From positions 96,536,001 through 96,600,000 of the forward strand of contig CM059432.1 of assembly GCA_030390025.1 (NCBI GenBank): a stretch of DNA of 64,000 nucleotides, read 5' to 3'. The notes under the pieces are model-generated. The model did not search any database, was not told the origin of the DNA, and saw only the letters and a program-made list of their open reading frames with translations. Source of the DNA: Squalus acanthias. Taxonomy: Eukaryota. How positions within the stretch are numbered: the stretch's first letter is position 1; each line of letters begins with the position of its first letter. A program made the position numbers and the translations under genes. Shown here one piece after another: positions 1 through 64,000 of the stretch.

Positions 1-330
1 ATGTTATTTGTGACTTTAATTAGGACTGTTTCGGTGCTGTGACAGGGCTGGAGACCTGATTGGAGAGAGTCAGACATGGAGTTATGGGAAAGGCAGGCAT
101 GAATTTGGGAGGCGACAACACGTTCTAGATCTTTGGAGGGGAAAGGGAGGTCGGAGATGCGGGGTAGTTTGCAAGATCAGAGGGGTTGAGGGTGGGATTT
201 TTGAGAAGGGGTAATGATGGAGGTTTGGAAAGGGAGGGGGACACTACCTGAGGATAGGGAACCATTTATAATGTCAGCTAACATGGGGGCCAGGAAGGCG
301 GTCAGCAGTTTAGTTGGAATGGGGTCGAGA
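1..330 (-). mobile_element. Degenerate L2-like LINE RT fragment
   Basis: Reverse strand translates to ..LERVVASQI..LQSGLQPCHSTETVLIKVTNN, matching the QSGFRxxHSTETAL RT motif of L2-type LINEs. Confidence 0.7.
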
Positions 331-1484
331 ATTTTGATGGGGTTGAGAAATAGATGACAATTTGAAGTGCAGCTAGACCCTTAGGCAGTTTTAGGCAGTT
401 ATTGTTTCTTTTTAATGGCTTTATTGCTGTTGAACCACTTTAATCATATTTTTGGTGGATTTAAACATGCTTAAAAGTGTCTATTCGTGTCTCTGTCAAT
501 CGAAATGTAAAAGATCCGAATAATATAGATTTTTTTAGTCCGACTGCTGCAATATTGCTCTCTGGTGGTATCTCTGCAGAACTGCATGGATTAATATCCC
601 TCATAACTTGAACAGCATAGCTGAAAAGCATGAGTGCCTTTATAGAAAATATTCCATTTTGTCGATGTATTCACCCCACAAGTGGAGGAGCACTGAATAA
701 TTAATGAGCACAATTAACTTGGGTGAACTCTATACACAGAAAATACCAGAAATACACAGCAGATCAGTCAGAAGTTTAGCGAAAAAGATAGTTTAGCAAT
801 TGAGTTGGGGCCTTTAATTCGAAGTTTGTTAGAGTTGTGAGATAATGCTGCATTCTACACCTCAGCTGGCAGTTTATTAACTTTTTTTGTTATGTCTGTT
901 ACCAACCTTTACACTGCAGAATATCTCGTCATAGTGATTGTGCCAGCATGCCGCGTGAAACAGGAAGCTGTTAGTGTGGTAGTTGAATACTAGATAAGGG
1001 CAACATTGATGGAGCTTGGAGTACACAAAGAGGCAATTATTATGAATGTGAAGTTGGTGCATGTAAATTGTGCCTCAGTGGGCTGTGCCATGTGTGTTGG
1101 GGCAGTTGACGTCAGTGGGTTAAGATTAACTGGATTCCAAAACCCCGCCATGATGACTAAATTTAATCCTGGGGAGTAACCACTAGATTAACAAACAAAC
1201 CACAACAGTGGTAAAATACTCCACGGCCCCAAAAATCTGCAGGTCCAGTGAGCGCGGCACTTAGGTCGGGATCACACCTGCTGGAAGCCTCTGCTGCCGA
1301 CCTCAGTGAACTTTCCGGGGTCGGGGGAGGTTTCCTAATCAGCCTGCAAATGGCAGGTGCCTGTATCATTAAAAGCACATATGAGGCGCCTGCCACATGA
1401 AATAAGCCAGAACATCCAATGTAGGAGCTATACTATAAATAGGAAGAACTGTTAGCCCCATGCTGTGCAATCCCAGTCACAGCT

Positions 1485-2514
1485 ACAGTAGTTTAGTGGT
1501 TATTTTACTGGACTAGTAATCCAGAGGCGTGGACTGATAATCCAGCGAAAGTGAGTTCAAATCCCACCATTGAGAACGTGAATCCGCTTTAAAAATTCAC
1601 TCATGTCCTTCAGAGAAGGAAACCTACTGTCCTTACACAGTCGAACCTATGGGGGGAATTTTCCCAGCCCTGGGGAGGTGGGTATGGAGGCGGGACTGCC
1701 GGGAAAATGGCAGAAACTGGGAGCAGAAACCGACCCCGCTCTCAACCCGCCTCCGTGCCATCTTCCCAGGAGGCGGGTCCCCGAGTCGCGCAGGGACCAG
1801 TCCCCTCGAGGCGGGAAGGGGATTAGAGCCAATTAACTGCCTGTTAACAGGCAGTTTTGAGGCTTTACCCATTTTACGCCTGCAAATGCGGGCTTCCCGA
1901 CTGCTGCAAACCTCGCCAGGGTCAGCAAGGCGAGCAGTGGGTCTGCGGGGGTGAGAGGGGTCAAAATGTCAGCTGTAGAGGTGAGTGATGGGTGCAAGTG
2001 TGGACAGGTAAATATGAGAGGTGAGTGTAAAGTGTTGGAAAAAGTTTCTTTACCTTTGCTTCTTTCTGCAGGCTTCAACCTTTAAGGATCCGGAGGTGAC
2101 TCATCTCAGCGGCAGAGATGTCAGAATGGCTGCTGCATTCTCAGAAACAGCAGCCATCTGCTTTCTGCTGAGGAGAGAGGTCTTGGTGAGCCTGTGTGCA
2201 AGGGCTCACCTTAGAACAGAGATTGTCAGTGTTTGACAGCTTCTCAAAGCTGTCAAACGCTGACAATTCATCTGTCAAAAACTTTTCGACAGATGAAGCG
2301 TCATACGCTGACGTCCTCTGTCACCGGCTTTTACTTAATTGGCCAGTAAGCCCGCAGGGTGGGCTTAACAAGGCCAATCAAGGGAAAATAGCATGGGTTG
2401 GTCAGACATCGCTGGAGGCGGGACTGAAACCCAGAAACCACAAGTCCCGCCTCCAGCACGTCTCCATTGAGAAAATCCAGCCCTATATGTGACTCCAGTC
2501 AAACACTAATGTGG
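1485..2514 (+). mobile_element. tRNA-derived SINE, interrupted by a MITE (1651-2483) and truncated by Harbinger B
   Basis: A-box-like TAGTTTAGTGG, then GACTAGTAATCCAGAG and B-box GAGTTCAAATCCC. The body resumes after the MITE (..cctat|atgtgactccag..). Confidence 0.6.
1651..2483. mobile_element. Non-autonomous Harbinger-type MITE (family M1, copy 1)
   Basis: Ends GGGGGGAATTTTC / GAAAATCCAGCCC, 3-bp TSD TAT on both sides, and a second inverted copy at 24122-24852. Confidence 0.8.
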
Positions 2515-3025
2515 AGGAGGACGAAATTGGGCTCAGTAGCGCCTGTTTTTTTGGGTGCTATGAGGCCCCTTAGGGTTCCAAAATTACGTCCGTGGCGCGT
2601 GCCCATGCTTCTGATGCGAAGTGCACCCAACGCCATATTAGTAAATGGGATAGCGCGTGCGCACCTAGGGGTAGAAATTAGGTCGCGCCCCATTTGGGGC
2701 GCAAATATCGTCTGGACGCAAATATTAGCGCCTGGCGCTAATTATCGGCACTGACTGGAAACTTCACTTTTACCGCCCCGGGAGGTGAGTGGAGCGCTAA
2801 ATCAGGCGCTGCACACCTGTCTTAAGGCGCAAAGGCCAAGGAGTGAGGCGCTAACTCAGCGCGCGAGCGCAGCGCAGCTGCTACCAGTTAGCGAGGGAAC
2901 ACAGACACACTGGCGCCGGCCACTTCTTAAAGCGGGGGGGGCCACTTGCTCCCCAGCCACACCCTGCTCATTGCAGCCTTGAATCTCAGCCTGGAGAGAC
3001 CTGTGAATCCATTTTGCTGCCAAGC

Positions 3026-4848
3026 ATGGAGAGGGTGAGAGAACGCGCTCATCGCTTCACCGAGCGGGCCTTGGATGCTCTGGTTGGCGCAGTGGAGCGC
3101 AGATGATGTATGCTGTTCCCTGAGAGTGGCAGGAGGCCTTTGCCACGCGAGTTCAGAAGAGTGTGGAGGGAGGTGGCTCAGAGCGTCTCCTCCAGGAGCA
3201 TGGTGCCCAGGACCCATACTCAATGCTGCAAAAAGTTCAACGACCTCACTCGGGTCGTCAGGGTGAGTGGCTTTTTCTCAATACCTCTCCATCCCTCCAT
3301 CTCAACCTCACTCTATGGCCAGAGGGTCTTAAAACCCCAATGCACAACACTCATCCAACACCTATGGCCCTTTCATGAAACACACACACACATTCCACAC
3401 TTTGCATACAGTAAGGGCTATTCACCTATGGGAAACACATCAGGCAAGACCATGGCTGCATACAGTAAGGGCTATTCACCTATGGGAGGCACATCAGGCA
3501 AGACCATGGCTGTATATTTACTCAGATGCTGTCCTTTTTCTTGCAGGCTAAGCTGGCTCATAATAGGAGACAGCAGCAACGGACAGGTGGAGGGCGGCCT
3601 CAGCTGCAACCCCTCAGCGATCTGGAGGAGCGCGTCCACAGGATTGTGGCAAGCCGGGTGATCGGTCCCGTCGCCACTGGAGACGCCGACCCCGTTCTGG
3701 ACAGCAATGGTAAGGTCATCACCTTTTTGTCCTCTGTCCTTCCACTTGTCCCTCACAACACCAGCCTTTGACACTTTCAATCCAACTTGCTAACTCGCTG
3801 CACTTATTCCTCCCTTACTGCCACCCTGTCCTCACGCTAAAGCCACTCTTGTACCTCCCTGCTTTCAGATGGTGATTCACCAGCTGAGGAGACGGGCCCT
3901 GAAGCTGCCACTGGGAGTGATGCTGCAGCTGAGGAGGAAGAGGAAGCCAGAGCATCAGTGCCACCCTCTCCCGAGGAAGCCCATGCCCACACTGGGAACA
4001 CGCCTTCCCCGGAGGGGAGCAGGGGGGAAGGGGCTGATGAGGGTGAAGCTCCAGGACCCAGCGGGCTGCAGCAACGCCATGGGGGGGGTAGGGAAGAACG
4101 GGGGCCTTCTCCCCAGAGGGAGAGTATGCCAGACACTCCTACTGCAATGGACGCAGAGGAGGAGCGGCTGATTGCAGAAATGAACACCCAGGCGGTGGGC
4201 ATGCACACTGAGCTCATGGGTGCAGTGGGAAGGGTGCCCGAATGCATTGAGTCACTGGCAAGGAGTGTGGAGCACTTCGCTGTAGCACAGGCGGATGCCA
4301 CACTAACGCTTAGTGCTGCAATTCAGTCACTGGCTGCCGTGATCCCATCTCTGACTGCTCTCATACAGACTCAGATTGAGGCCACGCGAGCACAGACTGC
4401 TGCCAACCTCGATGGTTCGTGCACATGTCCCCGGGGCTGTCACCGCGCCGCAGCAGGCCAGCAATCTGTTCTCCGGCAGATTGCTCCGGATGCTGAAGTG
4501 CTGCCCCGTGGGAGTGCCAGTGTGTCGGGCGAGCAGGGAGTTGCTGTCCTCTCTCACGATGACAGCATTCCTGCTGCCAACACTGTCACTTCTCCACTGC
4601 ACTTGCCACCGCCTGTAGGACAGACTGCTGCCGCCCATGCAGAGTTGGTGCAGTCTGCAGCCGGGCCCTCCAGGCCCAGAAGTGGTCGAGGCCGTCCTTC
4701 AGGGGCATCTGCAGTGTCAGGGTCTGACGAGCAGCAGCCTTCCACCAGCCTTGCTGCAGCCACTGAGGTCCCATTACGGAGGAGCAGTAGGGTTAGAAGG
4801 GGGGAAGTGCACAAGGGAAGGAGATCACCCTCGAAGGGCAAAAAGTAG
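3026..4848 (+). pseudogene. Harbinger A Myb/SANT-like DNA-binding partner, 3 exons (3026-3262, 3547-3709, 3869-4848), one premature stop
   Basis: MERVRERAHRFTERALDALVGAV..WREVAQSVSS..RTHTQCCKKFNDL trihelix motif. GT-AG introns join in frame. In-frame TGA at 3104-3106. Confidence 0.85.
3403..3511 (+). repeat. Two tandem copies of a 54-bp unit in Myb intron 1
   Basis: TGCATACAGTAAGGGCTATTCACCTATGGGA..CACATCAGGCAAGACCATGGC occurs twice in tandem. Confidence 0.9.
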
Positions 4849-5142
4849 GAGGTGTGACAAAATGCTGGTCATTTTTTTATTAAAGGCCGAGGTTCATGGT
4901 CCAACTTTTGTTTAGTGTTTTGGACATTATCTCCAGGTTGTGAGAACCAGTTATGTTATTGACTGTTTTTTTGTGTTTATTTCTATGAGTTTGTCATGAG
5001 GAATTGACACACACAGAGTTTGTAAAATAAATAAGTTTCTGTATTCAAAATATACATGGCTGGTGGTTGGAATTATTGGTGCCTTGGCCGGCTTAGGGGT
5101 TGCGTGCTGGGTTGATTAATGTTGGTAGCAATGGCAGGGGCC

Positions 5143-6303
5143 CTAGAAGCGGCTTGCTATTAGCCGTTGACGGACGGCCCTTGCAGTTTGACCATTGTGG
5201 GCCGCCCTCCCGCCTTGGTGCTGCTGATGATCATCATCCTTGTCCTCTTCCTCCTCTTCCTCCTCCTCCTCTGGTGGTGCTACAAGGCCTGGTGGCATTG
5301 GCTGGGTCCTGAGGATTGCCATGTTGTGCAACATGCAGCACACGACTACGAAGTTCGATACTTGCTCAGGCGAGTACTGCAGGGCTCCTCCGGAATGGTC
5401 CAGACAGCGGAACCGTTGTTTCAGCACGCCGATTGTGCGCTCAATAATGTTCCTGGTTGCTTGATGGCTTTCATTGTACCGCAGCTCAGCAGGGGTGTTT
5501 GGCGTACGGAGCGGTGTCATCAGCCAGGTGCTCAATGCATACCCCTTGTCCCCGAGAAGCCAACCAACTGGCTGATGCGGTGCCTCGAAAAGTTCTGCCA
5601 CAGTACTCTGGCGCAGGATAAAAGCATCGTGGCAGCTGCCAGGATAGTGGGCATTGACAGCGAGTATCAGCTGTCTGTGGTCACAGACCAACTGGACATT
5701 CAAGGAATGGAACCACTTTCTGTTCCTGAATTCCTCTGCATTCTCACGCGGAGCACGCAAAGCCACATGCGTGCAGTCAATGGCGCCCTGCACCATGGGG
5801 AAGCCCGCTACCCTCGCAAAGCCCAGAGCGCGGTCACGCTGCTTGTCTGGGGTCATGGGGAAAGAGATGAACTCTCGTCTCCTTCTGAAGAGGGCATTTG
5901 TGACCTGCCGGATGCAGCGATGCACCGCGAACTGGGAGATATTGGCGAGGTCCCCAACAGCAGCTTGGAATGAGCCAGTGGTGTAGAAGTTCAAAGCCAC
6001 TGTGACCTTCACTGCCACCGACAGAGACGTCCTGGACCTCAGTTGAGGCTGCAGATCTGGCTGCAGCAGGTGGCAGAGCTCAGTGACCACCTCCTTGCTG
6101 AATCGCAGCCTTCGCAAACACAGCTCCTCGGACATATGGATGTAGGAGAGCTGTTCACGATATACCCTGGGAGGGTAAGCTCTCCTGTACATGCGCCTGA
6201 TGGCCCTCCTCCGTCTGGCCATCATTGCCACTCTCTCTCTGCGTCTCTGTATCCTCCGATTCAGCTGGAGCAGGACGACGCCCCCAATCAGTGCAGCCCC
6301 CAT
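5143..6303 (-). CDS. Harbinger (HARBI1-like) DDE transposase, uninterrupted ORF (~386 aa from the ATG at 6303)
   Basis: GAIDCTHV, [49 protein letters not shown] motifs and an acidic tail; no stops or frameshifts. Confidence 0.95.
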   Translation of the reverse strand: MGAALIGGVVLLQLNRRIQRRRERVAMMARRRRAIRRMYRRAYPPRVYREQLSYIHMSEELCLRRLRFSKEVVTELCHLLQPDLQPQLRSRTSLSVAVKVTVALNFYTTGSFQAAVGDLANISQFAVHRCIRQVTNALFRRRREFISFPMTPDKQRDRALGFARVAGFPMVQGAIDCTHVALRAPRENAEEFRNRKWFHSLNVQLVCDHRQLILAVNAHYPGSCHDAFILRQSTVAELFEAPHQPVGWLLGDKGYALSTWLMTPLRTPNTPAELRYNESHQATRNIIERTIGVLKQRFRCLDHSGGALQYSPEQVSNFVVVCCMLHNMAILRTQPMPPGLVAPPEEEEEEEEEDKDDDHQQHQGGRAAHNGQTARAVRQRLIASRF

Positions 6304-7151
6304 ATTCTCTTTGCAAGAAAAGTAATGAGGGACAGCAACTAAAGTAGCAACAAAGTTAGGATGAATAGGCAAAACTACCTCACAAAGCTTTGACTCAATG
6401 TAGAAGTCTCTCTCTCTCTCTCTCCGAATCTCTCTCTCTCTCTCTCAGAACGAGTGGTGCATAAATGTCGACCACAGAAAAAGACAGGAAGAGGCCCCCT
6501 TTAAATAGCGCCCCCCCCAGCCCCACAGCGATTGATAGCGTTCCAGTGTTCCGGTCGTTGGAAGCGCCAGGCGGTAAGGCAGGGGGCGCCACTCAATTTC
6601 CGCTCCGGGGCGCCACAAGGGCGTTGCACCATGGAATGACGTCATAATCTGCGCGCGCAGGTGGTCGCAGCGGTAAGTTTTAGCGCCGCCGCACAATCTC
6701 TAGTTAAGTTCTCGAGCGGCGCAAACATCGCTGCGCCCGGGCGTTAGCGGCTTTGCGCCCCATTAGCGCCCTCTTAAGGCGCTAACGGGAGGCGCAACCA
6801 ACTGAATTTTTACCCCCTAATGTCCGCCGGAAACATGCAGAGCAGGCAGATCATGATTTGACGCCAGCGCTGCCATTTTCGAGCTCAAAGCTCCAGCCTA
6901 CGCCCTCTCTTAACCTTGTACAGCTGAACACGACGTTAAGCAGCATGAAGGACCCTCCACCAGTGCTATTTAAAGGGATCATCAACTACTTACAGGTTAG
7001 TTGATGGTTTATTTCTTCTGGCTGTTGCTACAATTCTACATATTTTTGGTGCTTTCCACAGTTGTTTCAAGTTTCAAAAGTCTACGGGGAGTGGTGTAGC
7101 AGGTGCCGAAGTACTTTTTGCTGACTTCAAGGCTTCTGTACAAACCAGTGC

Positions 7152-8183
7152 ATGGGTGCACTAGTAGGCCTTCCTCTGGGAATTGAGCATGATTGGGAGA
7201 ATGAACAGAGGCCACGCGGAGCAGAACAAGCTGCTAGAAGAGGGAGGAGGAGGAGGAGGGCTCTGAGCAGGAGGCCACATCCACCCAGGGTGTTCAGAGA
7301 ACAATTCTCGTACCTGAACTTCAGCGATGACCAATGTTTCAGATGTCTGTGCTTCACTAATGAGGCTGTCACTGAAATCTGCCACCTGCTACAGCCATAA
7401 TTCCATCTCAGAGCAGGGCAGGGACCACACTGCCAGTGGCTGTGAAGGTAACCGTGGCTATGAACCTTTATGCGTCTGGCTCCTTCCAGGCTGCTGCTGG
7501 AGATATTAGCAACATCTCCCAGTTTGCAGTGCACTGTTGTATAAGGGAGGTTCCTGGGGTTCTCTATTCAAAGAGCGATAAGTTCATTTCATTCCCCCTT
7601 TCCAGAGAGAAGTAGGCAGAGCGAGCACAAGGGTTTGCAAGGATTGTAGGCTTCCCCATAGTGCAGGGTACCAATGACTGGACACACATTGCTTTGCTTC
7701 TGCCTCATGTCAACTCTGCCATGTACCTGAATTGAAAGAGATTCCGCTCCCTCAACATGCAGCTGGTGTGTGACCACAGGCAGTGCATCATGCAGGTCAA
7801 TGCCCAGTATCCAGGCAGCAGTCACGATGCATTCATTCTGTGGCAGACCTCTGGGCCTGCTGTATTTCAACCACCACAGCAAACCAAAGGGTGGCTACTG
7901 GGCAACAAGAGCTATCCCCAAACAACATGGCTCATGACTCCAGTTCGCAACCCACGCACACGTGCGCAGCACGTATACAATGAGAGCCATGCTGCCACAA
8001 GAGATCAGATAGAGCAGATCATTGGCATCCTGAAGCAATGATTTCGCTGCCTGGATCGCTCTGGAGGAGCCCTGCAGTACTCGGCTGAGCAGGTCTCATG
8101 ATTTGTGGTGGTATGCTGCATGCTGCACAACCTTGCCATCGCCACCACCTATCAGGTGAGAAGCTGAGGAGCAGGAGCATGAG

Positions 8184-8221
<38 letters not shown>

Positions 8222-8320
8222 TGAGAAAGAATAGGAGGAAGAGGAAGGGAGACTACAAACTAGACAGCCCTTTCTGCCCAGGCTGTACGTGAAGAATTAA
8301 TTCAAGTTCGATTCCAGTAA
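7152..8320 (+). pseudogene. Harbinger B transposase pseudogene
   Basis: PPRVFREQFSYL, MQLVCDH, PGSSHDAFIL, WLLGNKSY, IEQIIGILKQ, with several stops and frameshifts. Confidence 0.9.
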
Positions 8321-8499
8321 ACTCAAACCCAATTCCCCATTCACCAACAGTCTGACTCTCCTTACCTTCCCACTGACTATCACATCATTATCTTGTCCAC
8401 AATGCAAAAATAAAAGCCAATGCAAAATACACATTCCAATCCAAACTTATAAATTAAATCATGCCATATTGCATACAAAAATAAACTAATCACCCATGT

Positions 8500-10120
8500 G
8501 CCTTCCATGTGCCTTTGCCTGTCCTAGTGCTCCTACGAGGTGCTACCCCAGTGGCTGCAGCATGGCTAGTGGAAGGCTGCTGACTTTCAGTGGGGGAGAC
8601 TGCAGATGACCTTGCAGTACAACCTCAAGCAGCTCTGGGCCTAGAAGACCCGGCTGTAGACTCCCCCATTTCGGCAAGGGCGGCAGCAGTCTGGGTTGGC
8701 TGGCTGACAGGCAACAGCAAGGGTACTGGCTGAGTGGCAGGGGTGGTAGGACAAATACTGTCATCCTGAGAGAGGACAGCAGGTTTGTACGCCATGGAGA
8801 CACTGCCACTCTTCTGGGGCGGTGCCTCAGCAATCTAGTAATCTGTTGGCGAACAGATTGCTGGAATGCTGTGACACTCTGGAAGCCCCTTTCAACAGTG
8901 GTATCCTGAGCCATGATGGCAGCAGTATGAGCTTCCACTGCAGCACTCAGACATTGGGTGGCTGCTGCTTGTGCTGCAATGGAAGCTGAGACATCGACCA
9001 TCAGGCGCTGCATCATGGTTGAGCCCACAAGTGTGTTGATGGAATTGGCCACCAGTTCAATGCTGGAAAGGATAGGCTCCAAGCTCTGCACAAAGTCCTG
9101 TGCTAAGTTGGTGCCAGACTCCTCCGTGCTCTTTGACATTGAACGTGGGCTTTCTGGCAGACTTCCCAATGCACCAAGTATTTCATTGTGCATACCCATC
9201 AGCCTTCTTCTGTAGCCTGCCCCATTGAAGTGCTCATCTGAATCCTCTGCAGCAGAACCCCTGTGCAACCTCGCCCTCTGGCGAGCTGGACCCTGCACTA
9301 TCCTTGCCCCCTGCTCTGGCTGCAGCACACTTGTGTCCGGTGTCTCACCACATGCCGATCCCGCCTCGATGCTATCCCCTAAAATACATGCAGTGTCAGT
9401 ATATGAGCTAGTGGCTGCGAGTGTGAAAACGAATGACTGTGTGTCTTCATCTTCACTGTCTTCCTGCTCTTCCTCCACTGCCTGGATAGGTTGTAGTTCC
9501 TGGGTATCTGAAATGAAAAAGGGACAAGGGTTGGGTTCTGGTGAGGGGAGAAGAGAAAGTAAGAAGTGCATGCTTACACAATCTGCAGCTTGTAAGTCAG
9601 AAGAAAGTTCGGATGAGGGAGAATTGGAATGTGAGAAGCAGGATTAGGTATGAGGATACCGTCTTCAATGGATTCAGCCCTGCCGGTGGCTATGGCCTCA
9701 TCAATGGCCCTTTTCATAATGGCCAGCACCGTCCCCTCCAGGGGGTTAGAACATGCAGACACGCCTGTCCCTCTCCGGTTAGTTCCTGCTGCCTCCAGTT
9801 GTGCGCCACCTTCTCCTGCAAGAGAGGGAAGTGTGTCAGTGAGTGTCGTGCAATCTGTTTGGGTGATGTGGCTTTCATGGTTGAATAGCTGGCAGTCTGT
9901 GCAAGCTGCGAGATGTGGGTGTGAGGCTTGCAACAGTGCTAAATGTGTAAGGGTGAGGTGAAGCTATAAATGCTAGGTATGAGTCCTGATTGATAGAGAT
10001 TGTTGGTAGGTGAGTGATGGGGGTGTGGTGAATGGAGCAGTGGCTGAGGCTAATGATGCAGTTGGTAGGATATGGCATTTGCAGATGCGTTCACTCACCT
10101 TGACCACTCGGCACTGCAGC
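8500..10120 (-). pseudogene. Harbinger B Myb-partner pseudogene (3' exons; most of exon 1 lost)
   Basis: Nucleotide and protein similarity to 60080-61947 (TLAATSS, EHFxGAGYRRRLMGM, EESGTNLAQ). Confidence 0.85.
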
Positions 10121-10199
10121 CAGATCCTTGAAACTATCACAGAGCAAAAGGGAACTCTGTATAGTAATGGCCAAAAACAAACAGGGAACTCAACACAGA

Positions 10200-12640
10200 A
10201 AAAGTTAACAGTAAACTGGTCCTGCAGCATGACGCAGTGTAAAGCAGCCCCTGTAGGTGAGAACAGGAGGTGGACTCAGCGAGCAGACGATCACCCCAAT
10301 CCTTCAATGCACCTGGTGCCAAGACGAGCCTTTCGAATAAAGATCCTTCTGCTGCACCTGACAGCTTTGTCAGAATCGGGAAGGTGAGCAGTGAAGGGAA
10401 GAGGGGGAGACGGGGTGGGAGCTGCTGGTACTGGACTGAAGGGGCATGGGCCTGAGGTGTCTCTGGACACAAGGCAGCTGGCTCCTGTAATGGAGTTGCT
10501 TCTGGTCACATCTCTGGAAGAAGCCCCTTAGCTGCTCGTTTTCGCTGACATTTGCTAACGAAGTGCAGAGCCCCGAGGACGGAGACCTGTGAACTGCTGC
10601 CATCCAGAGAGTCAGCAACATCTGCCACGTGAACTGGAACCGATGCCATTTCACTCGCTGCTGGATCTGCAGCCATAGAAATCGGGTGAATGGCTGGTGC
10701 CACATTCTGGAGGCCCTGAGTCACTGCTTGAGTAAAAGAATGGAAGGCAAGACTTAATGTTCCTTCCAATCTGTCCCCCAATGCCATGGAAGACTCCATG
10801 ATTTCACTATAAATCGCAGAAATATCCTGTGTTGCCCCAACTGCGAGCTGCTGCTACTGACCGGCGATGATCCCTTAAGTGCACACGTACTTATGATTCC
10901 CCAGGAACCTCCGTCATTTGAGGTCTGGACCTGTTGAATCTGCGTCCCATGCCTCCTCACTCCTTGGCCACCTTCTAGCCTGCCTAGCTGGAGGAACAGG
11001 CACATTACCCCAGTCCCCCACCCGTCCGACTACCCATGGTCCCCACGAACTGTCAGAGTCAGTTGGGTTGGTTACTGGGCTTCGTCTTACCTGCTGTCCC
11101 CATGGTGCCTGTATCCATGGTGGTGCCTGTGACAGGGGAGCAGGGGTGACGTTGCTGACGATTCATCAGGGCCAGGAGGTGGCAAGGAAGAAGCACCTCC
11201 CATAAGAGGAGAGGGGCCGACTCGCTCACTCCCCCAATGTCAGCATCCTCACGGTAGTGTGTGAGGATGAGAAGGTGCGGGCTCCACTATTTCCCCCTTG
11301 AGTTGCTCCTCCTTCTCCCTGTCCTCCTCTTTCTTGTTCTCCTGCTCCAACTCCTCCTCTTCCTCGTACTCCTCCCCCTCCAGGACTGGGTGCTTGGGCT
11401 CTGCTGGACTTGTGGGAAGAAAAAGGTATGAGGTTAGCATGGTTGAGCATGTCCCTCCTGGGATCCAGTCTCCATTTCCATGGGTGGTGGCTCCATCCTC
11501 TGGTGCAGAATGCTGCCATGGAGCGAATCCAGGGGTGTAGGAACTCACCTTGCTACACTGGACTCCGCCGGCCTCAGCTTGCGTCAGAGGCAGCATGCCG
11601 TGGCAACCCAGGATCTGGAGGGCATTCTCTTCATTGGGGGGCGGGGGAAGCTGAGGATTCTCAGGTATGGGCTTCACCCCCCCCCCCCCCCCCCCTCTCA
11701 AAGTGCTTTTCCTCTCCTGTGCATTGTGAACCAAAATTGCCCTGCAAAGACAAAAGAGAATGTAGGTGAGGCTTACACTTCACGGACTTGGTGTGCGAGA
11801 GGTGCTGGTATCAGGGTCGCTGCTTGTTTGGGGGTTGCAGTCTTTGCAGGTGCACATACTACATGATTGGGTGATTGATGTTGCCTCAGGCCAGGTTATT
11901 CCCCGAATAGCCTGCTGCTGCCTGACTGACTTTATAGTGTCAGTGTCCCACTTTTAGAAACCTCTCTCTACCTGACCAATGCAGATTATGGGGATTGGCA
12001 ACAACAAGGCACTAGTTTGAAGAGAAGGCCTTCCAGCTCTTGGATTGTGACATGAGCTGAGGTCGAGTAAACAGACACAGTGAACACATTCTGGCCATTG
12101 TTTGGAGTCTATGGAAAACAACTGTCTATCCCGCATTTTAAATACCTGTAACCAGCCTCTGTGGATCCAGGTCAGCAGGCAGAGCTCAAGGGCCAACACT
12201 CTTTAGGCAGCGGTTGCTCAGAGTACATTTCAAAATTGCTTATGTCCAAATCCGCCCTCCGGGAGAAAGGGACAGGATGCTGAGTGTCCTACCTTGCCAG
12301 TCCTGATCAAGACATTACATTTCTGTTCAGGGGTCCATGGGGTCATAAGGTTTGCACTGAGAGCCAGTGCCACCTCCCTTCAGGCACCCCAGCTAATTTT
12401 ATGGGGTACTTGGCCTTCCAGCTACCCAGCAGCCTGTCCCTTCTCAACTCGATCTCTTCCAAGGCCGCCTCCCTCCAAGAAATTGCTGGTGTTCTTCCTG
12501 GCTGCTCTCTCCTCAGCGGACATCTCTGTAAAAAGGCTTTGAGACACTGTAAACAGCAAGTCACTTTTTTTTTAAAGAGATTGAAGAGAGAAAACTATGC
12601 TGCTCCTGGCTGCAACACCCAAGCCTCACTCTGAGGAACC
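10200..12640. mobile_element. Highly decayed Harbinger-like element
   Basis: GC-rich, with an acidic EEEYEEEEELEQE tail on the minus strand at ~11300-11380 like the other transposases here; catalytic motifs are barely recognisable. Confidence 0.4.
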
Positions 12641-14229
12641 ATCTTTGTTCTGACCATTCTATGCTGTTGCCGTCGTGTCCCGAGAGATGTCTGAGCTTGT
12701 GATTTTTACACCGGTTTATATGTTCCGGTGTTTGCTAATGAGATTTTTCAGAAAATTGCGGCATAACTATTGGCAAGATTGACGCGGGGAATGGCATGAG
12801 TGTTGGCGTAAATTGCCGATTACGCTGATCCAGGAAATTCCGAGCCATAATAATTCTGCTGACTGTAAAGTGTGCCACTGGGGGGCAATCTTTCTCCATG
12901 ATAGTTTCCAATTTAAAAGTTTAATAAGGAATAAGACAGTAATTACACCACTGCTAATTGTTAAGACATCAATTTTTGAAATTGTCCTGTGTTCTTTGAT
13001 CATATATTTTTCTGTGTTTAATTTTTGGATCTTCTGCCACTGCCTCATTCTGCAGTTCCATCTTCATTGCTGCGAGAACAGGACATTTTCAGCATTTCCA
13101 TTCAACAGATGCGAATATAGTACTCAACTAAAAATTAGAATAAACAAAAAAAAACAATGTTCACTATTTATTAAGAAATCTAAGAGCTGAGCTATGTTTT
13201 TGTATTTTACTTTTTAAATTAGATGATTGAGATTCAGATTTCAGCTTAACGGGTTCGGGTCGATTCAGAGTCAGGCCATTTTCCTCTACAGTAAAGGCAT
13301 GTCGACACTATGGGGTTGGTCCTGCCAGATTTTCCTCTCCCCGATGCTCAGAATGCTTCACTGCTGCCTTGTGCTTTATTTACTGATCTAGATAAGAAAC
13401 AGGTGAAACGTAGATAGTTAGGGCAAGTGAGTTCAAATGGTAATTAAGTCTGCAATTTCGAACTTGTGCTCCTCTGGGCTGAGGGGGCATGTGCTCCATT
13501 GCTAGAGCTGTATATCGATTAGGCAGTGTAATTATACTGGTGACTGAAGATTCCTATAGACAAGCACAGACTAGTTTAAAAGAAGCATGTGAGCTCACTG
13601 CAGTAGTAAAAAATAATCCTATTTCAGAGCAGTTTTAAAGATACATATCGCGTCTTGAAACTTTACAGAAAGAGAGCTCATTTATACATTGTAGAGATTT
13701 ATAGGTTCATTTCCTTCCTTTGTTCTCTCCTCCCAACCACACCCTTGAAAGAAGCCAGCAGTGTCTATGTAACGTGGTGAATTCCTGGGCCATAAGAAGA
13801 ACCTGCGGCCTAGAAATTCCCGGGATAGTGCCGGCCGTTAAGGCTGGTTTTGTTGAAAAAATGGGTGCCACCTCACCACCGCCCACTTCCGTGTGGGACT
13901 CAGCGACCTCCCAAATTTGAATAAGCAGATCGTGACATCAATTGGTGTGCAATAAGCAGCGTGTGAGGTTAGTGGTGCAGTTGGTAAAATATAAATGACA
14001 AAGACAGACAAGTAGGAGATAAATTTAAATTACTGGAAAGTAAATTTAAAACAAATGTATTAGGAATAATTTCTCTAATCAAAGAGTGATAAATATTTGG
14101 AGTAATCTATGAGACAGCGTTTTAGATACCTAAACACGAGAGGTCTGATTTTTTGAAATAACAATCAAAGTTGGAGCCTTATTTTAAATCTGTCAGCGGG
14201 ACGCTGGGATGGCTGCATTTATTACCCAT

Positions 14230-14470
14230 CTCAGGTTGCCATGAGAAGGTGGTGGTGGGCCTTCTTAAACCGCTGCAGCGCTTGTGGTGATGGTGGTCTT
14301 ACAATGGTGTTAGGCCGGGAATTCCAGGATTTTGACCCAGTGACAATAAAGGAACAATAATACATATCCAAGTCCACGTCTGGTGTGTGACTTGGAGGGG
14401 AACTTGGAGGTGATGGCGTTCCCATGACATTGCTGCTCTTGTTCTGTCAGTGATGGAGGTCATAGGGCAG
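14230..14470 (-). mobile_element. 3' fragment of CR1-group LINE family B
   Basis: Matches 56340-56560 (GGSKSWNS-like end, gagttccaggattttgac). Confidence 0.75.
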
Positions 14471-17082
14471 GGAGTTGTTAATGAATGAAGCTTGCTTTCT
14501 AGGAGAGCACATCGGGAATGATGATCTGCTCCCCACAATCTTCTGTCCATTAAAATTACGGGTAGCGTGGACACAATTTCCCGATGTGCACTTCTAGCAG
14601 ATGAGGCCCCTGCCTTGGATGTGATTTTGTAAAATTGTACCTTAGATATTCAGACTGCAGGATGATATAATGGAAAGTTAGGGTACTAGAGGAATGAGCT
14701 TCAAAGGCCAAATGGCATTTCCTTATCCCAAGTTTTTCTTATGTTCTTGTGTCTTTATTTATTTACAGCATATCAACTACTTTTCCTTTCATTACCATAC
14801 AGCACGGTGGGTCAGATATACGACAGTACAGTTCTGGTCTCACACTATTCCCACATAGCCACCCTTGCAAACAAACCTGTACAAACCTACCTATAACCTA
14901 GTGAGACTGATGTCACACAGGCTTGTTTGTTTCCGATGGGGAAGGTGTCGATGGTGTCATTACCAGGTCGTTATGATTATAGAATCCTTTAGCTTTTCAC
15001 TGAATCAACTTTTAGTTAATTCGCCGAGACTTTTTCTGTTGCTGGGTTGCTGTTAGTTTAAATAGATACATTTAAAAGGGTATTGGGGAAGGGCAAGGGA
15101 ACAGGACAAACTGGATAACTCCTTGAGACAGCCAGCAAAGGCACAAAGGGCTGAAAAACCTCCTTCTGTGCTGTAAAGAGGAGCCTAAAGGTAAGTTGTA
15201 CGGTAGTTTTGTGGAGATGGACTTCTCAAAATCAGCCTAGACTGCTGCCGCACTGTGATTCCCCCCCCGCCCCCTGGAGATTGCACCTCCCTACGGACCT
15301 ACCTTCTTCGGGCCCAGAGATTGGCACAGCAAAAGTGAGTATAACATCACACTTACCTTCAATCTGCTCCCCATCTCCTCTCATCATCAGCACTCTGCAT
15401 TGTCAACCTACTCCTGCACATCCCACTTTACCCTTACATCCCTTGCACCCTTAACCATCCCTCTCTCTCTATGTACAGAATCACTTCACTATTCTACTAT
15501 GCACCCCTCACACTTGCTATCACTGTAATGCAATGACAACAACTAACAGCGCACAGGGAGGGCCCTTGGTATTGGCACCTCACTCCATCTTTGTCTCCCT
15601 TTAAGCATCTATGCTATGGATTCTCTACACTCACTCCAACATTCTCACTCCATCTCCACTTGTGTCCCTCATTGCAGGAAAAGAGAGCCCACAATAAGAG
15701 GGAGAGGGACAGGACAGGAGGAAGGCCACCTTCCATTGCCCACTTGACCACCGCTGAGGAGGCTGCTCTCGACATTGTCGGAGGTGCTGAGGATCTGGAA
15801 GTGGGGGACGGAGAGACGGACACAGTAGAGCAAGCTGGTGACAGAATAGATTTGCAGCCCTCTCATTTAGATTTATTTAGATGTTCACACAGATTGAGTT
15901 CTGATCATCTGCACAATTCGATGTGCCTGCTACATTAATATCACATGTCTAACTCATGCTTTTACTCCCCCACAGGACCATCGAGAGCCCCCCTCCCCAC
16001 TGTCAAAGTGGAAGAGCCGGAAAACTCCTCAGAGGAGGTTGCAACCTCTGAGGGCGTAGTGTCAGCAGAATTGAGCGCACCCAGCATCAGCGCAGAGACG
16101 CACACCTCGGTGGGTCATTCGCAAGATAGACTAGTGTTGTCACCTGGTGTATCACAGCTCACAAATGAGCATCAGCAGATGGTGGAGACAGGGACAGCAG
16201 TGGAGAGTCCTCGTCGGAGACCGCAGGGCGCTCCTAGCTCTGCTCAGCTGCATGTTGACCCTCTGGGGCCATCCAGAAAGAGAGCGGTGCTGGAACTTCA
16301 GCAACAAGTGCAGGAGTCTCTGACAGGGTTTGCATCCACAGTAACTGCGAGTGTGCAGAGAATGGAGTAGTCCATCTCAAACATAAGCAATGCCATGGTT
16401 GAGGCAATGGCGCATGAACGTGCCACCATGGAGAGGGTGGCAACCTCCTTGGAGGACATAAGTCGCCAGACTCAAATGAGCATGGTGACTCTTCTAAATT
16501 GATGGTCTGCTATGGAGGATAGATGGGCAGCTATTGAGGAGAGACACCAGAGGTACTTGGACTCCCCCATTATGAGGACTGTCAGTACAGAGACGGGTCC
16601 TCATGGCCCCACTGATGTGCAGCAAGGTGCTCTCCAGCTATTTGCTAGCAGTGAAGTGCGCGTGACCCATGAGAGGGATGTTGGTGGTCCACAACAAGTA
16701 AGTGTGGGCTTCTCTCCAAGCGCTCATACTCCCATTCCACTGCGGAGCCATCGGTCAGAGCCCCAGATTCCTCACCCAACTGAGATGGCCATCTCAACCC
16801 CTGTACAGCCGCAGGAGGAGCAGACTGTTGCCGAGTGCTCCCACGCTCCCAAACCCAGAGGACATCCGCCAAAGGTGTCGAAGCAGGAGCAGCATGAAAG
16901 TGAGCAAGGTGCCTCCACATCTGCTGAAGCCACAGGGGAAGCACCACATAGAAGCACGCGTAAGAGAAAGTTAACACACAAATAGTCACAAGGGTAGTCA
17001 CTTGGGTGTTTTGATGTTATACAAATTTAAGATTATCATCGTCATTTCAATTGTAATAAAGAAATGCGATGGCAAAGATTTG

Positions 17083-17298
17083 AAGTGAGAAGTCGCATAA
17101 CACCAGGTTATAGTCCAACAGCTTTATTTAAAATCACAAGCTTTCGGAGCGGCTGCTCCTTCGTCAGGTGAACTTCACCTGATGAAGGAGCAGCCGCTCC
17201 GAAAGCTTGTGATTTCAAATAAAGCTGTTGGACTATAACCTGGTGTTGTGCGACTTCTCACTTTTGTCCACCCCAGTCCAACACCGGCATCTCCGCAT
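17083..17298. mobile_element. Penelope-like (PLE) palindromic terminal fragment with minimal hammerhead motifs
   Basis: 90-bp arms 17083-17172 and 17174-17263. CTGATGA-A-GGAGC-agcc-GCTCC-GAAA core. ~13-bp TSD caaagattt(g/a)aag. Confidence 0.8.
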
Positions 17299-17474
17299 CA
17301 AAGATTTAAAGAGTTGGCCTATGTGTGCCCAGAAATGGAAGTGTCACAGTGAGATGTCAGGGTGCCTTTCATCTGTAATGATGGTGGTGAGAATGATAGG
17401 AACCCACAGTTGATTGTTCAGATGGTGTATGGTGTGTTAAGAAGGTGGTAGCCACATGTGTTTGCTTCGTAAAC

Positions 17475-18668
17475 TTAAGTGAATCTGGCATGGATTAGTG
17501 CATCCCTTGCCTCACGGCCAGCAATATGCTTGCGTGCTGGTGGAACTGGCACATCCGCCTCCGCAAGGTCTTCCTCCTCCTCCTTCTCTGAGGAGGCTGT
17601 GCGCTGAGCCACTTGTTCCTCAGGCAGCGGTAAGCCATGCTGCTGTGCGATGTTGTGCAGTGCACAGCAGACAATGATGATTCTGGAGCCCCTGGCTGGT
17701 GAATACTGTAGGGCTCCACCTGATCAATTGAGGCATCTGATCACATTTTGAGCAAGACGATGGTTTGCTCAATGATGGCTCTGGTGGAAATGTGGCTCAC
17801 ATTGTAGCGCTCCTCAGATTCGTTTGATGGCCTCCTCAATGGCGTCATTAGCCACATCTTCAGGGGATAGCCCTTGTCTCCAAGTAGCCATCCGGAAAGT
17901 TGGGTTGGCGGATTGAAGAGCTGAGGCACAGTAGACTGCTGCAGGATGAACGAGTCATGGCAACTGCCAGGGAACTTGGCGCAAACATGCATAATGTTCT
18001 TCCTGTGGTTACACACCAGCTGGACGTTAAGGGAGTGGAAGCCCTTGCGGTTGACAAATACAGCTGGGTTGTGATGTGGTGCCCTAATGGCCACGAGTGT
18101 GCAGTCTACGATGCCCTGCACCCTTGGCAAGCCTGCCATTTTTGCAAAGCCAACCGCATGCTTTATCCGTGGAGAAGTGGATGTAATTGTGCGCCTTTGC
18201 AAAGAGGCCATCGGTAACCTGCATGATGCAAGTGTGTGCGGCCGACTGGGAGATGCCACTGATGTCTGCAATTGATCCCTGGAAGGACCCTGAAGCAAAA
18301 AAATTGAGGGTGGTGGTGGTGACTTTGACAGCTACTGGTAAGGAGTGTCCACCCGCTCCTCTGGGCTCCAGGTGTTGGTGCAGCATTGCGCAGATGTCAG
18401 CGACTACCTCTCGCAAAAGTCTCAGCCTCCTTTGGCACTGCTGCTCAGTCATGTTGAGGAAGCTCATCCTCTGCCTGTAAACCCTGTGTTGGGGGTATCT
18501 CCTGTGGCGAGGTGCAGCCCTGCGCTGATGCCCTCTGCCCTGTGCAGCATCAGGTGGGTGAGGTTGACACTCCAGTTGTTGCTGATGCTGTTGTGCCTGG
18601 TTCTGCTGCTGCAGCTGCTCTTCCTCCAATTCTGAGGACCAAGATGAGAGGGTATAAATGGTTCCCAT
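17475..18668 (-). pseudogene. Harbinger C transposase pseudogene, copy 1
   Basis: [45 protein letters not shown], with frameshifts. Confidence 0.9.
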
Positions 18669-19214
18669 TCCGCTGATATATATGTCAGTTGAGGAATAGA
18701 TGCTCAGGCAATGTGGGGAGAGGGTTTTCCAAGGAGGTCACAGTGCATATGGATCTCAGCTTAACCAATTACAAGCTCAATAGACCTGCAAAAAGTGTTC
18801 CAACACCTCAAAAATCAAAGTTCTGTCTTCTGAAAGTCAGCCATATTACAGGTCCGTTTTTATGCTGCAGGTGCAGCTGTCAAGAATTCGCATAGTTCCT
18901 GAACCCGGTACAATCAGCTGGCGTGTTTTGCGAACGGCGTGGAATACGCTGAAAATGTCATAAAATGGGAAGAGCCTGTTAAAATGGATTATGTAGGCAG
19001 TTAACAAGCTGTTAAAAGCCTTAAGTGCCTCTCCCGCCGCTTGGTAGCGGGTCTGATCGGGACTCCCAGAGCCGACACTTGGCAAAGTTGCGTGGAGGCG
19101 GGTTGACGGTGGGTTCGGAACCCGCTGTCAATCAAAATGAATTTAACCTCTGACCAGCCTCCAAACCCGCGCTCTGAGCGCCGGCAAAATCGCGACCATA
19201 GTTTTGTTTTATAT

Positions 19215-19795
19215 ATTCACGGGATGTGGCCGTCGCTGGCAAGGCCAGCATTTACTGCCCATCCCTAAGTTCCCTTGCGAAGGTGTTGGTGAGCCGCCTT
19301 CTTGAACTGCTGCAGTCCGTGAGGTGAAAGTGCTCCCACAGTGCTCTTAGGGAGTGAGTTCCAGGATTTTGACCCAGTGATGATGAAGGAACGGCAATAT
19401 ATTTCAGCATGGTGTGTGACTTAGAGGGGAAATTGCAGGTGGTGGTGTTCTCATGCGTCTGCTGCCCTTGACCTTCTAGGTGGTAGAGGTTTGGGAGGTG
19501 CTGCCAAAGAAGCCTTGGCAAGTTTCCATAGTGCATCTTGTAGATGGTGCACACTGCAGCCACAGTGCACTGGTGATGGAGGGAATGAATGTTTAAGGTG
19601 GTGGATGGGGTGCCAATCAAGCAGGCTGCTTTGTCCTGGATGGTGTCGAGCTTCTAGAATGTTCTTGGAGCTGCAGTCATCCAGGCATCAAACTCCTGAC
19701 TTGTGCCTTGTAAATGGTGGAAAGGCTTTGGGGAGTCAGCAGGTGAGACACTCGCTGCAGAATACCCAGCCTCTGACCTGCTCTTGTAGCCAAAG
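19215..19795 (-). mobile_element. 3' fragment of CR1-group LINE family B
   Basis: IGTPSTTLNIHSLHH..AAVCTIYKMH, the same as 56555-57304. Confidence 0.85.
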
Positions 19796-19963
19796 TATTT
19801 TAGTTAAGTTTCTTAAGTGCGTCTCACAAAATATGGAACACCACCATATTCAGCCACAAACAGTGCGCCATAGGTGACACTATTAAAACATCTACCAGCA
19901 GCATTGTAAAGTTACTGTCCCACTCCAAAATGACATGCCCATTTGAGTGACTCAGCCCTATTA

Positions 19964-20349
19964 TAGGGTTGCCAACTCTGGCTGGATGTATTCCTCGAGG
20001 TTTCATTACATGACATCCCACCTCACACTGCCCCGCCCCCACGCTCTGGTCATTGGCTGCCCAACACGTCCATCCTCATGGCACACCATCTTCCCACATC
20101 AATTGGAAAGCAAACAGACTCTTCCTGACTCAACTGGATGATTCTTGACTGTCAAACAGCCTTTTTCCCCAATTCCTATGTTTTTATAACTAAGAAACAA
20201 AAGTGTTCAAAGAAAATGAGAAAAAGAAAACACACAATTTAAAAAAAATTATCCTATGATTTTCTCCTGGGTTGCTCGCAACGGTGTCCTGGAGATTAAT
20301 CTTTAATCCCTGGAGACTCCAGGAAAATCCTGGATGGCTGACAACCCTA
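19964..20349. mobile_element. Non-autonomous hAT-type element
   Basis: TIRs TAGGGTTGCCA / TGACAACCCTA; 8-bp flanks ccctatta and ccttagta (6/8 match). Confidence 0.7.
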
Positions 20350-22399
20350 CCTTAGTATCACCCTGTTCTCACCAACCAGCAATGCAATCCAACCAGCATA
20401 GTATAAATTGCTGGCTAATATCCCATAAACTCAGGCACTAGTGATTGCCATAACTAGTTGTCAGATCCCTGAGCTTCCTAGCTTGGAGGAGCAGACCTAT
20501 TTCATATCCTGTAGTAGAATGCCCCAAACAATACGTGAGGTTGTGCAAGCTGCTTACATGCGAATCACACCAAGCTGTACAAAAAAAACAGAGCCAACAA
20601 TTATGAAATTAGCTCTTGGACAAACCTAGCAAATGCTACATTGTAGCCAAGGAAATCAACACAAAAGGAATTTTTTTAATAAACCCTATAGATCGTACAT
20701 AATTGGATGTTTAATGTAGATGCAGACCTAAATAACTACCCTAATGCAGAACCCATTGAGAGTATACTTACCTCATAATGTCAACTCCATTAAACTGGTG
20801 ATGGTTACATACAATGAAAATATGGCACTCACACAAACTTTTGTATTCATCATCATCAAGATAGGTTCCACAAGTGAGGCAAATCATATAATCAATCCGA
20901 TATCACCCGTTTTATACCATCGGCGAAAGTTAAAATCACCCACTTTGCGTGACAGAAAGTTTGACTACCCTTTGTTTTTCTAGAAAGGGGGATGTGATGT
21001 CACATAATGTAATGCATTGTTGTTTTAAGAAGTACAGATATGCTCAGTAGGACTGATGGTAACATAGGATGAGGCAGAGTCATTTGGAATCCAGGTGTTT
21101 TGTGTGTTGATAAAGAAAAAGCTCTCATTTCATATGATATTGAACTCAGCAATGTGACAGCTAGGACCAGCTGTGGCTTGTAATTGTTTCTTTGTATCTG
21201 CATATCTTTTTGTATTTTTGTCGGAGAAGAAAGAGATTGCTTCAGGAGGGCATACGATTTGCTATTTTCTGATTTCTTCACAATACCTTGAGGCTATCTC
21301 ATCTCTACACAAAGTCCAATGGGGACACTATCAAAAATTGTAAAATGGGCGATATCGAATCAGCCGCCTGTTATACATCTCTCACAATTTTCATTTCTAT
21401 TGACTTTAGCTGAATCAATATTGGCTGTTTTACACTATCGCCCAAAGTCAAAATGACCCCCGATAAATCTGACACACTAACCTTTCAAGATGTATTTGTG
21501 GATTTCCTGCAATATACATAGTGCATGATATTATGAACGCCTACTCTCCATGATGAACCATTAACAATTACAAACCTTTTACTCTTAGAGCAGAGAGAAA
21601 TAATCCAACAGATACTGCTGTTCAAGTTTGGATCCTGTGATTTGTGATCAGCCATCAGGTATCTTTTATTACTTTATTATTATTATAAATTATAAATTAA
21701 TTATCTTTATTACTTTCAATCAGGTACTGTGACATTTTCATTAAAATACATAGCCTTGTGGCATCAGTGCCTAAAGACCAGCTGGTGAATTCCTGCAGAT
21801 GCAGCTCACCACTGTGATTACTTATATAACCTTAACAGGAAGATGTCAACAAAAGGCTTAGAGTTGAATTGTAATTGTTTCACATTTACAGAAGTCATAT
21901 ATTATTGCATTTCAACCATCTTTTCTGTAACAATCCATGATCCAAAAAAGCACGTATCACTCATTAATAATGGACATGATCTCATATATTATTTCTTCAA
22001 CCAAAATGAAAGTCCTTAATAATCAGCACATTTAATTGGTGAAATGCATTTAAAGGTTTCTAGTTACATTTCTGTGGAAGTTAATAAAAAAGGGTTATTA
22101 CTTTTGAGAATTGGGACCCATTATTGCTCAAAAAGAAGTATTATTACAACTAGTCTATCTGTGAAGGTATATTTTACTTATCTAGAATTTATGACATATT
22201 TCAGTTAAAAAATGATGGGCATATCTTTCAACTTTGGTGAGAGCGTAAACGGGCTGTATTGGATCGGCCGCCTGTTTTTCATTTCCATTGCTGCCTGGCT
22301 GTCCTGCCAAATTGGATGAATGCCCCAGCTGTATGAAAAATAGAGTCAGTGACCTGATGAATGCATGGTTGAATGACACCCTGGGTGATATTACACAGA

Positions 22400-25160
22400 T
22401 AAGAACATAAGAACATAAGAAATAGGAGCAGGAGTAGGTCATACGGCCCTTCGAGCCTGCTCCGCCATTCAATAAGATCATGGGTGATCATCGACCTCAA
22501 CTCCACTTTCCTGCCCAATATCCATATCCCTTGATTCCCCTAGAGTCCAAAAATCTATCTAGCTCAGTCTTGAATATACTCAAAGACTCAACATTCACAG
22601 CCCTCTGGGGCAGAGAATTCCAAAGATTCACAACCCTCTGAGTGAAGAAATTCCTCCTCATCTCGGTCTTAAATGGCCAACCCCTTATCCTGAGACTATA
22701 TCCCCTAGTTCTAGACACTCCAGCCGGGGGAAACAACCTCTCAGCATCTACCCTGTCAATCCCCTTCAGAGTCTTGTATGTTTCAATGAGATCACCTCTC
22801 ATTCTTCTAAACTCCAGAGAGTATAGGCCCATTCTACACAATCTCTCATCATAGGTCAGCCCTCTCATCCCAGGAATCAATCTAGCGAACCTTTGTTGCA
22901 CCACTTCCAAGGCAAGTATATCCTTCCTCAGATAAGGAAACCAAAACTGTGCACAGTACTCCAGGTGTGGTCTCACTGAGGCCTTGTACAATTATAGCAA
23001 GACTTCCTTACTCTTATACTCCAACCCCCTTGCAATAAAGGCCAACATGCCATTTGCTTTCCTTATTGCTTGCTGTACCTGCATGCTAGTTTTCTGTGTT
23101 TCTTGCACGAGGACACTCAAATCTCTCTGAACACCAACATTTGAAAGTTTCTCACCATTTAAAAAATATTCTGTTTTTCGATTCTTCCTACTAAAGTGAA
23201 TAACCTCACATTTCTCTACATTATACTCCATCTGCCACCTTACTGCCCACTCACTTAGTCTATCTATATCCCTTTGCAGACTCTTTGTGTTCTCCTCACA
23301 GCTTACTGTAGCTGTATTGTCAGCAAACTTGAATACATTACACTCGGTCCCTTCATCTAGGTCATTAATATAGATTGTAAATAGCTGAGTCCCCAACACT
23401 GATCCTTGCGGCACCCCACTAGTTACAGCCTGCCAACCTGAAAAAGTTCCGTTTATCCCTACTCTCTGTTTTCTGTCCGTTAACCAATCCTCTATCCATG
23501 CTATTATATTACCCCCAAACCCATGAGCCCTAATCTTGTGTAATAACCTTTTATGTGGCAACTTATTGAATGCCTTTTGGAAGTTCAAATATACTACATC
23601 CACTGGTTCCCTTTATCTACCCTGCTAGTTACATCTTCAAAAAACTCTAATAAATTTGTCAAACACGATTTGCCTTTCATAAAACCATGTTGACTCTGCC
23701 TAATCATGTTATGATTTTCTAAGTGCCCTGATACCACTTCCTTAACAATGGATTCCAGCATTTTCCCGATGACTGATGTCAGGCTAACTGGCCTGTAGTT
23801 CCCTGTTTTCTCTCTCCCTCCTTTCTTGAATAGCGGTGTTACATTTGCGACCTTCTAATCTGCTGGGACCATTCTAGAATCTAGCGAATTTTGGAAGATC
23901 AAAACCAATGCATCCACTATCTCTTCAGCCATCTCTTTTAGAACCCTAGGATGTCGGCCGTCAGGTCCAGGGGATTTGTTGGCTTTTAGTCCCATTAGTT
24001 TCTCTAGTACTTTTTCTCTACTTCTATTAAGTATGTTAAGCTCCTCACCCTCATTAGACCCTTGGTTCCCCACCATTTTTGGTATGCTTTTTGTGTCTTC
24101 TACTGTGAAGACAGATACAAAGGGGGTGATTTTGCCAATGAGGGCGCGTTGGAGGCGGGACTGCTGCTTGTCGGGTTTTAGTCCCGCCTCCATCAACTTG
24201 TGGCCAACCCACGCTATTTTCCCTTGATTGACCTTGTTAAGCCCGCCCAGCTCTGTGAAGCTGTCAAACACTGACATTCTCTGTTGTTTGATGAGTCCTT
24301 GTATTCAAGGCTCATCAAACCTCTTTTGTGAGCAGAAAGCAGATGGCTGTTGCATTGGAGAATGCAGCAGCCATTCTGTCATCTCTGCCGGTGAGATGCC
24401 GGAGTCTCCGATTCCCCAATTGTTGAAACCTGCAGGAAGAAACAAAGGTAAGTAAACATTTTCTATCACTTTTCACTCACCTCATATACTTACCTCTCCG
24501 CACTTGCACCCATCACTTACCTCCACAGCACACTTTTGCACCCCTCCAACCCCCGCAGACCCACTGCTCACCTCGGAGACCCTGGCGGGGTTTCCCGACG
24601 TCGGGAAGCCCGTGCCTCTGGTGGAAAAATGGGGATAATCCTCTTAATTGCCTGTTAACTACCTGTTAACAGGCAGTTAAGTGGCTGTAATCCCCTTCCT
24701 GCCTCCAGGAGATGGAACCCGGTGCAGGTCGGCTACCCACCTCCTGGGAAGATGGCACGGAGGCGGGAAGAGTACCCACCCCCAGATTCTGCCATTTTCC
24801 CGGCAGTCCCGCCTCCAAACCCGCCTCCTCAGGGCTGGCAAATTCCAGCCCCAAAAATTTGTTTACCGTTTCTGCCATTTCCTTATACCCCATAATAATT
24901 TCTCCTGTCTCAGCCTCTAAGGGACCAATGTTTACTTTTGCTACTCTCTTCCTTTTTACATACTTGTAGAAGCTCTTACAATCTGCTTTTATATTTCTTG
25001 CTAGTTTTCTCTCATTCTATTTTTTCCCTTTTTATCAATTTTTTGGTCACCCTTTTCTGGTTTCTGAAACTCTCCCAATCCTCAGGCTTACTACTATTCT
25101 TCGCACCATTATAAACTTCTTCTTTCAATCTAATGCTATCCTTAACTTCTTTAGTTAGCC
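22400..25160 (-). mobile_element. CR1 LINE family A (5'-truncated, RT with stops), interrupted by MITE M1
   Basis: SPGPDG.HPRVLKE, FQKAF, GVPQGSVLG, FADN, RPHLEYC, MRRNFFTQRVV, and an 8-bp (TTCTTATG)n tail. Confidence 0.93.
24122..24852. mobile_element. MITE M1, copy 2 (inverted relative to copy 1)
   Basis: Ends GGGGGTGATTTT / AAATTCCAGCCCC; flanks AAA/AAA; internal homology to 1651-2483. Confidence 0.8.
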
Positions 25161-25169
25161 ACGTGGAGT

Positions 25170-25425
25170 TTTTGTTTCTCAATGGAATGAGAAATGTTTC
25201 TCAGCTGTCCTGTGTCTGCTTGAGTTGCGCTGATGGCATAGAAATTGAGTGTGCTGGTAATTTTTGCAGCCACAGGCAGAGCTGTCTGGGTAGATGATCT
25301 CGGCTGCAGGCTTTCCACAGAAGCAGACACAGCTCTCCAATGGCCTCTTTGCTGAAGTGCACGCTTTTCACACAAAGCTCCTCACTGACGCCTTCACAAG
25401 ATCTGTGTAGTCCAGTGTTGTTCAA
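25170..25425 (-). pseudogene. Old Harbinger transposase N-terminal fragment
   Basis: SEELCVKSVHFSKEAIGELC and LPVAAKITSTLNFYA resemble the N-terminus of 5143-6303. Confidence 0.65.
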
Positions 25426-25960
25426 TAGAAATTACTGACGAGCCACAGGTGTGGCTACGACGACACTGTTTTAGGCACATGCACTAATTTTAGTAGAAAA
25501 CGCCTTAATACCCTCACACAGATCAATGCATTCCATATGTGTATATTTATTTAACAAATATCTACCACCATTCAGTAACTCAGGAATGATCACAAAAACA
25601 TTCGCAAACTGCTTTTCATCTAACCATTTTACAAAGAAAGGTGGAAAAAGGTTAAAATACACTTGCACATGCCATGCAAATATGAGTATTGAGATCACAT
25701 GCCTAACAACAGTGTCTATTACTCATTTATTATTTACTAATCAAAAATGCAATTAGTGACATTTGGATTTCCAATTAGTAGCCAACATATTGGATAACAT
25801 TGGTGTAGTCTAGAAATTCTTTCCAGGTGGATCTCCTTTCCTCCACCCTGTACTGCTCCTCCTCCATTAAAATAAAGAACAAGGGAACGTCCTTTAGAAA
25901 ATCATTAACTGTGGAACCTTTTACTGTGGGTGGCAGGAAATATTCCAATGATTTCACAGG

Positions 25961-26130
25961 CATAGAAACATAGAAAAATAGGAGCAGGAGTCGGCCATTC
26001 GGTCCTTTGAGCCTGCTCCGCCATTCAATATGATCACGGCTAATCCTCTATCTCAATACCATATTCCCACTCTCTCCCCATACCCCCTTTTGTGTCTAGA
26101 AATCTATCTATCTCCTTCTTAAATATATTC
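25961..26130 (-). mobile_element. CR1 3'-terminal fragment
   Basis: catagaaacatagaaaaataggagcaggag tail and 3' UTR. Confidence 0.8.
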
Positions 26131-27317
26131 AGGTCGTCAGAGGCAAGATTCCTTCTGCCCAGTTGCCACTCAAAAAGGGCTCTAAAATCTCCTGTAACTC
26201 AAACAATCACTCTTCAAAGTTTCTCTAGGCTGCAAGCTTCAGAGAACAACTCCACCAGTATCAGTTAACGTTGGCAACAGGTCCACCTCTTTCCATTCAT
26301 TCTAAGCAACTCTTAGTGCATCTGGGGCACAAGTCTTGGGTTTTGGTCATTCCTACTCTGTTCATCACATTTACATATTTAACAATGACCTCCTAACGGC
26401 ATTGACATGTGCCCACAGAAAAGGCTCAGACCACAAGGGAAACACCTACATAGCCATTATAGGGTGAAAACCCAGCAGAAACAGGTCTTGTCCTAAAAAA
26501 TGCTATACTTACACTCCAAACTCACTGCAAAATATCAATAAATTCGGGGGCCATGATTACAGTCAAAAGAAGGATTTTGTTAGTTGATGGTGCTGCGCAA
26601 AGTCTGTCTTGGTTGAATTAATGAGTAGTAAATGATCTGTTACCATATTGGAGTAGTAGGAATTAAATTGAGGATGAGATTTGTAGGCAATTTAGAGAAG
26701 CTTGCGGTTGTAACAGAGCTGTAATTATGAGGGTCTTTAACTATCCTGGTAAACTTGGACAAGGTAAAAAGTTGTGTTCAAAATGGGGATGGGTTTGTAG
26801 AATGTACACAGGAGTAATTTGTGTCAACAAGGAAGGATGCAGTGCTAGGTATGATTCTGGGTAATGAAGCAGGACAATTGAGCGACTGTAGTAGAAGTTC
26901 ATTTGAAAAATAGTTATCATAACCTAATTAGCTTCATAGTGAAAATAAGGAAAGAAAACATGGAGTCCAAGATAAAGATGATGTACTAGAAATTAGCGAA
27001 TGTCTGTGGGTTGAAAGCCCAGATTAATTGGTTGGAGAAATAAATATCAAACAGAAGATCAGCAGTTGGAAATATTTAAATATGAAATGGATAAAGTACA
27101 GGTTAAATCAGGGGTGGACAATTATTTCACTTAACAAGTTTTGGTGAGCTGTTGAGGGCCGCACACCAATGTACCCCCTATCAATCGCGAGGTCCCACGC
27201 AGGCCGCTTACCAGCTCCTGCCGCTGGAAGAGATTCCGCATAGCAAATTTAAAGGGACTGTGCACGTTGGTGAGAGCAAAGTGTTAAATTGGTAAATTTG
27301 AAACAGGCGAACTCATA

Positions 27318-29026
27318 GGCCGGGATTTTCCTTACCTCAGCGAGTCCGGGGTGGGTGAAGTTGGTGGCAGGTCGTTGCTGGCTCCATCCTGCTCTGGAAA
27401 ATGAATTTACGTTGAGGGGCTTGTTAAGCCCGCCCACCGCGTTTCCCCGGCCCAATTAGAGGAAGCGGGTCTGGTGACGTCATTCATGACGCGTCATCAG
27501 TCGCTTTCCTTAAAGGGACCATGGCCAACTTTCTTTTGTCATTTGTGCTGTCAGTGTTCTACAGCATTGGAGTGCTGCAAACACTGACAAGCACTGCACA
27601 GAGGCAGAGGGCTGCACCCAGGTTCCCCCATGACTCCCTCCATATGCCGATGGGCGGAAGAGATCTCCCCAGGAGAACAAAACAGCCTGGTTGCACACTG
27701 CACAGGAGGGCACAAGAAGGGATGTGATCAGGAGGACCTGGCTGCAGTGGCGCAAACCTTTCAATGATCTCATTAGATCACGAAATGTTAGTACAAATCC
27801 ACACTCAACCTCATCCTGCTGTGCCTCTCATCACATCCTCATCACTCTGCCTTCCCTACCCTAATCCTGCACATCCTTACTCACACCAACTTACCTTGCA
27901 CCTCCACCCATCCCTCTCTATCCACATTATCACTTCCCCATCTCACTAGCCACCCCTCACACTCACCCTCATCCTAGTCCAATCATACCAACTAACAACA
28001 CACAAGGGTAGCCACTTGGGTGTTTTATCCAATGTTCATGTAAAGTTCCTGTTAATGTACTGTCAAACATTGAAACCTTTATTTTCAATACTTTCTGTTC
28101 TTGGACAGATATGTGTGCACCTTTGGAAGTGGCTTTGTGAGTTGCAGTGAAAGGTGAAACATAACAGTACACCCCGCAATGGTGATGAGTGTGAAAGGAA
28201 TGGCTTGGACATTGTAGGGATGCTTTATGGTGTTGGTGTGGGGTGGTGCCAACCTGACGCATCATGTGGCAGCCAGGGTGTACAGCATCAAGTGAAGTAA
28301 ATCTGGCCATGGTGAGGCCATCCCTGGCTTCCCGGGCAGCAACGTGGTTGGGTGGTGATGCCCTCTGTCCTGTGTTGCATCAGGTGATTGCGGAGAAGGT
28401 TGGTGTTGTTGTTGGTGCTGCTGGTGTGCCTGGTGCTGCTGGTGTGCCTGGTGCTGCTGGTGTTGGGGCTGATTGTGGTCGGATTCTGAGGACCAAGGTG
28501 AGAGAGTATAAAGGGCACCCATGTTGATGGAATAGGTGGTAGGTGAAGTAGAGATGACAGAAGCATTCTGTCAATGGTGAGAGAGTTCTTCCAATGATGT
28601 AAGTGTGGATGGAGAGTGGAAAGTGGAAAGCCTGCAGAATCTGTGTTGGAAATCGACTGAGAAACATGTTGTGGTTGAGGAAAGTGATGATCTGTCAGGT
28701 GGGAGCTTTTACTGTATATTTGAAGCTGTCAGGTAATCAGCTGGAGCAATGGCAATTCAACTCCTGCCTCAGATTCACATACATGGTCCCCGAGCAGTAT
28801 GGACCCCGTGGACGAGCAGTTCAAGTTAAAAGCATTATTAAGCATCTGTCAACAACCAATAATTGGTTTAATTGGGTCGCCCTGCCTCTGTGGAGCGGTT
28901 CGGATCGGAGATCACACATGCGCCATTGGTAAAGGCATGTTGTGGCGGATTGACAGTCAAAAAAATAAAATTTCCCACCTGACCCGCCACCGGCCCTGCC
29001 CACTGACCCCCTGGAAAATTCCAGCC
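27318..29026. mobile_element. Internally deleted Harbinger (family D), 1709 bp
   Basis: TIRs GGCCGGGATTTTCC / GGAAAATTCCAGCC, TSD ATA, residual Myb 5' (QWRKPFNDL) and poly-Q transposase 5' fragments. Confidence 0.82.
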
Positions 29027-29304
29027 ATAGTGTTGATCATCACTCCCACTTCTAATCTCACAATAATTTATAAACATAAATTCAGATAGGAGTCAGATAC
29101 TATCTTAAATACGCAAAATGTAGTGTAAAATAGTAAAAGCTCCGTTACTAAATGAATGAAATGATTGATCGATTGCTGGATTATATGTTATACTGAAAGT
29201 CTATGTGGCTGTTTGGCAGAGTGGCTGGAGTCTGCGGGGTCTGCGATGCGAGAAGTGTTCTCTTTTTAGTGTGCTTAGTACGGGAGGCCGAGGCTTCGCA
29301 AGGC

Positions 29305-29629
29305 CAGGACAAAGATAGACCAGGAGTAAAAGCTTTCAATTGGGGAAAGGCCAATTTTACTAAGTTGAGATGTGATTTAGCAAAAGTGGACTGGAAACAG
29401 CTACTTGAAGGTAAATCAGTGTCAGAGCAGTGAGAGGCATTCAAGGAGGAGATAGTGCGGGTTCAGAGCAAATATGTTCCTACAAAGAAAAAGGGTGGGA
29501 CTTCCAAATCTAGAGCCCCCTGGATGTCAAGGGGCATACAGGGTAGGACAAGGCAAAAAAGGAAAGCTTATTGAGACACCGATAGCTAAATACTGCAGAA
29601 AGCCTAGAGGAGTATAGAAAGTACAGGGA
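29305..29629 (+). mobile_element. CR1 ORF2 fragment
   Basis: FNWGKANFTKLRCDLAKVDWKQLL..PW motif region. Confidence 0.75.
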
Positions 29630-30539
29630 TGATAACGGCACATTGATGCAGCGAATGGCAGATTCGATTTGCCAGCCTCTGTTTTTGGTTATGACTCCCC
29701 TGCTGCCTCGGAGACAATGACCACAGGCTGTATTTTGCCTGCCACTGCCCTATATCAATCCAATGAACTCTTTGATGTACTCCCTTTAGTCTGAGTCAAA
29801 GCATATTTAACCCAATGGCAGGCAAATTACGGCCTGGGGCTTTATCTGGCCCGCCAGTAGATTCAATCCGGCCCACCAAAGCCTGGCTTTGAGCCCGAAC
29901 GTCAGCTGCACCTGACCCCTAGCCTGACCCCGCCCCATGTAACGTCAGGAGGCGAGTCATTGTGCCCGAGGCAGCAGGGGAGTCATAACCAAAAACAGAG
30001 GTGGGCAAATCGAATCTGCTGTTCGCTGCTTCAATGTGTCGTTATCACACCCAAAACCTCAGTTTCTGCTCCGTCACTGCAACGTGAAAGGTGAGTTGCA
30101 CACGGTTTGTGGCTTCAATTTCCATAAATCTGTGCAAAATTTCCAGATAAATGCACAATAACATAAATACTTTAAATATATAAAATAACGCCATTGGCAG
30201 CATGACTCAGAATTATCACAATCGAATTGATTGGAAGATTGTTTACTTAGAACTTTTTAAAAACTTGCTGTGAGCTTTTACTCTCAACTCGTCCCTGAAG
30301 GAATTTTAGCAAGTAATTTAAAATTATTCCTGGGCTTGATTTCATTCCAGTGAGTTATAAAATGCTATTTTTTATTTATTGGTGCAAATGGGTGAAAAGT
30401 GCTGTCTGAATTCCGCTGGGGTACTGCCAGTCTCCCTGCGTAACTCTGGCGCAGACCCAGTTACATCGGGTCCCTGTCGTTTCTGAGTGTTTCCTCAGTA
30501 AAGGGTGGGGGAGCTTCTGAGCAAAAATCATTTTGACAT

Positions 30540-31650
30540 GTGATAAATATAAGGATGATAATAGAAAACAAAGCAAGGACAAATATACAGGACTACAAAG
30601 GAAACATAAAGATTGATGATCAACATAAAGGGAAATAATGATGGCTTTTATAAGCATATAAGAATTAAAAGGATAGTCACAGAAGGGGTGACACCAATTA
30701 AATATGAACAGGCCCATTTTGTATTTCATCATAAGGGTAGTTAATAATTATTTCTTTGCAGAGTAAGGTGAAAGTAGAACTCAGGAGAATGTGGAGAAGC
30801 CACTATTGGAGATAAATATTCCAAAGGACACTATCTAAAAAGGTAATGGAAGTGAAAGTAAAAGGTCACCACATTGAATGGCATGCTTCCCAGAGGTTGG
30901 GATAGAGAAGCAGACAGCAAGCATAATTTTCTAGAGATCTTTGGGAAAAATAATTATGCCGAACAGATATGGTGCCCTTGTTCAAAAAAAAATGAAAAGG
31001 ATAAGTTAGGAAATTATAGGCCAATTAGTCTTACCTCGGTTATGGGAAAGCTCCCAGAGCCTTTAATACTTCAGGTGAAGCCAGCAGGCTAATTTAATTG
31101 AATATTTTGAGGAAGACACAAAGTATATAGATAAAGGAAATCTGGTGGATGCTACACAAATGGATTTTCAGAAGGAATTTAATAAGGTACCACATAAGTA
31201 GGGAATGGAAATTAAAAAGCACTGTAAATTGATATCTTTCAGATTGGCAGCATGTGGGTAGTGTGTGCCCCAGGGATTTGTGCTGGGACTTCTGTTTTGT
31301 TTTCCATTTATATAAATAATTTGGACAGTGACACAAGACAAATGATATTGAAGTGGGCTGATGACATCAAATTAGAGGACACAACAAACTATGCGGAAGA
31401 ATGTAAACGATTGCAGGAGGACGTAGGCAGGTACGGGGAGAGAGCAGATAGGTGGCAGATGTAGTTCAATGCGGAAGAAAATGTCACGTTCTACTTTTTG
31501 GGATAAGGAAAAGTAAAAGAATGTGTACTGTAAATGTTCAGGTTCTTAACAAAGTGGAGGATCAGAGCGATCCAATGATGTAGAGACTTGGATCCTTAAA
31601 GGTGGGAGTGCAAGTAGAAAAGACCAAAAGAAGACAAATGGGTTTCATAC
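30540..31650 (+). mobile_element. Old degenerate CR1 RT fragment
   Basis: KDKLGNYRPISLTSV, IYINNLD, WADDIKL, ADRWQM. Confidence 0.7.
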
Positions 31651-32911
31651 ATCTATGATTCCATTTCTGTAATTCATCTGTGTTAGACAGGCAGTTAGAA
31701 AGCACAGCAACATTGGATTCAGTGATGGTGACATTGAAGTGGAGTTAGATGTCATCTTTACGTATAGGGAAACTGACCATGTGCTTGTGGATGATGCCAC
31801 TGTAGGAGAGCATCTAACTGATGAATAGAAGAGAACCAATGATGGAGTCATGGAGTATAACAGAGGTAACCATATGGGATTGGGAGGAGAAACTGTGGAG
31901 CAATAAGAGAAAATACAGCAAGGCTTTTATTCATTCCGTGATGTGAGCGTTGCTAGCAAGGCCATCATTTATTGCCCATCCATAGTTGCTCTTGTACAAC
32001 TGAATGGCTTGCTAGGCCACTTTAGAGGGCAGTTAAGAGTAACAACATTTCACAGGTTTGAGCGATAGGACTACAAGAGCACAGTGCCTTACACACATGG
32101 AGTAAATTCACCTCACCCATTCTCTTGAAGCAGTTGCAACATCTAGTCCATAGCTCCGAATAGCCAGCCATCAACTCTTCCCACCCCTTTGAAGAGCTTG
32201 CAGGATATATGAATAATGAGTACTCCCAGGCATGTGAAAATTAATGTATATAATGATGGTAACCATGGTCACCAGCAGCAATAAAGAAACACTCCAAAGT
32301 CAATATACATACAAAAATGTGAAAAAAACTCCTATTAAAGTAATAGTAATTGGTCATTTACCTCATGCCATAAAATAACGATGAATTTCTAGCACAAATG
32401 CCCATGACATTTGATTAAAGACAGTCATTATTGAAATTTCCAAATAATTAGTCAAAGGTTCAGCTAAAAGTCACTTATCTAATAATACTGGCTTGTTGGC
32501 TATGGACAGACTAATGATAAAAATGAGATTGCATATTAATGAGAAGAGGTACTTAGAGAAGGAGGCCAGGGATGGGGCTTTCAATTTTTTTTACTACTAT
32601 TAAAGTGCAGACAAATGTCGCTAAATAGCTACAGAGGCCGACTAAATGCAACAATGTTGTTAAACGAGGTGTGCCACATTCCAAATGCCACAAGACTCCC
32701 CAATGCAAATTAACCAGCACAAAAGATGCAGTCACACCAGGACATTTCCAAGCAGGCAGCCCTTCCAGTGCACTCCACGTCATTAGTGCATGGGAAATCG
32801 TCCCTGATAATCCAATGGCATGCTGCCTAGGTTATTGAAGAAAGTCAGATAGAAGATAGCAGAGGCTTTGGAAATAATTTTTCAATCCTCCTTAGATATG
32901 CAAAGAAGTTC

Positions 32912-33829
32912 TGTAAGGGGTTTTCTCCGATACCGGTCCCCCGTTACACACAGTTCTTGGATGTCAGGATTTATAAGAACAAAATACACACGGCACAGGG
33001 TTTTGGCTCAACCTTTGATTCGTTCATTTATTGAACACACACACACAATTACTTCCCCAGTATAAATCACTATGATTTATATCAGGCTAACAACCCCAAA
33101 ATACAAACCCCTACGCAAGGGTCATTTGCATCGACACAATATGACACAGTTAAACCCGTCTGTGATTTGACTGTTACATATAAAGTTACCCAGACTCAAT
33201 CACAAAACCCTTATTGTGATCTGACTGAAACTCACAAACTCACTCAGACTCAATCATAAAAGCCCCCTCTATGATTTGACTGAAACATACAATCACCACT
33301 CCCGATCGGCTGTCTCTTGGAGTTGATTGTAGGCCCGAATCTTTCTGTTCGCTGTTCTGCCGTCGGCTTCCCACACACCGCCTTCGAAGTGCTCTTACTT
33401 TAAACCAAAACCAACTTGCAGTATTTCCTGGCTCTCTGCTGAGCATACGATTCATTTCAAAATGTGTGAATTGTCCCTGGTATTGTCCATTGATTTGAGA
33501 TATCTTTCTGACAATGCAACCTTCCCAAAGTGACTGCATATGCGAAGTTCTTGGTTTCTGTTAGCATTCGTATTCAAAAGGCCCATTGTGTAGGCCTGCA
33601 CTGAAACTGGTTATTCAGGGGCCATGGTCTAAGTTGGACAATGTAACCTCTTAAGGACATGAATATGCGGATGTTCTTGTTCAGATTTTAGATTCGTAGT
33701 TTCGGCTGCAATGTTTGAATTAACCTTTTATTGCCGAGCCCTTTTTGCGGGCTTTGCAGTTCTGGGTTTTTATATTTCATAGTCCAATATTTTTACCGTG
33801 GTGGGGGGGGGGGAGGAATTGATCCTACA
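32912..33829 (-). repeat. 3' LTR (918 bp)
   Basis: Direct repeat of 41470-42762; minus-strand AATAAA at 33027-33032; TATA-like TTTAAA near 33400. Confidence 0.95.
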
Positions 33830-33844
33830 TCTCCCCCCTTTAAT
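33830..33844 (-). promoter_or_regulatory. Polypurine tract
   Basis: ATTAAAGGGGGGAGA immediately upstream of the 3' LTR TG on the minus strand. Confidence 0.9.
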
Positions 33845-33951
33845 ATCTCTTACATTAGAGATATTACTTCCGTCCATTCTTCTGCCGTGGAGGGTGCATT
33901 GTCGGTCCCAGCCAAATCTCACATTTTTTTACACAGTCTATACATTTGATT

Positions 33952-36290
33952 CTATAATCCCAAATTCCCTTGATACAGTCTTTCCTGTTTTTCCCTTTTT
34001 ACCCTTCGTTTCGTTTTACACGATAACCTGAACAGATAGAACACCATAATTAATTGCACAATTATCAATACATGTGAGGCAATTCCGATCCAGGGAGGAA
34101 TTTTAATATTAAACCCAATGTCCCACCAAGGTGGGATGGTCATTTCCCTGATCTCCTCTTGCATTTCTCTGTTTTCCTGCTGGAGAGCGTAGTAATGTTT
34201 TTGGGAAAGCTCCACTTCCTTTAACAGTTTTGTCAAATGCTCAGGTAATGGCAGGATATCTTACCCAAAATGTGATATATAATCTTGGAGGTTTGGTAAA
34301 ATACCGCCCACTGTGAGATTTACTTAGGTGTGATCTGAAAATGGGATTATCCTTTCCTGTGCCACTTGAACCTCTATCAGGGGGTTAAAACAAAAGGTCG
34401 AGTCGTAAATTGGACACCAGGTATCTTTGTGTACCCTATACTGATTCGCACTGGTGGTGACACAGTAGGTTCCATTCCCCTCATAAGCAACCTGGGGCGG
34501 GATGTGCCTCTGAGCCATCACCTGCATGGTACAGTTGATCGGTTGTGCGCTTTCAGATTCAAAACCACATGCCGGTCGGTCGAACACATTCAGGTGATGT
34601 GGGCACAACACTACATGTGCACCCCTTTCCTGACATCCCTTCAAATCCATGCCGGTCATGGAGTTCCCCCACTTAACCACATACGCAGGCACCCCATGAT
34701 GCTGCACATATACCCCATTTCGGATAACACCAACATTTTCCACCCGATATACCGGCACTGGCCGTTGTGACTGACCCATCACTGGCATCCTGAGAACTAT
34801 TCCCATTATGGTTTGGTTGTACTGATCACAAACGATTGGGACTGGGTACGCTTCGGAGGCCAACCGTAGCTGGCACGGGTTCATGAGATTGTCATAAGTG
34901 CTCAAGGCTCTTAGGTGTCTGTTGTCAATCCATGATGGTATGTGACTTTGCTCCAAATCCTCTAAATTACTAAGCCCCTCATTTAATAACCAGGCACCGT
35001 ACATAACACACGCATCATTTTGCGCGGCCCGGTCCGACGTGTTCCGGTCCTCCTTTATTAAGTTGTTTATGGTCTGGGTGTGAGTTTCCAGCTCAGCTAT
35101 TACTTCTTTTAGGTGAATGGTCTTTACTTGGTCTTCTTGTAATTCCTGTCCCTCAATCTCATTACCCTCCCCCAGTAACCTTTTTAGCTGATCCCGTAAA
35201 GTATTGACCTGCGCTTGCAGCTGAGCATCATCTATACTATTGACCAGTGACATCCCCGTATTAAACACCGTGGCCGCGTCATTGATCAATCCCCTCTTCC
35301 GTCTCCCCAAACCGGTGTGACTGTTGTCAGCTCGTTTATACAAATCCTTCCGACTTTCTTCCCGTAGTTCAACTCGTAGAATTGCCGGAACATTTCTTTT
35401 AATAGTTTCTCATAAAAATTTTCCGTTTCAGCTGGGCACCACCGGAGTAGCTGTACCTTTGTCAAATTAAGGATAACAGATGCTACCTCATAATGCACGT
35501 CATGGTACAACACCTTCCCTGTTGGAATCAGTACTAACCCATTCCTCGGTCCGGGTGTCATTGTGGGGCACTTAACCTCTTTATCCCGTGTCTTTGGGGC
35601 TGATGGTAGGGGCTTCTTATCGTGCGCTACTAGTTCGGTAGCATTGACTGCGTTTGGAGGATCTGGGACCACACACGAATCGATGAGTCCAGCCTATTCC
35701 AGACCCGAAATCTTGCCATTGCCATTTGAAAGCGATGGACACCCCCTTGTGGCATTTACGTTCTGATCCTCCCACACACACATAAACCCCTTGTTCCTCC
35801 TTCCACCACTTGTCCCAACATAATTTCACACACCTCTTTGTCCCCACAATCGATCTGTATGAGTCGTTCCCCAATCTTTCCCAATCCGTTGATTCAGAAC
35901 CCTTTGCCTTGTCTGTTTTTCGTAGCCACCACCACCATCCCACGGAGATACTTCCCCAGCATTCTAGGCACACTTACCTTCTCTCGTTCACCAGTACCTT
36001 TTTGGTGGTGATATTTAATTTGGGGCAGGGCACTGATGCTTCACCGAATTTGTAACCAGTGTAATTGGAATATTTATATTAGTGGAATTTGACCCCAACC
36101 AACCCGGCCATTCTCCCTCATGGAAGTATGTAGCTATCCCATCAGTGCCCTGTGCTCTACCTCCCTGTGTTACAGTGGGCCCGGCTCCTCCCATACACCC
36201 ATAAGCAAATGACATCTCGATGTCGCCTCGCTCCATCTGTCCTGGTCTGATCAGGATTACCAACAGGCCCAACCACAGAGTGCATTCCAT
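33952..36290 (-). pseudogene. env: Envelope glycoprotein, class I F-like fusion protein with an N-terminal Ig-like domain; several stops and frameshifts
   Basis: Signal peptide MECTLWLGLLVILI, furin site RRKR|GLIN (35293-35304), heptad repeat, Cys-rich region, second heptad, PPWWD, TM WIGIASHVLIIVQLIMVFYLF, basic tail. Confidence 0.85.
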
Positions 36291-36315
36291 CCTGCGTCCT
36301 CCGTTCGACTCGCCT

Positions 36316-36340
36316 CTGCAAATAAAAGAAAAGAAAAATA
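36316..36340 (-). promoter_or_regulatory. Putative env splice acceptor
   Basis: TTTTTCTTTTCTTTTATTTGCAG ending 26 nt upstream of the env ATG (36290). Confidence 0.7.
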
Positions 36341-36402
36341 GCAACGCTCTGCGAGAGGTCTTCCCTCCACAGGTCAAACTTAGGTTATATAGATTGCTGC
36401 AA

Positions 36403-39400
36403 TCACCGCGTCCCTTTTTCCTTACTGTCCGGTTGGGACCTCTTGCGGCTCGGGGTCGGTGTGTGAGGAGGCATCCAAGGCACCCGAGGTCGGGGTGTTC
36501 GCATACTCCTTCTCACCGCTCCGCTCTCTGGGTTTTTGTCATCATCCCACAACATGGGAGAAAAACTTACATTGGTCAAACTCATGATCGTTCCCTGGGC
36601 AGGTTCGTTTTATTCCCCTCTTCCTGGGGTCATAGCGTTTACATTGATTAATGTGGAACCACTTTGTCCGTTTTGGCAGCTGCACTGCGTAAACCATAGG
36701 GCTTGCCTTGTCCACAATACTGTACGGCCCCATGTACAGTGGCTCGAAAGCCCCTACCCGGGCTTAATTTCTCACCATGACCTGGTCCCCTACCTTCCAC
36801 TCCTGTACTTTCTGTGGCTCTAACAGCATTCTATTCTTCTGGTGCTGGCTTCCCATGTTATTTGCAGCTTCCCATTGTACTTTCCTCAAGGTCTCATACA
36901 GGTCTTTTACGAACCTGTCCCGGTTGACCTCCCTCGTTTGAGCTTCGATCAGGACTGGTACCAACACATGAGTCGGAGTCCTCATCGCCCTACCGGCCAT
37001 CAGCTCATACGGAGAGTATCCTGTGCTTTTGGAGAGGCTGGCCCTGATATTCATGAGAACTAGAGGCAGGACCTCGTCCCATTTCTTTGGGTACCCCCCT
37101 ATCTCCTTCCTAAGCCTTTCCTTTAAGGTCCGGTTCATCCTTTCCAGTATTCCCGATGATTGGGGTTTGTGGGCCACACGCCATTTTCCCTGTGTCCCTA
37201 AAAGTTTCAGGGTGGTCTTCATGACTTGTCCTGTGAAATGGCTCCCCTGATCTGATTCCACTACCTGGGGCAATCCCCATCGGGAGAACACGTCACTTAC
37301 TAGGGTCTTAGCCGTGTTTAACGCTGTGGCTGTTCGACAAGGGAAGGTCTCAACCCACTTAGAGAAAACGTCCAGATCGGTACGGGTCCCAAAGTACTCC
37401 CTCCCTGGCCCCCTTTTTTGCCAACTCATCGGCCTTCTGGTTACCTTTCCATTTAGGCTTGGTTTCTGAGTGCACCTTTACTTTTTGAATGTAATACTCC
37501 CCTTTATTGCCCGTAACGCCCAGGATTGTGTTCAGCAGTGGGACGATTACTAACGGTTTCCCGTCGGTGGACTTGAATCCTCGTCTAGCCCATATTGCCA
37601 GATATTCAGTGCAAGAATTGCACATGAACATCAAGTCTGAGCATATTGTGCAGGGGGTTGGGAATTCCTCGGGATGCATGACCACATAAGCTACAGCCGC
37701 CAGCTTGGCCTGCTGTGCGCTCAGTGTGCTGGGGAGTTTGATGGCTTTTTCTATTCCAGCCCCTGGGTCATAAATTCCACACCCTGTCCTACGCTCTCCA
37801 TTTGTCACCGAGCTGGACCCATCCACATCTATATCTCTCCCTGTCGGATGTTGCCCGGCCCGGAATCCCACGTCTACATCCCATACCCCTTCTACCGTGC
37901 ACACGTGATTCATCCCTGGATAAATCATGTTCAAGGCCAGCTTAGGATTTGCCAATCTCTCCACCCTCAGGTTCATCTGGGAGAGTAGCAATGTCCAGCG
38001 GGCAATACGACTGCTACTCACTGTCCCATCTTTGATCCTCCCATTCAATAGCATCTGTGTCCGGGGTATGACGTGTCAGTAAGGTTATTAAAGATGACCC
38101 TGTGAATAATTGGAAACGTTTGACTGCCAATAGCTCGCCAAAAGGTGTCTTTCAGAGTTCGAGTAACCCCTCTCTACATCTGTCAGGACTCGGGAGGCAT
38201 AAGCCACTGGCCTCAACTTGTCATGCTGTTCTTGGAGCAACACTGCACTCAAACTATCCCCAGTAGCTGCTACCTCCAGATAAAAATCTTCGTTCCCGTT
38301 TATTGCTCCTAGTGTGGGTGCAGTTTGTAAATTTTCCTTTAGGCGAGTAAATGCTTCCTTACACTCTCATCCCATTTCCTAAGGAGTCTGAGCAAAGAGG
38401 CTGCCGTGGCTGCATAGCCTTCAATAAAATCCCTGCAATACCGTGTCATACCAAGAAAAGATCTCACCCCGTTAGACTTTTTGGAGCGGGTAGTTCCTGC
38501 ACTGCCCTCCTCTTCGCCTTGTCTATAGCCCTTTCCCCTGCCCTAATCGTCAATCCTAAGAATTTCACCTCCGCCTGTCCTATTTGGGCTTTCTTGGGGT
38601 TTGCCTTAAACCCTGCCTCCCCCAACAGCTTTAGTAGCTCGTCCAGTAGTGGCTCGTGGTCCTCTGCACTTTCTGAGAATAATAATAGGTCATCCACGTA
38701 CTGGATCAACTGGCTAGGCTGACTGAAATTCTTTAAAGCATTAGCCATACACTGATGGAAAATTGAGGGACTTTTATGAAACCCTTGTGGGAGGCACGTC
38801 CACGTATACTGTTGCCCTTTGAATGTAAAGGCAAATTTATACTGATCCTCCCATCTTACCGGGATAGACCAGAACCCGTTAGCTATGTCCAATACAGTGA
38901 ACGTCGTTGCCTCTGCAGGGATATTCCCTATTAGATCGGCTACTGCTGCTACCGTGGGCGCGCATGCTGTTATACCTTTATTGAGAACCCGGTAGTCTAC
39001 CGTGGTTCTCCATGACTGATCGGGCTTCTTAACTGGCCATAGGGGTGAATTTACATGGGTCACTATCGGTCTCAGTACCCCTTGTTCCACGAGGGAGCTC
39101 AGTGCAGTTTCCATGTCCTTCTCTGCCTCCCGGGGAAAACTATACTGTTTCTGAGGTTGCGACATTGGGTCCCCATGTACCTCCACCTCTACCCCAGTTA
39201 CCCTTCCGCAGTCATGTCGGTGAGTGGCGAACACTGCGAGATTATTTTTCACATACCCCCGATACCTTTCCGGGGTGCTACGGATCAATTGTTCCAAGTC
39301 ATAGCTTCCCTTCAGTTTCATAGTACAGGCGCTACCTTTCACTTTCTCCGCCTTGGGGATAACTAAAACTTCCTCAGGTTTATCTGAACCAACCGCCCCC

Positions 39401-39771
39401 CATAGACAGTGGTTTCCCATATCCACGATCACACAGTGGGCCAGCATAAAATCAGCTCCGAGGACCCCCGCGCCGGGCTGATCCCATTGCATCAGTACAC
39501 ATTCCCACTTAGCGACAAGGGGTCCTAACCCTATAGACAAAGGTTTCGATACCGCCCCAGTCTGCTCATTCCCTGTGAAACCCACTAACTTAAATGGGAC
39601 CCTGCTCGACCATGGAGAAGTGGTCGGGTTTGGTGAGTGAACCACCGTACTGGAAGTTCCGGTGTCCACCAGATACTTTCCCCGAACGACCTCTACCCTG
39701 ATCTCTACACAAGGTCTGCCCCACTCATCGTAGGTGAGCGGGCACAGGTACTCGGGATGGGTGCGTCCTAG
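36403..39771 (-). pseudogene. pol: pol: aspartic protease, RT, tether (degenerate RNase H), RNase H, integrase with GPY motif
   Basis: LVDTG, NSPLWPVKKPD, LDIANGFW, LPQGFHKSP, YVDD, RPVAYASRVL, VDGSS..SAQQAKL..GNQKADELAK, SDQGSHF, ERMNRTLK, GPY. Confidence 0.93.
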
Positions 39772-41424
39772 TCATGGGAGAAGTGGGGGCACGCTGGGCT
39801 TTTCACTGCATACGGCAGCGTCCAGTTTTCCCTGGTCTTTGCTCATAACCTGCCGTAACACGGTCACTAGAAGTTCCACCGGGTTTTCTACCCTCTCCTT
39901 CCCCGCCTCTACTACCCGCGATTTTGACCCTGAGGGACCCCCATATCCTGGTTTTTCCCTTTTTGGGAACTTCACTCCCTGTTTCAGTGTCCCATTCTAC
40001 CACAGTTAAAGCACACCTGGGATCTGTCCACCTTACCCCCCTCCTGCTTCCATTCTTTTCTACCATCCACGCTTCCCTTCATCTCGTGTACTTTTCATTT
40101 TTGTTTATTCTCCTCCCCTCGGTCGGATTTAAAAGCCAAAGTCAGTTTCCTTAACATGCCTGGCTCTGTATTATTAACATCCTCAGAGTCGAACCATGAT
40201 TCCCTCCTAGCCCTGATCCGTGGCAGGCTGTTATCCACTAGGGTCCTCAACCAATGATTCCTGGAAGCCCCTAACAACTGTGCTCGGGCTAGATTTCCCC
40301 CCGTTGCTTTCAGATACACGGGCCACAACCTGCCTGTGAATGCATCCGGTGCCTCGCCAGCCAGCTGTCTGGTCTGCTCGACCTGCAAGAACGGGCTGCC
40401 CTGGCTATGTCCCAGCGCCTTAAAATTTCGTCCTTTACCCCGTCCAGGGTACCCCCTCCTAACTTAATTGCTGTCGACAAACCCTGGTACAGCTTCCCAT
40501 CTAAAGAGAACAGTATCAGCTTTTTCCGTTTGTCGTCGTCACAATTATTGATCCCTCCTATCTGCTCTACATTGGCAAAATGAACAGAGGCATCCCCTCC
40601 GTGCTTCAGTTTTGGCACACTGGACAGCATTTACTGCAACTGAAGGGACGTATAGGGAAGCACATAATCACTCTGCAATGGCCCCTGACCGCCGCCTTAT
40701 GGGGGTGGACCGAACCTTTGCTGTCGCAGGGGACACATCGGTCCCGGTGGTCCCTGTGCTTCGGGAGTCGGTCGAACTTCTCTATACTGGATCCCATCAT
40801 CGGGCTCCTTTTCCTCCTCATTCCAGTCTACCCCAACTTCCCTTGGTTGCATGAGACAAACCATAGCCCTGGCTCTGGATAATGCTAGGGTCAACTTACG
40901 GCCTCTTCATGTACCCGGTTTTTGGCTACCCTGTATGCCACCTTTATATCTTTTAACTGCTCCTCAGCCTTGTCAGCTCTCTCTGAGTTTCTATTACCTT
41001 CCTCACGCTGAGCCTAACACTGCCTTCTACTTTCGGTGACCTGACATTGCAGATACTCTAACGTGTTTCTAGCTGTTTCTTCCTGCGCTTTTCTCTTCTG
41101 CCTTTCAAAGCTCAAATCTTCTGTCAGCCGGTTCACTACGGCCTCTCTCTCTCCTGCCCTACTTTCTGATTCCTGTTTCTCTTTTCCTAAATGCTCAACT
41201 TTTTCCGTGAGCATCTGAATTTGTTTCTGCATACATATTAGACAAATCACCTTTTCCTTCGATTTCTTATGTATACTACTACACGTCCACACTACCGCTT
41301 TCTCATACGGACTGTCAGAGTGTAACATTTCCTGCACCCAGTGCTCGGAAATGTTTACTTTCCCAAACACATACGAGGATATCCTATCCTCCATCGTGGG
41401 TTTCTTGCACTTAACCCTGTCCAT
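39772..41424 (-). pseudogene. gag: gag: N-terminal coiled coil, capsid-like region, single CCHC knuckle; disrupted
   Basis: Heptad-rich N-terminus; QLAGEAPDAFTGRL (MHR-like); CFNCGRMGH*NRE at ~39970-40013. Confidence 0.8.
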
Positions 41425-41446
41425 AATTTTGTTCTAAACCTTGACG

Positions 41447-41464
41447 TCCTGCCGCCGGTCACCA
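41447..41464 (-). promoter_or_regulatory. Putative primer-binding site, tRNA unassigned
   Basis: TGGTGACCGGCGGCAGGA begins after a 5-nt spacer following the 5' LTR CA. Confidence 0.6.
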
Positions 41465-41469
41465 GATTC

Positions 41470-42762
41470 TGTAAGGGGTTTTCTCCGATATTGGTCCCTC
41501 GTTACACACAGTTGTTGGACGTCAGGATTTATAAGAACAAAATACACATGGCACAGGGTTTTGGGCTCAACCTTTGATTCGTTCATTTATTGAACACACA
41601 CACACAATTACTTCCCCAGTATAAATCACTATGATTTATATCAGGCTAACAACCCCAAAATACAAACCCCTACGCAAGGGTCATTTGCATCGACACAATA
41701 TGACACAGTTAAACCCGTCCGCGATTTGACTGTTACATATAAAGTTATCCAGACTCAATCACAAAACCCTTATTGTGATCTGACTGAAACTCACAAACTC
41801 ACTCAGAATCAATCATAAAAACCCCCTCTTTTGGTCCGTGCCTTTTCCCTTTTTTTCTCTCTCTCCCCCCACGGCAGCTGTCTCTGATTCTGCCAGCATT
41901 TCACACCTTACCTTTTGTTTCTCAACCTGTCCCATTACCATCTCGTCTTGCCTTGAGCATCTCTTAATGTCTCTACTCACTAAAGACCATCCCTTTTGTT
42001 CTTTTATTCCTCCCCCCAGCCTCCCCCTTGCATTTTTATCTGTTTAATTTCTTGCTCTTTCAGTTCCGACGAAGGGTTTCGACCTGAAACGTTAACTCTC
42101 TTTCTCTCTCCACGGATGTTGCCTGGCCTGCTGAGTTTTTCCAGCGTTTTCTGTTGTTATTTCGGATTTCCAGCATCCGCAGTATTTTGCTATCATAAAA
42201 GCCCCCTCTATGATTTGACTGAAACATACAATCACCACTCCCGATCGGCTGTCTCTTGGAGTTGATTGTAGGCCCGAATCTTTCTGTTTGCTGTTCTGCC
42301 GTCGGCTTCCCACACACCGCCTTCGAAGTGCTCTTACTTTAAACCAAAACCAACTTGCAGTATTTCCTGGCTCTCTGCTGAGCATACGATTCATTTCAAA
42401 ATGTGTGAATTGTCCCTGGTATTGTCCATTGATTTGAGATATCTTTCTGACAATGCAACCTTCCCAAAGTGACTGCATATGCGAAGTTCTTGGTTTCTGT
42501 TAGCATTCGTATTCAAAAGGCCCATTGTGTAGGCCTGCACTGAAACTGGTTATTCAGGGGCCATGGTCTAAGTTGGACAATGTAACCTCTTAAGGCACAT
42601 GAATATGCGGATGTTCTTGTTCAGATTTTAGATTCGTAGTTTCGGCTGCCATGTTTGAATTAACCCTTTATTGCCGAGCCCTTTTTGCGGGCTCTGCAGT
42701 TCTGGGTTTTTATATTTCATAGTCCAATATTTTTACTGTGAAGGGGAGGAATCGATCCTACA
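41470..42762 (-). repeat. 5' LTR, interrupted by a Penelope-like insertion
   Basis: Direct repeat of 32912-33829 plus a 362-bp insert and its TSD. Confidence 0.95.
41830..42191 (+). mobile_element. Penelope-like 3' fragment inside the 5' LTR
   Basis: 18-bp TSD atcataaaa(a/g)ccccctct (41812-41829, 42192-42209); absent from the 3' LTR; hammerhead-like CCGACGA..GAAACGTT. Confidence 0.82.
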
Positions 42763-43692
42763 GTTCTTTCCAAAGATCTCGTCGAACCTGTTGTGACCGT
42801 CGGCCCTGCAGCAAGTAAGAGCGGTCACGATATGTAAGTTTGAATGATAAATTGGGATAACCATAGACTAGTTAGTATAATGTTAGTTATTGCAAACTCT
42901 TAGAATCCATAATACAAGATCAAATTAGCAAGCATTTAGAGATGCATGAGATAATCAAAGACAGTGAGCATGGATTTAATAAAGGCAAATTGCATTGATA
43001 AATTTAACACAGTTTTTAGAATAAGTTGCTGAGTGTATAGCTAAAGGAAATTCTGTACATCCAGTGTATTTGGCTTTTCAAAAAGCATTCAATAAGGTGT
43101 TTCACAGGATGCTTGCTACAAAAATAAGGTGGTAATGTAGCAGCATGGATTTAGTCGCAAATTCGCCGGCGCTCAGAGGGCGGGTTAGGAGGCGGGTCGA
43201 TAGTGAAAATCTAAATGATTGACGGCGGGTTGTGAACTCGCCGCCATTCCACCTCCACACTACTTTGGCAAGTGTCGGGTCAGCGAGTCCCGATCTGACC
43301 CGACACCAAACGGCGGGAGAGGCACTTAAGGCAGTTAACAGCTTGTTCACTGCCTTGCTAATCTTATTTTAACTGCCTGTTGCGATTTTGCAGCTTTTTC
43401 TGCGTGTTGTCCATCGTCAGACAAACGTGCCAGCTGTATTGTGCCGGGTTTAGCGAGGACCTGAATTGTTGGCAGCTGCTCCAGCAGCTTAAAAGCGGTC
43501 CTACAACATGGCTGAGTTTCAGATGCCACAACTTAGTGCTTCGAGGTTTTGGGACACATTTTTCAGCTCTACTGATCTTCTGAGTATTCAAGCTGAAATC
43601 CAGCTGCAGTGTGACCTCCTTGGAAAACCCTCTGGCCACTTTGGCTGAGTGCAAACAACCTCTATTCCTCGACTGAGATATATACCCGCGGT

Positions 43693-44975
43693 ATGGGAAC
43701 CGTTTATATCCTCTCATCCTGGTCATCAGATTCAGGAGGAAGAGCAGCCGCGGCAGCAGCACAGCCAGGCACAGCAGCAGCACCAGCACCAGGAGCACCA
43801 ACCTCCTCCTCAGCCACCTGATGCTGCACAGGGCAGAGCGTGTCAGCGCAGGGCTGCATCTCGCCGCAGGAGATACCCCCAACACCGGGTTTACAGGCAG
43901 AGGATGAGCTTCCTCAACATGAGTGAGCAGCAGTGCCAAAGGAGGCTGAGACTTTCGCGAGAGGTAGTCGCTGACATCTGCACGATGCTGCACCAACACC
44001 TGGAGCCCAGAGGAGTGGGTGGACACTCCTTACCAGTGGCTGTCAAAGTCACCACCTCACTCAACTTCTTTGCTTCGGGCTCCTTCCAGGGATCAGCAGC
44101 AGACATCAGCGGCCTCTCCCAGTCGGCCGCACACACCTGCATCACGCAGGTTACCGATGCCCTCTTTGCAAAGTAGCACAATTACATCCACTTCTCCATG
44201 GATGAAGCAAGTGTGACCGCGCGTGCGGTTGGCTTTGTAAATATGGCAGGCTTGCCAAGGGTGCAGGGCGTCATAGACTGCACACATGTGGCCATTAGGG
44301 CACCCCATCACAACCCAGCTGTATTTGTCAACCGCAAGGGCTTCCACTCCCTTAACGTCCAGCTGGTGTGTAACCACAGGAAGGACATTATGCATGTTTG
44401 CGCCAAGTTCCCTGGCAGTTGCCATGACTCCATCCTGCGGCAGTCTACTGTGCCTCAGCTCTTCAATCCACCAACGCAACTTTCCCGATGGCTGCTTGGC
44501 GACAAGGGCTATCCCCTGAAAAAGTGGCTCATGACACCGATGAGGAGGCCATCAAACGAGGCTGAGGAGCGGCACAATGTGAGCCACATTTCCACCAGAA
44601 GCATCATAGAGCAAATCATGGCTTGCTCAAAATGCGATTCCGATGCCTCGACAGATCTGGTGGAGCCCTGTAGTATGCCAGGGTCTCCAGAATCATCATG
44701 GTCTGCTGTTCCCTGCACAACATTGCACAGCAGTGTGGCTTAGCACTGCCTGAGGAACAAGTGGCTCAGCGCACAGCCTCCTCGGAAGAAGAGGAGGACA
44801 AGGAGGAGGACAAGGAGGAGGATGAGGAGGAGGAGGAGGATGAGGAGGAGGACGTGGAGGCGGAGGAGGAGGAGGAGCCACACCTTGGCTGGATGTGGCC
44901 AATCCAGCAGCAGGCAACCACACTGCTGCCATCAGGCAAGGGATGCACTCATCCATGCCAGATTCGCAAAAGCTT
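43693..44975 (+). pseudogene. Harbinger C transposase pseudogene, copy 2
   Basis: [27 protein letters not shown]; stop at 44174-44176 and frameshifts; poly-E tail. Confidence 0.9.
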
Positions 44976-45256
44976 ACGCTTCAACCACAGGTGGCTGGCA
45001 GATGGAGATGAATGTCAGGACGAGCTTCTTAACATGCCATACATCATCTGTCAAATAAACGGTGCTTTCCTATCACTCTCACCACCATCATTACAAATGC
45101 AAATAGCCCTGATCCCTCACTGTGCAACTTCCATTTCTCAGCACACATAGGCCAATACTTCAAATCTTTGCCATCACTTTTCTTTAATGCAATTACAATC
45201 TGGATGACAAGCGATATTTTTCACACAATAAAACACCCTTGTGACTACCCTTGTGA

Positions 45257-47168
45257 CTATATGTGTGTTAACTTCCTCTTACGCGTGCTTCTACGTGGTG
45301 CTTCCCCTGTGGCTTCAGCAGATGTAGAGGCACCTTGTTCACTTTGATGCTGCACCTGTGTAGACGCCTTTGGCGGGCATCCTCTGGGTTTGGGAGCCTG
45401 GGAGGGCTCCACAAAAGTCTGCTCTTCCTGCGGCTGTGCAGGGGCTGAGATGGCCATCTCAGTTGGGTGCCAAATCTGGGGCTCTGACCGAGGGCTCCGC
45501 AGTGGCATGGTCATGTGAGCGCTTGGAGAGTAGCCCACACTTCCTTGTTGTCGGCCACCAACATACCTCTCATGGGTCACCTGCACTTCACTGCTAGCAA
45601 GTGGCTGGGGAGCACCTTGCTGCACATCAGTGGAGCCATGAGGACCCATTTCTGTACTGACAGTCCTCATAATGGGGATGTCCATGTACCTCTGGTTCCT
45701 CTTCTCAATAGATGCCCAACTATCCTCCATAGCGGACCATCTATTTAGAAGAGTCACCATGCTCTGTTGAGTCTCAAAATTTATGTCCTCCAAGGAGGTT
45801 GCCACCCTCTCCATGGTGGCACATTCATGCACCATTGGCTCCACCATGGCAGTGCTCATGTTTGAGATGGACTACTCCATTCTCTGCACACTCGCAGTTA
45901 CCATGGATGCAAAACCTGTCAGACACTCCTGCACTTGTTGCTGAAGTTCCAGCACCACTCTCTTTCTGGGTGGCCCAAAGGCACAGCATCTGCATGCAGC
46001 TGAGCAGAGCTAGGAGAGTCCTGCGACCTCCGATGAGGACTCTCCACTGCTGTCCCTGTCTCCACCATCTGCTGATGCTCACTTGTGAGCTGTGATACAC
46101 CAGGTGACAACACTACTCTATGTGGTGAAGGTCCCACCGAGGTGTGCGTCTCTGTGCTGGTGCTGGGTGCGCTGGGTTCTGGTGACGCTGCTCCCTCAGA
46201 GGCTGCAGGCTCCTCTGAGGAGTCGTCTTCCTCTTCCTCCTGGACAGTGGGGAGGGGGGCTCTCAATGGTCCTGTGGGAGAGTAAAGGTATGAGTTAGAC
46301 ATCTGATATTTAGGTAGCAGACACATCCTATTGTGCAGATGATCAAAAGTCAATCTCTATGAACATCATTTGCCATTTCAGTCAATCATGAAATCTAAAT
46401 GAGAGGGTTTAAAATCTATTCTGTCACCAGCTTCATCTAATGTGTCCGTCTCTTCGTCCCCCACGTCCAGCTCCTCACCACCTCCCACGATCTCCTGAGC
46501 AGCCTCCTCAGCACTAGTCAACGTCACAAGGGATGGTGGCCTTCCTCCTGTCTTTGCTCTCTCCCTCTTATTGTGGGTTATCTTTTCCTGCAAGGAGGGA
46601 CACAAGTTGAGTTTCATCGAGATTGATGGAGTGAGTGTGAAGAATCCATAACATAGAAGCTTAAAGGGAGGCCAAGATGGAATGAGGTGCCAAGAGGAAG
46701 GAGCCACCCTGTGCGTTGTTAGTTGTTGTCATTGCATAACAGTGAGAGCGAGTGTGAGGGGTGCAGAGTAGGACGGTGAAGTGATTCAGTACATAGAGAG
46801 AGATGGATAGGTAAGGGTGCAAGGGAAGTAAGGGTAAGGTGGGATGTGGAGGAGCAGGCTGACAATGCAGAGTGCTGGTGATGAGAAGAGAAGGGAAGCA
46901 GAGTGAAGGTAAGTGTGATGTGATACTCACTTTTGATGAGCGCAGAACATCATTGAAGCGTTTTCGGCACTGGACACGTGTGTGAGCAAACTGACCTAGC
47001 GCTGACCTCCTCAGCAATTTGCAGCCAGGCTGCCTTTGTTTGCTGAGGAGGCTTCCTCCGGCCATCACGAGGGAACAGGATGTCCCTGCGCCCTCTAACT
47101 CCCTCCACAAGAGTTTGGAGGGAGTCTTCAGCAAACCTTGGAGAAGCCTTTGCCCTTGCAGCAGTCAT
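45257..47168 (-). pseudogene. Harbinger C Myb/SANT partner pseudogene (3 exons)
   Basis: MTAARAKASPRFAEDSLQTLVEGV..AWLQIAEEVS..QCRKRFND; ends RRSTRKRKLTHI. Confidence 0.85.
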
Positions 47169-47544
47169 AATGAGCTGGACGATTCCCAGAGCAGCAGTAA
47201 GGAAATGAGAAGCTAAGGCTACATGGAGTCCTTTAAAAACAACTGAATGAGTGACATCAGCAGAGGCGAGCAGAGACCCGCTCCCACTCATTGGGCCGGG
47301 TAGCGTGCACGGCGGGCTTAATGAGCCCACTTAACTCAAAATCTAGATTGAGGAGCGGCTGAAACCAGCAGCGGGACCGGAACCCACCCACCAGGCAACC
47401 CTACTCCAACCCGCCTCCTCCATTAAATTCGCGGCCAAAGTGAGGTGATAGAAAAGAAACAGAGTTAGAGTAAATGGATGTTGCTCAGACTGGAGAAGGG
47501 TTAGAAGTGATGTAACCAAGAGATCAGTGTTGGGTCTTTCTTGT

Positions 47545-48170
47545 CATTCACAGGATGTGGATGTCGCTAGCAAGGCTGGCATTTATTGCCCATCCCTAAT
47601 TACCCTTGAGGAGGTGATGGTGAGCTGCCTTCTTGAACCACTGTAGTCCGTGTGGCGAAGGTACACCCACAGTGCAGTTAGGGAGGGAGTTCAGGATTTT
47701 GACCCAGCGACGATGAAGGAACGGCAATATATTTCCAAGGCAGGATGGTGTGTAACTTGGAGGTGATGGATTCCAATGCGGCTGCTGCCCTTGTCCTTCT
47801 AGGTGGTAGAGGTTGCGGGTTTGGGAGGTGCTGACAAAGAAGCCTTGGTGAGTTGCTGCAGTGCATCTTGTAGATGGTACACACTGCAGCCACGGTACAC
47901 CGGTGGTGGAGGGAGTGAATGTTTAAGATGGTGGATGAGGTGCCAATCAAGTGGGCTGCATTGCCCTGGATGGTGTCGAGCTTCTTGAGTGTTGTTGAGC
48001 TGCACTCATCCAGGCAAGTGGAGAGTATTCCATCACACTCATGACTTATGCCTTGTAGATGGTGGAAAGGCTTTGGGGAGTCAGGGGGTGAGGCACTCGC
48101 CACAGAATACCTATCCTCTGACCTGCTCTTGTTGCCAAGTATTTATGTGGCTGGTCCAGTTAAGTTTCTT
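47545..48170 (-). mobile_element. 3' fragment of CR1-group LINE family B
   Basis: LKKLDTIQ..IGTSSTILNIHSLHH..AAVCTIYKMHC. Confidence 0.85.
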
Positions 48171-48304
48171 GTCTACTTTTGTGCTCAATATATATATACA
48201 GATGATTTGGACTAGGGTATAGGGTTCACATTCTTTAAATTTGTTGATGAGACAAATGAGGAGGACTGTAAAAGAATTCAGGAGAACCTGGCAAGTTAAT
48301 GGAA

Positions 48305-51300
48305 CTTGTTGTTTCATACGACGGGAAAACCCCACGAAAGCGCTTACAATCATGCCAGCCATTCCGGGAAAAGCAGCCAATATTCATGCAACTGGTATCG
48401 ACGCACTATCCAGATGGACAGAATCGTGGGATGCATGCAACATAAAGAACCAACACCTCATCACTGACCCAACAGCAGAGGTCCCTGGCTTCGACCTCCC
48501 TCGTAGACAGTGGGATGGGATGTCTAGTTTGGCTATCCATTCGATGGCCTCCTGAGATGTCGAGTGAAGAAATGAGGTGCTTCCTGCAACAGATCTTAGT
48601 GGGCAGGTTGTTGTTACGTGTTCTATGATCTGGGACTCATGGCCACAGTCGCACTTTGGGTCGTCCCACATCTTCCATTTGTGGAGCAGGGAGCCGTATT
48701 GTTCATGCCCTGTGCGGATCCGGTTGAGCGCTGTCCACTGTCTTTGAGTGAGATCGAAGCCAGGGACCTCTGCTGTTGGGTCAGTGATGAGGTGTTGGTT
48801 CTTTATGTTGCATGCGTCCCATGATTCTGTCCATCTGGATAGTGCGTCGATACCAGCTGCATGAATATTGGCTGCTTTTCCCGGAATTGCTGCCGTGATT
48901 GTAAGCGCTTTCGTGGTGGGTTTTTCAAGTCTCCGTGAATGGGAAAGTCAATGTTGTTCATGATTTTTTCTATCTCACGAAGCACAGTGAGTGTCCTTGA
49001 CACTGTCCTAGGTTTAGCTGCATGTCCACGACCTTTGTGTAGTGGCTGCAGGACCATGAGGCAGAGCAGTATTCTGTAGCAGAGTAGACGAGGACCACTG
49101 TTGCGGTGCGAAGTGTTCTGGCTGTGCTCCCCCATGACAGCCGGACCAGGTTCACCCCTTGGTTTTTACTTTTTGGCCGATATTGGTGAGATGAGGCCGA
49201 TAGGTAAGAGTCCTGTCCAGGGTGATGCCCAGGTATTTTTGGTGGGGTTCATGGGTAAGTCGCCTTCCGCAGAAGGAAACATTGAGTTCTTTCCCGGCGG
49301 CATTGTTGTTCAGATGGAACACCGACACAACTGGCTTCTCTGCATTGGGGCAGAGGCGGAAATAGCGTTCCAGTACGTCCAGGTCATTTGTTAGCATCCT
49401 ACTTGCTTCCTCTAGCGTTGAAGCCTGCATCAGCAGTGCTATGTCATCGGCATATGCAAACTTCCAGGATTTGGTGCAAGGCATGTCTGCCCTATAGATG
49501 TTGAAAAAACCCGGTGCGAGCACCGACCCCTGTGGCAGACCGTGGTTGAGCAGCTGTGATCAGGTGGTCTTGTCACCAAGATAGATGCGGAACTTACGGT
49601 TGTTCGTTAGGGTGTTGATAAGCTTGTGAGTCTTGCGGTATTGGATGATTATTGAAAGCTTCAGTAGCAGACACTTGCGCCAGACAGTGTTATATGCCGA
49701 TGACAAGTCTATGAAGGCAGTTCCAGTCTTCAGCTGTTTCTGGAACCCTGCTTCAATGTTGGTAGTGTGTGCAAGGGCCAGGTCAGAGCAGCTTCTTCCC
49801 TCTCTGAAGCCCGCCTGTTTGTTTGAGAGGGTGGCTTCTAAGGCCGGTTTTATGCGGTTAATGACCAGCTGTTTGACCACCTTGTAGACCATAGACAGTA
49901 GGGAGATGGGGCAGTAGCTTTTGGGATCATTGGCTGGTTTTCCTTGCTTTAGGATGGCAATGACTTTGGAATGGCACCAAACTTCTGGGATTATCCCGGT
50001 GTCAAGGATGTTGGAGGCAAGTTTGGCAAGCCACATCCGTCCATTTGGGCCCTGGTTCTTGAGAAATTTTGGGTGGATGCCATGGATCCCAGCAGCCTTC
50101 CCAGAATTGGTAGTTGTCAGCGCTGTGTCCACCTCTTCAGTGCTGAAGGTCGCCGAAAAGGTGGTGTGCAGAGCAGCTTTGTGCAGAGAGCTTGAGCAGC
50201 TTTTTCATTCTGCGTTTGTTTTCGGTGATAGTTGTTACCTTTGAGTTGGTTAGGAAGCAGGCCGCAATGGCATCTGCACTGTCCTTTGGTGCCTCACATG
50301 GGGGCAGTGAGACGGCGGTAAGCTGGCAGAGCAAGTTCCAGAGTTTCTTGCTGGAGTGTGAGAAATCCAGGTTTTCGGTGGTTTCTCACCATCGCGCTAG
50401 TCTGCCTTCGTCTAGGGAATCCACAAGTGCTGTTGCTGTATCCGGGTCTTGAGTGGCATTGAACTGTGCCAGCAGTCTCTCACTCTCCTTGGACCAGCAT
50501 GGCATGTATTCTTTCCTGTAGCCGCGCGGGATGCTTCTGGCGGCCCCCACTTTCAGCAGTCGAGCAAAACGGTCGTAGTTGTTTGGGGACGCCGGTATTT
50601 TCTGGATTGTGTCCTTAACAATGCTCGTGAGGTGGGCCATGAAGCCTTACGGAAGTTCTATCCTGGTTTCAGGACTGAGGCAACTATCGGCACCTCGATC
50701 CCTACATGTACGATGCTGGGTCAGTGTTGTGAGCGGGGCAAGTTCTTAAGAATCTTCCAGGAGCAGGTGAGCGGCCGAGCTTTGTTGTCACCGGTTGTGA
50801 AATAGGGGTCCGGTGATTATTCCTTCTGCCAACGGGCAGAAAAAACAGTGCCTAGCTGCTTTGCATCGTAGACGAGATGGATATCGAAGTCCAGCGCCCA
50901 ATCTTCTATTTGTTTGCCCGCTCGATCTACTTTTTGGTAGCCCCACATGTAGTGGTGGCTGTTGAAAGCGCCAATGTAGATAGCTGAGTGGTTAGCAGTT
51001 GGTAGGGCGATGGTTGGCCATGTCTCTGTCGGCAGCTTGTAGACGTTCATGACGGTCAACTTGCCCTTTCTGATTGTGATGGAAAACGGTGAGCTGTCTG
51101 CTGGCAAGATTTCTTCAGCTTCGGTAATTAGGTTGGCCCGGACGTATGTGGCCGTACTGTATCTTGCATGGTATTGGCATGCTATCATGTGGAATCCATG
51201 GATCTGCATTCGGTATGGGTTGGGTTCAGGTAGGTGGGTATCTTGGAGGGCAAGATCATTTGCATTCTAAGTTCCCTTGACAACACCTCACACTTCACTC

Positions 51301-51511
51301 AAGATAGGCCTTCAACATTGAGTTGATAAATGCGGAGTGCTGGGCCAATTATCTTGGTTGGTTGGTCCTGAAAGGGATCTTTGGTTGACATGTTCCATGC
51401 TTTCCAGACCGGGAGACTGCATTCGGTCATCTTCTTTATGATATTAGCTGGCAGGTTCTCGGTGAACTTGCACACACAGGGAGACCACGTGTAGGTTGTC
51501 ATCAGCGCCCC
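48305..51511 (-). mobile_element. Full-length Vingi/Ingi-like non-LTR retrotransposon (single APE-RT-CCHC ORF, disrupted)
   Basis: 11-bp TSD AGTTAATGGAA (48294-48304, 51512-51522). GPALRIYQLNVEGLS, GAFNSH, QAGFREGRSC, YADD, YLGITLDRTL, CDCG..HVTTTCP. ~3.2 kb, no ORF1 or RNase H. Confidence 0.85.
51439..51511 (-). ncRNA. HDV-like self-cleaving ribozyme candidate at the Vingi-like 5' terminus
   Basis: P1 GGGGCG/CTCCCT, P2 TGATG/TATCA, P3 ACC/GGT with loop TACACGT, P1.1 AC/GT, P4 GCAaGTTC/GAACcTGC, J4/2 GCTAA. Confidence 0.75.
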
Positions 51512-54297
51512 AGTTAATGGAATAGGCAAACAGGCGGCAGATGGAATTTAATTTGCAGAAGTGTGAGATGATGCATTTTTGGGATGAAAATCAAGGAATG
51601 GGAGTATACACACAGTGTAAAGATGCTGAAGAGTTTGGAGAAAGAGAGAGATCTGGAAGTGCAAATTCATAATTCCTTCAAAGTACAAGTGTAGGTAGAT
51701 AAAACCATAAAAAGGCCAATCGTTTTATAAACAGAAGCATAGAGTATACGAGGAAAGAAGTTAAATTTGTGGGCAATCTTCAGTTCACAATTGGAGTACT
51801 GTTTGCAGTTTTAGGCACTCTAATTTAGACAGGACATTAAAACCATAGAGATAGTGCAGCATAATTTCACCACAATGACACCAAGGATGAGGAAAAAATC
51901 CCTCATTTCATTTTCCCAGTTGAAAGAACAAATATTTCTCTTCCTCATTTGCAGCAAAATTGTAAATAGGTAAAAAAAGGTGTTTATGATTTCACTACAA
52001 ATAATGTTTAGAGGTAATTTTCTTCCATGGTTCCATTAATGTATCTGCATTATTTGCAAATTTGTAAGTTTTAATATGAAAATGCTAATGAGAAATAAAC
52101 AGAAATCTATTTTAATCTGGAATGCTTCTTCACTATTTAAACCAGAATTAACCAGTCCTTGTGAGCATTCACTCATGGACATTACTTATCCACCACCCAT
52201 ATTGATGAATTTTTATGATAAATGATGAACACTGATGTATTGGCTAAAAATGGATACTTTCCTTCCGTAGGATATTGAACTAAATTTTAAATTATTTTTT
52301 GAAGAGAAAGTGCTTCTGAATGCTTTATTCTTTGAAACATATCCACCATTAGTACAGTTTTCGATGAATGGAGTTGCAATTACCTTATAAAAGTATTTTT
52401 ATTTTTGTGAATTCAATGCAATTTTTTAACATTAAAATGCTATTGGAATGCTTTAATTTAAAATATGACAACTAATTTGAATAGCTTTTAAATTATTTTG
52501 ACATACTTGTAACATTATTCTGTCATCAATTTATAATTAACACTTTATGAAAAATTCAGATTATCTGATTCATGGCCCTGAAACAATAGATTATTAATTA
52601 ATTGATCAAACTTACATTTCACCTTGTTCTTGCATCATGAGGCCCTTTTGTATGATATTCATATTACTGTATATAGCACAGAATCTTATTGAAGATTTGC
52701 AGTGTAAAATAATAGCAAGCATGAAGACTCAACTCTGAGGCAAAGATGCATTGCTCATCTTCAATGTATCGAGTTAAGGAGTAGTGCTAATTTTTCCTCT
52801 TTCTGATCGTTGCATATAATAGGAGTTCTAGAAGTCTCAGTCCATTTCATAATGAATATGTAGTAATTAATCCACAAGAAAGCATCATATTTTAGTTCAG
52901 AGTCCATTATTCCAGATTATTAAAGATGAATAATTTTATATGACGTGTTGAGGGACTGGTGTGCAAACAGTTAAACATCAACAATCAGCCATTCACTGTA
53001 GAATGATTGAATTGTAGAAGATGAATAAATATTCTGGACTTTGATTCAGCAGCTCTTGGGACTAGGGAGTATTTAAACAGAACTTGCCCTCAAGAGATTA
53101 AATGGACGGGATCGAATCCATGATATGGTACTTGTCTTGTTAAACAGGCTTGATGGGTTGATGACATTTCATCATTTCATGCTTCCCCACCTTTTCATAA
53201 ACTGAATGAAATATTCTCCATTCGGCAAAAACAAATACCATCTCTCGCCATTACAACTTCTTACTTCAGAATAATCTACATCTAGAAACGGGCCATCAAA
53301 GAATGGGGATGAAAGGTAAAAGTTTATTTACTCAGTTTTAGAACCAAAGGCCTGTTCTTGCAACTATTTGTAAAAGAAAATCTCTAATATATCTTATATT
53401 CTCCACCACAGAGGCATTTACTTCTGTAAAAATTATAGTATTACAAGCTGTTTATTTAATGTCTTTATTGTAATTGCACTGTCTCATATTTCAGTATTCA
53501 ATGATATATTTAATGTGCCAAGTTACAGGCAAGGAAACAGCAAGCTCTGCTAACATAATTTACCAGAATTTCAGAAAGCATTTGATAAAGCTCTGCGTGT
53601 AATGTATTTAGAGGAGATTAAGGCTCATGGTGTTAATGGCAAGTTAGTTAGCTGGATTAACAATTGGTTTGAGCAAGGAATGCAGCAGTAATATTAAAAA
53701 GAAAGAGCTGTCTGTGAGGCACTGATTAGTCATATCGAAGTCTGTTCTAAAAGCTGCTACTTACAGCATTCATAAAAGAGATGGAAGGGATAATTCTAAT
53801 ATATGTTATATAAAATGTGCTGATCACGCTTAGCAATATGGCTCCATGACAAGTAAAAAGGAGATTGATTACATTCTGGTGATCTGGACATATAAACCTG
53901 AGAATTACAATTGGTGTGACCTATAATACCTGCATTATTTAGAGGTTACTGAACATTAATATTGGGAGTGCAGAGTACCGCACATTTCCTGACTGCTTTG
54001 CATTGTGGCAATTGTTGAAGGTAAGTGGTGTCTGCATATTAGTGCACTAAAGCCATGCATTAAGTTGTTTTTAATGTGTTATTGCTGGTATAATAGATAA
54101 TTAAGGGTAAACCGCACTTTATTGCAAGTTAATGCATTGCACACATGTGGTATGTTTCTCCTGCCCATTTCAATCAGCAACAAGGGCAGCATATTGCTTG
54201 GTGATGGTGACAGGTAAACTGCTATATAGTTGACCTTCAAGATACAGAACATTCATTACAATGAGAATTGCATTCAGTCCTCCTCTGGCACTACATT

Positions 54298-56270
54298 TCA
54301 TAGAATGGTTATAGCACAGAAGGAGGCCATTTGGCCCGTCGAGCCTGTGCCGGCTCTCTGCAAGAGCACTTCAGCTAGTCCCAACCCCCGCCCTTTCCCC
54401 GTAGCCCTGCAAATTTTTTTCCTTCAGGTACTTATCCAATTCCATTTTGAAAGCCACGATTGAATCTGCTTCCATCACCATTTCAGGCAGTGCTTTCCAG
54501 ATCCTAACCACTCGTTGCTTCCTCATGTTGCCTTTGGTTCTTCTGCCAATCACCTTAAATCTGTGTCCTCCTGTTCTCGACCCTTCTGCCAATGGGAACA
54601 GTTTCTCTCTATCTACTCTATCTAGACCCCTCATGATTTTGAACACCTGTATCAAATCTCCTCTCAACCTTCTCTGCTCTAAGTAGAACAACCCCAGCTT
54701 CTCCAGTCTATCCACGTAACTGAAGTCCCTCTTCCCTGGAACCATTCTTGTAAATCTTTTCTGCACCATCTCTAAGGCCTTCACATCCTTCCTAAAGTGC
54801 AGTGCCCAGAATTGGACGCAATACTCCAGTTGAGGCCGAACCAGTATTTTATAAAGATTCATCATAACTTCCTTGCTTTTGTACTCTATGGGGGAAAAAT
54901 TCAGTTGGTTTGCGCCTACCGTTAGCGCCTTAAGAGGGTGTTAATGGGGTGCAAAGCAACTAGCGCCCGGACGCGGCAATGTCTGCGCCTCTCGCGAAAT
55001 TGACCAGACAATATTGCGGCGACTCTAAACACTACTGCCATGATCTCCTGCGTCGGCAGATCGTGAGGTCAGTCGAGTGCACAACACCCCGGTAGCGCCC
55101 CGGAGCGGATATTGAGTGGCGCCCCCTGCCTTACCGCCTGCCGCTAGCAACGACAGATTGAGGGGAGCGTTTTGCAGTCAGGAAGGGACTGGGGGAGCGC
55201 TATTTAAAGGCGAACGCTTCCTGCCTTTTTTTGTTGGTGACATTTTTGCACCACGCATTCTGAGAGACAGAGAGAGAGACTTCTGGAGAGATTCAACGCT
55301 GTGTGAAGAAGTTTTGGGTACTGAGCAGCACTTTGCAGGTTCATTTTGATTTGCCCTTCCTTGCATCTATTTAGAAGAGACTGTGGGGGCTGCACTCTGA
55401 GCTCTTTCCCTGGTTCTCTCCATTGTTCTTTCCAGCAGATTTGATGTACAGGTCTCTCCAGGCCGAGATTCAAGGCTGCAATGAGCAGGATGTGGATGGA
55501 TAGCAAGAGCAACCCTCCCCTTTAAGAACTGGTCGACGCCATTGTGTCTGTGTTCCATTGCTGACTGACATCACATGAGCTTCGCCAGCGCTCTGAGGTA
55601 GCGCCTCGCTCCTCGGCCTTTGCGCCTTAAGACAGGTGTGTAGCGCCTGATTTAGTGCTCCAATCACCTCCAGGGGCGATAAAAGCCAAGTTTGCAGTCG
55701 GAGGCGATAATTAGCGCCAGGCGCGAAACTTTGCGCACAGCCAGTAATTGCGCCCCAAACGGGGCGATACTGAATTTTTCCCCCTATGACTCTATTTATG
55801 AAGCCTAGGATCCCATATGCTTTTTTAACCGCTTTTCCAAACTGCCCTGCCATCTTCAACGATTTGTGCACATATACCCCCAGGTTGCTCTGTACCCTTT
55901 AGTTTATATTGGCTCTCCTCGTTCTTCCTACCAAAATGTATCACTTCGCACTTTTCAGCGTTAAATTTCATCTGCCACGTGTCCTCCCATTCCACCAGCC
56001 TGTCTATGTCCTCTTGAAGTCTATCACTATCCTCCTCACTATTCACTATACTTCGAAGTTTTGTGTCATCTGCAAATTTTTAAATTGTGTCCTGTACACC
56101 AAAGTCCAAGTCATTAATATACATCAAGAAAAGCAGTGGTCCTAGAACCGACCCCTGGGGAACATCACTGTGTACCTTCCTCCAGTCCGAAAAACAACCG
56201 AACACCACTACTCTCTGTATCCTGTCAGCCAATTTTGTATCCATGCTGCCACTGTCCCTTATTCATGGAT
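54298..56270 (-). mobile_element. CR1 LINE 3' portion, interrupted by the Harbinger A MITE
   Basis: LQEDIDRL..WQMKFNAEKC, RPQLEYCVQFW, RRLRGDLI. Confidence 0.9.
54890..55784. mobile_element. Non-autonomous derivative (MITE) of Harbinger family A
   Basis: Perfect 16-bp TIR GGGGGAAAAATTCAGT, TSD TAT; the halves align to both ends of 2668-6816. Confidence 0.92.
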
Positions 56271-56274
56271 TCCA

Positions 56275-58700
56275 TTTTTTTTAATTCGTTTATGGGATGT
56301 GGGCCTCGCTGGCAAGGCCAGCATTTATTGCCCCTTCCTAATTGCCCTTGAAAAGGTGGTGGTGAGCCGCCTTCTTGAACCGCTGCAGTCCGTGTGGTGA
56401 AGGTATTACCACAGTGCTGTTAGGCAGGGAGTTCCAGGATTTTGACTCAGTGACAATGAAGGATCGGCAATATACTTCTAAGTCAGGATGGTGTGTGACT
56501 TGGAGGGGAACTTGGAGGTGGTGGTGTTCTCATGCGCCTGCTGCCCTTGTCCTTCTAGGTGGAAGAGGTCAGCGGGTTTGGGAGGTGCTGCCAAAGAAGC
56601 CTTGGCGAGTTGCTGCAGTGCATCTTGTAGATGGTACACACTGCAGCCACGGTACGGTGGAGGGAGTGAATGTTTAAGGTGGTGGATGGGGTGCCAATCA
56701 AGCGGGCTGCTTTGTCCTGTATGGTGTCGAGCTTCTTGAGTGCTGTTGGAGCTGCACTCATCCAGGCAAGTGGAGAGTATTCCATCACACTCCTTACTTG
56801 TGCCTTGTAGATGGTAGAAAGGCTTTGGGGAGTCAGGAGGTGAGACACTTGCTGCAGAATACCTAGCCTCTGACCTGCTCTTGTTGCCACAGTATTTATG
56901 TGGCTGGTCCAGTTAAGTTCCTGGGCAATGGTGACCCCCAGGGTATTGATGGTGGGGGATTCAGCGATGGTAATGCCATTGAATGTCAAGGGGCGGTGGT
57001 TAGACTCTCGCTTGTTGGAGATAGTCATTGCCTGGCACTTCTGTTGCGCGAATGTTACCTGCCACTTATCAGCCCAAGCCTGAACGTCGTCCAGGTCATG
57101 TTGCATGCGGACATGGACTGCTTCATTATCTGAGGAGTTCTGAATGGCACTGAACACTGTGCAATCATCAGTGAACATCCCCATTTCTGACCTTATGTTG
57201 GAGGGAAGGCCATTGATGAAGCAGCTGAACATGGTTGGGCCTAGGACACTGCCCTGAGGAACTCCTGCAGCGATGTCCTGGGGCCCTTCAATCACCACAA
57301 CCATCTTCCTTTGTGCTCGGTATGACTCCAGCCAGTGGAGAGTTTTCCCCCCCGATTCCCATTGACTTCAGTTTTACTAGGGCTTCTTCATGCCACACTC
57401 GGTCAAATGCTGCCTTGATGTCAAGGGCAGTCACTCTCACCTCACCTCTGGAATTCAACTCCTTTGTCCATGTTTGGACCAAGGCTATAATCGGGTGGAT
57501 GCAGTAAGGATGTTCCCAAGGATGGGTGAAACTAGAACTAGGGGGCATAATCTTAGAATAAGGGGCTGCTCTTTCAAAACTGAGATGAGGAGAAACTTCT
57601 TCACTCAGAGGGTAGTAGGTCTGTGGAATTTGCTGCCCCAGGAAGCTGTGGAAGCTACATCATTAAATAAATTTAAAACAGAAATAGACAGTTTCCTAGA
57701 AGTAAAGGGAATTAGGGGTTACGGGGAGCGGGCAGGAAATTGGACATGAGGCTGAGTTCGGATCGGTCAAGGCCCTGTGGGTGGCGGAGCGGGCCCAGGG
57801 GCTGAGTGGCCAGGTCCTGCTCCTACTTCTTGTGTTCTTTAGATTTGAGGTTAGGATCAGATCAGCCATGATCTTATTGAATGGCGGAGCAGGCTCGAGG
57901 GGCCGATTGGCCTACTCCTGCTCCTATTTCTTATGTTCTTATGTTCTTATAATGAGATCGGGAGCCGAGTGGTCTTGGCGGAACCCAAACTGGGCATCAG
58001 TGAGCAGGTTATTGGTGAGTAAGTCCCGCTTGATAGCACTGTCGATGACACCTTCCATCACTTTGCTGATGATTGAGAGTAGACTGATGGGGCGGATTGG
58101 ATTTATCCTGCTTTTTGTGGACAGGACATACCTGGGCAGTTTTCCACATTGTCGGATAGATGCCAGTGTTGTAGCTGTACTGGAACAGCTTGGCTAGAGG
58201 CGCGGCTAGTTCTGGAGCACAAGTCTTCAGCACGATAGCCGGGATGTTGTCGGGGCCCATAGCCTTTGCTGTATCCAGTGCGCTGAGCCGTTTCTTGATA
58301 TCACGTGGAGTGAATCGAATTGGCTGAAGACTGGATTCTGTGATGGTGGGGACCTCAGGAGGAGGCCGATATGGATCATCCACTCGGCACTTCTGGCTGA
58401 AGATGGTTGCAAACGCTTCAGCCTTGTCCTTTGCACTCACGTGCTGGGCTCCACCATCATTGAGGATGGGAATATTCATGGTGCCTCCTCCTCCCGTTAG
58501 TTGTTTAATGGTCCACCACCATTCACGACTGGATGTGGCAGGACTGCAGAGCTTTGATCTGATCCGTTGATTGTGGGATCGCTTAGCCCTGTTCATAGCA
58601 TGCTGCTTCCGGTTTTTCTCATGCCTGTAGTCCAGTGTTGCAGCTTCCCCAGGTTGGCACCTCATTTTTAGGCACGCCTGGTGCTGCTCCTGGCATGCTC
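56275..58700 (-). mobile_element. CR1-group LINE family B, RT and 3' end
   Basis: KAMGPDNIP..LKTCAPELA, ALDIKAAFDRVWH, GVPQGSVLGP, FTDD, YKAQVRSVMEY. Confidence 0.9.
57492..57947 (+). mobile_element. CR1 family A 3' fragment inserted in LINE B
   Basis: TSD TATAAT (57486-57491, 57948-57953); MRRNFFTQRVV; (TTCTTATG)n tail. Confidence 0.85.
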
Positions 58701-59700
58701 ATTTGGCTGAGGTATACCAGCAAGAATAGGAAAGGGCTGCCAGAGATACCAGATAGCCCACAAGGCATGTAGTCCGACTACAACTCTGCTCATCGCATCT
58801 AATGTTACAACCACAGCTACCTAGAAATGACTAAACCTTAGGATGCTGAGGCTTTGCAAAGACAGAGCTGTGCTATTTCCCACAGGAAGAGCTCCAGACA
58901 TCATGTGATATTTGCACTACACTGCCAGTTGCCATCAAGGTTACCATATTGCTTCTTCCAGGTTAACACTAGGGACATCTGCAGTGTCAGCTGCACATAA
59001 ATGCATCAAGGAGGTGACAGATGTATCATTTAGCAGGGCCAGTGTCTCGATCACATTCACCACCGACCAGCAACGTGAAGTTTTCAGGTGTGCTGGGTTT
59101 CCAAGAGTCCAGGGGCTTATTGGTAGCGCCCATTTTGCCATTTCAGGCCTTGTAAATAATGCAATACCCAACATGAACCAAAAGGGTTTTTACTTCATTA
59201 GTGTGCCACTGGTCTACAACAACCAGAACAGAATCATACAGGTCAATGTATGCGTCTCCGGCAGCTCCCTGGTGCTTATATTTTAGGTTAATCATCTAAT
59301 GGCAGCCTTATTTTAAGGGGCAGGAAGAGTGGAAGGTTGGCTCCTTGGAGAACAAGGCTACACTCTGCAGCCATAGCTATTGACCGTTGAAGGTCAATGC
59401 CTTGAAGATGAGCCAGGACAAATGCTGAGTGCAGCTACAGCAAGGCTATGAGTGTCCCACTGGGGCTCTTGAAGCGACACTTCAGACACAGATAAGGGCA
59501 TATTGCAGTACAGCTCTCCCTCCCCCGGGCCACTAGAAATATTGTCACCTGCTGCACGCTGTATAACTTTACTCTGCAATTAGATTTCACCATGGAACAA
59601 GAAAAGCAGAACGCTGAAGGCATGTTAAAGCAGGAGGACAACAAGGAACAGTTTTTGAAACACCAGTGCAGTCTAGAAGAAGGATACACCAGGCACTAAG
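58700..59700 (+). pseudogene. Very old Harbinger transposase remnant
   Basis: AGFPRVQGLIGSAH, NQKGFYFISVPLV, GWLLGEQGY. Confidence 0.7.
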
Positions 59701-59775
59701 ACAAGACACATTCCACTGAGTGCCTGAGTTGCCACATTTCTGAAGCCTCCTATCCATATATATGAAAAGAAAACA

Positions 59776-61947
59776 GGAGCTAAATTGGATAGCTCCCGAA
59801 AACGGGTGCGGGGATCACAATACGCGATTACCCCGCGCACGTTCAATGTGATGCAGGCAACATGCCAACTTCGTGCTGCCTGCTAATTACCATGATTGCA
59901 GCGTGAGGCCACTCAGCAGCATAATCAGGGGGCCCAAAATTGTGAGAGGTGAGCACCACTTAAAGCTAGCCTGCACTACTTAAATCCAGCCTGCACCTTT
60001 TAAAGGGGAGATGCATTGTGGCTGGAGCAGGTGGTGGAAGTTATATGGAACTCATTTTGACGTGGAAAAAGTCGTAATAATGGCACAACATGAGAGAGAG
60101 CGGGCTCCAAGATTTTCTAACGCTGCACTAGAGGCCTTGGTGGAGGAGGTGGAAAGGAGGAGTGAGGTCCTCTATCCACAGGGGGCCAGGAGGCCCTCCA
60201 GACAAACCCTTAGAAGGCAGTGGGACCAGATAGCAGTGACGGTCACTGCCAGGAATCAAGCCCGAGGTCCTGGATGCAGTGTCGCAAAAAGTTCAATGAC
60301 CTCACACAAGGGGTCAAGGTCAGTGACTGTACCTTCAAATGCCATATCCCACCAACTGCACCACTAGCCTCACACACTGCTCAATGCACTACACCCCCAT
60401 CAATCACCTACCAACAATATCTATCAATCAGACTCATACTACCATTCATAGCTTCACCTTACCATCACACACTTAGCACTGCTTCAAGCCTCACAGCCAC
60501 ATCTCACAGCTTGCATACACTTCCAGCTATTCAACTATGAGAGCCACATTACCCAAATAGGTTGCATGACACATTTCCCTCTCTCTTGCAGGACAAGGTG
60601 GCACACAACCGGAGGCAGCAAGAGCTAACTGGCGGGGAACAGGTGCGGTTGCATGTACTTACCCCCATGGAGGAAACGGTGCTGGCCATTATTGGAACGG
60701 CCATTGCTGAGGCCATGGCCATCAACGGGGCTGAAATGATAAAAGATGATGGTACCCTCATAGCTAATCCTCCTTCTCACATCCCACAATCTCTTCTGAT
60801 TTACAAGCTGCACAGGGTGTAAGCATGCACCTCTTACTTTACCCCCCTCCCCACACCACAACCCTAACCTTGTGCCTTTCTCCTTTCAGATACCCAAGAA
60901 CTACAACCTGCTCAGGCAGTGGTGGAAGAGTAACAGGTGGAAGAGCAACAAGACAGTGATGATGAAGAAACACCATCACTCAATTTCACACTCGCAGCCA
61001 CCAGCTCAGATACTGACACTGCGCATAATTTAGAGGATAGGTTAGAGGCGGGATCGACGTGTGGTGAGACACTGGGCATGAGTATCCTGCAGCCAGGGCA
61101 GGGGGCAAGGGTAGCACAGGTTCCAGCTCCCCGGAGGGTGAGGTCACACATGAGTTCTGCTGTAGAGGACTCAGATGAGCACTTCGATGGGGCAGGATAC
61201 AGAAGGCGGCTGATGGGTATGTACATTGAAATGCTTGGTGCATTGGGAAACTTGCCAGAAAGCCTGCATGCAATGTCAAGGTGCATGGAGGAGTCCGGCA
61301 CCAACTTGGCACAGGGCTTTACGCAGAGCTTGGAGCCCATCCTTTCCAGCGTGGAAGTGATGGGCAATTCCATTAGTACACTTGTGGACCCAAACATGAT
61401 GCAGTGTCTGATGGCCGATGTCTCAGCTTCCACTGCAGCACAAGCAGCAGCCACCCAACGTCTGGGTGCTGCAGTGGAAGCTCAGACTGCACTCATGCAA
61501 GGTCAGCTTGCTGCCATGGTGGCTGCGGATATCAGTGTTCAAAGGGGCTTGCAGGGTGTCACAGCAGTCCCGCAATCTGTCCTCGAAAAAAATAACTAGG
61601 ATTGCTGAGGCATCAGCCCGGGGGAGTGGCAGTGACTCCATGGAGCATGAACCTGCTGTCTTCTATCAGAATGACAGCACTCGTACTCCCACCACTGCCA
61701 CTCCGCCAGTGCCCTTGCTGTTGCCTGTCAGCCAACCAGCCCAGACTGCTGCTGCTCGTGCCAAGATGGTACAGTCCGCAGCCGGGCCTTCTGGGTCCAG
61801 AGCTGCTCAAGGTCATCCTCCACGGCCATCTGTAGTCTCCTCCACTGAAAGTCAGCAGCCTGCCACCAACCATACTGCAGCCACTGGGCTGGCACTGCAT
61901 AGGAGCACTAGGACAGGCAAAGGCACACAGAATATAGGCACTAAGGG
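59776..61947 (+). mobile_element. Harbinger family B, Myb-end half with 3-exon Myb pseudogene (ATG 60080)
   Basis: TIR-like GGAGCTAAATTGG; MAQHERERAPRFSNAALEALVEEV..QCRKKFNDL; homologous to 8500-10120. Confidence 0.85.
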
Positions 61948-62080
61948 TGAGAGGTTGTTTCCCCTGGCTGGAGAGTCTAGAACTAGGGACCATAGTCTCA
62001 GGATAAGGGGTCGGCCATTTAAGACTGAGATAAGGAGGAATTTCTTCACTCAGAGGATTGTGAATCTTTGAAATTATCTA
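61948..62080 (+). mobile_element. Short CR1 3' fragment
   Basis: ERLFPLAGESRTRDHSLRIRGRPFKTEIRRNFFTQR. Confidence 0.8.
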
Positions 62081-62214
62081 CTGTAAGATTCTAAACACGT
62101 AATAAAACCGCTGCTACCGTGTGGAGATCGAAATTGCGAACAAATTGTGAGATGGTAATGGACGGATTTAAAATGGAGGAAGTCAGCATGTGTTCCTTTG
62201 TCGGTAAGGATTTA

Positions 62215-64000
62215 GAACATAAGAAATTTTAAAATTAAAAAAAAGAACATAAGAAATAGGAGCAGGAATAGACCACTTGGCCCCTCGAGCCTGCTCCGAC
62301 ATTCAATAAGATCATGGCTGATCTTGGGCTCAAAGCCACTTCCCTGCCTGCTCCCCATAACCCTTCACTCCCTTATCTTGCAAAAATCTGTCTATCTCCA
62401 CCTTAAATGTATTTAATGACCCAGCCTCCACGGCTCTCTGGGGCAGAGAATTCCACAGATATACGACCCTCTGAGAGAAGAAATTTCTCCTCATCTCAGT
62501 TCTAAAAGGACGACCCTTTATTCTGAAACTATGCCCCCAAGCTCTAGATTTCCCCACGAGGGGAAACATCCTCTCTACATCTACCTTGGCGAGCCCCCTC
62601 AGTATCTTATATGTTTTAATAAGATCATCTCTCATTCTTCTAAATTCCAATGAGTATAGGCCCAACCTGCTCAACCTTTCTTCATAAGTCCAACCCCTCA
62701 TCTCTGGAATTAACCTAGTGAATCGTCTCTGAACTGCCTCCAATGCAAGTATATCCTTCCTTAAATAAGGAGACCAAAACTATACGCAGTACTCAATGTG
62801 TGGTCTCACCAATACCCTGTACAGTTGTAGCAGGACTTCCCTGCTTTTATACTCCAACCCCCTTGCAATAAAGGCCAACATTCCATATGCCTTTTTGATT
62901 ACTTGCTGTACCTGCATGCAAACTTTTTGTGTTTCATGCACAAGGACCCCCAGGTCCCTCTGAACTGTAGCATTTTGTAATCTCTCTCCATTTAAATAAT
63001 AATTTGCTTTTTCATTTTTCCTGCCAAAGTGGATAACCTCGCACTTTCCCACATTATACTCCATCTGCCAAATGTTTGCCCACTCACTTAGCCTGTCTAT
63101 ATCCCTTTGCAGATTCTTTGAGTCCTCTGCACAACTTGCTTTCCCACCCATCTTTGTATCATCCGCAAACTTGGCTACATTACACTGAGTCCCGTCATCC
63201 AAGTCATTAATGTAGATTGTAAATAGTTGAGGCCCCAGCACCGATCCCTGTGGCACCCCACTAGTTACCGTTTGCCAACCGGAAAATGACCCATTTATCC
63301 CGACTCTCTGCTTTCTGTTAGTTAGCCAATTCTCTATCCATGCTAATATATTACCCCCAACTCCGTGAGCTCTTATCTTATGCAGTAACCTTTTATGTGG
63401 CACCTTATCGAATGCCTTCTGGAAATCCAAATATACCACATCCACTGGCTCACCTTTGTCCACCCTGCTCGTTACATCCTCAAAGAACTCCAGCAAATTT
63501 GTTAAACATGATTTCCCTTTCATAAAACCATGCTGACTCTACTCGACTGCATTATGATTTTCTAAATGCCCTGCTACTGCTTCCTTAATGAAGGACTCTA
63601 GCATTTTCCCAATGACAGATGTTAGGCTAACTGGTCTATAGTTTCCTGCTTTCTTTCTCCCTCCTTTCTTAAATAGGGGTGTTACATTTGCGGTTTTTCA
63701 ATCCGCTGGGACCTCTCCAGAGTCCAGGGAATTTTGGTATATTGCAACCAATGCATCCACTATCTCTGCAGCCATTTCTTTTAAGACCCTGGGATGCAGG
63801 CCATCTGGTCCAGGGGACTTGTCATCTTTTAGTCCCATTATTTTACCAAGTACTTTTTTCTTAGTGATAGTGATTGTCTTTAGTCCCCCCCGCCCTGTGG
63901 CCCCTTGATTATCCATTATTGGGATGCTGTGAAGACAGATACAAAATATTTGTTCAGAGTCTCTGCCATTTCCCCGTTCCCCATTATTAATTCCCCAGTC
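62215..64000 (-). mobile_element. Relatively well-preserved CR1 family A LINE, running off the window end
   Basis: KSCLTNLLEFF, LDFQKAFDKVPH, GVPQGSVLGP, FADD, long open stretches, aagaacat tail. Confidence 0.95.

Follow-up and report, generated by a model that had tools for sequence, protein, structure and literature searches.

The provirus and its genes

The window analysed here, a stretch of 64,000 nucleotides from the genome of Squalus acanthias (contig CM059432.1), contains a provirus on the minus strand. It has two LTRs and the genes gag, pol and env, all three of which are broken. Its features, in window coordinates, are the following:

32908..32911, no strand: target-site duplication GTTC, left copy, abutting the 3' LTR
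32912..33829, minus: 3' LTR, 918 bp, TG...CA, with 893 of 911 aligned bases the same as in the 5' LTR
33830..33841, minus: polypurine tract, present before the 3' LTR in other two-LTR copies
33952..36290, minus: env, about 780 codons, with stops and frameshifts
33955..35292, minus: F1-like fusion subunit of 446 codons, comprising a fusion peptide, a long helix, beta domains, a second heptad and the transmembrane segment (features modelled on the ORF of a sister copy)
34030..34083, minus: Env transmembrane helix (hydropathy)
35293..35304, minus: furin site RRKR, read in the ORF 34324-35409
35305..35570, minus: F2-like segment, starting at a CP..PGP..G motif (Env alignments; model residues from ~126 align to F)
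35740..36045, minus: probable Ig-like domain of the N-terminal extension, with approximate limits; the provirus has it in broken form
36235..36290, minus: predicted Env signal peptide (hydropathy peak at Met 36290)
36600..37375, minus: integrase core and C-terminal part (integrase core Pfam E 1.3e-7)
37365..37853, minus: RNase H, second domain (PF00075, E 2.1e-14)
37928..38366, minus: tether, a degenerate first RNase H (PF17919, E 2.6e-20)
38367..39156, minus: reverse transcriptase (Pfam E 7.7e-36), YVDD at 38700-38689
39400..39771, minus: aspartic protease, DTG at 39666-39658 (weak RVP match, E 0.0064)
39772..41424, minus: gag region, broken, with a coiled-coil N-terminus; gag identity from position
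41446..41464, minus: tRNA-Arg(TCG) primer-binding site, altered here by one substitution and one added base
41470..42762, minus: 5' LTR, likewise TG...CA, aligned to the 3' LTR
41812..42191, no strand: 380-bp insertion inside the 5' LTR, with an 18-bp target duplication
42763..42766, no strand: target-site duplication GTTC, right copy, abutting the 5' LTR

The LTRs diverge by a K2P distance of 0.020, corresponding to about 98% identity. An earlier note on this DNA had described paired LTRs, a 4-bp target-site duplication, a YVDD reverse transcriptase (RT) and two RNase H-like domains, and all four are borne out. Its description of the element as near-complete calls for a qualification: stops or frameshifts interrupt every gene, about 500 bp of pol are gone, and the 5' LTR carries the insertion. 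This copy is incapable of mobilising itself. The insertion is a young high-copy repeat (40/40 scored matches at 99-100%); a plasmid search with it gave no match, nor did a search of Rfam.

At least 40 related copies are found in the S. acanthias genome. Among the 21 copies examined, six have both outer ends visible, and four of these six carry an exact 4-bp duplication. LTR divergence in the two-LTR copies ranges from 0.020 to 0.064. The family would have spread through repeated germline infection or retrotransposition, and then decayed.

The domains of pol follow the order PR-RT-tether-RH-IN. Comparison with sister copies places the pol deletion near 37372, where the zinc-binding N-terminal domain of integrase and the start of its core are missing. 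The gag gene ends in a single TGA that is in frame with pol (TGA-CTAG), and Pol may have been made by readthrough of this stop. No Pfam gag match and no CCHC knuckle were seen in gag, whose coiled-coil N-terminus gives only non-specific Pfam matches; an smc-like accessory gene is a feature of some lokiretroviruses. Dual RNase H is general to all retroviruses, and so the tether and RNase H are not diagnostic of lokiretroviruses.

Placement of the reverse transcriptase

Of 120 RT matches, four were dropped for short coverage; of the remaining 116, 47 entered an initial tree and 31 the first placement tree. For the second RT tree, and for the RT-only approximately unbiased (AU) tests of the lokiretrovirus and foamy virus groupings, 11 of 52 rows were removed, including the long branches L032 and P0113. 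In all three RT trees the query falls inside the canonical retroviruses and the lokiretroviruses outside (support 100/96, 99/98 and 100/98), with a reference set that holds two to three lokiretroviral RTs, all teleost-type, and lacks lamprey, amphibian and eel lokiretroviruses, Odin, fish foamy-like ERVs, beta and lentivirus sequences and a labelled ERV-L. A clade of the query with the lokiretroviruses is rejected by the AU test (p 0.030 for RT, 0.005 for RT plus tether). The lokiretroviral RT signature, taken from the lokiretrovirus rows of Dataset S2 of Wang and Han, is absent from the query RT, and the exact pattern of this motif has no match in the S. acanthias genome or in IMG/VR. The earlier note had assigned the element to the lokiretrovirus lineage or its vicinity, and had looked to a tree with lokiretroviruses, spumaviruses, Odin and Ty3/gypsy elements; with all of these except Odin, membership of the lokiretroviruses is contradicted, while a position outside Ty3/gypsy is upheld.

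Among the viral references, the best RT bit score is to snakehead retrovirus (SnRV; 204, at 41% identity), against 173 and 165 for lokiretroviruses, and LPQGFH.SP.IFHQ, the motif seen in the SnRV row, is present in the query. The named RTs closest to it belong to ERV proteins of coelacanth and frog (49-52% identity). Placement in the SnRV group is supported at 86/90 in one tree and dissolves into a polytomy in the two others, with no labelled ERV-L reference. From these sequence comparisons, the RT groups with the canonical retroviruses, most likely in a basal grade with SnRV and the frog and coelacanth ERVs. Trees of the tether, RNase H and Env do not settle the position of the query.

The likeness to SnRV extends to a gag-pol boundary marked by one in-frame stop, the core of Env, and a long N-terminal Env extension. 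SnRV differs in the length of Env (more than 1100 residues, about 780 here), in the junction stop (TAG rather than TGA), and in its distant tether and integrase. SnRV-like proviruses are already known from a cartilaginous fish: clade Huo, or the SnRV-like ERVs, includes CmiERV lineage I of the elephant shark (PMC4422223; PMC8922424).

A position near the lokiretroviruses, which the earlier note had also allowed, survives in part. The RT lies outside them, but the tether, RNase H and integrase all score higher against lokiretroviruses than against SnRV, foamy or gamma sequences. The TGA-CTA junction between gag and pol is common to the query and two lokiretroviral loci, while SnRV and WDSV have TAG. 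The integrase is 43% identical to that of lokiretroviruses; in an integrase tree built from references without CGIN1, the placement of the query is unresolved, and lokiretroviruses group with frog and coelacanth members of its RT grade (96/93).

The envelope protein and its N-terminal extension

Env is arranged as a signal peptide, an N-terminal extension, an F2-like part, a furin site, an F1-like part and a transmembrane helix. For modelling, a natural ORF was taken from a sister copy (86% identical). In a sister copy the RRKR site ends at residue 330 from the signal-peptide methionine, so the furin site, contrary to the earlier note, is not early; the PGP-type motif of the F2-like part lies at residue 238, with about 235 extra residues upstream. 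The earlier description of a ~440-aa F1-like subunit after the furin site, with no gamma-type CX6CC motif, agrees with the 446 codons that end in the transmembrane helix, and neither CX6CC nor CXXC occurs in the two natural sister-copy Env ORFs that were examined. Pfam searches gave no match to TLV_coat, the gamma-type Env, and a comparison of the Env profile with a gamma Env aligned the transmembrane helix alone (probability 3.7%).

As a single sequence the Env ORF matches nothing in Pfam or the PDB, and matches came only with profile and fold searches. The best Foldseek match of the model is hPIV3 F (E 7e-12). In VIA-align, ranks 1-9 are all F proteins (Z 12.2-9.4), followed by foamy Env (Z 8.5), and the first unrelated row has Z 5.7. 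These matches were obtained with a model of moderate quality (mean pLDDT 61, pTM 0.44), and the rmsd of the top matches is 10-31 A. In a search of PDB sequences with the Env profile, hPIV3 F0 came top (E 0.014) and foamy gp130 was in third place. Against BFVD, the model matches WEHV-1 (E 3.6e-9) and WDSV (E 2.3e-5); among predicted structures, glycoproteins from negative-strand RNA viruses of invertebrates match best together with baculovirus F, above WEHV and foamy Env. Env is thus predicted to be a paramyxovirus-F-like (subclass Ib) fusogen with an F1/F2 three-domain core, in keeping with the expectation that it would match F proteins rather than a retroviral TM. It resembles paramyxo- and pneumovirus F in predicted fold and in F2-furin-F1 order, but is only 10-16% identical to them. 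These F proteins have no N-terminal binding domain and depend on a separate attachment protein. In the shark Env, furin cleavage would have released the fusion peptide, and the trimer may have refolded to a six-helix bundle in the F style.

The core of Env aligns best, among three viral Envs compared, with that of a lokiretrovirus (E 2.9e-14), then with walleye epsilonretrovirus Env (348 columns, E 4e-10) and SnRV Env (282 columns, E 2.6e-5). Since the same core is found in lokiretrovirus, walleye epsilonretrovirus, SnRV and foamy Envs, an F-like Env is no hallmark of lokiretroviruses, and its combination with dual RNase H is unusable as a criterion for calling an element one. Passages of PMC7947760 describe in lokiretroviruses the same LTR-gag-pol-env plan, a tether plus RNase H, and an F-like Env with RXKR, fusion peptide, coiled coil and transmembrane segment; the TGA-CTA junction and similar tether and integrase complete the likeness, while RT placement and the additional ~235 residues set the shark provirus apart. 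In both lokiretroviral Envs compared, the PGP motif stands at residue ~23-29, straight after the signal peptide.

The walleye epsilonretroviruses (WDSV, WEHV) share the Env core of the shark provirus, but their RT belongs to another clade. Their Env is termed distinct, non-gamma and a recent development in passages of PMC9967133 that do not name its fold. Foamy Env likewise combines an F-like core with an added binding module (PMC11468914); there, however, the receptor-binding domain lies between the subunits and a second membrane anchor is N-terminal, while the shark extension is N-terminal and follows a predicted signal peptide. In the literature covered, which did not extend to Calcraft et al. 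(Cell, 2024), Wang, Chen and Cui (J Virol, 2023), Repbase or Dfam, no paper was found stating that the Env of SnRV, SnRV-like viruses or epsilonretroviruses is F-like; the two papers named may bear on the point.

The N-terminal extension probably includes an Ig-like domain, judging from profiles and conserved residues. All 10 aligned extension members match Pfam Ig_3 (best E 0.0011, all under the curated cutoff), the top PDB match of the extension profile is an Ig domain of VEGFR3 (E 0.018), and the B-strand Cys, C-strand Trp and F-strand G.Y.C are conserved. An Atlas search gave Ig clusters at 0.83-0.85, at the level of a lead. The model of the extension is poor (pLDDT 37), and its best matches in Foldseek (E 0.017) and VIA-align (Z 6.7, bacterial adhesin beta-sandwiches) are within background. 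As the virus carries no gene of its own for attachment, the extension may have bound the cell and triggered fusion. An Ig-like head would be a third route to an attachment module on an F scaffold, besides coronavirus spike and foamy Env. The shark extension profile shows no homology to frog-type or Chiloscyllium extensions, so the heads are possibly independent captures. No paper on an ERV Env with an Ig head was found in a literature search whose scope did not extend to Calcraft et al. 2024 or to Wang, Chen and Cui 2023.

Origin of the envelope and alternative readings

The locus is best read, with good confidence, as a defective provirus whose LTRs are 98% identical and whose gag, pol and env genes are broken. 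Its RT belongs with canonical retroviruses, most likely within the basal grade related to SnRV (clade Huo), and a paramyxovirus-F-like Env is predicted, with a likely Ig-like attachment head. According to passages of Wang and Han (PMC7947760), four scenarios for the origin of retroviral env were left open because an F-like Env was then known from lokiretroviruses alone. Foamy Env structures later became a second retroviral case, as passages of PMC11468914 indicate. A canonical non-foamy lineage with an F-like core, together with the SnRV and walleye alignments, makes env origin testable: is there one clade of retroviral F-like Envs that tracks RT?

Since one core spans the Envs of lokiretroviruses, a walleye epsilonretrovirus, SnRV and the query, F-like Env may be ancestral in retroviruses. 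It is tentatively proposed, at a little short of an even chance, that this fusogen was the ancestral retroviral Env. It would have been kept in lokiretroviruses, foamy viruses, SnRV, walleye epsilonretroviruses and the shark, skate and frog lineage, every group having added a binding module of its own (a captured Ig domain in the present case), while Envs of the gamma and beta types would have replaced it later. This lineage of sharks, a skate and frogs would then represent a basal canonical grade that retained a lokiretrovirus-like tether, integrase and readthrough signal.

An alternative is that the element is a recombinant, in which a canonical RT was joined to downstream pol domains and an env from a lokiretrovirus-type or other F-bearing donor, the F-like Env being a later capture and not inherited. 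Swapping of RNase H and integrase domains is documented, and both the integrase tree and the high rank of invertebrate virus and baculovirus glycoproteins would suit such an event. It is nonetheless unlikely. Adding the tether to the RT strengthens the rejection of lokiretroviruses, SnRV and WDSV themselves possess the Env core, and no affinity to lokiretroviruses emerges from a 13-row Env tree. Moreover, sharks, a skate and frogs all have this Env family together with the same grade of Pol, and one frog Pol of the grade reads on into an Env N-terminus of that family (48% over 107 aa, E 3e-32).

A divergent lokiretrovirus, which would be the first found in a cartilaginous fish, is a very improbable reading of the provirus. 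Passages of PMC7947760 report lokiretroviruses in none of six chondrichthyan genomes screened, which made a sampling gap possible, and the best Env alignment, the downstream pol domains and the shared junction all point towards this group. The three RT trees, the AU tests, the missing RT motif in both query and genome, and lokiretroviral Envs without the 235-residue extension speak against it.

Similarly little probability attaches to a basal foamy-like ERV (clade Tu). Its top PDB sequence matches for PR-RT are foamy Pol (E 1.4e-42), but such matches cannot discriminate, since the PDB is without SnRV-type and lokiretroviral sequences. Foamy Env is also F-like, and a query plus foamy clade is not rejected (AU p 0.16), although it was recovered in none of the three RT trees, from which fish foamy-like ERVs are absent. 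The readthrough-type junction, the Arg primer and the position of the extension, ahead of the F2-like part where foamy Env has its receptor-binding domain between the two subunits, argue against a foamy relationship. Finally, an env-bearing Ty3/gypsy (errantivirus-like) retrotransposon has a negligible chance, for although F-type env occurs in invertebrate elements of this kind, the query has a tether plus a second RNase H, and the Ty3/gypsy outgroup is split from its RT at 100/99-100 in all RT trees.

Structure and setting of the provirus

The provirus is embedded in repeat-rich DNA, and no host gene is evident among window ORFs of at least 200 codons. The features are as follows:

42762 to 32912, minus strand: provirus, with paired LTRs and flanking GTTC
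41812-42191: younger 380-bp insertion in the 5' LTR, an interspersed repeat with an 18-bp target duplication
3841-6444, 8543-9643, 18084-18737, 43364-45871 and 60934-62071: copies of what we take, by eye from their motifs, to be Harbinger-like DNA transposons
5143-6444: transposase-like ORF of 433 codons, with a convergent partner ORF
22992-23612, 49560-50204, 56555-58698 and 62780-63538: RT fragments assigned by eye to LINE-type elements

The paired LTRs and 4-bp target-site duplication (TSD) described in the earlier note are borne out: 893 of 911 aligned bases are identical (K2P 0.020), the termini are TG...CA, and GTTC lies on either side. This corresponds to about 45 million years at 2.2e-10 per site per year, the shark rate assumed by Han 2015 (PMC4422223), or about 4.6 million years at a mammalian rate, neither rate being calibrated on the present host. 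A polypurine tract directly precedes the 3' LTR, and the primer site starts five bases past the 5' LTR. In two sister copies (relatives elsewhere in the same genome), all 18 bases of this site match the 3' end of one of the genome's tRNA-Arg(TCG) genes, whereas the window copy has a single substitution and an additional base. At ~39.0-42.2 Mb on G000:C26, a 1.62-kb unit with tRNA-Arg(TCG) and tRNA-Ser(GCT) genes is repeated in large tandem arrays; genome-wide, the pattern has 422 exact matches.

The Pfam domain order in pol is protease (weak match), RT, tether (a degenerate first RNase H), RNase H and integrase, which confirms the two RNase H-like domains noticed earlier. Among 21 copies inspected, 11 have a gag that ends in a single TGA, in frame with pol and followed by CTAG, presumably a readthrough context. 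Going by general retrovirology, reverse transcription would be primed by tRNA-Arg, Gag-Pol would be made via stop readthrough, and integrase would create the 4-bp duplication.

The element is a real but dead provirus. In the window copy gag, pol and env are all disrupted, and about 500 bp near 37372, present in sister copies, is deleted, a stretch that encodes the zinc-binding domain of integrase and the beginning of its core. The repeat in the LTR is a young one: all 40 of the matches scored across the genome have 99-100% identity. Comparable later insertions break several sister copies.

Phylogenetic placement

The earlier note placed the element in or near the lokiretroviruses (Loki; Wang and Han, PMC7947760) and proposed an RT phylogeny; the trees, built with the Loki and foamy (spumavirus) references it named, put the query outside Loki. 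All reference RTs were natural records, and also included gamma records, walleye viruses (L056 and L054-55) and snakehead retrovirus (SnRV; L033, assigned by the match of its RT to the SnRV row in Dataset S2 of Wang and Han). Loki was represented by three loci that carry its motif; by eye, two are near-identical to teleost Loki rows. Each of the three trees reproduces the published topology, with Loki as the sister group of a canonical clade, and the query falls inside this clade, which is strongly supported (100/96 with RT, 99/98 under a mixture model, 100/98 with RT plus tether). Forcing the query together with Loki is 15.4 and 26.2 log units worse (p-AU 0.030 and 0.005). Its neighbours are SnRV, coelacanth, frog and other ERVs, grouped at 86/90 in one tree; in the other two, the query and the SnRV, coelacanth and frog ERVs form a basal polytomy in the canonical clade. 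A grouping of the query with foamy viruses survives the AU test (p 0.16).

Given the RT position, it is very improbable that the element is a lokiretrovirus, although its gag-pol junction is the same as that of Loki, and its tether, RNase H and integrase score higher against Loki than against SnRV. These likenesses can be retained ancestral states or the outcome of exchange; the trees fit both. In the integrase tree, Loki groups with frog and coelacanth relatives (96/93), which are annotated as 'NYNRIN-like', yet have canonical RTs. This suggests that the CGIN1-like integrase may not be restricted to Loki. The element is likely to be a canonical retrovirus, probably related to SnRV, whose Env is F-like and probably bears an Ig head, F being the paramyxo-/pneumovirus fusion protein (order F2-furin-F1). 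Three metagenome contigs (L051, L052 and L053) are host-derived lokiretrovirus sequences, and L051 includes an env ORF.

The envelope protein

The first residue of Env is a Met at 36290 that opens a hydrophobic stretch, remote from the furin site. Counted from this Met, a CP..PGP motif lies at residue 238, and residue 330 is the last of RRKR, with 446 residues after it; contrary to the earlier note, the furin site is not early. The F1-like subunit recognised after it is supported by both fold and profile searches. The model was built on a naturally occurring ORF from a sister copy, 657 residues long, and has a mean pLDDT of 61. Foldseek matched it to hPIV3 F (E 7e-12), and the matches listed were paramyxo-/pneumovirus F only. 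VIA-align ranked nine F chains at the top (Z 12.2-9.4), followed by foamy Env (8.5), with the first unrelated row at 5.7; the high rmsd of these matches arises because the conformations differ or the Env model is loose. Matches in BFVD were arthropod negative-strand virus glycoproteins, baculovirus F, the walleye epsilonretrovirus Envs (WEHV-1, E 3.6e-9, and WDSV) and feline foamy Env.

Independently of the fold search, an Env sequence profile against PDB chains placed hPIV3 F0 top (E 0.014). Against Env sequences, the profile matched Loki (E 2.9e-14), WDSV (E 4e-10) and SnRV (E 2.6e-5), each alignment spanning 282-348 columns and running collinearly from the PGP motif across the furin site to F1. 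A match to a retroviral TM rather than to F, envisaged in the earlier note, did not materialise: F proteins came top, and a gamma Env control matched in the TM helix alone (probability 3.7%). The Envs of two exogenous fish retroviruses, SnRV-type L033 (6131-9535) and WDSV-type L056 (5962-9651; assigned by its match to the WDSV row of PMC7947760 Dataset S2), have the F-like core common to the shark family.

In the available sections of earlier work, Loki has an F-like Env and 0 of 6 chondrichthyan genomes were positive (PMC7947760); foamy Env is F-like, with orthoretroviral Env placed apart in subclass Ia (PMC11468914); elephant shark SnRV-like proviruses are described without Env analysis (PMC4422223); epsilonretrovirus Env is called distinct and recent (PMC9967133), its SU having resisted modelling in 2021; Viro3D expects more F-like cases in Retroviridae; and a 2026 chondrichthyan Env preprint screened with syncytins, leaving Loki, SnRV and paramyxoviruses unmentioned. 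No published statement of an F-like core in SnRV or epsilonretrovirus Env was found in the literature searched. That an F-like Env is ancestral to retroviruses is an idea with nearly even chances, leaning slightly against.

The head, an N-terminal extension before the F2-like part, has conserved Cys, Trp and G.Y.C motifs in the shark Env. Pfam Ig_3 matches it in 10 of 10 members, all below the cutoff, and the VEGFR3 Ig domain ranked first for the head profile (E 0.018). Judged from sequence, the head probably has an Ig fold, and is somewhat less securely read as an attachment module. By analogy, the extension would be a binding module because an attachment gene is missing and on the F-scaffold model of Fernandez et al. 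(PMC11468914). As in general retrovirology, furin would cut Env into an F2-like and an F1-like part, linked by a disulfide or by strands, and the pair would refold to drive membrane fusion.

Some frog ERVs in the RT grade of the window element (P0011 C-terminus, P0153, P0143 and P0170) bear the same Env family. Their head is V-set-like (Pfam V-set E 0.045), and homology between it and the shark head was not detected, while Mustelus and Heterodontus members carry a third, Cys-rich type. Env heads may be swapped modules.

Spread of the family

An env probe raised 1685 candidates in the 3.7-Gb genome, of which 40 were scored, giving at least 41 matches with identities of 78-100%. An Env-head protein probe gave at least 151 (150 scored of 6203), which fall into about three tiers, near 90%, 63% and 56%. 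That every tier has kept env may point to spread through reinfection. Uninterrupted env is absent from all 21 copies examined; both outer ends are visible in six, four of which have an exact 4-bp TSD, and LTR divergence among family copies with both ends is 0.020-0.064. Three of the four close Env protein matches are from sawshark, and 10 further matches looked up include seven from shark or skate and two from frog, which points to a cartilaginous fish as the host.

One copy of the 56%-identity subfamily (L089-L090; G000:C8:43753000-43766000) has LTRs that are 98.7% identical and an env, with pol undetectable; it is a non-autonomous, younger relative. Several cartilaginous-fish gene models (P0128, P0129, P0133, P0142 and P0162) join pieces of this Env family to host genes, the partners being fbxo15, Niban 1, a cadherin-like protein and a zinc-finger protein; these fusions may be annotation chimeras or exonisation.
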